From NCBI GenBank assembly GCA_047600425.1, contig JASGLC010000003.1:5155832-5219831 (forward strand): a DNA stretch of 64,000 nt, given 5' to 3'. Below are positions 1 to 64,000 of this stretch, in pieces. Below the pieces are notes generated by a model that was given only the letters and a program-made list of their open reading frames with translations, ran no database searches and had not been told where the DNA came from. Position 1 is the stretch's first letter. Each line of letters begins with the position of its first letter. The translations under genes were made by a program, and so were the position numbers. Source of the DNA: Kofleriaceae bacterium. GTDB lineage: Bacteria; Myxococcota_A; Polyangia; Haliangiales; Haliangiaceae.

Positions 1-306
1 GATCGGCCGGTTGATGTCGCCATGCTCGAACGCGACGAGCACCTCGTCATCGACTTCCGGGATGAAGAACCAGCCGCGATTCTTGCCGGCACCCGACATC
101 GTGATCGGCGCCCAGAACGACGTGTCCTGGTCCGATAGGATCGGATACTTCAGCTTCACGCGACCGAGCTTCTGCGGATCCTTGTTGTCCGTGACGATGC
201 CGATCACGTGCTCGTAGACCTTGCCCGCTTCCGCTTCCGCGGTTTGCAGTTGGTTCGAGAAGTGACTATCCAGCCCGTATTGGGGGCGGGGACGATCGTA
301 GGCCAT
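1..306 (-). CDS. Partial CDS (N-terminal part; continues beyond the window start). Phage baseplate spike gpV / VgrG-type OB-fold (Phage_base_V-like) protein.
   Basis: The reverse complement of 1-306 translates from ATG at 306-304 as MAYDRPRPQYGLDSHFSNQLQTAEAEAGKVYEHVIGIVTDNKDPQKLGRVKLKYPILSDQDTSFWAPITMSGAGKNRGWFFIPEVDDEVLVAFEHGDINRPI. The motifs GxV...D...GRVKV, SxWA and PEVGDEVLVAFExGD are the hallmark of the gp5/gpV/VgrG OB domain. There is no stop before the window edge. It is absent from the ORF track because it is truncated. Confidence 0.5.
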   Translation of the reverse strand, partial: MAYDRPRPQYGLDSHFSNQLQTAEAEAGKVYEHVIGIVTDNKDPQKLGRVKLKYPILSDQDTSFWAPITMSGAGKNRGWFFIPEVDDEVLVAFEHGDINRPI

Positions 307-330
307 CGGGGTTAGCTTACCTCAACTGTT

Positions 331-3012
331 TTACGGACCTGCGAGCGGCAACGTTCCCAGGACCAGCAGTTCCGGGTCGTTGGCAGGCGCATCCCCAGTC
401 GCTACGGCCTTTTGCGCGCCATCGTTGGCCACCAGGCCGACCGCCACAGCCCCCTTCCAATCCGCGGGGATCGCGAGGTCGAACTTGTCCCGGACGACCT
501 CTTTCTCCCGCCAGCGGTCGGTCGGGAAGAACCCGTCCGCGGTCGCGCGCAGCGGTGACTTCACGATCTTGTCGCCGGTCGGATCGCTCGGCTTCCAGGT
601 CGCGGGATCGATCGGCCACGCCGCGAGCAGGAACTTGTAGCCCTTCGCCGTCCGTTCATTCGTGCGGAAGTAGACCCGGAGGTCGGCCTTCTGGCCGGCC
701 TTCAGCGGAGCCACCGAATCGATCCCGAGGATCTCGATCTTGCCGCCATCGAGCGTCTGCCCCTTCGCGGTGACCGCGGGCTTCGCATCCGCCACGACCA
801 GATCTTTGATCCGCTCGTTCGCCTGGTTGAAGTTCGCATCGCGCGAATAGACGACGCGTTCCAACCACGCATCGAGCGCGGCCTTCATCGTATCGAATGC
901 GGGCGGCCGCTTCGGCGCGAGGTTCGTGTGCTCCCACGGATCTGCCTTCAAGTCGTACAGCTCGTAGATGTTCGTCTGCAGGTAATAGATCAGCTTCCAC
1001 GCCTCGCTGATCGCCGCTCGCTGTGGCGTCGGTGCGTTCGTCTCCGCAAACACGATCCGATCGTGATCTTCTTTGTTGTAGAAGATCGCCGGCACTTCCG
1101 ATTTGCCCTCGAACGTCAGGTCGTGAACATCGATGCCCGTGATCTCCGCGAGCGTCGGCACGATATCGAGGTTCGAGACCGCGCCACCGATCGTGTGCGG
1201 CGCGTTGTCCGGGATGTAAAAGATCATCGGCACGTGCTGGAGCTCGCGGAACAGCGCCGTCCCGTGCGTGCCGAGCGGCACCGTGTGCTCGCCCATCGAG
1301 TCACCGTGATCGCTGGTGATCACGATGATCGTGTTCGGCGTCGACGGTAACCGCTGCAGCTGATCCAGCAGCCGGCCGATCTGCTGATCGGTCCACTTGA
1401 TCTCGGCGTCGTACTTGTCCTGCTCGGCATCCTGATTCCAATCGGCGACATCGGTGTGCGCGACATAGCGGCCGTGCGGATCGATGTAGTGCGCCCACAG
1501 GAACCACTTGTGGCCTTGCTCCTTCGAGATCCACGCGAGTGCGTGATCCGTGACCTTGTCCGCCGGCGCGCGCCACGGATCCGGAACCTTGCCGATCGAG
1601 TTGTCGTAGTCGTCGACGCCCTGGTCCATGCCCCAGTCATTCCAGTACTCGTGCGATGCGATCACGCCCGTGCGATAGCCGCCGCGCTTCATGATCTCGG
1701 GCAACGTGGTGTTCTCGGGCTTCAACTTCGGCGGCGAGCCCGCGGGCATGTTCTCGTCGAGCGCGAGGCCCGAGTGGAAGAACTTCGACGTGATGATCGC
1801 CGGAATCGACGCCATCGTCCCCGCCGACGGTGCGTTGCAGAACGTGAAGCTCGTCGAGCGCTTCACCAATTCGGCAAGGCGCGGCGTGGTGTCGCGATGC
1901 TTCGGGCCATCGAGATAGCCGCCGAACGACGTGTGGTCGTAGCGGACCGTATCGATCGTGATGAACAGGATGTTCCAGTCCTTCTTCTGGAACTGATCCG
2001 GGACGGGCAGGTGCGGCCCGGTCGGAACCGGCGGCGTCTTCAGCGAGAAGTCGTGGCCATCGCAGTTCTGATCGATGCCGTCGTCGGGAATGTCGCGTGC
2101 GCCCGGATGGATCGAGCTGTCGAACGGCGCGCAGTCGTTCTCGCCTAACAGTGATCCGTAGCCGTCGCGATCGAGATCCGTCGCCGTGCGAATCGAATCG
2201 TCGATCCGCTTGAACGTCGGCGAGCCGGTCAGCGCGAGCCAGTGCGCCTGCGGATCCGCACCCCAGTAGAGCAGGGTGATGACCATCACCGCGCCCGCAC
2301 CACCGGCGACGATCAGTGCGTCGCGCCGCGAACGTTGTTTTCGTGGACGGCGATCGAACCGCATCGCACCGAAGCCCATGCCGATCGCGATCGCGATCAT
2401 CGAGATGACCTCGCGTGCGGGCATCACCGATCGGCTTTGCGGCAGTGCGTACCACGCCGCGATCAATGCGGCGCCAACGACACCGGCGAGCGCGACGCCG
2501 GCCGCACGCCATCTCCCGAACGGGCTCGCACGACCCAACACGGGCTCGAGCGCATCTGCCGCCGCACGCGTCGCGACGAGTGCGAACGGATACACGCCAC
2601 GCGCGATCGCCGCGGCGACCGATGCCGCCAGCGCGATCACGATCACCCGCAACGCCGGCTCTTTGCGTTGCTCCGCGATGACCGTGTAGACGACCACCTG
2701 ACCCGCGAACACCACGAACGTGGCGAGCACGGCCCACAGCTTCGGGACGTTCGGCCGCACGCCCGTCACGGCGCGCGTTTCACACAACCCGGGCGCCACG
2801 AGCGCCTTGTCATCGAGCTCGCCGCGCAAGAACCGGGCGATCCGGAACACGCGTGCGGTCAGGATCCGCAGCAGCAACCACAGCCACAACGAGTAGGTCG
2901 CGACGAGCGGGACCAGCTTCACCGCGGTCAGCGCTTCGATCTTCTCCGGGTACGCCCACAAGGTCAGCGCGAGCTCGATCGGCGCGAACACCGTGACGCC
3001 CCAGCTGGCCAT
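331..3012 (-). CDS. Membrane-anchored sulfatase-like hydrolase/transferase (LTA-synthase or phosphoglycerol-transferase-like alkaline-phosphatase superfamily).
   Basis: 893 aa. The N-terminal ~250 aa are multi-pass hydrophobic. This is followed by NILFITIDTVRYDH...CNAPSAGTMASI and ITSDHGDSMGEHT, typical of the sulfatase/AlkP-fold metal-binding core. Long ORF with high-GC third positions. Confidence 0.6.
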   Translation of the reverse strand: MASWGVTVFAPIELALTLWAYPEKIEALTAVKLVPLVATYSLWLWLLLRILTARVFRIARFLRGELDDKALVAPGLCETRAVTGVRPNVPKLWAVLATFVVFAGQVVVYTVIAEQRKEPALRVIVIALAASVAAAIARGVYPFALVATRAAADALEPVLGRASPFGRWRAAGVALAGVVGAALIAAWYALPQSRSVMPAREVISMIAIAIGMGFGAMRFDRRPRKQRSRRDALIVAGGAGAVMVITLLYWGADPQAHWLALTGSPTFKRIDDSIRTATDLDRDGYGSLLGENDCAPFDSSIHPGARDIPDDGIDQNCDGHDFSLKTPPVPTGPHLPVPDQFQKKDWNILFITIDTVRYDHTSFGGYLDGPKHRDTTPRLAELVKRSTSFTFCNAPSAGTMASIPAIITSKFFHSGLALDENMPAGSPPKLKPENTTLPEIMKRGGYRTGVIASHEYWNDWGMDQGVDDYDNSIGKVPDPWRAPADKVTDHALAWISKEQGHKWFLWAHYIDPHGRYVAHTDVADWNQDAEQDKYDAEIKWTDQQIGRLLDQLQRLPSTPNTIIVITSDHGDSMGEHTVPLGTHGTALFRELQHVPMIFYIPDNAPHTIGGAVSNLDIVPTLAEITGIDVHDLTFEGKSEVPAIFYNKEDHDRIVFAETNAPTPQRAAISEAWKLIYYLQTNIYELYDLKADPWEHTNLAPKRPPAFDTMKAALDAWLERVVYSRDANFNQANERIKDLVVADAKPAVTAKGQTLDGGKIEILGIDSVAPLKAGQKADLRVYFRTNERTAKGYKFLLAAWPIDPATWKPSDPTGDKIVKSPLRATADGFFPTDRWREKEVVRDKFDLAIPADWKGAVAVGLVANDGAQKAVATGDAPANDPELLVLGTLPLAGP

Positions 3013-3094
3013 CGCGATCGCGCGTTCCGGAATCGGCGATCCTCGCGTCGCGATAGGCGCGGCAGCTCATGGACTTCGCTGTGGTCGTATCACG

Positions 3095-4036
3095 TCACTT
3101 GCCGAAACGCTGGCGTAGGCGCCGGCGCATCGCGGGCGAGACATTTCGCTCCTCGCTCCAGATCTCTACCTTCGCGAGCGCCGATAGGCCGAACAGCGGC
3201 TCGAGCACGGCGTCGGGGATGGGCTCGTACGCTCCGAGGTACATCGATCGAAGGCCGGTCAACTGATCGCCGTCGAGCAGCGTTCTCAGCACCCGCGCCG
3301 AGACACCGGTGAGGCTGAGGAACGACAACTTCGCGATCGCCGGCGCGCGGCCGAGGTTCTCGATCTTGGTCCGGAACGGCCCCGACAGGCTCAGTCGCTC
3401 GAGCGGCATCGCCCCGACGAGGCCGACCACGGCCTGGACCTCGAACGCACCGAGATTCACGGGGCTGAGGAGCTCCAGCGAAGTCACGTTCGCGATCGCG
3501 GGCGACTTCGCCAGCGCCTTCAGCCCGGCGTTCCCGAGCTTTAACCGGTGGAGCGCGAGACTGCGCAGTCGACCGTGCGCGAGGTGCGGTGACTTCGCGA
3601 GGGCGCTCGCACGCGCATCGTCGATCTCGCTCTGAAACCAGCGAAACGCACCGGTCCACGCCAGCGTCTCCGCATCACCCAACTTCGCCGAGGTGCCGGT
3701 CAACGCCGTCGTCCGCACGCCGAAGCGCGAGACGATCGGCAGGAGCGCCGCTTGCGTCGCCTTGCTCACGTACGCCCCGGAGGCGCTGTGAACCTCGCGC
3801 AACATGCCTCGATCGAATCGCTTGTTTTGAAACGGTGTGACCCAGTCGACGGCCTTCCCGAACAGCTTCGGATCGATCGCTTTCTCGGCCGCCGTATCGG
3901 TCTTCGCGCGAATCGCCTTGGCCGCGGGATGACCTTGCTCTTCGAGCCAGTCCGCGTAGACGAGCTGCGCCGCCGGATCCCCACCGAAACATGCCGCGAG
4001 GAGCTCGTGCCCGCGGTCCAGCTGCTTCTTCGCCAC
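3095..4036 (-). CDS. TIGR02996 'repeat-companion' domain protein with leucine-rich-repeat C-terminus.
   Basis: LAACFGGDPAAQLVYADWLEEQGHPAAKAIRAK matches the TIGR02996 N-terminal domain signature (LVYADWLEE..GDP). The downstream region has LRR/RNI-like periodic Leu repeats. The start is placed at GTG 4036 (VAKKQLDRG...). The ORF-track N-terminal 106 aa (MRERWRARDR...) look like out-of-frame extension. Confidence 0.5.
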   Translation of the reverse strand: MAKKQLDRGHELLAACFGGDPAAQLVYADWLEEQGHPAAKAIRAKTDTAAEKAIDPKLFGKAVDWVTPFQNKRFDRGMLREVHSASGAYVSKATQAALLPIVSRFGVRTTALTGTSAKLGDAETLAWTGAFRWFQSEIDDARASALAKSPHLAHGRLRSLALHRLKLGNAGLKALAKSPAIANVTSLELLSPVNLGAFEVQAVVGLVGAMPLERLSLSGPFRTKIENLGRAPAIAKLSFLSLTGVSARVLRTLLDGDQLTGLRSMYLGAYEPIPDAVLEPLFGLSALAKVEIWSEERNVSPAMRRRLRQRFGK

Positions 4037-4060
4037 CTCCGAACATAGTAGCGTGCCGGC

Positions 4061-5551
4061 GTGTTGCGCAGATACGGATGGCTGGGGGCGATCGCGATCG
4101 TCTACCTCTATCTGTTTCCGTATTACCCGAAGCTGCAGAGCGCGAACGAGCTGCCGCGTGTCTACCTCGTGCAGGCGATCGTCGAAGATCACACGTTCGC
4201 GATCGATCACCAGATCAAGCAATACGGCGGCACCAGCGATCTGTCCGCCTATCGCGGGCACTCGTATCAGAACAAAGCGCCCGGCGCGTCGCTGATCGTC
4301 GTGCCGTTCTACGCGGCGTGGAAGGCGATCGCGGGCACGCCATCGCTCGCGCAAGCGATGTGGTTGTGCCGGATCGTCACCTGCATCATCCCGTCGCTGC
4401 TGTTCTTGTGGCTGCTATGGGGCTATCTCGAGCGATTCGCACCGGAGCCTGCAACCCGAAAGCTCGTGCTCTACGCGTACGCGTTCGGCTCGATGGCGTT
4501 CACGTACTCGCTGACGTACTACGCGCACCAACCGTCGACGATTTGCCTCGCGACCGCGTGGATCCTCGGCGAGCGCTGGGCCGAAGGAGGCCGTAGCCGT
4601 TGGTCGATGTTCTGGGTGGGTCTCCTCGCGGGACTCGCACCCACGATCGATTATCAGACCGCGTTCGCCGGCGTGCCGCTCGTCATCTATCTGATCGTGA
4701 AGATGCGTGCGCGCTATGCCACGCGGGAGATCCTCGCGGCGCTCGCGATCGCACTCGTCGGCGCGGCGATTCCACTCGCGGTGCTGCTCGCCTATCACCG
4801 CGCGTGTTTCGGTAGCCCGTTCGCGACCGGCTACAACTACGCCGTCACGTTCGGCGCGGATCACGTGCATGGACTCTTGGGCATGACGTATCCGAAGTGG
4901 GACGCGATCGTCGGCTCGACGGTGGCACCGAGCAACGGCTTCATCGCGCTCGCGCCGTGGTGGTTGCTCGCGATCATGGGCGGCAAGTTCATGTGGCGCA
5001 CGCGCGAGCACGCGCTCGTCGTCACCGTGATCGCGGTGACCGCGATCCTGTTCTACTTCGTCACGTCGCTCACCGCGTGGCACGCCGGTTGGGAAGTCGG
5101 GCCGCGCTACATCGTCGCGCTCCAGCCGTTTCTGCTCCCGCTGGTCGCGTACGCGCTCGCACGCTGGGATGATCGACCGCACTTCATCGGCGTTGCCGGC
5201 GGCCTGATCCTCCTCGGCGTCGTCGTCTACACCACCTCGACCGCGACGCTGCCGACCTGGCCCGACTCGTTTCACAACCCGGTGATCGAGGTCGCGTTCC
5301 GTCTGCTCCACGATAACGCCGGCGCACCGACGATCCTTCACACGCACTCGGCGCTCGGCGTCGTGCCCGTGCTCGCGCTGGTCGCGATCCTCGTCGGCGT
5401 TGCCATTGTCAACGCGGGTGGCGGACTTCGCGGCTTGGTGATCGCGGTGGTCATCGCGGCGCTCGGCATCGCTGGATTCCACGCATTGGGCACGGGGCAG
5501 GCGGCCAGCGAGGCCTATGCACGAACGCTCTATCCTGCCGTCGCGCAATAG
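4061..5551 (+). CDS. Polytopic membrane protein, GT-C-like (ArnT/PMT-type glycosyltransferase-like).
   Basis: 496 aa with ~12 hydrophobic helices. The N-terminal region has the conserved Asp/His loop (VEDHTFAIDHQ) typical of GT-C enzymes. Family assignment is tentative. Confidence 0.4.
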   Translation: MLRRYGWLGAIAIVYLYLFPYYPKLQSANELPRVYLVQAIVEDHTFAIDHQIKQYGGTSDLSAYRGHSYQNKAPGASLIVVPFYAAWKAIAGTPSLAQAMWLCRIVTCIIPSLLFLWLLWGYLERFAPEPATRKLVLYAYAFGSMAFTYSLTYYAHQPSTICLATAWILGERWAEGGRSRWSMFWVGLLAGLAPTIDYQTAFAGVPLVIYLIVKMRARYATREILAALAIALVGAAIPLAVLLAYHRACFGSPFATGYNYAVTFGADHVHGLLGMTYPKWDAIVGSTVAPSNGFIALAPWWLLAIMGGKFMWRTREHALVVTVIAVTAILFYFVTSLTAWHAGWEVGPRYIVALQPFLLPLVAYALARWDDRPHFIGVAGGLILLGVVVYTTSTATLPTWPDSFHNPVIEVAFRLLHDNAGAPTILHTHSALGVVPVLALVAILVGVAIVNAGGGLRGLVIAVVIAALGIAGFHALGTGQAASEAYARTLYPAVAQ

Positions 5552-5568
5552 TGCTACGAAGCTCCGGC

Positions 5569-6480
5569 ATGTCGCGCCTGTGTCTCGCCGCCGTGCTCGT
5601 CGTAGCCGTCGCCAGCTGTCACAAGAAGGCGAAGCCGGCGGGGGAAGATGCGGGCGTCACCGCAGCTGTCGATCCGAGCGAGCTCGCCGGACAGCTCGAC
5701 AAGAAGTGCGTCGCCGGTGATCTCGAAGCATGTCGCTTGTTGGGCGTCATGTATCAAGAGGGCACGGGCGTGTCGCCGGATCCGCGTCGCGCCACCGCGT
5801 TGTTCGCGCAGGCGTGCACGGGCAACAACCTGTCGGCTTGCAACAACCTCGGCATGAACCTCTCGGACGGCCTCGGCGTCGACAAGAATCCGCCGAAGGC
5901 GATCGACGCGTACACCAAGGCGTGCGACGGCGGCATGAAGCTCGCGTGCCGCAACCTCGGCCTCATGTATCGCGATGGCCGCGGCATCGATAAGGACCTC
6001 GCGAAAGCGGAGCCGCTCCTCGACAAGGCGTGCAAGTCGAACACGCCGTACGCCTGCAAGAACGCCGGCGATCTCGATCTGATGGTTTCGGAGAAGGGCT
6101 GGAAGCCGGCCGTCGCGCACTACAAGACCGGCTGTGACAACGGCGATCAAACGTCGTGTCGGTCGCTTGGCCTCATGTACCTCGACGGTCGCGGTGGCCT
6201 GACGAAGTCGACGAGCGCTGCCGCGTTGTGGCTCGAGCGTGCGTGCATGCAGGACGATCCGATCGCGTGCCGCGTGCTCGGCATGATGGTGATGCAGGGC
6301 GTGGGCGTGCCGAAGGATGTCGAACGTGGCAAGCAACTGCTCACCCGTGCGTGCGGCGTCAAAGACGATGAAGCGTGCCGCGTGTTGAATGCGAACGCGG
6401 GTAGCGGCGCAGGAAGCGCTACAGCGAACGATCTCGGTTCCGGCTCGGCTGGATCGGGTTCAGGTTCCAGCGCGAGCTGA
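5569..6480 (+). CDS. Sel1-repeat lipoprotein.
   Basis: MSRLCLAAVLVVAVASC is a lipoprotein signal with lipobox. Multiple ~36-aa Sel1-like units (…AC..LG.MY..G.GV..D…A...F..AC). Gly/Ser-rich C-terminal tail. Start chosen at ATG 5569. The ORF track starts at GTG 5551, which overlaps the upstream stop. Confidence 0.6.
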   Translation: MSRLCLAAVLVVAVASCHKKAKPAGEDAGVTAAVDPSELAGQLDKKCVAGDLEACRLLGVMYQEGTGVSPDPRRATALFAQACTGNNLSACNNLGMNLSDGLGVDKNPPKAIDAYTKACDGGMKLACRNLGLMYRDGRGIDKDLAKAEPLLDKACKSNTPYACKNAGDLDLMVSEKGWKPAVAHYKTGCDNGDQTSCRSLGLMYLDGRGGLTKSTSAAALWLERACMQDDPIACRVLGMMVMQGVGVPKDVERGKQLLTRACGVKDDEACRVLNANAGSGAGSATANDLGSGSAGSGSGSSAS

Positions 6481-6513
6481 AGCGACTACGGCACCCCGTA
6501 GGAGCGATCTCCG

Positions 6514-6551
6514 CCACACTCCCGCCATCGAACCGAAGCGGGAGTGGGTGG
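6514..6551 (+). terminator. Hairpin downstream of the Sel1 lipoprotein gene (candidate terminator).
   Basis: CCACACTCCCGC-loop-GCGGGAGTGGGTGG imperfect stem, followed by TTAT. Sits 34 nt after the stop. The T-tract is weak. Confidence 0.3.
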
Positions 6552-6925
6552 TTATCCGGAGATGTAGGTGTACCGCTGATACATAGCGACATATCTCATA
6601 AGTTATTGAAGGTCCGTCGCTCCCGGAACCCATCCCAAACCCGGGATCACAACTTGTCCACAGACCTCCCTCAGTACCCAGCCGCGCCTATGGTATCGCG
6701 GCTTTAGCATACAAACCACTTGTGAATAACCCCGGTCGAAAACGGAGTTGTTGACAGGGTCCGCCACGGCGCAATGCGTCAGGTGACAGCCCGATCTCGA
6801 TTGTGACGCAGCCGCTCGTTTGTGGTCGTCCGCACGTCGGACGAACAAGGTCCGACCTCCGGACTCCAGGGTCCGAACGGCGGACAGTTCGACCCCCAAA
6901 CTATCCGGGTTTCGGACAGTCCGAT

Positions 6926-8344
6926 TCACGGACGCAGCGAGCGATAGAGCTGCACGTACTCGTGCGCAGACGCGGTCCACGACGAGTCTCGCTGCATCGC
7001 TCGCCGACGTGTGGCTGCATCGCCAACGAGAGCCAACGCGCGTTCGATCGCGTGCAGCAGCGCGGCGCTCGTCGGCTCGTCGAAGCGAATCCCGGTTTCG
7101 GGATCGCTGACGGTGTCGCGCAGACCGCCGACGGCGTGAACGATCGGCAGCGTTCCGTATCGCATCGCGTACAGCTGACCGAGCCCGCACGGTTCGAACC
7201 GCGATGGCATCGCGAACAGATCGCTGCCCGCGTAGATCCGGCGCGACAGATTCAGATCGAAGCCGATCCGGACGGCGACGTGCTCGCGAAAGTTCTCCGC
7301 GAGCCAGCGAAACCGATCTTCGAGCGCGGGCTCACCGGAGCCGAGCACGATCAGCTTCGCTTTCATTCGCGCGAGCTCCGGCACGATGTCGGCGACGAGA
7401 TCGATGCCCTTCTGATCTGTCATGCGCGCGATCACGCCGATGATCACGCCATCTGCGAGATCCATTTCCGTGAGGAGCGCCGCGCGACACGCCGCCTTGC
7501 CGCTCGGATCGGCCGCCGAGTAATTCGCCGCGAGCGCTTTGTCGGTCGCGGGATTCCACTCTTGGACATCGATGCCGTTCACGATCCCGACGAGTCGACG
7601 CACGTCCCAGCGCAGGAACGCATCGAGTGCTTCGCCGCGTTCGGGCGTGAGGATCTCGCGCGCGTAGGTGGGACTGACCGTGGTCACCGCATCGGATGCG
7701 GCGAGCCCGCCTTTCAACAGGCACACCTGATCGTAGAACTCGAGGTGGTGCATGTCGAAGTACGACCACGGGATGCCGAGGTCGTTCATGGTCTGCTTCG
7801 GGAAGATGCCGCGATAGGCGAGGTTGTGGATCGTCGAGACGATCGCGTACGGCGCATTGGCGACGCGCGCGTAGATCGCCGCCGGTGCGCCCTGCCAATC
7901 GTGCGCGTGCAACACGTCGAACGGATCGCGCGCGGTGCCGCCGACGAGGCGCCAGCTCTCGGTGATCGCGGCTTGCGCGAGCGCGGCGAACCGCAGGTGG
8001 TTATCGCTGAACTCGCCGGCGCCACCTGGTCCGTACAACGTGCCATCGCGATCGAACAGCGGCGGACAATCGACGAAGCCGTATGCGACGCGACCGACCC
8101 GCGCCATCCGCAGATGCGCATCCCAGCGATGCGGCCCGACGTGGATCGTGATCGCGGCGCCTTCGGTCAACGCGATGCCGCGCGCGGCGAGCTTTGGGGC
8201 GACTCCGCGATAGAGCGGAATCACCACCGCGACATCGAGCCCGTGATCCTGCGCGAGCGCGTTCGGCAGGCCGGCGACGACATCGGCGAGCCCACCGGAT
8301 TGTGCGAACGGTGCGGCTTCGCTCGCGACGTGAACGACTCGCAT
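6926..8344 (-). CDS. glgA: Glycogen synthase (ADP-glucose type).
   Basis: MRVVHVASEAAPFAQSGGLADVVAGLP is the classic GlgA N-terminus (KxGGL). GT-B fold, 472 aa. Lies immediately downstream of glgC. Confidence 0.9.
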   Translation of the reverse strand: MRVVHVASEAAPFAQSGGLADVVAGLPNALAQDHGLDVAVVIPLYRGVAPKLAARGIALTEGAAITIHVGPHRWDAHLRMARVGRVAYGFVDCPPLFDRDGTLYGPGGAGEFSDNHLRFAALAQAAITESWRLVGGTARDPFDVLHAHDWQGAPAAIYARVANAPYAIVSTIHNLAYRGIFPKQTMNDLGIPWSYFDMHHLEFYDQVCLLKGGLAASDAVTTVSPTYAREILTPERGEALDAFLRWDVRRLVGIVNGIDVQEWNPATDKALAANYSAADPSGKAACRAALLTEMDLADGVIIGVIARMTDQKGIDLVADIVPELARMKAKLIVLGSGEPALEDRFRWLAENFREHVAVRIGFDLNLSRRIYAGSDLFAMPSRFEPCGLGQLYAMRYGTLPIVHAVGGLRDTVSDPETGIRFDEPTSAALLHAIERALALVGDAATRRRAMQRDSSWTASAHEYVQLYRSLRP

Positions 8345-8358
8345 CGCGATCGGTTGTA

Positions 8359-9747
8359 TCAGTCGCCCGCGTACTTCTTGAAGCGCGGACCGGCAGACTC
8401 GTAGCTGTGCCGGCTCTGTTGCGACACCACGAACGATCCCGCATTGAGCTTTTCGGATAGCTCTGGATCGGCGTGGAGCATTTCGGCGACGTCGCTCGCG
8501 AGCACGGGGGGGCCCTTCGCCGGCACCGTGGTGCCTTTCGGAATCACGACGATGCCGGAGTCCGTGACGAACGGGAACCGGATCGCGTCGTACGCCGGAT
8601 CGTCACCGATCACGCAGCCCGGCTCGATCTTGACGTTCTTGTCGAGGATCACGCGCTTCAACCGAACGCCACGACCGATGTCGCAGCCCGAGAGGATCAG
8701 CGATTGATCGACGACCGCGCCGGCGTGGACGAAGCAGTCGTAGCCGAGCACGGTGTCGCGCACCGCGGCTGACGCGATGATCGAGCCCTCGCAGATCAAG
8801 CTGTCGTCGATTTCGCAGGCCGGCGCGCCTTCACCTGCACGCACGAACCGGGCAGGCGGGTAGTCGCGTTGCGCGCTGCGGATCCGCCACGAGCGGTTAT
8901 AGAGATCGAGCGCCGGCACGCGCGCGCGAAGCTCCATGTTCGCGGCGAAGTACGAGTCGATCGTCCCGACATCGCGCCAGTACGGTTCCATGCCTTCGGC
9001 TTCACCGGGCACCTTGTTCTGCGCGAAGTCGTACACGAACACGCGCGCGCCATCCGCGACGAGCTTCGGGATGATGTCGCGACCGAAGTCGTGACGCGTG
9101 GCCTTGCCCGTCGCGCCCGAAACCAACACGCGCTCGAGCACTTCGCGCTTGAAGAAGTAGTTGCCCATCGACACGAGCGACCAGCCCGGCCGACCCGGAA
9201 TCTCCGGTGGAACTTTCGGTTTCTCGACGAAGTTCGTGATCCGCCCGGCGACATCGACGTCGATGATCCCGAACGCGCTCGCCTCCGACGACGGCACCGG
9301 ATACGCGGCGACCGTCAGATCCGCATTGCGCGCGCGATGGGTGTCTTCCATCTGATCCGCGGCGAACTTGTAGATGTGATCGCCGCCGAAGATCGCGACG
9401 TGCTCGGCGCGCGAATCGCGAACCAAGTTGAGGTTCTGGAACACGGCGTCGGCGGTGCCGCGGTACCAGAAGTCGCCGATGCGCATCTGCGCCGGCACCA
9501 CTTCGATAAACTCGCCGAAGCCCGAGAGCCGCCAGTTGCGCGACAGGTGCTTGATCAGGCTCGACGCCATGTACTGCGTGAGCACGTAGATCCGGCGGTA
9601 CCCGGAATTGACCATGTTCGAGAGGACGAAATCGACGATGCGATAACGCCCGGCGAACGGAACGCCCGGCTTGCTGCGGTGGATCGTCAGCGGGCCGAGG
9701 CGGGAACCTTTGCCGCCGGCCATGATCATCACGAGGGTGTCCTTCAC
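8359..9747 (-). CDS. glgC: Glucose-1-phosphate adenylyltransferase.
   Basis: MIMAGGKGSRLGPLT...RYRIVDFVLSNMVNSG is the GlgC signature. Left-handed beta-helix C-terminal region plus a ~40-aa tail. 14-nt gap to glgA. Confidence 0.9.
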   Translation of the reverse strand: MKDTLVMIMAGGKGSRLGPLTIHRSKPGVPFAGRYRIVDFVLSNMVNSGYRRIYVLTQYMASSLIKHLSRNWRLSGFGEFIEVVPAQMRIGDFWYRGTADAVFQNLNLVRDSRAEHVAIFGGDHIYKFAADQMEDTHRARNADLTVAAYPVPSSEASAFGIIDVDVAGRITNFVEKPKVPPEIPGRPGWSLVSMGNYFFKREVLERVLVSGATGKATRHDFGRDIIPKLVADGARVFVYDFAQNKVPGEAEGMEPYWRDVGTIDSYFAANMELRARVPALDLYNRSWRIRSAQRDYPPARFVRAGEGAPACEIDDSLICEGSIIASAAVRDTVLGYDCFVHAGAVVDQSLILSGCDIGRGVRLKRVILDKNVKIEPGCVIGDDPAYDAIRFPFVTDSGIVVIPKGTTVPAKGPPVLASDVAEMLHADPELSEKLNAGSFVVSQQSRHSYESAGPRFKKYAGD

Positions 9748-9776
9748 GGCTCACCCATATTTTACCGCGCGAAGGT

Positions 9777-11403
9777 CTACTTGGCGCAAGCGCGACCGAA
9801 GATCGTCGATGACGATGTCGATGCGACCGCTTTACACGTGTACGACGTCGGGCAGCCCGTATCACCAGCGCACGCCGCCGTGCACTTCTTCCCCGAATTG
9901 CCCATCGTCACGCACAGGTTGCCCGGGCCACCGCAATCGGTGTTCGTGGAGCACTTCTTCCCGAAGTTGGCGGTGGTCGCGAACGGGTGCAGGTGCGGGT
10001 CTTCATCGATGCCGTGAATGCCGTACATCGTGTGGAACGTGGCATCGCTCGCCGCGGCATCGAGCTTGGTCAGAAGCTTCATGATGTTCTGCGGCCGCAT
10101 CCGATCCTGCGAGTCGTGCGCGAGGATGTGCGAGATGAAGTCTTCGGTGATGATCGCGGTCGCCGCGTTCGAGAACGACATCGAGGTGATGACGTCGACG
10201 TTGTGACCGGCCTTGTGCGGGTTTTCCTGGAGCGCTTCGCCGATCTGATACGTCTCGCAACCTTCCGCGAGGACGACCTGATACTTGTCGGCGAGGTCGG
10301 CGGTGCGCATGTCGCTGTCGTCGAAGTCGCCTTCGTTGGTCTTGTTCCAGTTCGCCATCGAGAAGCCGTAGAACGGACCCGCGTGACCGTCGAAGATCAC
10401 GACGTCGCGCTTCTTCATCGACTCGCGAAGGTCAGCTTCGAGGACCTTGCCGCCGGCATCGGTCTCGGTGTCGTTCTCCGCACCGGGCTTGCCGAAGAAG
10501 ATCCGGACATCGATCTCGACGTCTTTACCATTCGCGTCGAGGTGGCGAACGAACGGCCCACTCGTGTGCGTGAGCTTTTCCCACGAGCTGACCGGCGGCG
10601 TGAAGCCCTGGTCCTTCAACCAGCCGAACAGAATCCTTCGAATGCTTGAGGTGGAAATTGTCGTGATAGTCCCAGCCGAAGTGGACGTCGATGTCGAGCA
10701 CGCCGTCGGAGACGAGCTTGTTCGTGTCGAAGAACGCGTCTTGCGACACGTGCGTGTCGGGCGCGATCGTGAACGTCATCGTCTCCTTCTTCGCGGCGTC
10801 GACCTTCGACGGATCCCACGCGTCCCACGGCGCCTGGCGGTACCACTCCTCGTCGGTGACGAGGTGGCTCATCTCGTCGTTCGTGGGCTTGCCGACTTCG
10901 AGGTCGAACGTCGACTTGCCGCCGACCGTCTTCACCTTGAGCTTGCTCATCAAGTTCTTCGGCCCAGCCGCGAGCTGCTTGAACGTGAACGTATAGGTCA
11001 GGCCGTCGGCGCCTTGGGTGACCGCGAGGTCGGTCCACATGCCGCCCTTCGCCATGCCGCCGAAGCCACCGAAGTGGAAGTTCGCGTCTTCATCCTCTTT
11101 GTCGACGAAGTACTGGGTGACGAACCAGGCGATCGCGATCTGCTTGTAGCCGATCAGCTTCTTCACGGCGGCCATCTTGTCGGCGTCGGACTTCGTCGCG
11201 TAGCTCGCGTCCAACGTGACCGAGGACTTGCCCTCGAGCGTGTATTCGATCGCGTTCGCCGACAGGAAGTTGTCCTCCTTGCCCTCGTCGACCGCGACCG
11301 CGTCGTCCGGATCGTCGCCCACGGCATCGGGGCTCGTGCACCCCACCAACGACGACAACACGACAAAGCCAAGCAAACGCATGATGCGTCGCGCGTAGAG
11401 CAA
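9777..11403 (-). pseudogene. Secreted lipoprotein split by an apparent single-nucleotide frameshift near 10600-10620 (pseudogene or assembly error). Cys-rich C-terminal tail.
   Basis: ORF 10525..11403 has a lipoprotein signal (MRLLGFVVLSSLVGC) and protein-like sequence up to ...HFGWDYHDNFHLKHSKDSVRL, then degenerates (VEGPGLHAAGQLVGK...). The +1 frame over the same bases reads protein-like (LKDQGFTPPVSSWEKLTHTSGPFVRHLDANGKD...) and continues as ORF 9777..10619 with no proper start (TTG only). The two ORFs overlap by 95 nt. The C-terminus is KKCSTNTDCGGPGNLC...KKCTAACAGDTGCPTSYTCK. Confidence 0.55.
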
Positions 11404-11453
11404 GCTCCGCGCCGAAATGCCTCACCGTGCAAACGCGAGGTTGCGCGACGAGA

Positions 11454-12017
11454 TCAGGTGGCTGGTGGAGTAGCCGGCAGGAACACGTGTTGCCGGTAGA
11501 ACCGCAGCTCGTCGATCGACTCGCGAATGTCATCGAGCGCGCGGTGGGTCTCTTTCTTCTGCGGCTGCTTCGCGGTGATCGCCGGATACCAGCGCCGCGA
11601 GAGCTCCTTGATCGTCGACACGTCGACCATCCGGTAGTGCAGGCGCTTCTCCATCGCCGGCATGTACTTGCGGATGAACCGGCGATCCTGATGGATCGAG
11701 TTGCCGGCGAGCACCGGGCGCTCCTTGGCCGGGACGTGCGCGTTGATGAACGCGATCGTCTGGGCTTCGGCATCCGCCTCGGTCAACGTCGACGCCTTCA
11801 CGCGATCGACCAACCCCGAGCCGCCGTGATGCTTCTGATTCCAGTCATCCATCGCGGCGAGGATCTCGTCCGATTGATGGATCACGAGCTCGGGGCCCGT
11901 CGCGATCTCGACGAGGTTTCCATCCGTGAGGATCGTGGCCATCTCGATGATCCGTTCTTTGGACGGATCCAAGCCGGTCATTTCCATGTCCATCCAGACC
12001 AGAACGTCCGCGGGCAT
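11454..12017 (-). CDS. orn: Oligoribonuclease.
   Basis: [15 protein letters not shown]...[10 protein letters not shown] aligns with the E. coli Orn N-terminus ([23 protein letters not shown]). DEDDh exonuclease motifs. 187 aa. Confidence 0.9.
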
Positions 12018-12026
12018 GCCGCGACA

Positions 12027-13406
12027 CTACACGATGTGCAGCGTCGCGAGCGAGTCATCCGCGGCGTGAAGACCTTCGCGCAGGATGGCATCGCAGCCGG
12101 GCTCGAGCGCGAGCAGGGTCGGAATCACGTCGATCAGGTCGCGGCGCGAGCAGGTCGGTAGCCGGCTCTCGACGAGCGCACGTGCGGTGACGGGTTCGAG
12201 GGTCGCCGCGTACGCGTGGATCGCATGGCCGTCCAGCCGGGCCACGAATTGGGGGAGCAGACGCCGGTTGCCGTCGATCCAGCGCTCGACATAGTGATCG
12301 GCCTTGGCCATCGCCGCGATCGCGAGCGACACCGTGATCGAGTCGAGCTTCACGAGATCCGCCTCGCACGCGACATCGATGTAAAAGCGCGCCTTCGCGT
12401 CATCGCCGGTCTCGACCGCGTGGAGCGCCGCGCGAAACAGCTCGCGAAGCTGCTCGATCACCGGCGGCTTGCGCTCGACGATCCAGCGCCGCACGAACGT
12501 GACCGTGGTGGCAACGTCCGACGTGGCGGGATACCGATGCGTCTCGCCGGCGAGGAACCGCATCGCATCCGTGCGGCCATCCGCCATCACCCGGCTCGCA
12601 TGCTCGTGCGCGAGATCATCGAGCGCGTGGAGGTCGTTCGCGATCTTGATCGCACCGACGATCGCCGCGAGCGCGCCATCGGGGATGTCGACCGATGCGC
12701 ACGCCGCGTGATCGCGTGCGGCCCACGCCACGAACGCGCGCATCGCGGGGTGATGCTCCGCGAGGCGGTGCGCATCGATCATCGCGCCGAGCTCGACGAG
12801 CCGGAGGATCATCTCCGGTTGCGAGGCGATGTTGTAGTCGACGAACGCGAGCACGTCGGCCGGTTTGTCGACGGAGTAGGCCGCCACCGTGCGTTCGCGA
12901 TCGTCGTGCGCCGGCCGATTCGGCATGTGCGGGAGCCCTGCGCGTACGGCGGCGCAATCGAGCAGGAATTCGACGCCTTCGTAGCGCCGCGCGTTCTGCT
13001 GGTGCCGGACCTTGTCGCCGGTGGCGTACAGCGCTTCGCACCACAACCGCGTGGCCATCCCGATCGGATCGCGCGAGGCGACGGTCGCGATGATCTCGCG
13101 CGCGTGATCGCGAATCGGTTCCGGCAGCCCGATGATCGCGAGCACCTCGAGCGTGGTGCCCTTCGGCGCCGCGATGCTCTCGTCGTACGCGAGTGCAGCG
13201 AGACGCATGTCGCCGCGTTGCCGAGCGAGCCGCGCTAACGAGACGGCGCGCGCGCGTGGATCCGTGAACGATCGAGCCCACGCTTCGGCGGCGGCCGGAC
13301 GACCCGCGCGATCGACGACGAGCGGAAACCACACCGTCATCGGATCTGCAGCCGCGGCACGACTCGCGAGCGGCATTCGCTCGGCCCACCGGTCCGCGAG
13401 TGTCAC
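12027..13406 (-). CDS. Hypothetical alpha-helical protein, paralog A of a tandem family.
   Basis: 459 aa. The N-terminus MTLADRWAERMPLASRAAA...FPLVVDRAGR and the C-terminus ...LIDVIPTLLALEPGCDAILREGLHAADDSLATLHIV are clearly homologous to the 15526..16989 protein (MIAEEWTEQFAPASLAAA...FPLVLARAGR; ...LVELVPAIVAIEPDAGSVLRHGWRIAEDHLATLHSI). No recognisable catalytic motifs. Confidence 0.6.
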   Translation of the reverse strand: MTLADRWAERMPLASRAAAADPMTVWFPLVVDRAGRPAAAEAWARSFTDPRARAVSLARLARQRGDMRLAALAYDESIAAPKGTTLEVLAIIGLPEPIRDHAREIIATVASRDPIGMATRLWCEALYATGDKVRHQQNARRYEGVEFLLDCAAVRAGLPHMPNRPAHDDRERTVAAYSVDKPADVLAFVDYNIASQPEMILRLVELGAMIDAHRLAEHHPAMRAFVAWAARDHAACASVDIPDGALAAIVGAIKIANDLHALDDLAHEHASRVMADGRTDAMRFLAGETHRYPATSDVATTVTFVRRWIVERKPPVIEQLRELFRAALHAVETGDDAKARFYIDVACEADLVKLDSITVSLAIAAMAKADHYVERWIDGNRRLLPQFVARLDGHAIHAYAATLEPVTARALVESRLPTCSRRDLIDVIPTLLALEPGCDAILREGLHAADDSLATLHIV

Positions 13407-13448
13407 GGTTTCGACACTACACGAACGGTCGGGCTTTACTAGATCCGG

Positions 13449-15524
13449 TTAATTCGCAGCGAGGCGGAACGTCGCGAGAAAATCGTCGGCTTGCACGATC
13501 GCGGCACGGAGCTCCTCGACGGAATTCGGCGCGATCACGAGCAACGCGGGCAACAGCGCCGTGAGCTCGGCGGCCGTGTTCGCACGCGAAATTGCGGCGC
13601 CGAGCCGAGCCCGCGCGAGCTCGGGTTTCTTTGGATGCAGCGCGCGGACGTGCGCATCGACCGCCTGCGGAGACAAGAGCGGCATGACCTCTTCATCCGT
13701 GTCATCGGGACTCAGCTCGTGGAGCTCCGTGATCCCGAGCTCTGCCCACGCGATCACGATGCGGTCCTCGAGCCCGTAGACGCGCAGGCCGTAGGCCGTT
13801 CGCAGCGGCGCGAGTGCTCGGTCGAGGAGCTCGCGGCCTTCCGCCGGTCGTCCCGCGCGGATCACGTGCGCGGCTTGGTCGAGCAACGTCTTCGCGTGCC
13901 GCCGGATGCGGATCTGCGCTTGGCGATCGAGATCGGGTGTCCACGCGGCGAGTGCGCCTTCGACGATGTGTGCCGATCGAGCAGGTCGATCCGGGAGCCC
14001 ACCCGCGAGATAGCGCTCGCGCGATTCGCGATTCGTCTCGACGATCGTCGCCGCGATCTTCGCGAGCAGCTCGTCGATCGCACGCACCGGATCATCGGCG
14101 AGCACCGCCGTCAGCACGTTCGCGTGCTCGCGTTCGCCGTCGGTCAGGAGCCCGAGCGTGTACGCCTCGTCGAAGTCCTGGTCCTTCGCGAACAGCGCCG
14201 CGCGTAGCTCGTCGCGAGGGAGGCCGGCCAGCCAGCCCGCTTCGACCGCAGCGAAGCCGTCGGTCAGGTGCGCGCGAGCGAGCGCCTGCGCTTCGTCGAC
14301 CCGCTGGAGCGCGAGCAACTGTTCGACGGCGGGACCGAGCGCGCGCGTGGTGGCGTACAAGCGATGGACGTCGTTGGCAGACCTCGCGGCACGGAACAGC
14401 GTCGGCGTCGCATTCCACGTGACGACCGTCGCGGCTTGGTAGTCCGCGAGGATCCGATCGAGCTGGGGCTCGTCGCCGGACGCCCACAACGCGGCGCGGA
14501 TGCCGAGCTCGTGATGTTGATGGCGAGAGCCGGCGGAGTCGCACTCGAGGAGCTCGCGAAGTCGTTGGCCTTGCTCTGCGTTGCGCGGATCGCTCGCATA
14601 AACCCACGCCGGCGCGACGCTGCCGCCGAGGTCGTCTGCGAGCTGAATGCACTTCCCGATGGCAAGCTCGCGCACGATCGGATCCGCGATCCCGAACCTC
14701 GCGATCAGCTCGACGAGTGTTTCGTCGTATGGCGCGCGCCGCCACGCTTCGCGCCAGGCCTCCCAATCGCTCCGCTTGCATGCGAACCACGCGCGCAGGA
14801 TCGGATCGTCGGCGATCTCGATCCAGGCTGCCGTGGCCGCGGGGGCATGCGCTTCGAGCGCGTGAGCGATCAGCGCGGTTCGGGTGGACGCGAGCTCCGA
14901 ACGAACGGCGCGCTGCAAGGCCTCGCACCACGCGGAGACGAGCCGGTCGACACTCGGCACCGCAGGTCCAACCCCCGCGATCGGGCGGCGGCGCTGCCAG
15001 CGCATCGCGACCTGGATCGTGTGTTCGGGATCGCGATCCCACGTCGCGTCGAGCCCTTCGGCCCGCAACGCGGCGACGACACGTTCACCGATCTCGCCGG
15101 CGGGATGCTCGGGCGAGCCATCGAAGCGAACGTGCAGCACGCCGTCGACGATCGCGTGATCGGTATCCTGCTGGTGATAGAACGCGTACCCGTCGACGCG
15201 GCGCCGGTGGTAGCGAAGGCGCGCGACGTCCTGGTGGATCTCGTCGGTGCCGCAGGTGCGGCAACACGCGTAGTGCTGGCGCGCGACGATGCACGAGTGA
15301 TCGAGCGTGGCGAACGCGCGGTCGAGGCGATCGCAATCCGTGATCGCCGGCCACGTGACCATGTCGCGCTCGCGGTCGTCGAGTGCATCGGAGAGATCGA
15401 GCTCCTCGGGATCGACGTCGAACTGCTCGGCGACGCGATCGATGACATCGTCGGGAGCGTCGGTGCCGATCGCGAGGCGATGGCGCAACGCCGAAGGGAT
15501 GTCGAGGTCGGGCGGGGCGTACAT
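13449..15524 (-). CDS. Hypothetical protein. N-terminal Cys/His-containing domain plus a C-terminal region shared with the flanking paralogs.
   Basis: Start placed at ATG 15524 (MYAPPDLDIP...), 1 nt after the upstream stop (TGAcATG). The N-terminal ~180 aa (…HYACCRTCGTDEIHQD…YAFYHQQDTDHAIVDGVLHVRFDG…) is a compact domain. The C-terminus LTALLPALLVIAPNSVEELRAAIVQADDFLATFRLAAN resembles the paralog C-termini. The ORF-track N-terminal 83 aa are Ser/Arg-rich and likely not coding. Confidence 0.55.
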   Translation of the reverse strand: MYAPPDLDIPSALRHRLAIGTDAPDDVIDRVAEQFDVDPEELDLSDALDDRERDMVTWPAITDCDRLDRAFATLDHSCIVARQHYACCRTCGTDEIHQDVARLRYHRRRVDGYAFYHQQDTDHAIVDGVLHVRFDGSPEHPAGEIGERVVAALRAEGLDATWDRDPEHTIQVAMRWQRRRPIAGVGPAVPSVDRLVSAWCEALQRAVRSELASTRTALIAHALEAHAPAATAAWIEIADDPILRAWFACKRSDWEAWREAWRRAPYDETLVELIARFGIADPIVRELAIGKCIQLADDLGGSVAPAWVYASDPRNAEQGQRLRELLECDSAGSRHQHHELGIRAALWASGDEPQLDRILADYQAATVVTWNATPTLFRAARSANDVHRLYATTRALGPAVEQLLALQRVDEAQALARAHLTDGFAAVEAGWLAGLPRDELRAALFAKDQDFDEAYTLGLLTDGEREHANVLTAVLADDPVRAIDELLAKIAATIVETNRESRERYLAGGLPDRPARSAHIVEGALAAWTPDLDRQAQIRIRRHAKTLLDQAAHVIRAGRPAEGRELLDRALAPLRTAYGLRVYGLEDRIVIAWAELGITELHELSPDDTDEEVMPLLSPQAVDAHVRALHPKKPELARARLGAAISRANTAAELTALLPALLVIAPNSVEELRAAIVQADDFLATFRLAAN

Positions 15525-15525
15525 G

Positions 15526-16989
15526 TCAGATCGAGTGCAGCGTCGCGAGGTGATCCTCGGCGATCCTCCACCCATGGCGTAGCACGCTCCCGGCGTCGGG
15601 CTCGATGGCGACGATCGCGGGGACGAGCTCGACCAGGTCGTGACGCGTGAGCCGGCGGCGCTCGGTAACGAGCCCCTTCGCGAGGATCTGTGCGGCGCGG
15701 ACCTTGTTGGTTGCCGCGACCGCACGCGCGTAGGCCCCGAGTGCGCGTCCGTCGATGCTCGGCAGGATCGCATCGGTGAGGTTCGCGACCTTCTCGATAT
15801 CGCCGATACGCGCCCACGCCGTGATCGCGAGCGACAGCGACGTCCGATCGCGAAGCAGCGTGGTCAGCGGCACGCCATCGATATGCTCGAGCGCGTTGCG
15901 GGCGGACGCGCGCTCGCCGTGGGACGACAGGTGAGCACTCGCACGCAGGACCGTCCAGATCGCCTGCGGCGTGGCGCGGTTCTGTTCGATATCGCGTTCG
16001 GCGCGTTCGAGCTCGCGTGCTGACACGCCGGGATAGATCGGCGGCGCGCCGTCGAGAAAGCCGAGGAACGCGGCTTGATCGTCGCCGAGGATCGCGACCA
16101 GGTGCGCGTGCGCCAGCTCGTCCAACCGCTCGGCCGCATCGGGTTGAATGCTCGCGTAGATCGCATCGACGAGGAGCGGCGTCTCGTCGAAGCCGTCGGT
16201 CGCACGCTGGGCCGCGGCCGCGCGATCGAGCTTCGCCATCGCATCGCGATCGGCGATCGTCCAGGCGATGATCGCCCCGAGTGTGAGGTTGTCGCCGGCG
16301 AGCCGGAGCGCGACCGTGTTGCCGCCGAGCTCGAGCAAGCGCTCGATCACGACGAGCGTGGGGTTCGAGAACGACTCCGCACTCGCACGCAGCTCGACCA
16401 AGGCTTCGGGCTCGCGCAACGCGGCAGCGACGATCCGGAGATCGAGCTCCGTCGGTGGTGGATGGTGCGGCATCTTTCGCGCGAGTCCGGCGTGCGTGGC
16501 CGCGGCATCCAGCAAGAGGTTCGCGCCGTGATGCTCCATCGCGAAGCGCCGCAGCTCGTCATCGTTCGGTTGCGCCCACAACGCCGTCGCGTAATGGACG
16601 AAGTCGACCAGATCGATGCGCGGTTCGGCGACCGGGCTCGCGAAGTGAACCGCACCATCGCGCTCCGGGTCGTATCCCAAATAGGTCATCGCCTCGAGCA
16701 CCGTGCCGCGCGGTGCCGCGACGGCCGTCTCCCATGCACTCGCGCGCAACTCCGGGATCACGAGTGAGAGCCGCGCTCGGGCGATCGCACGCGTGCGCAG
16801 ATCCGCGGGTGCGCCGGCCCACGCGATCGCCGCCGTCTTGCGTCCGGCGCGAGCGAGCACGAGTGGAAAATGCGGGACCAGGCCCTTCGTCGCCGCCGCA
16901 AGGCTCGCGGGCGCGAACTGCTCGGTCCACTCTTCGGCGATCATGCCGCGTGCAGTCGCGTGACTTCGTCGTCGGGTGGCAACCCCCAA
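15526..16989 (-). CDS. Hypothetical alpha-helical protein, paralog B of the tandem family.
   Basis: 487 aa. N- and C-terminal similarity to the 12027..13406 protein as described above. It overlaps the 3' end of the upstream gltB-like gene by 49 nt. Confidence 0.6.
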   Translation of the reverse strand: MGVATRRRSHATARGMIAEEWTEQFAPASLAAATKGLVPHFPLVLARAGRKTAAIAWAGAPADLRTRAIARARLSLVIPELRASAWETAVAAPRGTVLEAMTYLGYDPERDGAVHFASPVAEPRIDLVDFVHYATALWAQPNDDELRRFAMEHHGANLLLDAAATHAGLARKMPHHPPPTELDLRIVAAALREPEALVELRASAESFSNPTLVVIERLLELGGNTVALRLAGDNLTLGAIIAWTIADRDAMAKLDRAAAAQRATDGFDETPLLVDAIYASIQPDAAERLDELAHAHLVAILGDDQAAFLGFLDGAPPIYPGVSARELERAERDIEQNRATPQAIWTVLRASAHLSSHGERASARNALEHIDGVPLTTLLRDRTSLSLAITAWARIGDIEKVANLTDAILPSIDGRALGAYARAVAATNKVRAAQILAKGLVTERRRLTRHDLVELVPAIVAIEPDAGSVLRHGWRIAEDHLATLHSI

Positions 16990-18458
16990 CCGGGCTGATA
17001 TTTGTAGATCTCGCGCGCGGACTGCGGACCTTCAGGGCCACCCACGATCGCCAACTGATCGAGCGTGACCAGCGCCGGGTGCCGCACACCGCACGCGTGG
17101 GCGAGGTGCGTGAGCTCCTTGCGCAGCGTGGCGAGGTAGTTTGCGAGGCGCGCCGATTTCAGCGTGGGATCCAGGCCGCGCACGAGCCACTTGTTCTGCG
17201 TGGCGACGCCGGTCGGACAATGATCGGTGTGACAGCGCTGCGCTTGGATGCAGCCGATCGAGAGCATCGCCTCGCGCGCGACGTTGATCATGTCGCAACC
17301 CAAGCCGAGCGCGAGCAGGCCCGCCTCGGGGAACCCGAGCTTGCCGGAGCCGATGAACACCACGTTGTGATGCACGCCTTGTTCGGCGAACGAGCGATAG
17401 ACCTCCGAAAACCCGAGCCGGAACGGCAGCGCCACGTGATCGGTGAACACGAGCGGGGCCGCACCGGTGCCGCCTTCGCCGCCATCGATCGTGATGAAGT
17501 CCGGCGCGCGCTTCGTACGATCGATCTCGCGTGCGAGGTCCTTCCAGAACTTCGGATCGCCGACGGCGCTCTTGATCCCGACGGGCAACCCGGTCGCATC
17601 CGCGAGCGATTCGATCCAATCGAGCATCGACGACACGTCGGAGAACGCGCTGTGGCTCGCCGGCGAGATGCAATCGCGATCCATCGAGATGCCGCGGATC
17701 CGCGAGATCTCCGGCGTGATCTTCGCCTTCGGCAACACGCCGCCGAGCCCCGGCTTCGCGCCTTGCGACAGCTTGATCTCGATCGCACGGACCTTCGCGG
17801 TCGCGATCGATTCCTTGAACTTCTCGAGCGAGAACTTGCCGTTCGCATCGCGACAGCCGAAGTAGCCGGTGCCGATCTGCCAGATGATGTCGCCGCCCTT
17901 GCGGTGATAGTCCGAGATGCCGCCTTCGCCGGTGTTTTGCAGGGCGCCCGCGAGCGCGACGCCGCGATTGATCGCCTCGACCGCATTCGGCGAGAGCGAG
18001 CCGAACGACATCGCCGACGTGTTCACGAGCGACGTGGGCCGGAACGCGTGCTTGCGGTTGCGATAGCCGCCGAGGACGCGAATCGATGGCAGTGGATAGT
18101 TGTGATCGAAGCCGGGCTCGCCGGGATGGGGTGTGCTGATCGGAAACGCCGAGTGCCGCACGAGGATGTAGCCGGGCTTCTCGATGTCGTTATCGGTGCC
18201 GAACCCGAAGTACTCGTTCTCGCGCTTCGCCGACGAGTAGACCCAGCGCCGTTGATCGCGCGAGAACGGGCGCTCTTCATCGTTCGACGTGACGATGTAC
18301 TGGCGCAGCTCGGGGCCGAGCGCCTCGAGCCAGTACCGGAAGTGTCCGACGATCGGGAAGTTGCGCACGATCGCGTGGCGCTTCTGCGTGATGTCGTGAA
18401 TGAACACGATGATCAGGAATGCGCCGAAGCCGGCAGCCACCCAAGCCCAAACGGACAT
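16941..18458 (-). CDS. FMN-binding glutamate synthase family protein (GltB domain-2-like).
   Basis: N-terminal TM helix, then ...GAKPGLGGVLPKAKIT...ITIDGGEGGTGAAP...VVFIGSGKLGFPEAGLLALGLGCD, the glutamate-synthase central-domain motifs. 505 aa. Confidence 0.8.
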   Translation of the reverse strand: MSVWAWVAAGFGAFLIIVFIHDITQKRHAIVRNFPIVGHFRYWLEALGPELRQYIVTSNDEERPFSRDQRRWVYSSAKRENEYFGFGTDNDIEKPGYILVRHSAFPISTPHPGEPGFDHNYPLPSIRVLGGYRNRKHAFRPTSLVNTSAMSFGSLSPNAVEAINRGVALAGALQNTGEGGISDYHRKGGDIIWQIGTGYFGCRDANGKFSLEKFKESIATAKVRAIEIKLSQGAKPGLGGVLPKAKITPEISRIRGISMDRDCISPASHSAFSDVSSMLDWIESLADATGLPVGIKSAVGDPKFWKDLAREIDRTKRAPDFITIDGGEGGTGAAPLVFTDHVALPFRLGFSEVYRSFAEQGVHHNVVFIGSGKLGFPEAGLLALGLGCDMINVAREAMLSIGCIQAQRCHTDHCPTGVATQNKWLVRGLDPTLKSARLANYLATLRKELTHLAHACGVRHPALVTLDQLAIVGGPEGPQSAREIYKYQPGWGLPPDDEVTRLHAA

Positions 18459-18467
18459 GGCCCCAGT

Positions 18468-21158
18468 TTACTTCAGAGACGCGCGAATCTCTGCAATGTC
18501 GGTGAGCCGCGGCGCATTGCCCTCGAGCTTCTTCGCGACCGCGTCGGCCTTGTCGAGCGCGGCGGCGGCTTCGCGATTGCGATGCAGCGCGCCGAGGACC
18601 ATGCCTTCCATCTCGTAGGCCTGCGCGAGGTCATCGGTCCCGGGCGCCTTGATCGCGAATCCGGCGGTGGCGAGCCTCTGCTGGGCGAGTGACTCTTCGA
18701 GCTTGCCGTCGTGGCGGAGCGCGATCGCGAGATCGTTCGTCGCGATCAGCGTGGGGATTTCGCCGGGGCCGTATGCCTTCATGTCGACGGCGACCACGTG
18801 GCGGAGCAGGGCGACCGCTTCGTCATTCTTGCCCTGATCCATCAGCGCCATCGCGAGGCTATCCTCGGACTTCGCGGTGTACGGATGATCCGCACCGCTC
18901 GTGACGAGCGAGATCTCGATCGCGCGCCGGAGCTCGACCTCGGCTTCGGCCGGGCGATGGAGCGAGCGCAGGATGCCGCCGAGGTTGTGTGCGGTGATCT
19001 GGGTGTTGAGGTGCTGCGGACCGAACGCGACCATCGCGGCATCCTCGGCCTTGTGATAATCGGCGAGCGCGTCGTCGAACTTGCGCAGCGCCATCTCGAC
19101 ATCGCCGAGCTGGGTGTACGACCGCGCGATTTCAGGATGGTTCTTGCCGTACAGCGCGAGCCGCATCTCGAGGAGCTGCTTCTGCTTCGCGAGCGCTTCC
19201 GAGAGGTGCTCGGTCTTGCGATCGATCGATGCGAGCCCGGACAGCGCCTCGATGTGGAGCTTCGGGATGTCCTTCGCGGCGACCGCGGCGGCCTCGTAGG
19301 CCCGCCTCGATTCGTCGAGGTCGTTCGCCGCGAGCGCGATCCGGCCCTTCGCATTCCACAGCGTCGCCTCGAGCCGCGGGCTCGCTCCTGCGCGTTCGAG
19401 CGCGGCGGTCGCGTAGGTCGCGTATTCGCGCCCGCGCTTCCAATCGCCATCGACCTCGCTGGCTTGAAACGCGAGCGACGTCCACGCATCGACGGCGAGT
19501 GCGTTGTTGCCCGCGGCTTCGGCCTCGGCGGCCGCCGCACGAAACGCTGCGGTCGTGTCCTCGGACTTCGCCTTCATGCCGCGCATGTTCAACGCACGCA
19601 GGTACGAGATTTCGGCGAGCACCGGCTTGTAGCCGACCGTCTTCGCGCGCGGTTCCAGCTGATCGAGCGCGTGCATCGAGACGGCGAAGTGGCCGGCCGT
19701 GTTCTGCGCATCGGCGAACGTCATCTCGTCGCGCAGGAGGCCGACTTCGACGCGGGTCATCGGATTGGCGGGCACCGGACGCGTCGCTGCCGTCGAGCCA
19801 CACTCGTCGAGCGCGGGCAGGTGAGCGACGGCGCGATCCGCGGTGTCCGTGACGACCGCCTTGTCGAACGTCGCGACGACGGTATCGAGCTGGACCTTCG
19901 CCGCGCGCAGACATCGTGCCTGCGCTTCGGCCACCACGGCGGAGCTCGGCGGCGCCTTGCACGCGCGATCGGACGCGGTGACCCACGCATGCGCGTAGTC
20001 ATCGATCGCCGGCTGGATCCGTCCCCACACGGCTCTGCCCTCCGGCGTGGCGGTCCACATCGTCTGCGCGCTCGTCCCGACGTTCGTCAGCTCGGAGCGC
20101 GCGTTGCACGACGGCGCGTCCGCGTGCTGGCGTGTGAGCGTCCAACCCGCCGCACCCGCAACGGCGATCATCGCGAAGCTCGCCGTCGCGATCGCGCGCC
20201 CTCGCTTGCGCGGCGGTTGCAACGCGGCGAGCAGCTCGGGCATCGATTGGAATCGCACGGTCAGATCGGCGGCGATGCCACGGGCGATCACGGCGTTGAT
20301 CCAGCTCGGCGCATCACCGGTGGGCGTGCCGTCGGGTTCGGGCCGCTCGCCGTAGATCACCTCGTGCAGCGAGACGCAGAACGCGTAGATGTCACCGCGC
20401 TCGTCGGGCGCGAGATCCGAGTCGTAGCGCTCGGGCGCCATGTATGCGGGCGTGCCGGCGATGCCACCGGCGATCGTGTCCGCCACGTGCGCGAGACCGA
20501 AGTCGGTGATCAGCGGCCGGCCATGCGTATCGATCAGCACGTTGTCGGGCTTGAAGTCGCAGTGGACGATGCCGGCGGCGTGCGCAGCCGCGAGGCCTTC
20601 GCCGGCGCGACGAAACGTTTCGATGATCTCGTCGATCGGCTTGTTGGCACCACACCACGCGCGCAACGTCGTGCCTTCGACGAGCTCCATCGTGAAGTAG
20701 CCACGACCTTCGTACGAACCGACGTCGTAGACCGCCGCGACATTCGGATGCCGCAACTTCGCCATCACCTGCGACTCGTGGCGCAGGAGCCCGCCGCTGC
20801 CGATCGCGAAGACGTCCTCCGGCGTCGCGGCGATCGGATACAACACCTTCAGCGCGACCTTGCGCTCGAGCTCCGGATCGTACGCCGCGTAGACCACGCC
20901 CATGCCACCGGCGCCGAGCAGCTCTTGGATCTGATAGCGCCCGACGATCGTGCCCGGCGCGAGCATGACGAACATCGCCTTGCCGAGCGCATCGGTCGCG
21001 ATCGGCTTGTGGGTGAGCAGCCCGGAGACGACCGCGCGACAACTCTCGCAATCGGTGACGTGGCGGCGAAGCTCGGCGGTGCGACCGAGATCGAGTTGCC
21101 CGCAGACCAACATCGTCATCGTGTCGTCGCCCGGGCACGCCTGCATGCGCGACGACAT
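18468..21158 (-). CDS. Ser/Thr protein kinase with N-terminal zf-HC2 (anti-sigma-type zinc finger) and C-terminal TPR repeats.
   Basis: The N-terminus CPGDDTMTMLVCGQLDLGRTAELRRHVTDCESCRAVV has the anti-sigma zinc-finger pattern. The Hanks kinase core has RYQIQELLGAGGMGVVYAA...VALKVL...HCDFKPDNVLI...DFGLA...APE. ~450 aa of TPR-like repeats follow. 896 aa. Confidence 0.85.
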   Translation of the reverse strand: MSSRMQACPGDDTMTMLVCGQLDLGRTAELRRHVTDCESCRAVVSGLLTHKPIATDALGKAMFVMLAPGTIVGRYQIQELLGAGGMGVVYAAYDPELERKVALKVLYPIAATPEDVFAIGSGGLLRHESQVMAKLRHPNVAAVYDVGSYEGRGYFTMELVEGTTLRAWCGANKPIDEIIETFRRAGEGLAAAHAAGIVHCDFKPDNVLIDTHGRPLITDFGLAHVADTIAGGIAGTPAYMAPERYDSDLAPDERGDIYAFCVSLHEVIYGERPEPDGTPTGDAPSWINAVIARGIAADLTVRFQSMPELLAALQPPRKRGRAIATASFAMIAVAGAAGWTLTRQHADAPSCNARSELTNVGTSAQTMWTATPEGRAVWGRIQPAIDDYAHAWVTASDRACKAPPSSAVVAEAQARCLRAAKVQLDTVVATFDKAVVTDTADRAVAHLPALDECGSTAATRPVPANPMTRVEVGLLRDEMTFADAQNTAGHFAVSMHALDQLEPRAKTVGYKPVLAEISYLRALNMRGMKAKSEDTTAAFRAAAAEAEAAGNNALAVDAWTSLAFQASEVDGDWKRGREYATYATAALERAGASPRLEATLWNAKGRIALAANDLDESRRAYEAAAVAAKDIPKLHIEALSGLASIDRKTEHLSEALAKQKQLLEMRLALYGKNHPEIARSYTQLGDVEMALRKFDDALADYHKAEDAAMVAFGPQHLNTQITAHNLGGILRSLHRPAEAEVELRRAIEISLVTSGADHPYTAKSEDSLAMALMDQGKNDEAVALLRHVVAVDMKAYGPGEIPTLIATNDLAIALRHDGKLEESLAQQRLATAGFAIKAPGTDDLAQAYEMEGMVLGALHRNREAAAALDKADAVAKKLEGNAPRLTDIAEIRASLK

Positions 21159-21205
21159 ACAACGAGGCTTCGCGCGCTGCCGTTACAAAATGACGTGCGC
21201 CGAAA

Positions 21206-21985
21206 CTATTTGCCGAGCACGCGGCGCAGGCTGAGCTCGATGTTGCTCTCGACCAAGCGAAGAATGCTGCGCATTTCGGACACCGTCGCGCGCGTTCGCA
21301 GCTGAAACGCGTTCTGCGTGCGTTTGTTCAGCGCCACTTGCGCTTCTTCGAGCCAACGAAACGCCGTGGTCTTGTGGACGTTGTAACGCTCGCCGATCAC
21401 CTCGAGCGCCACGCCCTCCACGAAGCGTTGTCTTAGTAATTCGCGTTGCTGATCTGTCAGCGAGGCAAGTGCGGCTTCGAACGCGGACTTGAAGTCCGAG
21501 TGATAGTGCGCACGGAAGTATTGCTGCTGCGGCGTATCGTTCGAATCGGGCAACGCGTCGAGTGCGTCGTCATCGGCCGGCGTGATCGATCGCTTCTTCA
21601 TCGCAGCGACCGCGGCACGCGTCACGATCGTGCGGAGCCAGCTCGCGAGCGCCGCACGGCCGGAGAACGTGGCGATCTTGCCATCGACGAACAGCTTCGC
21701 GCGGACGTCCTGGGCGAGGTCGGCCGCGAGGTGATCGGGCACGCGCAACGCACGCAACGAGCCGGTGATCGTGTCGTGATACGCGCGCTCGAACGCAGCG
21801 ATCGCGTTCGGATCGGTGACGCACGCTTGCGCGAGATACAGATCGGTAATGTGGAGATCCTCGATCGTGTCTTCGGGAAGACTGCGCGTGATCGCGGCGA
21901 TGAACGCGGCTTTGTCGATCGAGAGGTCCGGCCATTTCGCCGCTCCGGCAGCGATTGCCGCTTCGAAGATCGCCTCCGATTCCAC
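21206..21985 (-). CDS. Sigma-70-family (ECF-like) RNA polymerase sigma factor, partner of the downstream zf-HC2 kinase.
   Basis: C-terminal region-4 HTH QQRELLRQRFVEGVALEVIGERYNVHKTTAFRWLEEAQ. Region-2-like segment LYLAQACVTD...AFERAYHD. 47-nt gap to the kinase gene on the same strand. Confidence 0.6.
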   Translation of the reverse strand: MESEAIFEAAIAAGAAKWPDLSIDKAAFIAAITRSLPEDTIEDLHITDLYLAQACVTDPNAIAAFERAYHDTITGSLRALRVPDHLAADLAQDVRAKLFVDGKIATFSGRAALASWLRTIVTRAAVAAMKKRSITPADDDALDALPDSNDTPQQQYFRAHYHSDFKSAFEAALASLTDQQRELLRQRFVEGVALEVIGERYNVHKTTAFRWLEEAQVALNKRTQNAFQLRTRATVSEMRSILRLVESNIELSLRRVLGK

Positions 21986-22047
21986 CGAGATCGGAGGTTA
22001 ACAGAGAAAGTCCGCAACGCCGCCGCAACGCCTCGCTCTGAGGGGGC

Positions 22048-22629
22048 ATGAAATGGTTCCTGCTTGTCGCCTGGTTTGCCGCATGTAGCGGCGGTTCCGA
22101 TGATCGTTCGCAGCCCGATGGAGGTGGTCGCGGTGGCGGAGGAGGTGCGGCGCTCGCGGTCAACGCGTCGGTCCCGCAGTCGTGTCAGTCGTGCCTGTCG
22201 ACATCGTCGGGCAACGAATGCTCGGCGAAGCAGAAGATCTGCGAGGCCGACTCCGAGTGCGTCGCGCTGAACAAGTGCATCAACAACTGCGCGAACATCA
22301 ACTCGGGTTGCATCGATAGCTGCGGCGATGCGGCGTCGGCGAATGCGATCGACGAGTGGAACGCGTGGGCCGATTGCGGTTGCAACACGTGCGGGTCGCA
22401 GTGTGGTCAGACGTTTTGCAGCGCCGGTGGAGGTGCCGGCAGTGGCAGCGGGGGAGGCGGTAGCAATGCGTGCATCCAGAACGAACAGCAGTGCGCGGCG
22501 AACGAGGCGTGTTGCACGTTTTGCGCGTCGGATGGTTATTGCGGATGCATCCCGACGAACAACAACGGATGCACCAGCGATCACGATTGCTGCAGCGGGT
22601 TTTGTGACAACCAAGGGTTTTGCGATTGA
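22048..22629 (+). CDS. Small secreted cysteine-rich lipoprotein (~36 Cys in 193 aa).
   Basis: The signal MKWFLLVAWFAACSGG has a lipobox. The mature part is made of repeated Cys modules (CQSCLSTSSGNECSAKQKICEADSECVALNKCINNCANINSGCIDSCG..., CGCNTCGSQCGQTFC, CCTFCASDGYCGC, CTSDHDCCSGFCDNQGFCD). No recognisable family. Confidence 0.6.
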   Translation: MKWFLLVAWFAACSGGSDDRSQPDGGGRGGGGGAALAVNASVPQSCQSCLSTSSGNECSAKQKICEADSECVALNKCINNCANINSGCIDSCGDAASANAIDEWNAWADCGCNTCGSQCGQTFCSAGGGAGSGSGGGGSNACIQNEQQCAANEACCTFCASDGYCGCIPTNNNGCTSDHDCCSGFCDNQGFCD

Positions 22630-22657
22630 GCTGAAACGGCTCGCTCGCCCGCCGATG

Positions 22658-23205
22658 CTAGTCCCCTGACCAGAATCGGATCGGCCCGGTGTCCATGTGG
22701 ACGAAGCCGCTATCGAGATAGAGGCCAACGCCACCGATCTTCTGCGCCTTCGCCCACGCGTGGAGCTGTTGCGTGGTGACGTTCGGCAGGAAGAAGTCGA
22801 TCGCGTTGCCGTGCGTGTGCTGCGAATCGCGTGCGACCTGATGGCCCTTCTTGCGGAGGATCAGGTTGAACTTCGGGTGGCGAAACGCGGACACGATGTG
22901 CACGGTGTCCTGTTTGAAGTGCTGGGCAGCGTCGACGACGATCGGCACCAGCTTCGGCTCCATCTTCATCGATTGGTTCGTGTAGTGATCGCGTAGAAAG
23001 TGATCCGACTCGGCCGGGAGGTGCTGCGGATCGACGGCGAGCCACTCGTGCGTGTGCTCGTTGTACAGGTTGATCAGCGGCACGGGCTTGGTGCCGGCGA
23101 CCGGAATCGGCCCGTGCGTCTTGGTCTTCGCGGCGAGCGCGCGATCCTTCTTCGACTCCGCGAAGGCGGTGCTGCACAACGCGAGCAGCACGAGCCACTT
23201 CAACG

Positions 23206-23209
<4 letters not shown>
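22658..23209 (-). CDS. Secreted DUF882 / peptidase-M15-like (YcbK-type) protein. Last gene of the Ubl operon.
   Basis: Start at ATG 23209 overlaps the upstream stop (ATGA). Signal MTLKWLVLLALCSTAFA. FRHPKFNLILRKKGHQVARDSQHTHGNAIDF...GGVGLYLDSGFVHMDTG is the YcbK/M15A His/Asp metal-site pattern. The ORF-track N-terminal 105 aa are an out-of-frame-looking extension. Confidence 0.6.
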
Positions 23210-24029
<820 letters not shown>

Positions 24030-24033
<4 letters not shown>

Positions 24034-24380
24034 CTTAGCACCCAGCGTTGCAATTCCGAGAAGTCCTGGGCGAACAACGCGGCTTCGACGGGGCCATCCG
24101 CCAGGATTCCGACGACGAGGTGCTGGACCGGGTAGGCGGTCGCCTGCTCGCGATCGGTCGGGGAGAGGTAGGCGCGGCCGTTCGTGTGCGAGTGATAGAA
24201 GATGCGGGCGGGCTCGTCGGTGTCGAAGGAGCGGGCGAAGTCGAACAGCTCGCGGCCGTCGAGGGCGAAGCGATCGGGGCGCGGCTCGGCGTTGGTGCAC
24301 GCCACGACGCGCCTGTCAGTTACGTATCCGCAGCATTCGTTTGGGAATTCCCGCGACGCGTGAGCGAGCACATCGGCCAT
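24030..24380 (-). CDS. JAMM/MPN+ metallopeptidase (Mov34 family).
   Basis: REFPNECCGYV near the N-terminus and HSHTNGRAYLSPTD, the JAMM motif (E...HxHx7Sx2D). ~117 aa. Start chosen at ATG 24380 (MADVLAHASREFPNECCG). Confidence 0.75.
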
Positions 24381-24456
24381 GAAGTCGATCACGCGCCGCG
24401 ATCCGATCGTGCACGTGGACGTGCACGTGCCACGTGCCACGTGCACGTCATTACCT

Positions 24457-24879
24457 TCATTTTGACGACGCCTCGACGAGGAACTGGGTCGCCGCGATGC
24501 CGCCGCGCCAGAACGCCAATGCTACTTCGTCGCCCGCGCCGCCCGGCCACCACGCGGGCCGCGGAGCTAGGACCACTTCTTTTTCGGCCGTGCGCGCATT
24601 CGCGGGCTCGTGTGTCGGCGCGCCGTCGGACTCCGCGATCACGCGCGTATCGGGCGCATGCGCGGCGACCTGTGCGCGTTGTTCGGCCGTCGAGCTCGTG
24701 ATCACGAGCGTTCCCACGCCAGCCGCCGCGAGAAACATCGCCGCGATCAGCTCCGCACGGGGATCCGGCTCGCGCAACGCGATCTTCGCCGCCGCGACCA
24801 TGATCGCGGTCTGTCCGAGCCCACCGAACTCCGGCAGCTGGATGTGGCGTGCGTAGCGCTGAGCCTGCTCGTCGCGCAC
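24457..24879 (-). CDS. Small protein resembling a degenerate ThiF/MoeB (E1) N-terminal segment, likely non-catalytic.
   Basis: QRYARHIQLPEFGGLGQ...LAAAGVGTLVI parallels the E. coli ThiF N-terminus (RYSRQILL...GQ...LAGAGVGTLVL). The Gly-rich nucleotide loop (GLGGLG) is replaced by IMVAAAKIA and there is no Rossmann continuation. GTG start lies directly after the MoaD stop (TGAGTG). Codon usage is consistent with coding. Confidence 0.4.
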   Translation of the reverse strand: MRDEQAQRYARHIQLPEFGGLGQTAIMVAAAKIALREPDPRAELIAAMFLAAAGVGTLVITSSTAEQRAQVAAHAPDTRVIAESDGAPTHEPANARTAEKEVVLAPRPAWWPGGAGDEVALAFWRGGIAATQFLVEASSK

Positions 24880-25149
24880 TCAGCCGCCCGCGATCGCCGG
24901 GATGATCGAGATTTCGTCGCGCGCGGTGACTGCCGTATCGAGGCCCTGTAACGCCGTGATGTCGTCGGGCCCGACGTAGATCCGGATGTACGGCTTCAAC
25001 GCGCCGTCCGCGAGCAGCTTGCCCGCGATCGTCGGATGCTTTGCTTCGAGCGCCGTGATCGCATCGCGGACGGTCGCCGCCTCGACGTCGATCTCCGACT
25101 GATGTTGGACGAGTTGGCGAAGCGCACTTGGAATTCGGATCGTTGCCAT
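24880..25149 (-). CDS. MoaD/ThiS-like ubiquitin-fold sulfur-carrier protein with C-terminal Gly-Gly.
   Basis: 89 aa from ATG 25149, with AAAGG 8 nt upstream. Ends ...ISIIPAIAGG and is followed immediately by the stop, the diagnostic free C-terminal GG. The beta-grasp pattern resembles MoaD/CysO. The start overlaps the ThiF stop (TGATG). Confidence 0.75.
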   Translation of the reverse strand: MATIRIPSALRQLVQHQSEIDVEAATVRDAITALEAKHPTIAGKLLADGALKPYIRIYVGPDDITALQGLDTAVTARDEISIIPAIAGG

Positions 25150-25799
25150 CAGGCGACCTTTCGATGTGCGGAGCAATCCGCACGAGGAGCGAAGCGTACG
25201 ATGCGCGGCTGCGCGCTGGTGCGTAGATCGTCGAACACGTACAGCGTGCCGAGCGTTCCGTGCTGAGGATCCTTCGCAACGGCCAGCGCGAGCGCCGCGG
25301 CGGCACCACCGATCGCGCCGACGATCGGCCCGAGCACACCGCCGGTCGCACATGTCATTCCGGCGACCGGCTCCTCGAAGAAGCAGCGATAACACGCGGT
25401 GCCCGGCGCTCCGACCGTGATGTTGCCGCCGAACTGCAGCGCCGCCGCGATCACGTACGGCTTAGCGTGGGCGACCGCCCAATCGGCGACCGCGAACTTC
25501 GTCACCGGATCGTCGCTACCGTCGACGATGAGATCGCAATCGCCCGAAATATCGTCGGCATCTTCGGCGACCCACGCGAGCTTGTAGCCCTTCGCGGTCC
25601 CGCCGCGCTCGGTCACGCGCGCCGCGAGGAGTGGTGCCTTCGCACCGCCGACATCGGCGCTCGTGAATTGGATCTGGCGATGCAGATTCGAGACCTCGAC
25701 GACATCCGGATCCACGATCGTCAGCTCGACGCCGGCTGCACCCAACGCGAATGCGAGTGGGCCGCCCAGACCGCCGGCGCCGACGATCGTCGCCTTCAC
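25149..25799 (-). CDS. ThiF/MoeB-type E1-like adenylyltransferase (short form, 216 aa).
   Basis: IVGAGGLGGPLAFALGAAGVELTIVDPDVVEVSNLHRQ is the canonical E1 Rossmann/adenylation motif. It has a single CxxC (CYRC). GTG start overlaps the stop of the upstream Zn-ribbon gene (GTGA). Confidence 0.8.
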   Translation of the reverse strand: MKATIVGAGGLGGPLAFALGAAGVELTIVDPDVVEVSNLHRQIQFTSADVGGAKAPLLAARVTERGGTAKGYKLAWVAEDADDISGDCDLIVDGSDDPVTKFAVADWAVAHAKPYVIAAALQFGGNITVGAPGTACYRCFFEEPVAGMTCATGGVLGPIVGAIGGAAAALALAVAKDPQHGTLGTLYVFDDLRTSAQPRIVRFAPRADCSAHRKVA

Positions 25800-26143
25800 G
25801 CCGCGTCGGCCTTCTTGCCGCAGAGATTACAGACGCCTTGCTCGTTGATGATCCCGACGCACGCGCCGTCGGGGCAGACTTCTCGGCCGACCCAGTCGCT
25901 GTCCGTCCCGGGCATGAGGTCTTCGTTCTCGTCCTCGTGCGCGTGCTCGCCCTTGTCGGCGTGCGCGGTGTCCGAGTCTTCAGAGTCCGAGTCCTCCGCC
26001 GACGTATCCATCCCGCGCTCGCGCTCGTTGTTCCACGTCGGCGACATCTGCCCGCAGACCTTGCATTGGCCATCGGGCCCGATCACGCCGACGCACGAAC
26101 CATCCGGGCAAACTTCGCGGGTATCCCATTCGTCGACGGTCAT
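25796..26143 (-). CDS. Small double zinc-ribbon protein with acidic linker.
   Basis: MTVDEWDTREVCPDGSCVGVIGPDGQCKVCG ... acidic linker (DTSAEDSDSEDSD...HEDENED) ... REVCPDGACVGIINEQGVCNLCG. This gives two CPDGxC-x9-Cx2CG modules. ATG 26143 overlaps the FHA stop (ATGA). The ORF-track N-terminal 56 aa were discarded. Confidence 0.55.
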   Translation of the reverse strand: MTVDEWDTREVCPDGSCVGVIGPDGQCKVCGQMSPTWNNERERGMDTSAEDSDSEDSDTAHADKGEHAHEDENEDLMPGTDSDWVGREVCPDGACVGIINEQGVCNLCGKKADAA

Positions 26144-26706
26144 GACTTGCCTCCAAGCGCCGCGAACAAATCGTCCGCGAGATAGAACGTGACATCGACA
26201 TCGCCCAAGCGCAGCACCGCGCGCGAGTCGATGTTCTGTTCCTTGCGCGCGTCGAGCACGGCGCCCTTCAACCAGCTGCCGTTCTTCGAGCCGGCATCGG
26301 CGACGACCCATCGCGCGCCGGACTTCTTCAGATACGCGTGCAGCCGCGAGATCGACGTGTCGTTGATGACGACGTCGTTGTTCGGCGTTCGCCCGATCGT
26401 GATCCGATCTGGAAACGACGCGCCTGGCTTCTTCGCGAGCGGGTACACCTCGAGCTCGATCTCGTCGGGCAGATCGCGCCCGAACGGGAGTGTCTCGTCA
26501 CCGGGCGCGACGTCGAGATCGTCGTCCAACGTCAGCGTGCGGACGCCGCTGCCCGCCGCGTCGACAGCACTATCCTTGCGATAACGCACGAGTGCCGCCG
26601 GCGCCGACGATGCGAGGAACTCCTCGCGGCCGAGCTGGACCAGGTGGCGATAGTGCCCCGAGGCATCCACGGGCGGACTCTTCGCATACGGCGGCGCCCC
26701 CGGCAA
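26140..26706 (-). CDS. FHA-domain protein. First gene of the Ubl operon.
   Basis: ITIGRTPNNDVVINDTSISRLHAYL...GSKNGSWL is the classic FHA core (GR...D..L....SR.Ha.........D.gS.NGt). 188 aa. Divergent from efp with a 48-nt intergenic region. Confidence 0.7.
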   Translation of the reverse strand: MPGAPPYAKSPPVDASGHYRHLVQLGREEFLASSAPAALVRYRKDSAVDAAGSGVRTLTLDDDLDVAPGDETLPFGRDLPDEIELEVYPLAKKPGASFPDRITIGRTPNNDVVINDTSISRLHAYLKKSGARWVVADAGSKNGSWLKGAVLDARKEQNIDSRAVLRLGDVDVTFYLADDLFAALGGKS

Positions 26707-26754
26707 GTCCGCGTTTGACAGGCATTACCGCGACGGGGTAAACGTCCCGACGTC

Positions 26755-27318
26755 ATGTACGACACCTCCGATATTCGCAAGGGCCTCAAGGTCTTGATGG
26801 ACGGGAACCCCTACAACGTCATCGAGTTCCAGTTCGTGAAGCCCGGCAAGGGGGCGGCGTTCACGCGCACGAAGTTCAAGAACCTGCTCACCGGCGCGGT
26901 CGTCGAGCGCAACATCCGCTCGGGTGAAAAGCTGGAGCCCGCGAACGTCGAGACCAAGGACATGCAGTTCCTCTACAAAGAGGGCGGCGATCTCGTGTTC
27001 ATGGATCAGGTGAACTACGAGCAGGTCACGATCGCGACCGACATGATCGGCGACGCGCACGACCTCATGAAGGACAACCTGCCGTGCACGGTCGTGTTCT
27101 TCAACGATCGCCCGGTCGACGTCACGCTGCCCACGTTCGTGTTCCTCGAGGTCACGGCGTCGGAGCCGGGCGTCCGCGGTGACACCAGCGGTAACGTCCA
27201 GAAGCCGGCCACGCTCGAGACGGGCGCCACGGTTTCGGTGCCGCTGTTCATCCGCGTCGGTGACACGGTCAAGGTCGACACGCGCACGCACGAATACGTC
27301 GAGCGCGTTAACAAGTAG
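26755..27318 (+). CDS. efp: Elongation factor P.
   Basis: MYDTSDIRKGLKVLMDGNPYNVIEFQFVKPGKGAAFTRTKFKNLLTG. The KPGKG loop with the modifiable Lys. 187 aa. Confidence 0.95.
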   Translation: MYDTSDIRKGLKVLMDGNPYNVIEFQFVKPGKGAAFTRTKFKNLLTGAVVERNIRSGEKLEPANVETKDMQFLYKEGGDLVFMDQVNYEQVTIATDMIGDAHDLMKDNLPCTVVFFNDRPVDVTLPTFVFLEVTASEPGVRGDTSGNVQKPATLETGATVSVPLFIRVGDTVKVDTRTHEYVERVNK

Positions 27319-27320
27319 TC

Positions 27321-28454
27321 ATGCACGGGCGCGTCATTGCGCTCGACCCCACGTCGCGAACGGCGATCGTTCGCACCGAGCGCGAAGATCTTCGCGTCGC
27401 CGCCGAACCGAGCTGGCGGGTCGGGCAGTTACTCGACACCACGCATGTCCCACCCGAGCCGTATCCGGCGCCGGGGTCCGAGGTCATGCGGATGCCGCGC
27501 GTGCGGATGCAGATGCTCCGGGCGCGAGCGCAGGCGTTGTCCGCCGTCCGGACGTTCTTCGCGCAACGCGGCTTCCTCGAAGTCGACACGCCGCTCCTCG
27601 TGCCGAGCCCCGGCCTCGAGATCCATCTCGATGCGGTGCAGGCCGGTGATGGCTATCTGATCACCTCGCCCGAGTATTCGATGAAGCGGCTGCTCGCGGC
27701 CGGCTTCGAGAAGATCTTCACGGTCTGCAAGTGCTTCCGCGCGAACGAACGCGGCGCGCATCACTCGAGCGAGTTCACGATGATCGAGTGGTACCGCGGC
27801 TACGACGGCATCCACGCGATCGCGCGCGATACCGAGGAGCTCGTCCATGCCGTGTGTGGCGATCACGCGCGGATCGGCGATCGCAAGATCTACGTGAAGC
27901 CGCCGTGGAAGCGGATCAGCGTGCGTGCTGCGATGCAGGAGTTTGCCGGCGTTCGCGTCGATGGCGACGAATCCGCCGACGAGCTGACAGCTCGCGTCCG
28001 CGCCGCGGGGATTCCGTGCGCGCCGCACCTCGCGTGGGACGACGTGTTCTTCACCGCGTGGCTCGCGCGGGTCGATCCGGCGTTGGCCGCGCTCGATCAC
28101 GCTATCATCGTCGAGGATTGGCCCACACCGCTCGCCGCACTCGCGCGCCGAAAGCCAAACGAGCCAGGCACGGCGCTCCGGTTCGAGGCGTACATCGGCG
28201 GGATCGAGCTCGCGAACGCGTTTGATGAATTGGTCGATGCGAACGAGCAAGAAGCGCGGTTCCGCGACGAGCAGAAGCAACGCTACGATCGCGGCCGGCC
28301 GGTCTATCCGATCGATACGAAGCTGGTCGCGGCGTTGCGCGAGGGTTTGCCGCCGAGCGGTGGGATCGCCCTCGGCTTCGACCGCCTCGTGATGCTGGCG
28401 ACCGGCGCGACGGACATCGCGCAGGTCCAAGCGTTTAGCGATTCGGAACGCTGA
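27321..28454 (+). CDS. epmA: EF-P lysine aminoacylase (EpmA/PoxA, class II aaRS paralog) with ~55-aa N-terminal extension.
   Basis: From MRMPRVRMQMLRARAQALSAVRTFFAQRGFLEVDTP onward it aligns with E. coli EpmA (…[22 protein letters not shown]…TSPEYHMKRLL…FRNEE…EFTMLEWY). The ATG at 27321 lies 2 nt after the efp stop. An alternative start is ATG 27486. Confidence 0.8.
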   Translation: MHGRVIALDPTSRTAIVRTEREDLRVAAEPSWRVGQLLDTTHVPPEPYPAPGSEVMRMPRVRMQMLRARAQALSAVRTFFAQRGFLEVDTPLLVPSPGLEIHLDAVQAGDGYLITSPEYSMKRLLAAGFEKIFTVCKCFRANERGAHHSSEFTMIEWYRGYDGIHAIARDTEELVHAVCGDHARIGDRKIYVKPPWKRISVRAAMQEFAGVRVDGDESADELTARVRAAGIPCAPHLAWDDVFFTAWLARVDPALAALDHAIIVEDWPTPLAALARRKPNEPGTALRFEAYIGGIELANAFDELVDANEQEARFRDEQKQRYDRGRPVYPIDTKLVAALREGLPPSGGIALGFDRLVMLATGATDIAQVQAFSDSER

Positions 28455-28554
28455 TCACGACAGCCATGTCGTGATCAGTCGGATATGGCCGATCCGGTGT
28501 TCGCTAAGTCCGCGACGGCTCGTATGGCACTGCGGCTGCAAAACCGCTCGGCCT

Positions 28555-29073
28555 ATGCGCTACGCAGTCCTCCTTATCTTGCTCGCCGTGACCACCGCCC
28601 ACGCGCAACCCGCGATGACGCCGCCGCAGTACGCGCCGCAACTTACGACCGACGATCTCGAGGCGATCCACGATGGCTACATCTCTCAGGTGCAAGTCGG
28701 CGTCGGCGCGGGGGCTGCGATCTTCCTCGGGTTCGGCGTCGGGCAAGCGGTCGAAGGTCGGTGGCTGAAGACCGGTTGGATCATGACGGTCGGCGAAACC
28801 GCGAGCCTGATGACGTTCCTCGTCGCGATCGCGCCCTCGTTCGGCGATTGCTTCGACGATTGCCGGCGCACCTCGCAAACCCGGGCCGTGCTCGGGCTCG
28901 GCAGCTTGGCCATCTTCGGCGGGCTCCGGATCTGGGAAGTCGTCGATTCGATCAGCGGGCCGATGCAGCAGAACCGGCGATATCTGGCAGCCCGCGCTCG
29001 TCACCCGGACTTTTACGTCAATCCGGTTTCCCAGGGCGACGGCGCCGTTGTGGGCCTCGCGATGCGGTTCTAG
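28555..29073 (+). CDS. Small secreted/membrane protein, tandem paralog 1.
   Basis: Signal MRYAVLLILLAVTTAHA, then GYISQVQVG...GFGVGQAVEGRWLKTGWIMTVGETAS..., a hydrophobic core, ...WEVVDSISGPMQQNRRYL...VGLAMRF. It shares this architecture with the next gene. Confidence 0.55.
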   Translation: MRYAVLLILLAVTTAHAQPAMTPPQYAPQLTTDDLEAIHDGYISQVQVGVGAGAAIFLGFGVGQAVEGRWLKTGWIMTVGETASLMTFLVAIAPSFGDCFDDCRRTSQTRAVLGLGSLAIFGGLRIWEVVDSISGPMQQNRRYLAARARHPDFYVNPVSQGDGAVVGLAMRF

Positions 29074-29082
29074 AGTAGGCAC

Positions 29083-29616
29083 ATGCGGACGGTGATCTTG
29101 GTGGCGGCAGCATCGCGGCTCGCATTCGCGGAACCGCCGGGCCTCACCGCGCCGACGGCACCGCAGCCGTATCCCACGCCGCGTCTGCAATTGACCGACG
29201 ACGAACAAGACGAGATCGACGCCGGCTACATCTCGCCCGGGCAAACGATCGGCGGCGTGATGATGTCGCTGATGGGCTTCGGGATCGGCCAGGTGGTCGA
29301 AGGCCGCTGGCACGAGACGGGATACATCTTCACCACGGGCGAAGCGCTCTCGATCACCGCGCTCGTCATCGGCGCCGCGAACGGCGGCTTCGACGACGCG
29401 TGTTGTCACCACAACCCCAACGCGAACCTCCTCGCGGTCGGCGGGATGATCGCGTTCATGGGCTTTCACGCGTGGGAGGTCCTCGACGCGGCGGTGGGAC
29501 CCACGAAGCACAATCGCCACGTCTACGAGCTCCGCCAACGCGCGGGCCTCGAAGGCTTCGCGGTGCCGGCGTCGACGGGAACCGGTGGCGTCGCCGGTAT
29601 CTCGCTACGGTTCTAG
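29083..29616 (+). CDS. Small secreted/membrane protein, tandem paralog 2.
   Basis: Signal MRTVILVAAASRLAFA, then GYISPGQTIG...GFGIGQVVEGRWHETGYIFTTGEALS...WEVLDAAVGPTKHNRHVYEL...AGISLRF. Clear similarity to 28555..29073. Confidence 0.55.
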   Translation: MRTVILVAAASRLAFAEPPGLTAPTAPQPYPTPRLQLTDDEQDEIDAGYISPGQTIGGVMMSLMGFGIGQVVEGRWHETGYIFTTGEALSITALVIGAANGGFDDACCHHNPNANLLAVGGMIAFMGFHAWEVLDAAVGPTKHNRHVYELRQRAGLEGFAVPASTGTGGVAGISLRF

Positions 29617-30921
29617 GCCGAGGCGCCGCATCATCGAGCGCACGGTGCCGCCCGGATCGCTCGACGCACCACGTCCGACCTCGCCGAGCAATCGCGCGGC
29701 GCGGGCAGGGGAGTTGTTCGACTTCGCGAGCGCGATCTCCAACGCCGTCCGCTCGAGCTCGTCGCGAATCGCGCGCAAGTTCATCTGTCCGCCGTCGATC
29801 AAGCGCACGATCGCATCGCGATCGAACAGCGCTGTCGCGTGCTTTTCGGGGGCGCCACGCACGACGTGCTCCGGAAGGTCCGAGAGCAACAGCTCCGTGC
29901 CGGCGAGCTTCTTCACGAGCGCCGAGAAGATCGTGTTGCGAAGCTCGCGCACGTTGCCGGGCCACGGATACTTCAGCAACACCGCCATCGCCGCGGGCGT
30001 CACGCGCTCCACCCGATGTGGTGCCGCTGGTTCTTCGCGATAGAACCGCGCGATCAGCGAGTGCACGAGCTCCGGGAGATCCTCGCGGCGATCGCGAAGC
30101 GGAGGCACCTCGATCCGGACGATCGCGAGGCGTTGGTACAAGTCGGAACCGAACTCGCCGCGCTCGACGAGCTCGCCCAGATCGCGATTCGTCGCCGCGA
30201 CGATCCGGAAGTCGACCTGCCGGCCCTGACTCTCACCGAGCCGCGAGGTCACGTGATCCTCGAGCACGCGCAGGAGCTTCACCTGCAATGTCTTCGGCGT
30301 GTCGTCGACCTCGTCGAGGAACACGGTGCCGCCGGAGGCCGCGCGGATCAGGCCATCGTAGTCCGCGACCGCGCCGGAGAACGCTCCCTTCACGTAGCCG
30401 AACAGCTCGCCTTCGATCAATTCGTTCGGAATCGCCGCGCAGTTGATCGGCACGAGCTCGCCCTTGCGGCCGCTGCGCGCGTGGAGGTAGCGCGCGGTGA
30501 GGTCCTTACCGGTGCCGGTCTCGCCCGTGAGGAGCACCGCCATCGAGGTGTGCGCCGCACGATCGATCTCCGCGAGCACGCGACGCGCCGCCGGACTCTT
30601 CGCGATGAACCCGGGCGGCGGCTCGCCGGGCGCGACATCCGCGATCAGCTCGGCATAGCGGCGCGCCAACACCGCAGGCAGGTCGTCATCGATCGCGATC
30701 GCGTCGTACGCACCCGCCAACACCGCGGCGCTGACATCGATCGGATCGAGCTCGCCGGTGCTTACCCAGATCCACGGTGGTGCGGGTGCACGCGTGGGTG
30801 GCTTCGCGGCGACCACCAAGCGAACCACCGCGCGCTCGGCAGCGACCTCGGCGAAGCCCGCGGTGGCGAGTGAACGGCGCGTGATCGTGGGAAATCCGCG
30901 GCCGACGACGGCGATATCCAT
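29605..30921 (-). CDS. Sigma-54-dependent transcriptional activator (AAA+ EBP, Fis-type HTH) with degenerate receiver-like N-terminus.
   Basis: Walker [19 protein letters not shown]-variant ELFGYVKGAFSGA. Walker B GTVFLDEVDD. Arg fingers. C-terminal HTH ...SNNSPARAARLLGV. Confidence 0.8.
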   Translation of the reverse strand: MDIAVVGRGFPTITRRSLATAGFAEVAAERAVVRLVVAAKPPTRAPAPPWIWVSTGELDPIDVSAAVLAGAYDAIAIDDDLPAVLARRYAELIADVAPGEPPPGFIAKSPAARRVLAEIDRAAHTSMAVLLTGETGTGKDLTARYLHARSGRKGELVPINCAAIPNELIEGELFGYVKGAFSGAVADYDGLIRAASGGTVFLDEVDDTPKTLQVKLLRVLEDHVTSRLGESQGRQVDFRIVAATNRDLGELVERGEFGSDLYQRLAIVRIEVPPLRDRREDLPELVHSLIARFYREEPAAPHRVERVTPAAMAVLLKYPWPGNVRELRNTIFSALVKKLAGTELLLSDLPEHVVRGAPEKHATALFDRDAIVRLIDGGQMNLRAIRDELERTALEIALAKSNNSPARAARLLGEVGRGASSDPGGTVRSMMRRLGLEP

Positions 30922-31000
30922 ATCCGTATTGTAATACGCCGGGGCGTATTTTCATCCGACCTGGCGACTCCTCCGCTATGTAAATCCAAAGACTTAGATG

Positions 31001-31016
31001 CGGCACGACCGATGCT
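31001..31016 (+). promoter_or_regulatory. Candidate sigma-54 (-24/-12) promoter for the flotillin-like gene, followed by an RBS-sequestering hairpin.
   Basis: cGGCACgaccgATGCt has GG and GC elements 12 nt apart, versus the TGGCAC-N5-TTGC consensus. It is ~30 nt upstream of ATG 31047 and divergent from the EBP gene. AGCTCCTcgaaattgaaAGGAGCT (31020-31043) is a 7-bp stem that includes the AGGAG Shine-Dalgarno. Confidence 0.4.
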
Positions 31017-31046
31017 CTTTAGCTCCTCGAAATTGAAAGGAGCTCG

Positions 31047-32951
31047 TTGATGGTGCTGCTACATGTCCCTCTGTTCGTCTGGATTGCCGGTGCGGTCGTG
31101 GCCGCTCTCCTGTTCTGCCTGATGTTCGGAACCGTCGTGATCGGGGCCCAAGAATCCGGCCTCGTCACCAAGAAGTACGGTCGAGCATTGCCGCCGGGTC
31201 GCATGATCGCGACGCGCGGTGAAGCAGGCTATCAGGCCGAGTTGCTGCCTCCGGGCTGGCACTTTCCACTCTGGCGCTGGAAATACAGCGTCCGGAAAGT
31301 CGGCTTGGTCGAGGTTCCGTCGGGTGAGATCGCACTCGTCGTCGCGAAGGACGGCACGGCGATTCCGGCGGAGCGCGTGCTCGGCAAAGAGCTGGCTTGC
31401 GACAACTTCCAGGATGCTGCGCGCTTCCTCGATGAAGGAGGCGAGAAAGGACGTCAACTCTCGATGCTCACGGCGGGTCGCTATCGGATCAACCCGGCGT
31501 TGTTCGACATCGTCACGGCGCAACGTGCGGTCAACTTCGGCTTGGCTCCGGATACGCTGCGCGTGTTTCGCGTCCCGTCGGATCGCGTGGGCATCATCAC
31601 GTGTCTCGATGGTCGGCCGATTCCCGCCGGTGAAATCGCGGGCCCGGTCGTCAGTGGTCATGACTCGTTCCAAAGCGCGCAGGCGTTTATCGACGCCGGT
31701 GGCTGCCGCGGTTTGCAAGAGGAGGTGTTGCTCAGTGGTGCATGGAATCTCAACCCGTGGTTCGTGTCGGTCGAGCTGATCCAGCTCACGGAAATCCCGA
31801 TCGGTTATGTCGGCGTGGTGGTCAGCTACGTCGGTGGCGAGCACGTGGACATCAGTGGTGATGGCTTCTCGCACGGCGACCTCGTCGAAAAGGGCCGCAA
31901 GGGTGTGTGGGTCGAGCCGCTGCTTCCCGGCAAGCATCCGGTCAACGCACGAGCGATGAAAGTCGAGCTCGTTCCGACGACGAATATCGTTCTCAACTGG
32001 GCCAACCGTAGCGAGACGCATGCATATGATTCGGGCCTTAGCTCGATCACGGTGCGCTCGCGCGATGGCTTCTCGTTCAACCTAGATGTTGCTGCGATCA
32101 TCCATATCGGTATGAAGAACGCGCCGCGCGTGATCTCGCGCGTCGGTTCGATGCAGAACCTCGTCGATCATGTGTTGCAGCCTACGGTCGGTAACTACTT
32201 CCGTAACTCGGCGCAGGAATCGACGGTGCTCGAGTTCCTCTCCGCGCGCTCGGCGCGGCAACGCGAGGCGTATCTGCATATTCGTGCCGCGGTGGCTGCC
32301 TATGACGTCGACTGTATCGACGCTTTGATCGGTGACATCGAACCCCCGGCGGAGCTGATGAAGACGCAAACGGACAAAAAAATCGCGGACGAGCTACAGC
32401 GCACCTACGACGCGCAACGCGAAGCGCAGATGCGCCGGCAGATGCTCGAGCGCGAGACCGCGGCGGCGAACATGCAGGCCGAGGTCGTGCGTAGCGAGCA
32501 GCAGGTCCGGATCCAGACCCAGATGGCAGAGGCGCGAGTCGCTGCTGCGAGGGGCGAGGCCGAGTCTGCAAAGCTGCGGGCGCAGGCGGAAGCGGAAGTT
32601 CAGCGCGTGACGGCGGCTGCAACCGCGGATGCGATGCGACTCCAGGCGGATGCCGATGCTGATGGTATGCGCGTGCGTGGCGAAGCGAATGCCGATGCGG
32701 AGCGTGCTCGTGGCCAAGCGGCTGCGGCGAGCTACGCCGCGGGTATCGAAGCGCTCGGCGAGCAGAGCTATACGGCGGTGCAGCTGGCGTCGATCCTCGG
32801 TGGAAGTGGCATGAAGCTCGTCCCGGATGTCGTCCTGGGCGAGGGCAGGTCGTCGCTCGCGGACGTCTTGCTCGCGAAGATGGCAACGGGTCGCACGCAA
32901 CAGCTCGAGCTAGCTGAGACGACGCCCGTGAACGGCCACGCGAAGACCTAG
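31047..32951 (+). CDS. SPFH/band-7 flotillin-like membrane protein (YqiK-like).
   Basis: N-terminal TM helix. SPFH core (…LVVAKDGTAIPAERVL…). Long Ala/Glu/Gln/Arg-rich coiled-coil (ERETAAANMQAEVVRSEQQVRIQTQMAEARVAAARGEAESAKLRAQAEAE...). 634 aa. Confidence 0.75.
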   Translation: MMVLLHVPLFVWIAGAVVAALLFCLMFGTVVIGAQESGLVTKKYGRALPPGRMIATRGEAGYQAELLPPGWHFPLWRWKYSVRKVGLVEVPSGEIALVVAKDGTAIPAERVLGKELACDNFQDAARFLDEGGEKGRQLSMLTAGRYRINPALFDIVTAQRAVNFGLAPDTLRVFRVPSDRVGIITCLDGRPIPAGEIAGPVVSGHDSFQSAQAFIDAGGCRGLQEEVLLSGAWNLNPWFVSVELIQLTEIPIGYVGVVVSYVGGEHVDISGDGFSHGDLVEKGRKGVWVEPLLPGKHPVNARAMKVELVPTTNIVLNWANRSETHAYDSGLSSITVRSRDGFSFNLDVAAIIHIGMKNAPRVISRVGSMQNLVDHVLQPTVGNYFRNSAQESTVLEFLSARSARQREAYLHIRAAVAAYDVDCIDALIGDIEPPAELMKTQTDKKIADELQRTYDAQREAQMRRQMLERETAAANMQAEVVRSEQQVRIQTQMAEARVAAARGEAESAKLRAQAEAEVQRVTAAATADAMRLQADADADGMRVRGEANADAERARGQAAAASYAAGIEALGEQSYTAVQLASILGGSGMKLVPDVVLGEGRSSLADVLLAKMATGRTQQLELAETTPVNGHAKT

Positions 32952-32956
32952 TGTTT

Positions 32957-32995
32957 GGCCCGGAGATGAAAAACTCTCCGGGCCGTTTGTGTTTC
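32957..32995 (+). terminator. Rho-independent terminator after the flotillin-like gene.
   Basis: GGCCCGGAG-atgaaaaact-CTCCGGGCC is a perfect 9-bp stem, followed by GTTTGTGTTTC. Lies between the convergent flotillin and uvrA genes. Confidence 0.55.
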
Positions 32996-35919
32996 TAGCT
33001 CGCGCGCTTCGACGCTTTGGCGCGCAGCTGCTTCTCGCGTTCGAGCAGCGGCTTCACGAACTGGCCGGTGTAGCTGCGCGCGATCTTCGCGACATCCTCC
33101 GGTGTTCCGGACGCGATGATCTCACCGCCGGCGGATCCGCCCTCGGGGCCGAGGTCGATGATCCAGTCCGCCGTCTTGATGACGTCCAGGTTGTGCTCGA
33201 TCACGAGCACCGTGTTGCCGCTATCGACGAGTCGGTTCAGCACCTCGAGCAGCTTCTTCACGTCACCGAAGTGGAGACCCGTGGTCGGCTCGTCGAGCAG
33301 ATACAACGTGCGGCCGGTTTGCACGCGCGCGAGCTCCTTCGCGAGCTTCACGCGCTGCGCTTCACCACCGGACAACGTGGTCGCCGGCTGACCGAGCGCG
33401 ATGTAGCCGAGCCCGACGTCGACGAGCGTGTCCATGATCCGGGACAGCTGCTTGTGGTGCTTGAACATCTCGGCCGCTTCTTCGATCGGCGTCTCGAGGA
33501 TCTGCGCGATGTTCTTGCCCTTGTATTCGACTCGCAGCGTGGCGTCGTTGTAGCGCCGGCCCTTGCACACCTCGCACGTGACGAACACGTTCGGCAGGAA
33601 GTGCATCTCGACTTCACGCACGCCGGCGCCTTCACACGCCTCGCACCGGCCGCCGCCTTGCTTCGCCGACACGTTGAACGAGAACCGACCCGATTGGTAA
33701 CCGTACGTCCGCGCCTGCGGCACGTTCGCGTAGAGCTCGCGGATCAAGTCGAACGCCTTCGTATACGTGGCCGGGTTCGAGCGCGGCGTCCGGCCGATCG
33801 GTTGCTGATCGATCACGATCACCTTGTCGACCTTGCCGAGACCCGTGAGCTCGTCGTACGGACCGACGCGATCGAGCGAGCGATGCAGCATCCGGTTCAG
33901 CGCCGGATGCAACGTGGCGTTGATCAGCGACGACTTGCCCGCACCCGAGACTCCGGTGACCGCGACCATCACGCCGAGCGGAATCTCCGCCGTGACGTTC
34001 TTCAGGTTGTGCTCGCGCGCGCCCGACAGCTTGACCCAGCTCGACGGCTCGCGACGCTGCTCCGGCACTTCGATCCGCTCGCGACCCGAGAGGAAGTTGC
34101 CGGTGATCGAATTCGTCGCCTCTTTGATGTCGTCCGGCGTGCCTTCGGCGATCACCTTGCCGCCATGGCGTCCGGCACCCGGACCGAAGTCGACGATCCA
34201 ATCCGCGGCTTCCATCGTGGCTTCGTCGTGCTCGACGACGAGCACCGTGTTGCCGAGGTCGCGCAGGCGATGCAGCGTGCGCACGAGTCGTTCGTTGTCG
34301 CGTTGGTGGAGACCGATCGATGGCTCGTCGAGCACGTACAGAACGCCCGACAATTCCGATCCCAACTGCGACGCGAGCCGGATGCGTTGCGCTTCACCGC
34401 CGGACAGCGTGCCCGCCGAGCGATGCAACGTCAGGTAGTCCAACCCGACGTCGAGTAGGAACGTCAGCCGGTTCTTGATCTCCTTCAACACCTCGCCGGC
34501 GATCTGCAGACGCGAGCCGGTGAGCTTCATCGTGGTGATGAACTCGAACGCGTCCTTCACGGTCATGCCCGTGACTTCGGTGATCGCGCGCTCGTTCACG
34601 AACACCGCGCGCGACTCGGGGCGCAGACGCGTGCCGTTGCACACCGCACACGGAATCGCCCGGAAGAACTGCTCGTAGTGCTGCTTGGTCCGCTCGCTCG
34701 ACGATTCGCGATGACGCCGCTCGAGCTGGCTGAGGATGCCCTCGAACTTCATCGCCCATTCGCCCGTCGAGTGCCGGCCTTCCCACTGCACGTTGACGCG
34801 CTTGTCGCCGGTGCCGTTGAGGAGCACGTCGCGTTGCTTCTCGGACAGCTTGTTCCACGGCTTCTCGAGGTCGATCTTGAACGCCTTCGCGATCGCGTTG
34901 ACGATGTTCGCGGTCCAGCCCGAGTCCTTCGCGATCGCTTCGCCCCACACCGCGACCGCGCCTTGCTTCAGCGATAGCGTTTGATCGGGGACGACGAGAT
35001 CCGGATCCGCGGCCATCCGCTCGCCGAGGCCGTTGCACTCGACGCACATGCCGAGCGGCGAGTTGAACGAGAAGCTCTGCGGCGACAGCTCGGGAAAGCC
35101 GATGCCGCACTTCGGACACGCGTTGTCCTCGGAGTAGGTGCGCGGAATCTTCTCGCCCGCGACCTCGACCATCAGCTTGCCCTTACCCTCGCGAAGCGCG
35201 GTCTCGACGGAGTCCGTCAACCGACCCTTGTCCTTCGGGTTGATCGTGATCCGATCGATCACGAGCTCGATCGAGTGCTTCTTCTGCTTCTCGAGACCGC
35301 TCGTGACTTCGTCGAGACGAACGATCATGCCGTCGATCCGGACGCGCACGAAGCCGGCCTTTTGCAGCTCGGCGAACAGCTCGCGGAACTCGCCCTTGCG
35401 GTTCTCCGCTTTTGGCGCGAGGACGGTGACCTGCGTCTTGTCCGGCAGATCGGCGAGCTCGTCGACGATCTGGCCCGCGGTGCGCGCGCCGACCGGACCG
35501 CCGCACTGGTAGCAACGTTGCTCGCCCGCACGCGCGAACAACACGCGGAGGTAGTCGTAGATCTCGGTCGTGGTGCCGACTGTCGACCGCGGGTTCGAGC
35601 CTGCGGTCTTCTGCTGGATCGCGATCGTCGGCGACAACCCGCGGATCCGCTCGTACTTCGGCTTCTCCATCTGGCCGAGGAACTGCCGCGCGTACGCGGA
35701 CAAGCTCTCGACATAGCGGCGCTGGCCCTCCGCGTACAACGTGTCGAACGCGAGCGAGCTCTTGCCCGAGCCCGAGGGCCCGGTGATCACGACCAGCCGG
35801 TGTTTCGGCAGCTCGAGGTGATCGACGACCAGGTTATGTTCGCGCGCGCCTTCGACGATGATCGCATCCGGCTCTCGCTTGGGGTCGTTACGGCCAGGTC
35901 CCAACGAGTTGCGCGCCAT
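32995..35919 (-). CDS. uvrA: Excinuclease ABC subunit A.
   Basis: REHNLVVDHLELPKHRLVVITGPSGSGKSSLAFDTLYAEGQRRYVESLSAYARQF. Two ABC ATPase modules and zinc fingers. 974 aa. Confidence 0.97.
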   Translation of the reverse strand: MARNSLGPGRNDPKREPDAIIVEGAREHNLVVDHLELPKHRLVVITGPSGSGKSSLAFDTLYAEGQRRYVESLSAYARQFLGQMEKPKYERIRGLSPTIAIQQKTAGSNPRSTVGTTTEIYDYLRVLFARAGEQRCYQCGGPVGARTAGQIVDELADLPDKTQVTVLAPKAENRKGEFRELFAELQKAGFVRVRIDGMIVRLDEVTSGLEKQKKHSIELVIDRITINPKDKGRLTDSVETALREGKGKLMVEVAGEKIPRTYSEDNACPKCGIGFPELSPQSFSFNSPLGMCVECNGLGERMAADPDLVVPDQTLSLKQGAVAVWGEAIAKDSGWTANIVNAIAKAFKIDLEKPWNKLSEKQRDVLLNGTGDKRVNVQWEGRHSTGEWAMKFEGILSQLERRHRESSSERTKQHYEQFFRAIPCAVCNGTRLRPESRAVFVNERAITEVTGMTVKDAFEFITTMKLTGSRLQIAGEVLKEIKNRLTFLLDVGLDYLTLHRSAGTLSGGEAQRIRLASQLGSELSGVLYVLDEPSIGLHQRDNERLVRTLHRLRDLGNTVLVVEHDEATMEAADWIVDFGPGAGRHGGKVIAEGTPDDIKEATNSITGNFLSGRERIEVPEQRREPSSWVKLSGAREHNLKNVTAEIPLGVMVAVTGVSGAGKSSLINATLHPALNRMLHRSLDRVGPYDELTGLGKVDKVIVIDQQPIGRTPRSNPATYTKAFDLIRELYANVPQARTYGYQSGRFSFNVSAKQGGGRCEACEGAGVREVEMHFLPNVFVTCEVCKGRRYNDATLRVEYKGKNIAQILETPIEEAAEMFKHHKQLSRIMDTLVDVGLGYIALGQPATTLSGGEAQRVKLAKELARVQTGRTLYLLDEPTTGLHFGDVKKLLEVLNRLVDSGNTVLVIEHNLDVIKTADWIIDLGPEGGSAGGEIIASGTPEDVAKIARSYTGQFVKPLLEREKQLRAKASKRAS

Positions 35920-36019
35920 AGACCCGGTACCCTAGGGAGCAAATGTTCAGGCGTCAAGCCACCTGAATAACCCCGATCGGTCAGGCGAAAACTCCCGGCT
36001 CAAACCTGACAGCGCGGTG

Positions 36020-36517
36020 TCACTTTTTGAAGAGCTTCGCGTACTGCCCGTAGCCTTCGGCCGCGAGCTTGTCCGCCGGGATGAACTTCAGCGACGCGCT
36101 GTTGATGCAGTAGCGGAGGCCGGTCGGCTTCGGACCATCGCCGAACACGTGGCCGAGGTGCGAATCGCCGAGCTTGCTGCGGACCTCGGTCCGCTCCATG
36201 CCGTGCGTGCCGTCTTTGATCTCGACGAGCTTCGTGCCGTCGATCGGCTGCCAGAAGCTCGGCCAACCGGTGCCCGAGTCGAACTTCTCGGTCGAGCTGA
36301 ACAGCGGCTCGCCGGTCACGATGTCGACGTAGATGCCGGCCGCGTGATTGTCGAAGTACGCGTTGTGGAACGGCGGCTCGGTCCCGCTGTGTTGCGTGAC
36401 CTCGTACTGGATCTCCGACAGCTCCTTCTTCAGCTGATCGTCCGACGGCTTCTTACGAACGCCCGCGAATGCAGTCGCCGAGAAGAGAAGGGTCAGTGCC
36501 AGTGCTCGAATCATCAT
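36020..36517 (-). CDS. msrB: Peptide-methionine (R)-S-oxide reductase MsrB with signal peptide.
   Basis: Signal [18 protein letters not shown]. SelR domain [32 protein letters not shown]...[10 protein letters not shown]...[11 protein letters not shown]. Confidence 0.9.
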
Positions 36518-36575
36518 CGAAACGTGCCTCCTGCCTTAGATACGAGCAAGGCAGGAGGACGTTACGGTGTTTCTA

Positions 36576-39500
36576 CTAAGCCCTGGAACGTTCGACAGTT
36601 ACGTCGTGGTCGTTGTGCGACGTGCCATGGACGCCCGAGATGATCTGATCGACCAACTCCTCGGGAACGCGGACATGGGCGTGCGAATCGCGCAGGCTGA
36701 CCGACCCGATCCGCCCGGTGTCACCACCGATCGGACCCGCGAGCAGCGAGCGGAGATCGTCCGCCGACACGCCGTGCTTCTTGCCGAGTGACACGAACAG
36801 GCGCGCCTGGCTGCCGTCACCGGCCGCCGCGGGCGTCACGATCGTGTCGCGCTTGCCGCGGCCCTCGGACTTCGCCTCGGACTTCTTGTCGGACTTGTCC
36901 GTGGCTTTGTCCGCCGACTTCTCCGAGCGATCCGACTTCTCCGACTTCTTGTCGTCGCGACCCTTCTTGCCACCGCGATCACGGCCGCGGTCTTTACCGC
37001 CACGACCGCCACGGCTCGAGCGCTTGGTCTCGCCCTCGTCCGCGTCATCATCGGCGGCGGCTTCGACCGGCGCTTCGGCTTTCGCTTCCGCCTTGGGCGC
37101 GGGCGCAGGTGCTTCGGCCTTCGTCGACTTGTTGTCGGCCCAGGTCTCCCAGAACTCGCGCGTTGCTTCGGTCGGCTCGCTGCGCTTCTTGTCGCGCTTG
37201 CGATCGCCACCACGCTCGAGTGCGCGCGCCGCGACGTCATCGACCTTCGTCGCGGTCTGCGACGTATCGGTCAACGTTTCGGCCAACGCCGGCGATCCCG
37301 CGGTCACGGTCTCGGTCGCTGCAGCGACTTCGCTGCCGCGCTCGGCGCGCTCGCCACGATCGTTACGATCGCTGCGGTCACGGTCGCGGTCACGGCCGCG
37401 ATCACGGTCACGGCCACGGTCGCGGTCGAAGCGACGCTCGCCACGATCGCCGCGATCGCCACGGTCGCGATCGAACGAACGCTCGCCACGGTTCTCGGTC
37501 GACGCCGGCGCTTCGGCCGTCGTGTCGGTCACCGGGGCAGGGGACTCGGCCGAGGCGACGACTTCCGTCATCGTCGTATCGACGACCGGAATCGTGTCGT
37601 TGCGCTCGTGCCGATCACGACGCTCGCCGCGATCCCGATCGAACCGACGGCCGCGATCACCGCGATCCCGGTCGAACGACCGCTCGCCACGATCGCCTTC
37701 GGGACGATCGCTGCGCTCACCACGCTCGCCACGCTCGCCGCGATCACGATCGAAGCGACGCTCGCCACGATCGCCTTCGGGACGGTCACCGCGTTCGCCA
37801 CGGTCGCGATCGAAGCGCGGACGGTCGCCGCCTTCGGTGCGCTCGCCGCGGTCACGGCCACGGTCGCGGTCGAACGAACGCTCGCCGCGCTCGCCACCTT
37901 CAGTGCGCTCGCCACGGTCACGGCCACGGTCGCGATCGAACGAACGCTCGCCGCGGTCACCGCCAGCGCCGCCTTCCGGACGGTCGCCGCGCTCACCACG
38001 CTCGCCACGGTCGCGATCGAAACGCGGACGATCACCACGGTCGCCGCGATCGAACGACCGCTCGCCGCGCTCGCCGTCCGGACGCTCACCGCGTTCGCCA
38101 CGCTCACCGCGCTCGCCGCCGCGGTCGCGATCGAACCGGCTGCCGCCGCGATCACGATCGAAGCGACCTCCACGGTCACCGCGATCGAACGACCGCTCGC
38201 CGCGCTCGCCGCCTTCGCCGCGCTCTTCATCACGCTCGCGACGCGGGCGCGGGCCCTGCGTACGCGTGGTGATCGCGTTGAGCTTCTCCGCAACGAGCTG
38301 CGCGAGCACGCGCTTGCCGTTGCTGGTGCGCAGCAGCTTCTCGAAGATCTGCGCCTCGAGGTCGCTCGCCGTGCCGGTGACACCACGGATCAGGATCTGG
38401 ACCGGGTCCGGCGGGGTCGGCGTGCCGATCGGCGGCAGCGCTACCTTGAGCTTGCCCTCGAAGATGTCGTCCTTCGGGATCGACCGCTCTTCCGGCTTGA
38501 TGCCGAACTGGAGGCGGATGAACCGGAAGTTGCCGAGCTCGCGCGGGCCGACCATCGAGATGGCGGTGCCCTTCTTACCGGCGCGACCCGTACGACCCGT
38601 ACGGTGCACGTACACCTCGGGCGACTCCGGCACCGAGAAGTTGATCACGTGCGAGAGGTTCGAGATGTCGATGCCGCGCGCCGCGACGTCCGTGGCGCAC
38701 AGGAAGCGAAGGTTCTTCGCCTTCATCCGGCCCATGACGCGTTCGCGATCCGCTTGCGACAGGTCGCTCGACAGCGGCTCCGCGTCGAGGCCTTGCTTCT
38801 TCAAGAACCGCGCGACCATGTTGGTCTCGTCGCGCATGTTGCAGAAGATGATCGCGCTCTCCGGGTTTTCCGCGAAGATGATCTTCAGGAGGTCGCGGCT
38901 GCGCGCGATACCGCTGACGATGTAGTACGCGTGGTGGATGTCCGAGACCGTCTGGCTGTCACGCGACAGCGAGAGGTTCTCGGCACCCTTCATGTGGCGC
39001 TTCGCGTAGCGCTCGACTTCGACGGGCATCGTCGCCGAGAACAGCAGCGTCTGATGCTTCTCGGGCAGGAACGACGTGACGCGCTCGATGTCCTCGAGGA
39101 AACCCATCGAGAGCATCTCGTCGCATTCGTCGAGGACGAACGTCTGGATCGTCTTGCAGTCGAGCGTGCGGCGACCGATGTGGTCGAGCACGCGGCCCGG
39201 CGTACCGACGATGATGTGGACGCCGTCCTTGAGCGCGTTGATCTGCTTACCGATCGGCGCGCCGCCGTACACGGCTTCGATGATCACGCCGCGGTGCTTG
39301 CCGAGCTGCGTGAGCTCGCGCGCGACCTGGAGTGCGAGCTCGCGGGTCGGGCACAGGATCAGTGCTTGCGGCTGGCGAACCGCCGGGACGATCCGGTTGA
39401 CGAGCGGTAGACCGAACGCGGTGGTCTTGCCGGTACCGGTACGAGATTGGACGAGAAGATCTTTGCCTTCGCTGACCGGCGTGAACACGGCCTTCTGCAC

Positions 39501-39716
39501 CGGCGTCGGCGCGAAGTAGCCCATGTCATCGAGCGCGGCCTTCACATCTTGGTGAAGTCCCGGCAGATCATCGAAGCTCGGGGGCTTTTCGGCCGCCGGT
39601 TCCTCTGCCGTTTCAGCAGTGGCTTCGATCGGAGAGTCGGTCGTGATCGCTGCGATCAGCGCAGCATCGGTCTCTTGCGCCGAACCATTCTCGGTCGGCG
39701 TCGTTCCATTTGTCAT
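36576..39716 (-). CDS. DEAD-box ATP-dependent RNA helicase with a long RG/RD/RE-rich repetitive insert and C-terminal DbpA-type RNA-binding domain.
   Basis: Q-motif and motif I (GYFAPTPVQ...SRTGTGKTAAF). DEAD (VLDECDEM), SAT, HRTGRTGRAG. ~450 aa of RGERSFDRDRGRDRGERTEGG-type repeats. The C-terminus RLFVSLGKKHGVSADDLRSLLAG...GRIGSVSLRDSHAHVRVPEELVDQI is a DbpA/DeaD RBD. Confidence 0.9.
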   Translation of the reverse strand: MTNGTTPTENGSAQETDAALIAAITTDSPIEATAETAEEPAAEKPPSFDDLPGLHQDVKAALDDMGYFAPTPVQKAVFTPVSEGKDLLVQSRTGTGKTTAFGLPLVNRIVPAVRQPQALILCPTRELALQVARELTQLGKHRGVIIEAVYGGAPIGKQINALKDGVHIIVGTPGRVLDHIGRRTLDCKTIQTFVLDECDEMLSMGFLEDIERVTSFLPEKHQTLLFSATMPVEVERYAKRHMKGAENLSLSRDSQTVSDIHHAYYIVSGIARSRDLLKIIFAENPESAIIFCNMRDETNMVARFLKKQGLDAEPLSSDLSQADRERVMGRMKAKNLRFLCATDVAARGIDISNLSHVINFSVPESPEVYVHRTGRTGRAGKKGTAISMVGPRELGNFRFIRLQFGIKPEERSIPKDDIFEGKLKVALPPIGTPTPPDPVQILIRGVTGTASDLEAQIFEKLLRTSNGKRVLAQLVAEKLNAITTRTQGPRPRRERDEERGEGGERGERSFDRGDRGGRFDRDRGGSRFDRDRGGERGERGERGERPDGERGERSFDRGDRGDRPRFDRDRGERGERGDRPEGGAGGDRGERSFDRDRGRDRGERTEGGERGERSFDRDRGRDRGERTEGGDRPRFDRDRGERGDRPEGDRGERRFDRDRGERGERGERSDRPEGDRGERSFDRDRGDRGRRFDRDRGERRDRHERNDTIPVVDTTMTEVVASAESPAPVTDTTAEAPASTENRGERSFDRDRGDRGDRGERRFDRDRGRDRDRGRDRDRDRSDRNDRGERAERGSEVAAATETVTAGSPALAETLTDTSQTATKVDDVAARALERGGDRKRDKKRSEPTEATREFWETWADNKSTKAEAPAPAPKAEAKAEAPVEAAADDDADEGETKRSSRGGRGGKDRGRDRGGKKGRDDKKSEKSDRSEKSADKATDKSDKKSEAKSEGRGKRDTIVTPAAAGDGSQARLFVSLGKKHGVSADDLRSLLAGPIGGDTGRIGSVSLRDSHAHVRVPEELVDQIISGVHGTSHNDHDVTVERSRA
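36980..38270 (-). repeat. Intragenic tandem codon repeats encoding the RGERSFDRDRG(D/E)RGE... low-complexity region of the helicase.
   Basis: Repeated cgatcgaa(c/g)cgacg(c/g)tcgcc... units are visible at the DNA level. They generate long spurious antisense ORFs (36718..38925+, 36788..38272+). Confidence 0.8.
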
Positions 39717-39921
39717 TTCGCGAAACTTTCAGTTTGGAATCCCCGAGATCGTCCAGTCGGGCAACTGGTCGGAGCGCGGAGCCTGGATTCGCCGGGACTA
39801 AACGACGTCGTTTATCGCGGCCGGGCGTGGCGCTGTCGATGCAAAGCTGTTTTTCGAGCGGAAACACGGTGTCCTAGTTTGGGCGGACCATAGTCCTGGC
39901 CCGAACCCCGGTCAAGCGCCA

Positions 39922-41688
39922 TCAGTCTCTGGGCAGACCCAACCGAAGGCCGCCGGTGTCGTCGGTGGTCGCGTTGCCGATCAATTGCGCCGGAATCGTG
40001 CAATTCGCGGGCGGGTAGGGCACCTGGTCGCACAGGCTAGTGTCCGCCGAGATCTGGAACACGCGCAGCTCGCCGCCGGAAATCTTCAGGTTGTTCTTGT
40101 CCGTGATCGTCCCGTGGAGGAACGCGGTGTCCGGGAGTTGGGTCTGCGGCAACGCCAGCGACGTGAGCGTGACCTCGCGCGGCAGCTCGACATCCCCGAC
40201 GGTGTACGTGGCCGCGGTCGAGCCCGACGTCTGATCGAACGATACGTCGTAATGCCCCCACACGCCGGCGACCAGCAGATCGACGTAGACGATGAAGTCG
40301 CCGGCGTCGTCGGTGTTCGCGGTCGCGGCCGGGATTTCGGCCAAGAACGATGCCGCGTCGTCGAGCTCGCTCCATTGGAACCGCAGAGATGGCTTCGCGG
40401 TCACCGATAGCGCCTTCGCGGGTTGGCCCGCGGCGTCGACGATCCGTCCCGACAACGCGACGCGCGCCGGCAATCGGACATCCGGGATTGCACTCAGCAT
40501 CGTCGAATCGATGTCTTGATCGAACACCACACCGAGATCCGAGCCCGCCGGTGGAATCACGCGCATCGTGTAATGGAACGCGCTGCCGTCGAGCAACGCG
40601 AGCTCGACGTCGCCGGTGTCGAGCGTGGTTCCTTGTGCCGTGAACGTCGCGTCGGCGCTGTCATGGAGCAGCGAGTCGACCTCGGCGGTCACCGTGACCT
40701 TCGCACCGGCAACGGGATTGACCGAGCCATCGCCGGACAGACCCTCGATATGGATCTTCGACGTCACCATTTCGCCGACGTCGGCGGGCTGGGTTAGTGG
40801 GTGCACCCCGGACTTCGCGTCGAGGCCGGGAAACGTCAGCGTCGGCGCGGTGACGCCAGAACCATACGGCGTCGCGACGATCGAGATCGTACCGACGATG
40901 TTGTCGCTCAGCGTCAGCGAGTACGTGCCGGTCGTGGTGTACGCGACGGTCGAGACATCGGTGACCGCGCCGAGTGGATCGAGCTTGCCGCGCGCGACGA
41001 CGCGATAGCGCGTGAGTGGCCGATTCGCGCTGTCGCTCACGGTGCCCGTGATCACCGGCGACGTCTTCGAGCCGAGGACGATCGTGCCGACGCTGATGTC
41101 GGTCGTCGGCGAGCGTTCGAACGCGACCGTCGGCGACAGCTCGGCCGCCGAGGTTCCACCGTTCTGAGGTGGTTGCGGGCCATTCCCCGTCGGCACGACC
41201 GTGATCACGTACGGCGGATCGCCATCGTGACTGCGCGGGACGAACGCGGTGAACGAGTTGTTGCCACGACTCAGGCCTTCGGTGGCAGAGACCGAGCTCG
41301 TGAACCCGGTCCCGCCGGCAAACAGCGGTGCGCGGGTGATCACGACCGTCGCGGCCACCGATTCTTGCGAGCACGTCGCCTGATCCGGGCAGTACGCTTC
41401 GATCCGTCCGGTGATCCGGACCGGCGCCTCGATCTGGAGCGTGCCGAAATCCCCGTTCTCGGGCAGCGTCAGGTTCGCGATCTCGTTCGCGATCAGATCC
41501 GGACGCAACGCCGGAGGCACGATCACCGCGCCGAACGTGCCACTCGGCGGACCGCCGTAGCATTGATTCGCCGAGCAGACCTCGCCCATCGCCGTGTTGC
41601 AGTCGCTGTTCACCGTGCACTCCGGGGCCGGCGGCTCCGGAATCGTGATGCAGCCTGCAAGGCAGGTGATGGCGAGCGCGCGCAGCAT
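39922..41688 (-). CDS. Large secreted lipoprotein with Cys-rich N-terminal module and beta-rich repeats (Ig or carboxypeptidase-regulatory-like).
   Basis: Start placed at ATG 41688 (MLRALAITCLAGC, lipobox), overlapping the upstream stop (TGATG). CTVNSDCNTAMGEVCSANQCYG, then long Thr/Val/Gly-rich beta segments. The ORF-track N-terminal 150 aa are likely non-coding. Confidence 0.55.
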   Translation of the reverse strand: MLRALAITCLAGCITIPEPPAPECTVNSDCNTAMGEVCSANQCYGGPPSGTFGAVIVPPALRPDLIANEIANLTLPENGDFGTLQIEAPVRITGRIEAYCPDQATCSQESVAATVVITRAPLFAGGTGFTSSVSATEGLSRGNNSFTAFVPRSHDGDPPYVITVVPTGNGPQPPQNGGTSAAELSPTVAFERSPTTDISVGTIVLGSKTSPVITGTVSDSANRPLTRYRVVARGKLDPLGAVTDVSTVAYTTTGTYSLTLSDNIVGTISIVATPYGSGVTAPTLTFPGLDAKSGVHPLTQPADVGEMVTSKIHIEGLSGDGSVNPVAGAKVTVTAEVDSLLHDSADATFTAQGTTLDTGDVELALLDGSAFHYTMRVIPPAGSDLGVVFDQDIDSTMLSAIPDVRLPARVALSGRIVDAAGQPAKALSVTAKPSLRFQWSELDDAASFLAEIPAATANTDDAGDFIVYVDLLVAGVWGHYDVSFDQTSGSTAATYTVGDVELPREVTLTSLALPQTQLPDTAFLHGTITDKNNLKISGGELRVFQISADTSLCDQVPYPPANCTIPAQLIGNATTDDTGGLRLGLPRD

Positions 41689-42215
41689 CAGTTCACGCAG
41701 TTCACCTGGTAGGTGCGCGTCGTCGATTGGCCGCCGGCGGGAATCGTCTTGCTCGTGTCGATCGGTTCGCGATCGAACACCACGATCTCGACCAGGTGCG
41801 TGATTTGCGCATCGCTCTGCAGGCACAGGTTCGCGAGCGAGCAGGTCGTCGTGCGATATGCGGTGCCGTTCGATGCGGCCGTCGGACAGATCGAACGCGG
41901 CGCGGTCGGGTTTTGCAGCGTGTAGTCGAAGTATACGCGGGCGTAGAGCGCGTCGTCGACATCCGTATCGAGCAGCGTCAGCGTGACCGTTTGATCCTGG
42001 GCATTCGGCGCCGTCGCGAACGTCACCGGCCCGGGCTCGACCAGCTCCTGCATGTCGGACGTGACCTTGTAGATCGACGGCGGCGAATCGACGCCCGCAT
42101 CTTGGACATCGACCGACAGCGACGGCGGGATGATGCAACCCACGCCGAATAGGCTACCGCCGACCGCCACGATCACTGCGCGACGCAGATCACTAGTTCT
42201 CGGGTGGCGCGCCAT
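41688..42215 (-). CDS. Small lipoprotein.
   Basis: Start at ATG 42215 ([27 protein letters not shown], lipobox GVGC). ~175 aa. The C-terminus has 4 Cys. Overlaps the EBP stop by 23 nt. Confidence 0.5.
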   Translation of the reverse strand: MARHPRTSDLRRAVIVAVGGSLFGVGCIIPPSLSVDVQDAGVDSPPSIYKVTSDMQELVEPGPVTFATAPNAQDQTVTLTLLDTDVDDALYARVYFDYTLQNPTAPRSICPTAASNGTAYRTTTCSLANLCLQSDAQITHLVEIVVFDREPIDTSKTIPAGGQSTTRTYQVNCVN

Positions 42216-43995
42216 CTTCGCCTTCCTTTTCGAGATGACGAAACACCGTGCGCGGATCCACACCGAGGTCGCGCGCGGTCTTCGTCCGGTTGCCGTTGTT
42301 GAGCGCGAGCACCTCGTTGATGTAGTCGCGCTGGAACTTGTCCTTGGCCTCGGCGAGCGTGAGGATCGTCGGCAACGCATCGCCGGTGAGATCGAGATCG
42401 TCCGGCCCGATCATCGTCGAGTCGCACAGCACGATCGCCTTCTTGATCCGGTTCTCGAGCTCGCGAATGTTGCCGGGCCAGTTGTGCTTACGGATCGCGA
42501 CCGCGGCGTTCGGCGACAGGCCCTTCACCTTGCTGTCGTACTCGCGCGCGTAGCGAGAGATCAGGTAGCGCGCGATCACCGTGATGTCGTCGCCGCGCAC
42601 GCGCAGCGGCGGCAGCTCGACGTTCACCACGTTCAACCGATAGTAGAGGTCTTCGCGGAACCGACCGCCCTGGATCTCCTTCTCGAGATCGCGGTTCGTC
42701 GCCGCGAGGATGCGGATGTCGCACGCCTCGGGCCGCGTATCGCCGACGCGAAACACGACGCGCTCCTGCAACGCGCGCAGGATCTTGACCTGGAGCTCGA
42801 TCGGCATCTCGCCGATTTCGTCGAGGAACAGCGTGCCGCCATCGGCCGCTTGAAACTTGCCCTGCTTGTTGGAGACCGCGCCGGTGAACGCGCCCTTCAC
42901 GTGACCGAACAGCTCACTCTCGAGCAGGTTCTCGGGAATCGCGCCGCAGTTGATCGTGATGAACGGCTTGCCCGCGCGCGGCGAGCGATTGTGGATCTCG
43001 CGCGCGATCAACTCCTTGCCGGTGCCGGTCTCGCCGGTGATCAGCACCGAGATGTCGGTCGGTGCGATCTTCTCGACCTTCCGAAACACCGCCTGCATCG
43101 GCGGCGACGTGCCGACGATCTCGCCGAACCGGAACTGTTCGAGCCGCTCGTTCAAGCGCTTGTTGTCGATCCGCAGCTCGTTGAGCAGCAGCGCGTTCGA
43201 CACGATCAACGCGGCCTGCGACGCGAACACCGTCAGCACGCGTAGCGTCTCGTCTTGGAATAGGTCGCGGATCGAGTCGTTGCCGACATAGATCAGGCCG
43301 AGCAACCGCCCGCGATCGAGCAGCGGGACGCAGATCACCGACGACACCTTGAGGTGCATCACGGACTTTGCCGCGGCGAACTCGTCGTCGTGCATCGCAT
43401 CCGAAATGATGACGGGCTTTCGCGACCGGACCACCTTTGCAATGATCGAGTCGGAGAGCTGCGAAATCGCATCCGCGATGTTCTCGCGGTTGAGGTTTCT
43501 TGCCACTTTGATGTCGAGCGTCTCGCCCTCGGCGAGGATCAGGAACCCCTTGTCCGCGTTCGTGATCTGGATGACCGCATCCATCAACGCGTCGAGGAGC
43601 TCGGTCAGATCGCGGACGTGCATCAGGCGATCGCTGAACTCGTAGAGCTTCGTGTACGCGTCGAGATCCGCGACCGTCTTCGCCGCTTCTTCCTCGACGA
43701 CCGGCGCCTGCTCGTCGACCATCGCGAACCGCAGCTCGACGGAGCCGATCACGAGTCGCTCGTCATGCGTCAGCTTGTGCTTGCTGCGCTTCTTGCCGTT
43801 GACGACGAACTCGGTCTTCTTCGGCGCGAACACCGTGTAGGTCTGACCGTCGAAGTGAACCGCGAAGCCGTCGACGACGAGCGGATCCGGCAACACGATG
43901 TCGTTGTCGGGCCCGGAGCCGAGCGACGTGATCTTCTTGTGGAGGTGATACACGGTGGGCGAACGGCCCGGGGCGGTTAGGCGTAACGACGGCAT
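42193..43995 (-). CDS. Sigma-54-dependent transcriptional activator with FHA and GAF sensory domains.
   Basis: Start at ATG 43995 ([38 protein letters not shown]-like), overlapping the upstream stop (TAATG). GAF-like middle region. AAA+ core with [14 protein letters not shown] ([14 protein letters not shown]), Walker [10 protein letters not shown]-terminal HTH. Confidence 0.8.
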
Positions 43996-44860
43996 TAGTG
44001 CTCCCACGAAAGGCCGATGCCGGCGCCATCGGGCGTGAACATCGGCAGGACATGAAACGAGGTTTTCGGCGCGGGCCGCTTCTTCGTCGAATCCGGCTTC
44101 AACAGGCCGCGTAGCTCGGGCGGCAGCACGGACTCGTCGATCTCGACGCGCGTCTGGGGCGTGAAGTTCAAGTACGCGTCGACGGCGCCGAGCACCCACA
44201 AGCCGAGGAACGCGACGCCGGCGCCGATCTCGACTTGCTGCAGGCGCAGCACGCGGTTCGCATCTTCCGGGGCAACGCGGGTCGAGCGAATGCCGTACGT
44301 GTTGACGAGGTAGGCCCAGATCGCGGCGCTCGTGATCAGCGTGGTGCCTTCGGCGGCGGTGAAGAAGATGCCCTTGCCGATGTCCTTGTTCTGATACTGG
44401 CCGACGCCGAACGGCACGAAGTTCAGATAGAACTGGTGCGTCTCGACGCCGACGTACGACTCGCGCAGCTTCAACAATTCTGCGCGGCGCTTCTTCTCGG
44501 CTTCCGCGCGAATCCGCTCCTGCATGTCGAGGCGGGTTTCGTTGAACGCGTCGATCGCGGTGGAGTCGGTGACGATCAGCGGATCGATGCGGACGTTGGA
44601 GTTGACGAGGAGCGCCTGCTCGAACTCGCGGCGCGCGCCGGGTGTGTCGCCGGTCTCGTAGCGACATACACCCAACGCGAGATACGCCTCGGCAAGATCG
44701 GTGTCGCTCGCGAGCCGCGGTGGGGGCGGGTAGAGCAGCGAGTTGAAGAGCGGCAACGCGGACGAATATTGACCGCGCCGGTACGCGGCTCGGGCCGAGT
44801 CGAAATCGTCGCTGGGCGTCGCCGTGGCAACGCCGGTCAGAACCGCGAGCGAGAGGATGA

Positions 44861-44876
<16 letters not shown>
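43995..44876 (-). CDS. Secreted/membrane-associated protein with TPR-like N-terminal region.
   Basis: Signal MRSALIILSLAVLTGVATA. TPR-like AAYRRGQYSSALPLFNSLL...AEAYLALGVCRYETGD. A central hydrophobic stretch suggests a TM segment. 293 aa. Confidence 0.45.
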
Positions 44877-46666
<1,790 letters not shown>

Positions 46667-46843
46667 CTGACACAGATGTCAGGCACGGGCCCTGCCGTTC
46701 ATCGGACTCTAAGTTGACCAATAAGGTTGGCTAACTCCTAGAGTCTACGCTCGAAATCGCGACACCTACAAGCGACGGCCTCTGACTTAGATGGCGCTGT
46801 GCTTGACTTATGATCGCAGACCCAATAGATACACAGCCCTCCC

Positions 46844-46915
<72 letters not shown>

Positions 46916-46929
46916 CAAGCAGTTAGCGT

Positions 46930-48231
46930 ATGATGGAGCGAGTGCAGCGGCTCGCGTTGGTGGTCTGTTTACTGACCGCATGTCGATTCGCACCGGGGGA
47001 GACCGGTGGCGGCGACGACGACGGTTCTGGCAGCGATGCCGGGATCGACGGTGGTAGCGGCTCGGGCTCGAACGGCTCGAACGACGCGCCGACCTGCGGC
47101 AATCCCGGCTCGGTCCGCGACGACTTCAACGGCACCGTGATCGCGGACCAGTGGTACCAGTACAACCTGCGCGGCACGGTCAGCGAGACCAACCAGGCGC
47201 TGAGCATCACGCCGATCAACAACGACATGATGAACCGGTTCACCGGGGTCGAGAGCAAGAACGCGTTCGACATGCGGCGCGGGCAGGTCACCGTCGAGAT
47301 CACGCAGATGGTCGACAACTCGATGAAGGTCAGCGCCGGCCTCTACCTCGCGACGCCGACGGAGATCGCGTCGTTGGTCTACGCGCAAGGCATGGTGCAG
47401 GGCACCGTCGGCACGGCCAAGACCACGCCCGTCGCGTACGACGCCACGATGATGAAGTGGTGGCGGATCTCGAATGATGGCTCGCTGCTCCACTTCTGGA
47501 CATCGCCGGATGGCGTGACGTTTAACGAGCTCGGCGCGGGATTTCCCGTCGATTTTTCGATCGTCCACGTGTTCCTCGGCGGCAACTCGAGCCAGGACGG
47601 CAACGTTCACGGCACCGTGACGTTCGACAGCCTGAACCTCGACACGCCGGCGACGCCCTGGTGCAAGAGCCACACGTTCGTCGATCCGTTCATGCGCACG
47701 ACGGTCGGCGACAACTGGTACGCGATCGCCGGCGGCATGGGGCCGATGGGCTGCACGCCGACGGTGTCCGCGACCGGCGCGCAGTTCGCGACCCACGACA
47801 TGGCCGCGCGGTGCTGGCTGCAGACCGAAGAGGGCTTCGATCTGTCGAGTGATTACGTCACCGTCGATGTTCCGGCGATCGCGACACTGCCGACCAACTT
47901 CCAGGTGTTCCTGCGCGTGGTGTCTGACACCACGGCGAACGCGTTCCAGATCTACTTCCTCAACAATTTCGTGTGCGGGCAGCTCCAGTCGCTCGCGGTC
48001 GGATGCACGAGCTACGACTCGTCGAAGATGGAGTATTGGCGGATCGGGGAGAACAACCACACGCTGGCGTTCGAGACGAGCCCCGACAAGGTCACCTGGA
48101 CGAAGGTCATGCCCGACGCGACCGAGACCTCAGCGTTTTCGGTGAATTCGGTCCACGTCGAGATCGGCGTCGACGCGCCCACGAACAGCGACTTCACCCA
48201 GACGGTTAGCGGCTACAACACGGCCTTTTAG
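46930..48231 (+). CDS. Secreted lipoprotein with internally duplicated ~170-aa domain.
   Basis: Signal MMERVQRLALVVCLLTAC, followed by Gly/Ser/Asp linker. Two homologous halves (...MMKWWRISNDGSLLHFWTSPDGVTFNEL... and ...MEYWRIGENNHTLAFETSPDKVTWTKV...). No family recognised. Confidence 0.6.
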   Translation: MMERVQRLALVVCLLTACRFAPGETGGGDDDGSGSDAGIDGGSGSGSNGSNDAPTCGNPGSVRDDFNGTVIADQWYQYNLRGTVSETNQALSITPINNDMMNRFTGVESKNAFDMRRGQVTVEITQMVDNSMKVSAGLYLATPTEIASLVYAQGMVQGTVGTAKTTPVAYDATMMKWWRISNDGSLLHFWTSPDGVTFNELGAGFPVDFSIVHVFLGGNSSQDGNVHGTVTFDSLNLDTPATPWCKSHTFVDPFMRTTVGDNWYAIAGGMGPMGCTPTVSATGAQFATHDMAARCWLQTEEGFDLSSDYVTVDVPAIATLPTNFQVFLRVVSDTTANAFQIYFLNNFVCGQLQSLAVGCTSYDSSKMEYWRIGENNHTLAFETSPDKVTWTKVMPDATETSAFSVNSVHVEIGVDAPTNSDFTQTVSGYNTAF

Positions 48232-48320
48232 GGGTTCCACGAGACATCGGGGCCTGCATGTTGTACAAACACGCCCTGAATCAGGTCTCAGGAGATCCGC
48301 AGAAGCATGGTTTACGCACA

Positions 48321-49076
48321 ATGAATGGTCGGCCGCCGGGTGGTCGCTTTGGTGACCGCCGCCGCCCAGACCAGGGCCTACGCATTAACAATCGAATTCG
48401 CGTCCCCGAAGTTCGAGTGATTGCCGAGGAAGAACAGCTCGGCATCTTGCCCACCCACGAAGCGTTGCGCCTCGCGGAAGAACGCGGCTTGGATCTCGTC
48501 GAGATCAGCCCGCGTGCATTCCCGCCGGTGTGCCGGATCATGGACTACGGCAAGTACAAGTACGAGGAAGCGAAGAAGAAGCAGCAGGCTCGCAAACGCG
48601 CTTCTACCGTCGAGACCAAAGAGATCAAGTTCCGTCCGAAGACGGAAGAACACGACATGGCTTTCAAGGTGAAGCATGTCCGACGCTTCCTCGAGGCCGG
48701 CAACAAGGTGCGCTTGGCCGTCGTGTTCCGTGGTCGCGAGATCACGCACCCGCAGACCGGTATGAACGTGCTCAATCGCATCGTCGAGATGTGCACGGAC
48801 ATCGCCACGGTCGAGGCGACGCCGAACATGGAAGGCCGGCGCATGATCATGGTGATCGCGCCGAAGCCGGGTGTCGTGCGGAAGGCGCAGGAAGCCAAGA
48901 AGGCTCAGGCCGCCGCGCAGCAGGCGCTCGAAGCGCAGAAGAAGAACGCTCCGCCGGGTCAGAAGGCGCCGCCGCCGCCGGAGGATGACGACGACGATCT
49001 CGACGAAGACGAGATCAACGCGGACGTCGACGATGATGATGACGACGCGGACGGCGAAGATCAGCCGCAGGCGTAA
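48321..49076 (+). CDS. infC: Translation initiation factor IF-3 with acidic C-terminal extension (Dsg-like).
   Basis: RINNRIRVPEVRVIAEEEQLGI...LVEISPRAFPPVCRIMDYGKYKYE...EIKFRP...AVVFRGREITHPQTGMNVL aligns with E. coli IF3. ~85 extra C-terminal residues rich in K/A/Q then poly-D/E. Start chosen at ATG 48321 (MNGRPPGG). The ORF track begins 21 codons earlier. IF3 starts are often non-canonical. Confidence 0.85.
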   Translation: MNGRPPGGRFGDRRRPDQGLRINNRIRVPEVRVIAEEEQLGILPTHEALRLAEERGLDLVEISPRAFPPVCRIMDYGKYKYEEAKKKQQARKRASTVETKEIKFRPKTEEHDMAFKVKHVRRFLEAGNKVRLAVVFRGREITHPQTGMNVLNRIVEMCTDIATVEATPNMEGRRMIMVIAPKPGVVRKAQEAKKAQAAAQQALEAQKKNAPPGQKAPPPPEDDDDDLDEDEINADVDDDDDDADGEDQPQA

Positions 49077-49176
49077 GTCTGCGATTGCTGGTCGATCGCG
49101 TTCGAGATTCTGACGAAATCACTTGTCAGGTGGCGTGCCCTCGGGCATAAGGACCACCCGTTTAAGCGGTGTAGCT

Positions 49177-49374
49177 ATGCCCAAGGTCAAGACTCATTCC
49201 GGTGCTAAAAAGCGGTTCAAGAAGACCGCTTCCGGCAAGTTCAAGTTCTCGCGCGTGTTCAAGCGTCACCTCTTGACCGGCCGTAGCAAGAAGCGGAAGC
49301 GCCAGCTCCGCAACGCGTCCTACGTCCCGGCCGCGCACCACCACCAGATCGATATCCTGCTTCCGTACGCCTAA
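49177..49374 (+). CDS. rpmI: 50S ribosomal protein L35.
   Basis: [33 protein letters not shown]. 65 aa. Confidence 0.9.
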
Positions 49375-49385
49375 AGGAACGAAGT

Positions 49386-49724
49386 ATGCCTCGCGCAAAA
49401 CGTGGATTTAAAGCTCGTCGTCGCCGGAACCGCCTGCTCAAGTGGGCCAAGGGTTTCCGCGGCAAGCGTTCTTCGGCGCATGCGGTCGCGAACGAAGCGG
49501 TGCAGCACGCGTGGCTGCACATGTACGACTCGCGCAAGCAGCGCAAGCGGGACTTCCGTGCACTCTGGATCCAGCGCATCAACGCCGCGGCGCGTGCGCA
49601 TGGCATCAGCTACTCGAAGCTGATCGGTGCGCTCAACAAGGCGTCGATCGGTCTCAACCGCAAGATGCTCGCCGAGATCGCGATCAGCGACCCGGTGGCG
49701 TTTAAGGCGATCGTCAGCGCGTAG
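49386..49724 (+). CDS. rplT: 50S ribosomal protein L20.
   Basis: MPRAKRGFKARRRRNRLLKWAKGFRGKRS. AAAGGAA RBS. 112 aa. Confidence 0.95.
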   Translation: MPRAKRGFKARRRRNRLLKWAKGFRGKRSSAHAVANEAVQHAWLHMYDSRKQRKRDFRALWIQRINAAARAHGISYSKLIGALNKASIGLNRKMLAEIAISDPVAFKAIVSA

Positions 49725-49747
49725 CCTGCCGATTTGATCTTTCTTGA

Positions 49748-49778
49748 ACGGCGGCTTCGCGAGGAGCCGCCGTTTTTG
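49748..49778 (+). terminator. Rho-independent terminator or attenuator between rplT and pheS.
   Basis: ACGGCGGCT-tcgcgagg-AGCCGCCGT stem followed by TTTTTG. 15 nt before the pheS ATG. Confidence 0.55.
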
Positions 49779-49792
49779 CGTTTGGAGCATTC

Positions 49793-50814
49793 ATGTCTGA
49801 GCTGATCTCGAATCTCGAAAAGCTAGGCGACGAATTCGGCGCCGTGATCGCACCACTCGCCGACGAACAGGCGATCCGCGCCGCGCAGGCGCAGTTCCTC
49901 GGCAAGAAGGGCAAAGTCTCGGAGCTCATGAAGGAGCTGTCGAAGCTGCCTCCCGCGGATCGTCCCGCGGCCGGTGCGGCGGCGAATAAGGTGAAGACCG
50001 CGATCGAGCAACTGACCGATGCGCGCTTGAAGGAGCTCTCCGACGCGGTCGCCGCGAAGGATCTCCAGCGCGTCGTCGACATCACGTTGCCGGCACAGCC
50101 GATCGCCGGTGGCCACCTCCATATCCTCACGCAGGTGCGGATGGAGATGACCCAGATCTTCGCCGAGCTCGGCTTCGTCGTCGCGGAAGGTCCGCAAATC
50201 GAGACCGACTGGAACACGTTCGAAGCGCTCGCGATCCCGAAGGATCATCCCGCGCGCGACATGCAGGACACGTTCTACATCTCGAACGACATCGTGTTGC
50301 GCACGCACACGTCGCCGGTCCAGGTCCGGACGATGCTCACGCAGGAGCCGCCGATCCGGATCATCGCGCCGGGGCACGTCTACCGTCGCGATGACGATCT
50401 CACGCACTCGCCGATGTTCACGCAGCTCGAGGGGCTCGTCGTCGACACCGACGTGTCGTTCGGCGATCTCAAGGGCACGCTGCTCCACTTCGTGAAGCGG
50501 TTCTTCCAGCGCGATCTCGACGTCCGGTTGCGGCCGAGCTACTTCCCGTTCGTCGAGCCGGGCGCCGAAGTCGATATGCAGTGCAGCTTCTGCGGCGGCT
50601 CGGGCTGCCGCGTGTGCAAGCACACCGGCTGGGTCGAGATCGGTGGCTCGGGCATGGTCGATCCCGAAGTGTTCCAACACTGCCGGATCGATCCCGAGCG
50701 CTACACCGGCTTCGCGTTCGGCATGGGCATCGAGCGCATGGCGATGCTCAAGCACAACATCAACGACATCAAGTTCTACTACGAAGGTGATCTCCGCTTC
50801 GGGGAGCAGTTCTG

Positions 50815-50815
<1 letters not shown>
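49793..50815 (+). CDS. pheS: Phenylalanine--tRNA ligase alpha subunit.
   Basis: Class II motifs. ...FPFVEPGAEVDMQC...GWVEIGGSGMVDPEVF...FAFGMGIERMAML. 340 aa. Confidence 0.95.
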
Positions 50816-53252
<2,437 letters not shown>

Positions 53253-53256
<4 letters not shown>

Positions 53257-54838
53257 CGGCGACGCAGGTGAGGCGGCAGCAACTCGGTGAGCTTGCGCCC
53301 CGTGGCGAGCGAGCCGAAGTCGCCGTCTGCATCGATGCACGCATCAAGGACGTCGGCCAGAGTGCCTGCGAGCACGGTCACGCTGTCGAACGTGTCGAGA
53401 CACACCGCATCGCTACCTTGCAGCCGAATCGGCTCGGACGACGGGGCTGCGTGCTCGACGCGGCAGACCACGCAGATGTGCGAGTCGTTGCAGTGATCGA
53501 TGACGACGCACAGCATGCGACCATCGGCGAAGTCGGCAATCCCCTCGACTTGATAGAACTGCATGCTGTTGGCGAGCTTTACTCGGACACGCGCGTCCCC
53601 CGCGCGGAACGTCAAGAACGGTTCTTTGCGAGACGAGCTCCGAACGAGCGTCGCGGCTTCGAAGCGCGAATCGAACGCGACGATTTCGGCGATGCCGCCG
53701 CGATAGCGCCAGCGTTCCGCTTGGCCGGCGGGGGCAGGGACGCGCTTGACCACGACATGATCGCGTTCGATCCGGTCGAGCACGTCGGAGATCTGCGCGC
53801 GGCCGGGTTCGATGCTCCAGCCCGCGATCGGTCGTAGCGCACCATCCGCATCCTGCGCGACGGCGAAGACACCCGCGACTAGATCGATCTTCGTATACTC
53901 GTGTGTTGTGCGATCGACGACGTTCAAGACCACGCGCGACAGCGTTGCTGGGATCGATCGCGACGACAGGCCGGGCCCCGTGTACTGCTGACCCTTGACC
54001 TTCGTGATGTTCTTCGGCTCGTCGATCGGGAGGTCGAGCATCGGATTCGGATGCCGGATCCCTTCAATATTCTTCAGGTATGGGAAGAACCGCGTGACCC
54101 AGCCCGTGACGATCGCGCCGCCGTACGCGTCGATCGGATTGTAGATCCGCTTCCAAACGCGACGTCGACATCGCCGGCGGCAGCGCGCACGAACTGATCC
54201 ACGATCGGACGCAGCGATTTACACCAGTGCTCGAGATCGAGCTCGCCGATCACGTCGATGCGCTCGCGAATCGCTTTCCAATCCTCGACGGTTCCGGTGA
54301 CCGTGATCGATGGAATCCCGCACACACCGCCGGCCCAATACGAAAAATAAGGCGCGTAGACATCCATCAGTACGATCTGACTCGCGATCAGATCGGTCTC
54401 GCTGCTCGTCGAGAAATTGCATTCGAACAACCGCGCTCGGCCATCGCCGATTTCGTGGCGCAACAAGTCGCGCAGACCGCCAACCGTGCTTGCCCACTCC
54501 GGTGCAGTGTCCGGAATCTTGGGGACGGTCAGCTCGAGCTTCTTCTTGCCATCGTGGCGCACGAGGCGCGTCCGCAGCGTGTCGCGGTGAATCCGTACGT
54601 GACGTGCGACGCCTTGCGCGATCGTCAGCCACACCGCATCCGGCGACAGCACCAAATGGCGATGGTCCGCGAACGCCCGCTGCACCGCCGCGAACAACGG
54701 GTGGACGTCGCGGTGATCGATGACCGCGAGCTCTGGATCTCCACCGATCGCGAGCGCGGCCGGAGCGAGCTCGCGCAACAGCTTCGTGGGCAGCCGTTCC
54801 TGCGCCAACTCGACCTCGTCCACCGCGAACCGCCTCAT
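53253..54838 (-). pseudogene. Hypothetical ~520-aa protein gene split by an apparent single-nucleotide frameshift near 54160-54180.
   Basis: ORF 54074..54838 is protein-like up to ...QFVRAAAGDVDVAF, then becomes S/R/T/G-rich junk. The alternative frame reads RIYNPIDAYGGAIVTGWVTRFFPYLKNIEGIRHPNPMLDLPIDEP... and runs without a stop into ORF 53253..54041, whose listed Met is internal. Confidence 0.5.
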
Positions 54839-54848
54839 GTCCGCAAGC

Positions 54849-55220
54849 CTAGCGCTTTCGAGGCCGCGGCCGGGGCTTCGCTGGTTTCTTCTTCACCTTC
54901 TTAACAGTGGCGACAAACTCCCGCGCCTGCGTCGACCACGCAGCGACGGCGTCGTCGGTCTTCGTTCCCTTCGGGCCGACGAACACGTACCCGACCATCG
55001 GCTTGCCCGTGAAGTCCATCGGCCGGACGTTCGGCTTCGCGAGCGAGGCCGCGTGAGCCTCGGGCCCGACGCGCACCATCAAGTCGTTGTCGGCGACGCC
55101 GATGAACATCTTGCCGTCGAACAGGAACGCGATGCCGCCGAACATCTTCTTCTCGGTGATCGATGAATCCGGCGGCAGGCCACGGCGAATGCGGGCGGCG
55201 AGAGCTTCGTTGTAGGCCAT
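54849..55220 (-). CDS. TfoX/Sxy N-terminal-domain protein.
   Basis: MAYNEALAARIRRGLPPDSSITEKKMFGGIAFLFDGKMFIGVADNDLMVRVGPE is the typical TfoX_N motif (KxMFGGxxxxxxGxMF). Lys/Pro-rich C-terminal tail. ATG 55220 overlaps the upstream stop (TGATG). Confidence 0.7.
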   Translation of the reverse strand: MAYNEALAARIRRGLPPDSSITEKKMFGGIAFLFDGKMFIGVADNDLMVRVGPEAHAASLAKPNVRPMDFTGKPMVGYVFVGPKGTKTDDAVAAWSTQAREFVATVKKVKKKPAKPRPRPRKR

Positions 55221-56362
55221 CACGACTCCAATCGGCGACGCAGCACGGTTCGAATCGCGTCGGTCGGTGCCAAATCTAACGCGCGAGCACGGTGTTGCGC
55301 CGCGAGCTGCTCGTGGCCGGCGCGGCGATGCAGATCCGCGAGCACTGCGTCCCACATATACGAATCGGCGAGCCACGATGGCGGCGCTTCACCGCTTGCC
55401 TCGATCGTTGCGAGCGCGGCGTCGGGGCCGTGAAGCTCGGCGATCGCGACGGAGCGATTCAAGCGATGGAGCGGCGAGGGCACGACTCGATCGAGCAGGT
55501 CGTAGAGCTCGACGATCTGGTCCCACCGTGTTTCGGCAAACGATGGTGCGAAGCAATGCGCGGCCGCGATGCCGGCTTCCGCGTGAAACCGGCTGAGCTC
55601 GTTGCCCGTCGCGGATCGCGCGAGCCATGCCGCGCCGGCTTGCAGATGCTCGGGCTCCCACTGCGAACGATCTTGTTCCTCGAGCAGTAGCAAGCCGCCG
55701 GTCGCGTCGACCCGCGCGCCGAGCCGCGCGACATGCAAATGCATCAGCGCGAGCAATGCGAACGTCGTCGGTGTCGCGCCGACCGAATGGTCCGCGAGCA
55801 GGGTGGCAAGCCGGATCGCTTCGTCGCACAGCTCGCGGCGGATCGCGTGCTCGGCATGCGTCGAGAGATAGCCTTCCGCGAACAACACGTAGAGCACGCC
55901 GTGCACCGCCGGTGCGCGCGGCGCGAGGTCTGCGGGTGGTTCGAGCGTTGCGTGATCGCGCAGCTTCTCTCGCGCGCGAGCGAGGCGTTTGTGGACGTTC
56001 GCTTCGGTCGTGAATAACCGTTGCGCGATTTCATCCGTCGAGAATCCGCACAGCGTCTTCAACGCGAGCACGAGCTGCGACTCGCGCGGAATGTCGTCGT
56101 CGCAACATACGAACAGCATGCGCAGGAGGTCATCTTCGATCTCGGCGGCAAACCGCGGCTCGTCGGCGACGCCATCGGCATCGGTCGCGACGGCCGCGGC
56201 GAGGATCGCGCTGCGCGTTGCGCGTTGGCGAAGCTCCCCGATCAAGTGGTTGCTCGCAACGCGGTACAGCCATCCCGTCGGATTCGCGGGCTCGCCGCCG
56301 GTGGTCCACGTCGCGAGCGCGGTTTCGAACGCGGCCTGGACCGCATCTTCGACGAGCTCCAA
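55220..56362 (-). CDS. ECF sigma factor with large C-terminal extension (SigJ/ECF41/56-like). The true start is probably upstream, possibly CTG at 56437.
   Basis: Region 2 VEDAVQAAFETALATW...PTGWLYRVASNHLIGELR. Region 4 ALKTLCGFSTDEIAQRLFTTEANVHKRLARAR. ~200-aa C-terminal helical domain. In frame upstream of the listed TTG start, the sequence LTGDRFRHDYAKLVATLVRRVGVDR is a typical region 2.1 with no ATG/GTG/TTG. The CTG at 56437-56435 overlaps the YciI-like stop (CTGA). Confidence 0.65.
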   Translation of the reverse strand: MELVEDAVQAAFETALATWTTGGEPANPTGWLYRVASNHLIGELRQRATRSAILAAAVATDADGVADEPRFAAEIEDDLLRMLFVCCDDDIPRESQLVLALKTLCGFSTDEIAQRLFTTEANVHKRLARAREKLRDHATLEPPADLAPRAPAVHGVLYVLFAEGYLSTHAEHAIRRELCDEAIRLATLLADHSVGATPTTFALLALMHLHVARLGARVDATGGLLLLEEQDRSQWEPEHLQAGAAWLARSATGNELSRFHAEAGIAAAHCFAPSFAETRWDQIVELYDLLDRVVPSPLHRLNRSVAIAELHGPDAALATIEASGEAPPSWLADSYMWDAVLADLHRRAGHEQLAAQHRARALDLAPTDAIRTVLRRRLES

Positions 56363-56433
56363 CCGATCGACGCCGACGCGCCGGACGAGCGTCGCGACGA
56401 GCTTCGCGTAATCGTGCCGAAACCGATCGCCGG

Positions 56434-56769
56434 TCAGGGGGCCGCGATTTCTCGAACCTCGCAGCTCGATCCGGGCGTGATCATTCCGGGGCAGCCGCGC
56501 GCGATTTCGATCGCCGCGTCGTAGTTGGCCACGTCGACGATCATGTAGCCGCCGATGATCTCTTTCACTTCGACGAATGGTCCGTCGGTCACGCCGTCGG
56601 TGCCGACGCGCTTACCGCCTTGCAACCGGCCGCCGAGATCGACGATCTGATCTTTGAACCGGTCCTTCCACGCGTTGAACGCGGCGTACATCTCCTGCAT
56701 CTGCGCAGGCGAGGGTGGGGTCTGGCGCGGTCCCGGGGCACTGCGTTGCAGCAATAGATACTTGGGCAT
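56434..56769 (-). CDS. YciI-like (YCII-related / DGPF-type) small protein.
   Basis: MPKYLLLQRSAPG...MQEMYAAFNAWKDRFKDQIVDLGGRLQ...GPFVEVKEIIGGYMIVDVANYDAAIEIARGCP. 111 aa. Lies immediately upstream of the ECF sigma. Confidence 0.65.
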   Translation of the reverse strand: MPKYLLLQRSAPGPRQTPPSPAQMQEMYAAFNAWKDRFKDQIVDLGGRLQGGKRVGTDGVTDGPFVEVKEIIGGYMIVDVANYDAAIEIARGCPGMITPGSSCEVREIAAP

Positions 56770-56818
56770 CGGGTCTCCTTCGCATCATAGACGCGCGACC
56801 CCAGCGCATTTGGACACT

Positions 56819-57727
56819 CTAGATGTCGATGACGATTTTGCCCTTCGCGTGCCGGCCCGCCTGGAGCTCGGCGGCCGCGCGGATCTGGTCGAGCGGAAAC
56901 CGGGCCGCGATCGGGACGCGTAGCTTGCCCTCCGCCACGAGGCTCGCAAGCTTCTCCAACGCACCAGGCGCCGCGTTCGCGCCGTTCGAGGGCGTGATGC
57001 CTTCGATCACGGCGGCGATCGTGGTGATGCGACGGTCGGGAACGCCGAGCGCTCGTGCGGCGAGGGCGGTCTCCGTCCCGTAGAGATCGAGTGCGGCGGT
57101 GATGCCGAGCGAGCGCACGCGATCGACGAGCCCATCGCCGTATGCGATCGGTTCGGCGCCGAGCTCGCGTAGAAACTCCGCGGATGCCGGCGAGCCCGTG
57201 CCGATCACGCGTGCGCCCGCGAGTCGCGCGAGCTGGACCGCAAACACGCCGACACCACCGGCGGCGCCACCGATCAGCACGGTATCCGTCGGTCCGAGCG
57301 TCACGACGTCGAGCGCCGCGCAGGCCGTTCGTCCGGCGATCGTCAGCGTTGCGGCAACGTGATCGTCGACGCCTGCGGGCGTGTGATGGATCTCGTTCGC
57401 GGCAATCCCTTTCGTGTCGACGACGACCATCTCCGCGACCGCGCGCGACAATGCGCCACCGAACACGCGGTCGCCGGGCGTAAAGTCCGTGACGCCGTCA
57501 CCGACCTGTTCGACAACGCCGGCGTAATCTGTTCCGAAGCCGGCCGGCAAGCTCAAGCCGAACCGACCTGCGGTCGTCGCGTCCGAAAGCATGAACCAGT
57601 CCATCGGGTTCAGGCCGGCGGCGGTCACGCGAACCCGAACCTGGCCGGGCCCGGCCACCGGATCGGGCATCTCACCGATCGTGAGGACATCGGGACCACC
57701 GAACGTGTCGAGGCGAGCTGCGCGCAT
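56819..57727 (-). CDS. Zinc-independent MDR-family NADPH:quinone oxidoreductase-like protein.
   Basis: Start at ATG 57727 (MRAARLDTFGGPDVLTIGEMPDPVAGPGQVRVRVTAAGLNPMD). Rossmann LIGGAAGGVGVFAVQLARLAG. 302 aa. Confidence 0.75.
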   Translation of the reverse strand: MRAARLDTFGGPDVLTIGEMPDPVAGPGQVRVRVTAAGLNPMDWFMLSDATTAGRFGLSLPAGFGTDYAGVVEQVGDGVTDFTPGDRVFGGALSRAVAEMVVVDTKGIAANEIHHTPAGVDDHVAATLTIAGRTACAALDVVTLGPTDTVLIGGAAGGVGVFAVQLARLAGARVIGTGSPASAEFLRELGAEPIAYGDGLVDRVRSLGITAALDLYGTETALAARALGVPDRRITTIAAVIEGITPSNGANAAPGALEKLASLVAEGKLRVPIAARFPLDQIRAAAELQAGRHAKGKIVIDI

Positions 57728-57751
57728 TTCCTGGATCTCCTGAAACGGACT

Positions 57752-58354
57752 ATGCTCCGTTTCGGTGAACCTACCACAAACGGAGCGCGTTCCGGTTTGA
57801 CCCGATCGGACGCTACCCGCAACCGCGGTCAACTGCTCGCCGTCGCTACGCGGGCGTTCGCGTCGGCCAAAGCCGAGCCGTCGATGCGCGAGATCGCGCG
57901 CCGTGCGAAGGTCGGTATCGGCACGCTCTATCGTCACTTTCCGACGAAAGAATCACTCGTCGATGCCGTCTACCAAGATCAGGTCGTGCGCCTCACGACC
58001 GGTGCAACCAAGCTGCTCGCCACGCATCCGCCGTCCGTGGCGATGCGGCGCTGGATGGACCTGTTCGGTGACTGGATCGCGACGAAGAACGGCATGCTCG
58101 ACACGCTGCTCGCGATGATCGATGCCGGCGAGATCGAGCACGGCGACACCCGCGGCGAGTTACTCGCGGCGATCACCACGATCCTCGATGCGGGCCGCGC
58201 GAAGAAGCAGCTACGCCGCGACACGTCGGCCGAAGATATCGCCGCGAGCCTGATCGGCATCTTCACGGTCGCGCCGAAGCCTCAGCGCAAAGCGCTCGCG
58301 AAACGCCTGCTCGATCTATTGATGGACGGTCTTCGGACAGCGCCAAAACGCTAA
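57752..58354 (+). CDS. TetR-family transcriptional regulator (divergent from the oxidoreductase).
   Basis: Start at ATG 57752. HTH LLAVATRAFASAKAEPSMREIARRAKVGIGTLYRHFPTKESL. 200 aa. 24-bp divergent intergenic region. Confidence 0.8.
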   Translation: MLRFGEPTTNGARSGLTRSDATRNRGQLLAVATRAFASAKAEPSMREIARRAKVGIGTLYRHFPTKESLVDAVYQDQVVRLTTGATKLLATHPPSVAMRRWMDLFGDWIATKNGMLDTLLAMIDAGEIEHGDTRGELLAAITTILDAGRAKKQLRRDTSAEDIAASLIGIFTVAPKPQRKALAKRLLDLLMDGLRTAPKR

Positions 58355-58364
58355 GAGTGTCGGA

Positions 58365-59230
58365 CCGACGTTCGAATTGTTAGTAACGCGCTGATCGTAC
58401 GACCCGATCTGAGTTGTCGTTCGAATTGTTAGCAACGTGCTGATCGCACGACCCGATCTGAGTTGTCGTTCGAATTGTTAGTAACGCGCTGATCGTACGA
58501 CCCGATCTGAGTTGTCGTTCGAATTGTTAGTAACGCGCTGATCGTACGACCCGATCTGAGTTGTCGTTCGAATTGTTAGTAACGCGCTGAACACACGACC
58601 CGAGTTGTCGTTCGAATTGTTGGTAACGCGCTGAGCGCTGACCTTCCGGGGCCTTCGCACGTGGGCGTTAGTAACAATTCGAGCGCGTCTTCCGGCGGGG
58701 CCTTTGGGCGTTACGAACAATTCGAACAGCACCACCGGGAAGGTGGCCGCGATCGGGCGTTACGAACAATTCGAACGCGTCTCCGGTGGGGCCTTCGCAC
58801 GTGGGCGTTACTAACAATTCGAACGCGTCTTCCGGCGGCCTTTTGGCTTCTTCGAACGTGTCTTCGGCTTTCGCACGTGGGCGTTACGAACAATTCGAAC
58901 GGGTCTTCCGCGAGGCCTTCGGACGTGGGCGTTACTAACAATTCGAACGTGTCTTCGGCTTTCGCAGGTGGGCGTTACTAACAATTCGAACGCGTCTTCC
59001 GGCGGGGCCTTTGGGCGTTACGAACAATTCGAACGGCACCACCGGGAAGGTGGCCGCGATCGGGCGTTACGAACAATTCGAACGCGTCTTCCGGCGGGGC
59101 CTTCGCACGTGGGGCGTTAGTAACAATTCGAACGCGTCTTCCGGCGGGGCCTTCGCACGTGGGCGTTACGAACAATTCGAACGCGTCTTCCGGCGAGGCC
59201 TTTGGGCGTTACGAACAATTCGAACGGGAA
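58365..59230. repeat. Non-coding bipartite tandem-repeat array: six ~49-nt units containing the core GTTCGAATTGTT(A/C)GTAACGC, then twelve ~43-52-nt units containing its reverse complement GCGTTA(C/G)(G/T)AACAATTCGAAC.
   Basis: Left block 58368-58640: units at 58371, 58420, 58469, 58518, 58567, 58611, each with a GATCG...CGATC hairpin-capable linker. Right block 58660-59229: cores at ~58666, 58709, 58757, 58805, 58880, 58929, 58973, 59016, 59065, 59115, 59164, 59207. These are separated by a few recurring GC-rich linkers (gcgtcttccggcggggcctttggg, agcaccaccgggaaggtggccgcgatcggg, gcgtct(t)ccgg(c/t)ggggccttcgcacgtggg). The ORFs predicted across it are frame artefacts of the repeat. Confidence 0.9.
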
Positions 59231-59297
59231 AGGCATCTGTCCGAATCTCGGACGCGGTGCGGACGACAGTGTCAGAGTGCAAGCGTAGCGATAGAGC

Positions 59298-60038
59298 ATG
59301 TTTTATCGCGACAAGAAGTTCACGCGGATCGGAAATAGCGTCGCGCTGATCATCGACCGCGCCATGTTGGCGGAGTGCAACATCAGAACCGACGAGATGG
59401 TTCGCATCAGGTCCGATGGGTTTCAGATGGTGATCGAGCAAGTGCCCGAGGGTGAGTTTGATCCGGCGGCGGCGTCTGATCTGGCGTGGGACATCAAGAA
59501 GAATGCGTTTCGAAAGACGTGGGACGTTGTCGGCCCCTCCGTCGAGAGAGCGGACCTGATCGCGCTAGGTTCCGCGACGACGGCGTCGAATCGCTTCTGG
59601 ATGTTTAGGCACGCTGTGGAGCGTGCGAAGACCGCGGTTCCGGAGCTCGAGCTCGTGATGGATCGACTCGAGTACTTGCGTGCGTATGTGGAGGAGCTCG
59701 GATGGGAAGAGGCCATGAAGAAAGCGATCGAAATCGTTCCCGATCGGTTCGGCATCTCGTTGCCTGTCACGCGTCGTGAAGTGCCAGCCGTAGCGCCCGC
59801 AGTCGCGCCGCTTCGCCCGACGATTTACGACAGGTTCTTCGGCCCCGACGACGGCAAACCCGACCCTGACCTGCTTACCGACGAACAGATCCAAGCCGAT
59901 GAGCCAACGGAAGCCGAACAGAAAGCCGAGGCCGAGTGGCAGGCGCACCTCGCTAGGTGCGAGGCGGCGCGGCTAGCCGCCAGAGCCAGTGCGGACGCAA
60001 TGGATGGCCGACCGGAATGTTCGGATGATCGAAGTTAG
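59298..60038 (+). CDS. AbrB/MazE (SpoVT-AbrB swapped-hairpin) DNA-binding-domain protein with long C-terminal extension. Atypically low GC.
   Basis: MFYRDKKFTRIGNSVALIIDRAMLAECNI matches the MazE/AbrB motif (K.t+iGNS.av.iP). ~190 further residues ending in an acidic, Ala-rich tail. Codon usage is rich in A/T-ending codons, unlike its neighbours. Its 3' end overlaps the convergent GNAT gene by 86 nt. Confidence 0.55.
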   Translation: MFYRDKKFTRIGNSVALIIDRAMLAECNIRTDEMVRIRSDGFQMVIEQVPEGEFDPAAASDLAWDIKKNAFRKTWDVVGPSVERADLIALGSATTASNRFWMFRHAVERAKTAVPELELVMDRLEYLRAYVEELGWEEAMKKAIEIVPDRFGISLPVTRREVPAVAPAVAPLRPTIYDRFFGPDDGKPDPDLLTDEQIQADEPTEAEQKAEAEWQAHLARCEAARLAARASADAMDGRPECSDDRS

Positions 60039-60480
60039 CGCTCGGATCGCGCACCATGCCGATGCGCTCCATCACGCGCTGTGACGGGATGTTCGTCGGG
60101 ACCGTGAAGCTCACGATCTCGGGCAACTTCAACTGCGTGAACCCGTAGTCGAGCGCGGCGCGCGCTGCTTCGGTCGCGTAGCCGTGACCCCAGCCGACCT
60201 TCGCGAGCCGCCAACCGATCTCGACATCCGAGCGGAACTTCGGCGGCTGTAGGCCAACGAAGCCGATGAACGGGACGCCGTCCTTCACCTCGACCGCCCA
60301 CAAGCCCCAGCCACGTTCGGCGAGCTCGGCCTTCATCCGACGCGCGAGCGATTCGGCTTCGACGTAGGACAGCTTCGCGGCGAAGTAGCGCATCACGTCG
60401 TCGTCCGCACACATCGCCGCGAACGTCGGGATGTCCTCCTCGCGCCAATCGCGTAGCAGCAGCCGGGCCGTCTCGATCAC
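59953..60480 (-). CDS. GNAT-family N-acetyltransferase (RimJ/RimL-like).
   Basis: [28 protein letters not shown]...IGFVGLQ...[28 protein letters not shown]. 175 aa. ATG overlaps the thrS stop (ATGA). Confidence 0.8.
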
Positions 60481-62441
60481 GCCATATCCGGCGGCGTCGC
60501 TTCGCGATCGAGGCGCGCGGCAAAGTCCGCGAACGACATCACCTCGAGCTTTTGCTGCTCGCCGCCACCGAACGTGCGGATGCTGACCTGATCCGAGGCG
60601 GCTTCCTTGTCACCGATCACGATCGTGTACGGGATCTTCTGGAGTGACGCATCGCGGATCTTGGCCTTCATCATCGCGTTGCCGTCGTCGAACACCGTGC
60701 GAATGCCGGCCGCTTCGAGCCGCGCTTGGACCGTGCGCGCGTGATCGTTCACGCGATCGGTGACCGTGACGATCGCGACCTGGACCGGCGCGAGCCAGAC
60801 CGGGAACGCGCCGGCGAAGTGCTCGATCAGGATCGCGATGAACCGCTCGAACGATCCGTAGATCGCGCGGTGAAGCACGACGGGGCGGTGATTCTTGCCG
60901 TCTTCACCGACGTAGGTGAGATCGAAGCGCTCCGGCGCCGCGTAGTCGAGCTGGATCGTGCCGAGCTGCCACTTGCGACCGATCGAATCCGAGACATCGA
61001 AGTCGATCTTCGGACCGTAGAACGCGCCGTCACCGGGCTTGAGCTCGTACGCGAGGCCGAGACCGTCGAGCGCCGCCTTGAGCGCACCTTCCGCACGGTC
61101 CCACATCGCATCGTCGCCGAGGCGGTTCGCAGGACGCGTCGCGAACTTCGCCGTGTATTTGAGGCCGACCGCGTTGTAGACGTGATCGAGCAGCGTGACG
61201 AACCGCTTCACCTCGTCGGCGATCTGATCTTCGCGCGCGTAGATGTGCGCGTCGTCTTGCGCGAACTGGCGCACGCGCGTGAGCCCACCCAGCGCACCGG
61301 CCGCCTCGTTGCGATGCAGCACGTCTTGCGTGTGCAGGCGCATCGGCAAGTCGCGATACGACTGCTTCTTGAAGCCGTAATAGAGGTGGTGCGAGGGGCA
61401 GTTCATCGGCTTCAGCGAGAAGTGATGCGGGTCTTCGTCACCGGCCGCCTTCGCTTCGCTGTCCTCGACGAGGAACATGTTTTCTTTGTACTTGCCCCAG
61501 TGACCACTGATCTCCCAGAGACCCTTGTTGTAGAGCAGCGGCGTCTTGATCTCGACGTAGCCGTGCGACAGCGCGAGCTTGCGCATGTACGACGACAACA
61601 CCGTGTAGATCGCCGTGCCTTTCGGCGTCCAGAACGCGGCGCCCGGCGAGAACTGATGGAAGTGGAACAGGTCGAGCTCTTTGCCGAGCCGGCGGTGGTC
61701 GCGCTTCTCCGCTTCTTCGCGCTGCTTCGTCCACGCGTCGAGCTGCTTCTTGTCGAAGAATGCGGTGCCGTAGATGCGCTGCAGCGTCTTGTTCTTGGAA
61801 TCGCCGCGCCAGTACGCCGCCGACGACGACAAGATCTTGATCACGCCGACCTTGCCCGTCGACGGACCGTGGGGCCCGAGACAGAAGTCGACCCAATCAC
61901 CGTGGCTGTACAGCGTGAGCGTCTTCGCTCCCTTGGCGACGATGTCGTTGATGATCTCGACCTTGAACTTCTCGCCCTTTTGATCGAACAGCTTGATCGC
62001 GTCGTCGACGGAGACTTCCGTGCGCTTGAACGGCAGGTCTTCGGCGATGATCTTGTTCGCGAGCGCTTCGATCTGACCGAGCTCGTCCTCGGTGAACGGC
62101 TTGCCGCGATCGAAGTCGTAGTAGAAGCCGTTCTCGATCGACGGACCGATCGTCACCTGCGTGCCGGGGAACAACCGCTGGACCGCATCCGCGACGATGT
62201 GCGCCGCGTCGTGCCGGATCGTGTCGAGCGCTTCGGGCTGCTTCGCCGTGACGATCTCGAGCTTCGCGTCGTGGTCGAGCTTGCGTTCGAGATCGACCTC
62301 TTCGCCATCGACCTTTGCAATGACCGCCGCCTTCGCCAGGCCGGGGCCGATGGCCGTCTTCACGAACTCCGCGATCGTCGTGCCCGGCGGCGTGCTCTTG
62401 GTGCTGCCGTCGGGGAGGGTGACCGTAATGTCTGCGCTCAC
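60477..62441 (-). CDS. thrS: Threonine--tRNA ligase.
   Basis: TGS N-terminus ([12 protein letters not shown]...). Editing domain. Class II core ([13 protein letters not shown]...FWTPKG). Anticodon-binding C-terminus. 654 aa. Confidence 0.95.
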
Positions 62442-62502
62442 CCCGACTAGTTACCACGATGCTACGCTGGCGAGCGTGAGCTATCCGTTCGGTAGTTGGG
62501 TG

Positions 62503-63237
62503 ATGATCGATCGTCTTCCCGACGAGCCGGTCATCGCGTTCGTGTATCTCGACCCGCACGCGGGGCCGTCCGCGAAGGGCGGGCTCGCGAGTCAGCACGA
62601 CCTCGCGCAGATGCCGTCGAGAACGGTTCGCCTGACCCCGCAGGTCGCGATGCGCGAGCTCTCGGCGTCGGAGATTTCGGCGCGGCGGCTGCCCTCGCGA
62701 CCGGATTGGATCACGCACTACGGCCCGCAGCCCGATCCGCAGGCGGCGTGGCATAAAGATCCGCTGCTCGCGGGGAAGTTCCATCCTCAATATCCGGACG
62801 ACATCCAATCGTTCGTTCACGACGGCGATCCTCGTCGGCAACGCCGCGGTCCCGAGCTGTGTTGGGTGCGGATTCTGAAGATCGATCGCGCACCGACGCG
62901 GCAGGTCTCCGCGGATTACGAGCCGAGCCGGCACGTCTATATCGGCGAGCTGTTGAACCAGCCCCACACGCTGACCTCGGTGAAGAAGGGCGATCGGCTG
63001 AAGTTGATCTCGGTTCACGGTCTGCCGCATCCGCTTCACGTCACCGACGAGTACCTGGCCGAGCGCGAGGACTGGCGGATCACGCCGTGCGATCGGTGCG
63101 GCGCGAGCGAGACGTTCGATCCGCCGAGCGTGATGGCCCGGGTCCGGTTCCCGAACATGCCCGAAGGTGCGGTCCTCGAGGCGTTCACCTCGATCTGCAG
63201 CCACTGTGGCGGGGTCCAGCAGCTGTCCCATGTCTAA
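62503..63237 (+). CDS. Hypothetical protein with C-terminal Cys4 zinc-ribbon-like motif.
   Basis: Start at ATG 62503 (MIDRLPDEP) with GGGTG 3 nt upstream. ...ITPCDRCGASETFDPP...FTSICSHCGG at the C-terminus. 244 aa. The ORF-track N-terminal 114 aa would overlap the thrS start antisense, so they were discarded. Confidence 0.5.
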   Translation: MIDRLPDEPVIAFVYLDPHAGPSAKGGLASQHDLAQMPSRTVRLTPQVAMRELSASEISARRLPSRPDWITHYGPQPDPQAAWHKDPLLAGKFHPQYPDDIQSFVHDGDPRRQRRGPELCWVRILKIDRAPTRQVSADYEPSRHVYIGELLNQPHTLTSVKKGDRLKLISVHGLPHPLHVTDEYLAEREDWRITPCDRCGASETFDPPSVMARVRFPNMPEGAVLEAFTSICSHCGGVQQLSHV

Positions 63238-63308
63238 TGGACGACTAGACTTAGCGGGAGTGGCGGAGATCTGAGCAATTCCGGCCAGTTTCAGGGTAAA
63301 ACGGTGTC

Positions 63309-63608
63309 ATGGCACGCATGACCAAGGCGGACATCATCGAGTCCGTCTACGAGAAAGTCGGCGGTTTTTCGAAGAAGGAAGCCGCGGAGATCGTCGAGAC
63401 CGTCTTCAACGTCGTTAAAGAGACGCTGGAGCGCGGCGAGAAGATCAAGATCTCTGGTTTCGGTAACTTCGTCGTCCGCGACAAGAAGGACCGCATGGGT
63501 CGCGACCCGCAACGCGCGGTCCCGATTCTGATCCCGGCGCGCCGCGTTTTGACGTTCAAGCCGAGTCAGGTCCTCAAGAACATTCTCAACGGCTTGCCGC
63601 CGGTCTGA
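63309..63608 (+). CDS. ihfA: Integration host factor alpha subunit (HU/IHF family).
   Basis: MTKADIIESVYEKVGGFSKKEAAEIVETVFNVVKETLERGEKIKISGFGNFVVRDKKDRMGRDPQRAVPILIPARRVLTFKPSQ aligns closely with E. coli IHF-alpha ([26 protein letters not shown]...[39 protein letters not shown]). Confidence 0.9.
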   Translation: MARMTKADIIESVYEKVGGFSKKEAAEIVETVFNVVKETLERGEKIKISGFGNFVVRDKKDRMGRDPQRAVPILIPARRVLTFKPSQVLKNILNGLPPV

Positions 63609-63634
63609 GTTTCCCGTAAACAGACTTCCCATCC

Positions 63635-63708
63635 CGAGGCGTAGCGCAGCCTGGTAGCGCACCAGACTGGGGGTCTGGGGGTCGCAGGTTCGAATCCTGT
63701 CGCCTCGA
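63635..63708 (+). tRNA. tRNA-Pro (anticodon GGG).
   Basis: CGAGGCG/CGCCTCG acceptor stem. D-arm GCGC-AGCCTGGTA-GCGC. Anticodon arm CCAGA-CTGGGGG-TCTGG. TΨC arm GCAGG-TTCGAAT-CCTGT. Discriminator A followed by CC. Confidence 0.8.
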
Positions 63709-63798
63709 CCGGGACGGACGGCTTCCCCAGCCGTCCACCTTTCTTTTCGGACTATTTCGCCACGAGAGTCGTCCGGACCATCGGGCACGAACGGACTG

Positions 63799-64000
63799 AT
63801 GAAACAGTTCGATCGTCGCCAGGTGTTGAAGGTCCTTGGACTCGGATTTGTCGCTGCGTGCACCAGCACCAGCTCGGACAACTCCGAGCCCGATGCGGGC
63901 ACGAGCGGAACCGATTCGAGTGGTTCTGGCTCGGGAAGCGGCTCCTCGGATCCTGCACAGGATTGGGCGAGCGGTGGCACCGCATCGATGACCGACAAGG
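63799..64000 (+). CDS. Partial CDS (5' part): Tat-signal lipoprotein, continues beyond the window end.
   Basis: MKQFDRRQVLKVLGLGFVAACTSTSSDNSEPDAGTSGTDSSGSGSGSGSSDP. RRxxLK twin-arginine motif plus lipobox (AAC), then Ser/Gly linker. Truncated at the window end. Confidence 0.45.
   Translation, partial: MKQFDRRQVLKVLGLGFVAACTSTSSDNSEPDAGTSGTDSSGSGSGSGSSDPAQDWASGGTASMTDK

Follow-up and report, generated by a model that had tools for sequence, protein, structure and literature searches.

The window analysed here, meaning the whole 64-kb stretch of DNA from a member of the Kofleriaceae, holds an intergenic gap of 943 bp between a TetR/AcrR-type regulator gene, which closes with its stop codon at 58354, and the ATG at 59298 that opens the gene for a MazE/AbrB-like protein (Table 1). 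The gap is occupied by a non-coding stretch of ~860 bp in which a motif of 20-24 bases is repeated in two blocks that face each other. Both genes and the array belong to a segment that is missing from the colinear relative L111 and that carries genes for a hypothetical protein, a DUF4419 protein, a TfoX_N protein, an ECF sigma factor, a YCII protein and an ADH, together with TetR, the array, the MazE-like gene and a GNAT gene. No att-like direct repeats were found at the ends of this segment. A preliminary description of the locus had proposed a horizontally acquired module, and the absence of the segment from L111 supports a module that was gained horizontally or is at least accessory. The same description called the MazE-like gene low in GC, which holds in a mild form (~0.61, against ~0.64-0.69 in the neighbouring genes). 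An in-frame TTG at 57797 offers an alternative start for TetR. PADLOC gave nothing for seven proteins, namely the hypothetical, DUF4419, TfoX, TetR and GNAT proteins of the island, the MazE-like ORF, and the ORF at 46930-48231, which lies outside the island; in PHROGs the hypothetical protein, the DUF4419 protein and the MazE-like ORF had no match either, whereas the ORF at 46930-48231 had a single one, to a family of unknown function.

Table 1. Features of the array and its surroundings, numbered by position in the window.
Feature	Position	Strand	Remarks
Accessory segment	53257..60508	.	7.25 kb; missing from colinear relative L111
Two palindromes, divergent ADH-TetR intergenic region	57742..57798	.	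Probable TetR operators
Palindrome GAAACGGA-N6-TCCGTTTC	57742-57763	.	
Palindrome AAACGGA-N6-TCCGGTTT	57778-57798	.	
TetR/AcrR gene	57752..58354	+	200 aa from ATG 57752, as in the NCBI protein; SbtR-like C-terminal domain
Block A	58370..58629	+	6 cores GTTCGAATTGTT(A/G)G(T/C)AACG(C/T)
Block A core starts	58370, 58419, 58468, 58517, 58566, 58610	+	
Block A units			49 nt, one unit 44 nt; linker gctGATCGtacgaccCGATCtgagttgtc
Inter-block junction	58630..58664	.	35 nt; begins like an A-type linker (GCTGA)
Block B	58665..59225	-	12 cores
Block B core 5' ends	59225, 59182, 59133, 59083, 59034, 58991, 58948, 58900, 58824, 58776, 58727, 58684	-	
Duplicated multi-unit segment	58650..58791 = 58957-59098	.	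94% identity
Remnant TTCGAAC	58851..58857	-	Decayed thirteenth core, inside a 56-nt linker
MazE-like family upstream element	59239..59291	+	At the array boundary, outside the array
Palindrome GTCCGAATCTCGGAC	59239-59253	+	Part of the upstream element
TGTCAG; GTAGCGA	59270-59275; 59285-59291	+	Parts of the upstream element
MazE-like gene	59298..60038	+	246 aa; N-terminal MazE/AbrB-type domain and helical domain

The array is built from 18 copies of the core GTTCGAATTGTT-NN-TAACGC at 58370-59225, of which the + strand carries six and the - strand 12. A search with the query GTTCGAATTGTTNGTAACGC that allowed up to three mismatches returned exactly 18 sites in the 64-kb window, all of them within these limits, where shuffled sequence yields 0.03 matches on average. 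The ordered arrangement of six forward and 12 reverse copies that had been described for the gap is thus confirmed by a mismatch-tolerant search, and the linker of Block A does contain the GATCG-N7-CGATC element described; the core itself also stands as the repeated element, although the conserved footprint, at 23-24 nt (C-core-N-C), slightly exceeds the reported 22 bp. Block A is read by TRF as a period of 49 nt with 5.5 copies and 93% matches. The far end of the junction that follows it resembles an L-type linker in + strand orientation (..CCTTCGCACGTGG). In Block B the start-to-start spacings run 43, 49, 48, 76, 48, 43, 43, 49, 50, 49 and 43 nt, and the linkers fall into an L type (28-30 nt), S and T types (23 nt, 6-nt deletion variants of L) and an H type (29 nt); L, S and T linkers carry CACGTG, and the H linker carries CCACC-gggaa-GGTGG. 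The spacing of 76 nt conceals the decayed thirteenth unit. TRF on the array also gives a period of 191, and block duplication is the mode by which the array has grown. GC content drops to 0.51-0.59 across the array, with a minimum of 0.51, against ~0.65 for the window. The array is bounded by a terminal inverted repeat that is perfect over 12 nt, GTTCGAATTGTT...AACAATTCGAAC, and Block B stops 13 nt short of the conserved element upstream of the MazE-like gene.

As the source is a metagenome-assembled genome, in which tandem copy number can be mis-estimated, a mis-assembled or chimeric repeat (from a foldback read, for example) deserves mention, and it is highly improbable. A foldback chimera would be an exact inverted copy, whereas here only the cores match and the linkers differ; moreover the units bear distinct variants in a non-trivial order, and the contig of 6.26 Mb suggests a long-read assembly able to span 870 bp.

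Core and linker differ sharply in their conservation. Between Block A and Block B the cores are 94% identical whereas the linkers share 49%, equal to shuffled linkers (46 +/- 6%); within Block B the corresponding figures are 96.5% and 67%, and core identity overall lies at 94-96%. Of the 20 core positions, 14 never vary and another four show a single substitution each; common variation is found only at positions 13 and 14. The linkers of classes A, H and L barely exceed random similarity (11-13 of 29 positions matching, P = 0.07-0.12), yet all three have a length of exactly 29 nt, which makes a unit of 49 bp, and unit length is therefore conserved along with the core. Variants at positions 13 and 14 break the inner stem (CGAA/TTCG) and positions 4 and 5 never compensate; because the variation sits at these two central positions and goes uncompensated, a conserved hairpin is unlikely. 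The pattern points to constraint on a putative double-stranded recognition motif. Recent common descent accounts for part of the core identity. The units of Block A are ~88-96% identical along their full length, Block B holds the 94% duplication, and a hand count from the alignment of the L, S and T linkers gives ~8 substitution events per 29 nt against ~4 per 20 nt in the core, a density that is only moderately higher.

These figures bear on the main rival to a protein-docking array, a functionless minisatellite (VNTR) in which a short inverted repeat or palindrome, each arm with its own flank, was amplified by slippage or unequal crossing-over, its uniformity reflecting recent amplification and concerted evolution. 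The TRF periods of 49 and 43 (scores 448 and 380) describe an intergenic tandem repeat with a unit of 40-100 bp, the form by which bacterial minisatellites are recognised. The near-identical units of Block A, the 94% duplication in Block B and the period of 191 all indicate recent amplification, one unit is already decaying, the searches described below gave no binder, no conservation elsewhere and no associated genes, and the accessory segment is missing from the nearest relative. Set against this is the behaviour of the linkers: descent of all units from a single 49-bp ancestor would mean that the linkers drifted apart to random level while the cores stayed 94-100% identical, and without a common origin of the linkers it would be an unlikely coincidence that three of them measure exactly 29 nt. 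Homogenisation of the core alone is also hard to explain, as identity islands of 20-24 bp lie below the usual RecA minimum; RecA-dependent conversion usually requires a minimal substrate longer than this. Mycobacterial MIRU/VNTR loci are intergenic tandem repeats of 40-100 bp without proven function, which gain and lose units and are spread over many loci, each unit being homogeneous throughout. The array resembles them as an intergenic tandem repeat with units in this size range, but differs in being a single locus with two opposed blocks and an invariant core among unrelated linkers. A functionless minisatellite is judged unlikely.

The non-coding status given to the array by the preliminary description is borne out: the periodicity of GC by codon position that is present in the flanking genes is absent from the array region, and the periods of 49 and 43 are not multiples of three. 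RNA-level signals were sought as well. If the region were transcribed, by read-through from TetR or divergently from the promoter of the MazE-like gene, it could yield an interrupted hairpin (an RNase III substrate or insulator) or a protein-sponging repeat RNA of the type III antitoxin or CsrB-like kind. The whole 886-nt region, taken as a single strand, folds into a long interrupted hairpin in which A cores pair with B cores (-411 kcal/mol, z = -6.8); TetR and the MazE-like gene downstream of the array lie on the same strand, terminator-like sites around the array occur at chance level, no convincing terminator separates TetR, the array and the MazE-like gene from one another, and 5.5 tandem copies in Block A upstream of a gene look superficially ToxI-like. 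The strong fold, however, is an automatic result of the inverted arrangement. Single units fold no more stably than shuffled sequence (z from -1.1 to +0.6, about 0), the core hairpin is broken by the common A/C variants, Rfam gave no match for the array at E <= 10 (and only two tRNAs and noise for the whole window at gathering thresholds), and a scan around the array found no promoter-like site. Nor is the downstream gene a toxin of the ToxN/AbiQ type, and those of its homologue loci that were scanned lack arrays. An RNA-level element is thus very unlikely, and the structured RNA that had been suggested as one possibility fits less well than a protein-binding array. Extrusion of a cruciform, another earlier suggestion, is unlikely too, because complementarity is limited to the 20-bp cores and is interrupted by non-complementary linkers of 23-29 nt. 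A type III toxin-antitoxin locus of the ToxIN kind was rejected, the downstream ORF having a MazE-like N-terminus and no ToxN or PADLOC match, 12 inverted units lying between Block A and that ORF, and a terminator being absent. Readings of the unit as an ECF, sigma-54 or sigma-70 promoter were rejected by eye, because the would-be -10 (CGTAAC) varies between units.

No second array of this kind was found in any of the collections searched. Neither the core (with up to three mismatches) nor 12- to 14-mer seeds revealed a further copy, linker or partial copy in the remaining 63 kb or in related loci, and a sequence model of the motif, run at E <= 10 over the window and 330 kb of related loci, gave no extra copy, which leaves neither a regulon nor an autoregulatory site to point to a gene. 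Among 185,579 species-representative genomes, none contained an exact match to the core. Viral and metagenome contigs gave only single exact matches and no array: twenty of these represent one conserved stretch, starting with ATG, in marine phage-like contigs of ~40% GC, whilst the match in L016 falls within an ABC-permease gene and that in L020 stands alone. A two-core pattern matched only a coding repeat in a giant-virus contig, and blastn in distant mode against plasmids and phages gave no match to the array. The array is missing from the closest ThrS locus (L023, 72% identity) as well as from L111, and exact look-ups of five window proteins found no sister strain. TRF applied to 123 fetched loci (1.86 Mb) found no comparable bacterial non-coding array, every bacterial array in them with a period of at least 30 and at least four copies having a period that is a multiple of three. 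In the literature, the core string turned up only in an unrelated primer, and keyword searches gave no comparable case.

This singular occurrence weighs on a relic of mobile DNA, either a foldback or miniature element made of two repetitive terminal inverted repeats with transposase-binding sites or a BIME-like mosaic of REP sequences. The ends of Tn7, Mu and IS21 carry multiple transposase-binding sites, the perfect terminal inverted repeat at the outer ends of the array would suit such an element, and a motif with few recurring linkers recalls BIMEs. Insertion sequences also lie upstream of homologous MazE-like genes, DDE_3 and IS630-like inverted repeats at L103 and IS21 IstB at L109. Yet no other full, partial or linker copy exists in the remaining 63 kb or in related loci, no target-site duplication was seen at the array ends, and the window lacks genes for a transposase, RAYT or integrase; inside a block all motifs point the same way instead of alternating, and the hairpin has not been conserved. 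Enterobacterial REP/BIME sequences form hairpins, alternate in orientation, occur as hundreds of dispersed copies and are accompanied by a RAYT gene. The array shares with them a short conserved motif with few recurring linkers and an extragenic position just past the 3' end of a gene, but its hairpin is not maintained, its orientation is uniform per block and it has no further copy in the remaining 63 kb or in related loci. A mobile-DNA origin has, on balance, a very poor chance of being right. CRISPR arrays, which combine near-identical repeats of ~23-50 nt with unique spacers of similar length, resemble the array in having short, regularly spaced repeats; a CRISPR reading was rejected because conservation covers only 20-24 nt, the linkers belong to three to five recurring types that are indel variants of each other, and the window has neither cas genes nor a leader. 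The earlier exclusion of CRISPR from the recurring linkers is upheld by the lack of any Cas domain in Pfam scans of the window.

Two neighbouring genes encode regulators, and both had been named as candidate binders: the array may comprise the binding sites of the adjacent MazE/AbrB-like protein, or of TetR, gained together with its gene as one module. AbrB-fold proteins such as MraZ are known to bind arrays of direct repeats. The short distance between Block B and the MazE-like upstream element, a DNA-binding N-terminal domain of MazE/AbrB type (recognised at family level) and the shared accessory segment of slightly lower GC are all in keeping with this. For the MazE-like protein the domain call holds for the family but not for the window protein alone, which matched no Pfam family even at E <= 10 and whose best single-sequence PDB match had E = 0.22. 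PF04014 was matched by eight of 13 family members (best E = 7.6e-5), a family profile compared with PDB MazE/AbrB chains reached 7d2n at 1.7e-4 and MazE at 0.009, and the top Foldseek matches of an AlphaFold2 model (pLDDT 71) were the MazE chains 1ub4, 2mru and 1mvf, with probability 0.93-0.96; AlphaFold2 run from the single sequence was unusable (pLDDT 47). The helical domain has no known relative and carries the motif MDRLEYLR here and MDRLEHVR in homologues, and the tail, unique to the window protein, overlaps the convergent GNAT gene by 86 nt. A type II MazEF-like toxin-antitoxin pair was rejected, as the gene after the MazE-like ORF is a convergent RimJ/RimL-type GNAT and the homologues are solitary.

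The cis-elements of both regulators lie elsewhere. At eight of eight loci the MazE-like homologues have a different palindrome, GTCCG-N5-CGGAC, conserved ~45-60 nt before the start codon; the window holds seven exact copies of it against 0.53 expected. It forms a cluster of its own in the same window, at 6828-6933. TRF scans, which covered the homologue loci L103, L106 and L109, show no comparable array there; L104, L105, L107, L108 and L110 hold the same homologues. With a palindrome of its own family and no array at the scanned homologue loci, the MazE-like protein does not fit as the binder and is not a good candidate. TetR fits no better. Its two conserved palindromes stand at its own divergent promoter, they (AAACGGA-N6-TCCGTTT) bear no relation to the array core, and one of them recurs, with all 23 nt the same, at a distant homologous locus that has no downstream array; homologues at 75-84% identity are, moreover, widespread in Actinobacteria and Myxococcota. 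With these putative operators, TetR is not a good candidate either, and the assignment of the array to a neighbouring regulator is altogether quite unlikely.

The explanation that we favour, tentatively and at a little less than an even chance, is an iteron-like array of many sites for docking of a protein that is encoded elsewhere. The earlier proposal of an iteron- or centromere-like protein-binding array fits the conserved core and the few recurring linkers better than a structured RNA does. In plasmid iteron arrays, such as P1 incA/incC and F incB/incC, sites of 17-22 bp are spaced by ~21-33 bp with non-conserved spacers, may form two opposite groups and may adjoin the gene of a DNA-binding protein; they act by multi-site loading, titration and handcuffing. 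The array similarly presents 18 repeated sites of 20-24 nt that are direct within each block, form two opposed groups and lie next to a gene for a DNA-binding protein. It differs in lacking a Rep initiator gene, an AT-rich unwinding element and DnaA boxes (no match to TTATCCACA with up to one mismatch within 50 kb of the array), in its spacing of 43-49 bp and its chromosomal location, and in that the adjacent regulator appears to recognise another motif. The sopC centromere of the F plasmid consists of twelve 43-bp tandem repeats, each with a short inverted repeat bound by SopB. Block B likewise has twelve tandem units of 43-50 bp with one short conserved, protein-sized motif each, but the core is asymmetric, a second block opposes the first, the spacing is heterogeneous, and no linked genes of the ParA/ParB or SopA/SopB type occur in the window. 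Pfam scans of ~45 predicted proteins found no cas, par, rep, transposase or integrase genes in the 64-kb window and, specifically, no ParA, ParB, ParM, TubZ, SopA/SopB-type, Rep, RAYT or Y1 transposase. The likeness to plasmid parC or origins fails at the level of gene content, with no partition or replication genes accompanying the array in the window, and none of the window's genes suggests itself as the binder.

In its anatomy the locus is a non-coding, lineage-specific minisatellite in which two tandem arrays converge, and each 49-bp unit (43 bp in deletion variants) displays one AT-rich bipartite motif, C-GTTCGAATTGTT-NN-TAACGC-NC, amid a chromosome of 65% GC. Under the protein-docking explanation, the array would act at the level of double-stranded DNA as a platform for at least 18 copies of a sequence-specific DNA-binding protein, and the asymmetric motif would load this protein one way over Block A and the opposite way over Block B. 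The irregular spacing of Block B, 43 to 50 nt or ~4.1 to 4.8 helical turns, argues against strict cooperative binding on the same face of the helix. Loading would build a large nucleoprotein complex of the kind formed on plasmid iteron and incompatibility arrays, sopC-like centromeres and polar terminator arrays, and such a complex could titrate its factor or could separate the TetR-ADH module from the MazE-like gene as a roadblock or insulator.

A bolder extension, which we rate as a long shot, is a chromosomal 'polar wall' or 'sponge', in which convergent, oriented sites of high affinity load a dedicated protein and may act as a compact fork trap for replication or transcription, or as a decoy for plasmid or phage proteins. 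It is compatible with the conserved 49-bp unit, with the strictly uniform direction of the motifs in either block and with the lack of a cognate gene nearby. Polar fork barriers, including Tus-Ter, RTP-Ter, RTS1 of S. pombe and the Sal-box arrays of rDNA, consist of oriented sites in opposed groups, and in B. subtilis the gene for the binding protein is immediately preceded by the two inverted Ter sites. The array shares the two opposed convergent groups (6 +, 12 -), but its copy number is far higher and its arrangement strictly tandem, and window Pfam scans found no Tus or RTP family member; GC skew over the 64 kb showed no switch and so no sign of a terminus. In the decoy version, titration of a plasmid or phage initiator, repressor or terminase would amount to defence or incompatibility by a binding-site array on an accessory island.

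If the core is the recognition site of a protein, the locus would offer a natural chromosomal array of many sites that is unusually clean, with 18 near-perfect sites in two polarities and a fixed unit of 49 bp, in the Kofleriaceae, a poorly studied myxobacterial family. It would then be a ready-made bait for finding a new DNA-binding protein, and it would make it possible to test whether arrays on chromosomes, outside plasmids, can titrate, insulate or form polar barriers. If it is instead a neutral minisatellite, it would serve as a strain marker and as an example of how a selection-like pattern, an invariant core among divergent linkers, might arise without function. A side result may prove more tractable, namely a small uncharacterised family of MazE/AbrB-domain proteins with a GTCCG-N5-CGGAC palindrome of its own that is clustered again within the window.

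The preliminary description of the gap between the end of the TetR ORF (58354) and the next start codon (ATG, 59298) as a non-coding repeat array in two opposed blocks, six units forward and 12 reverse, was borne out. When GTTCGAATTGTTNGTAACGC was searched with up to three mismatches, 18 sites were found in the 64-kb window, all of them within 58370-59225, with six on the + strand (block A) and 12 on the - strand (block B); dinucleotide-preserving shuffles gave a mean of 0.03. TRF assigned a period of 49 nt to 58369-58634 (5.5 copies, 93% matches) and periods of 43, 49 and 191 nt to 58662-59226, periods of 49 and 43 nt at which a reading frame cannot be held, and the codon-position GC periodicity of coding DNA is absent (GC3 is 0.72-0.87 in all flanking genes). 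Segment 58957-59098 duplicates 58650-58791 at 94% identity, indicating that the array has grown by multi-unit duplication. That the assembly itself created the array is scarcely credible, as block A, when reverse-complemented, does not give block B, and variants are ordered along the units.

Features of the array, its neighbours and the compared loci (window positions unless a locus is named)
Feature	Position	Sequence or content
Block A, + strand, unit by unit		(core + gctGATCGtacgaccCGATCtgagttgtc) x6
Block B, - strand reading, unit by unit		each core, then one of few linker types
Linker L (block B, - strand)		ccacgtgcgaaggccccgccggaagacgc; 28-30 nt
Linkers S and T (block B)		23 nt; L variants with 6-nt deletions
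Linker H (block B, - strand)		ccgatcgcggCCACCttcccGGTGGtgcc; 29 nt
Decayed thirteenth unit	58851-58857	remnant TTCGAAC, inside one 76-nt interval
ADH-TetR intergenic palindrome 1	57742-57763	GAAACGGA-N6-TCCGTTTC
ADH-TetR intergenic palindrome 2	57778-57798	AAACGGA-N6-TCCGGTTT
Colinear match	48287-53256	L111 2034-7106
Colinear match	60509-63742	L111 7143-10432
Accessory segment	53257-60508	hypothetical gene, DUF4419, TfoX_N, ECF sigma factor, YCII, ADH, TetR, array, MazE-like gene, GNAT
Conserved upstream element	59239-59291	just past block B
Conserved upstream stretch	59226-59297	L103 3600-3681; L106 5920-6000; L109 2526-2606
GTCCG-N5-CGGAC outside the cluster	59239-59253; 27539; 34170
Upstream repeats in L103	L103 2553-2577, 3363-3379, 3553-3569

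Between the two blocks the cores are 94% identical and the linkers 49% (shuffled linkers, 46 +/- 6%); inside block B the values are 96.5% and 67%. The core never varies at 14 of its 20 positions; a single substitution was seen at each of positions 2, 15 and 20, position 13 is A in 10 copies, C in seven and G in one, and position 14 is G in 16 and C in two. One base is conserved on each side, and the footprint reads C-GTTCGAATTGTT-NN-TAACGC-N-C. The 49-bp unit length is conserved together with the core: the linkers of classes A, H and L share a length of exactly 29 nt and yet are barely alike (11-13 of 29 matches, P = 0.07-0.12 each). Linker divergence may have reached saturation with the cores held constant, or there may be constraint on the spacing; both readings favour a constrained, double-stranded recognition motif at a set spacing, with the caveats that block A is young, its units being alike over their whole length, and that substitution density in the L/S/T linker family is just moderately above that of the core. 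The youth of block A would also suit a functionless, recently expanded minisatellite, the chief rival reading and one that we regard as rather unlikely in view of the core and linker comparison. A small hairpin (GCGTT/AACGC plus CGAA/TTCG) can be drawn within the core, but common variants break its inner stem, compensation was never seen and the folds of single units are no more stable than those of shuffled sequence (z -1.1 to +0.6), so there is no support for a conserved hairpin, be it of RNA or of single-stranded DNA.

The inverted arrangement of the blocks had been thought capable of extruding a giant cruciform. In duplex DNA this is unlikely, because just the 20-bp cores are complementary and non-complementary linkers lie between them. 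As a single strand the whole locus does form a long interrupted hairpin (z = -6.8), which might be taken to favour a role at the RNA level; this fold, however, follows automatically from the inversion, promoter-like or terminator-like signals above chance were not found in the locus, and such a role is very improbable. A perfect 12-nt terminal inverted repeat at the array ends is suggestive of a foldback-type mobile-element relic, but it comes with neither a transposase nor target-site duplications and has no further copies, leaving this origin highly unlikely.

The repeat architecture is genuine and rare, and unique in the data searched. The core was not found in 185,579 representative genomes, and neither it, its 12- to 14-mers nor any linker recurs elsewhere in the window. 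A 26-column motif model (E <= 10) recovered only the known 18 sites in the 392 kb formed by the window and related loci; TRF found no comparable bacterial non-coding array in all 123 fetched loci (1.86 Mb), and blastn against plasmids and phages gave no match. In viral and metagenome contigs the core matched singly, and these matches are coincidental. Twenty of them (L001-L015, L017-L019, L021 and L022) are one conserved stretch of marine phage-like contigs of ~40% GC, an ATG-initial sequence (atggcagaaag..ggtggGTTCGAATTGTTCGTAACGCtg) that includes the exact 20-mer core by coincidence and is unconnected with the array; the other two are an isolated match and one inside the coding sequence of an ABC permease. 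The sole match to a two-core pattern was a giant-virus coding repeat.

The window is ordinary chromosome. The product of ORF 59298-60038 matches NCBI protein QM831_41910 exactly, a protein encoded on a 6.26-Mb contig of a Kofleriaceae (Myxococcota) MAG. The genes present include glgA, glgC, uvrA, efp, msrB, a DEAD-box helicase gene, infC-rpmI-rplT-pheS-pheT, thrS, ihfA and those of two tRNAs; in the 64 kb there is no gene of the cas, par or rep kind and none for a transposase or integrase. CRISPR, type III antitoxin array, REP/BIME, iteron origin and partition centromere were each rejected for want of at least one defining feature. With regard to a fork trap, GC skew is flat over the window, a span of 64 kb alone. 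The helicase/DbpA gene (36576-39716, 1046 aa) carries extensive in-frame tandem repeats at 37374-38162 (periods 6, 12, 18, 27, 39, 42, 66 and 78) that look like a low-complexity coding insert.

Many relatives have an identical IhfA, and the closest of them, L111, aligns colinearly with the window (79-83% nucleotide identity). Its colinear matches stop at 53256 and resume at 60509, and the interval between pheT and thrS is therefore a 7.25-kb accessory segment that includes the array. The proposal of a module that is horizontally acquired, or at least accessory, is supported in that the segment is missing from L111. No direct repeats were found at the ends of the segment, and its proteins gave no defence-system or phage-family matches. 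A second segment missing from L111 (46964-48286) overlaps ORF 46930-48231 (433 aa, no Pfam match, one weak PHROG match of unknown function), directly after tRNA-Val (46844-46916). In both window and L111, thrS (60477-62441) is inverted between pheT and ihfA, whilst in most other relatives (L113-L116 and L118, among L111-L118) it lies upstream of infC on the same strand; the classical thrS-infC-rpmI-rplT-pheST-ihfA cluster has been locally rearranged here.

The adjacent regulators had been put forward as binders of the array, and neither fits. TetR homologues of 75-84% protein identity occur in Actinobacteria and Myxococcota, which suggests that TetR belongs to a two-gene module that has been transferred widely; its partner is in every case a divergent zinc-type ADH or quinone oxidoreductase. 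Two palindromes of the type AAACGGA-N6-TCCGTTT lie between ADH and TetR; both are kept in the distant homologue locus L120 (~2445-2540), one over 23 identical nt, within intergenic DNA that otherwise differs, and they are likely to be the TetR operators. They are unrelated to the array core, and L120 has no array downstream of TetR, making TetR a poor candidate.

The AbrB/MazE domain assigned to the other neighbour holds at the level of the family: the ORF alone has no Pfam match, but a full HMMER scan gave 13 distant relatives (~150 aa), eight of which match PF04014 (MazE_antitoxin), and in the PDB the profile of the family finds chains of MazE and AbrB. In an alignment-based AlphaFold2 model (pLDDT 71) the first ~50 residues have MazE structures as top fold matches, and for the helical C-terminal domain (motif MDRLEHVR) no similar fold was found. 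The ORF overlaps the 3' end of the convergent GNAT gene by 86 nt (59953-60038), and its last ~95 residues are unique to this genome with a weaker coding signal, so that the protein may in fact have another stop or C-terminus.

Upstream of the start codon, ~75 nt are conserved in each of the eight homologue loci (L103-L110), with the palindrome GTCCG-N5-CGGAC, then TGTCAG, then GTAnCGA, although their proteins are just ~25% identical to that of the window; this stretch probably serves a small, uncharacterised family as its promoter and operator module. The palindrome occurs in seven exact copies in the window (0.53 expected), four of which, with one near copy, cluster at 6828-6933 (spacings 22, 21, 32 and 16 nt), in the intergenic DNA on which a Sel1-repeat gene and glgA converge; this cluster may be a second target of the regulator. 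Since it is shared by all eight loci and enriched in the window, GTCCG-N5-CGGAC, not the array core, is most probably the cognate site of the family. Binding of the array by the MazE-like protein is accordingly improbable and the protein a poor candidate; tandem-repeat scans of L103, L106 and L109 found no comparable array. Upstream of the cluster, an AT-richer stretch (6560-6740) of the 446-bp intergenic region has two inverted near-DnaA-box 9-mers (6654-6662, 6721-6729) and an 11-nt inverted repeat (6647-6657 with 6715-6725), and could be a small RNA gene or regulatory region. In L103, another Kofleriaceae MAG, the 1.1 kb upstream of the homologue is filled with IS630-like terminal inverted repeat copies (GTAATTACGGTTATTAC) and a (GACCAC)n microsatellite, and L109 has IS21 genes at the corresponding place; the upstream side of MazE-like genes seems prone to gain repetitive or mobile DNA.

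The reading that we tentatively prefer, at somewhat short of even confidence, is that of an iteron-like array with many docking sites for a sequence-specific DNA-binding protein whose gene lies elsewhere. Such a protein would load on the array in two opposed orientations, and the loaded array might then titrate it or serve as a barrier or insulator. It is unusual for a chromosomal locus to combine an identical core with two convergent blocks and with linkers that are equally long but unrelated.
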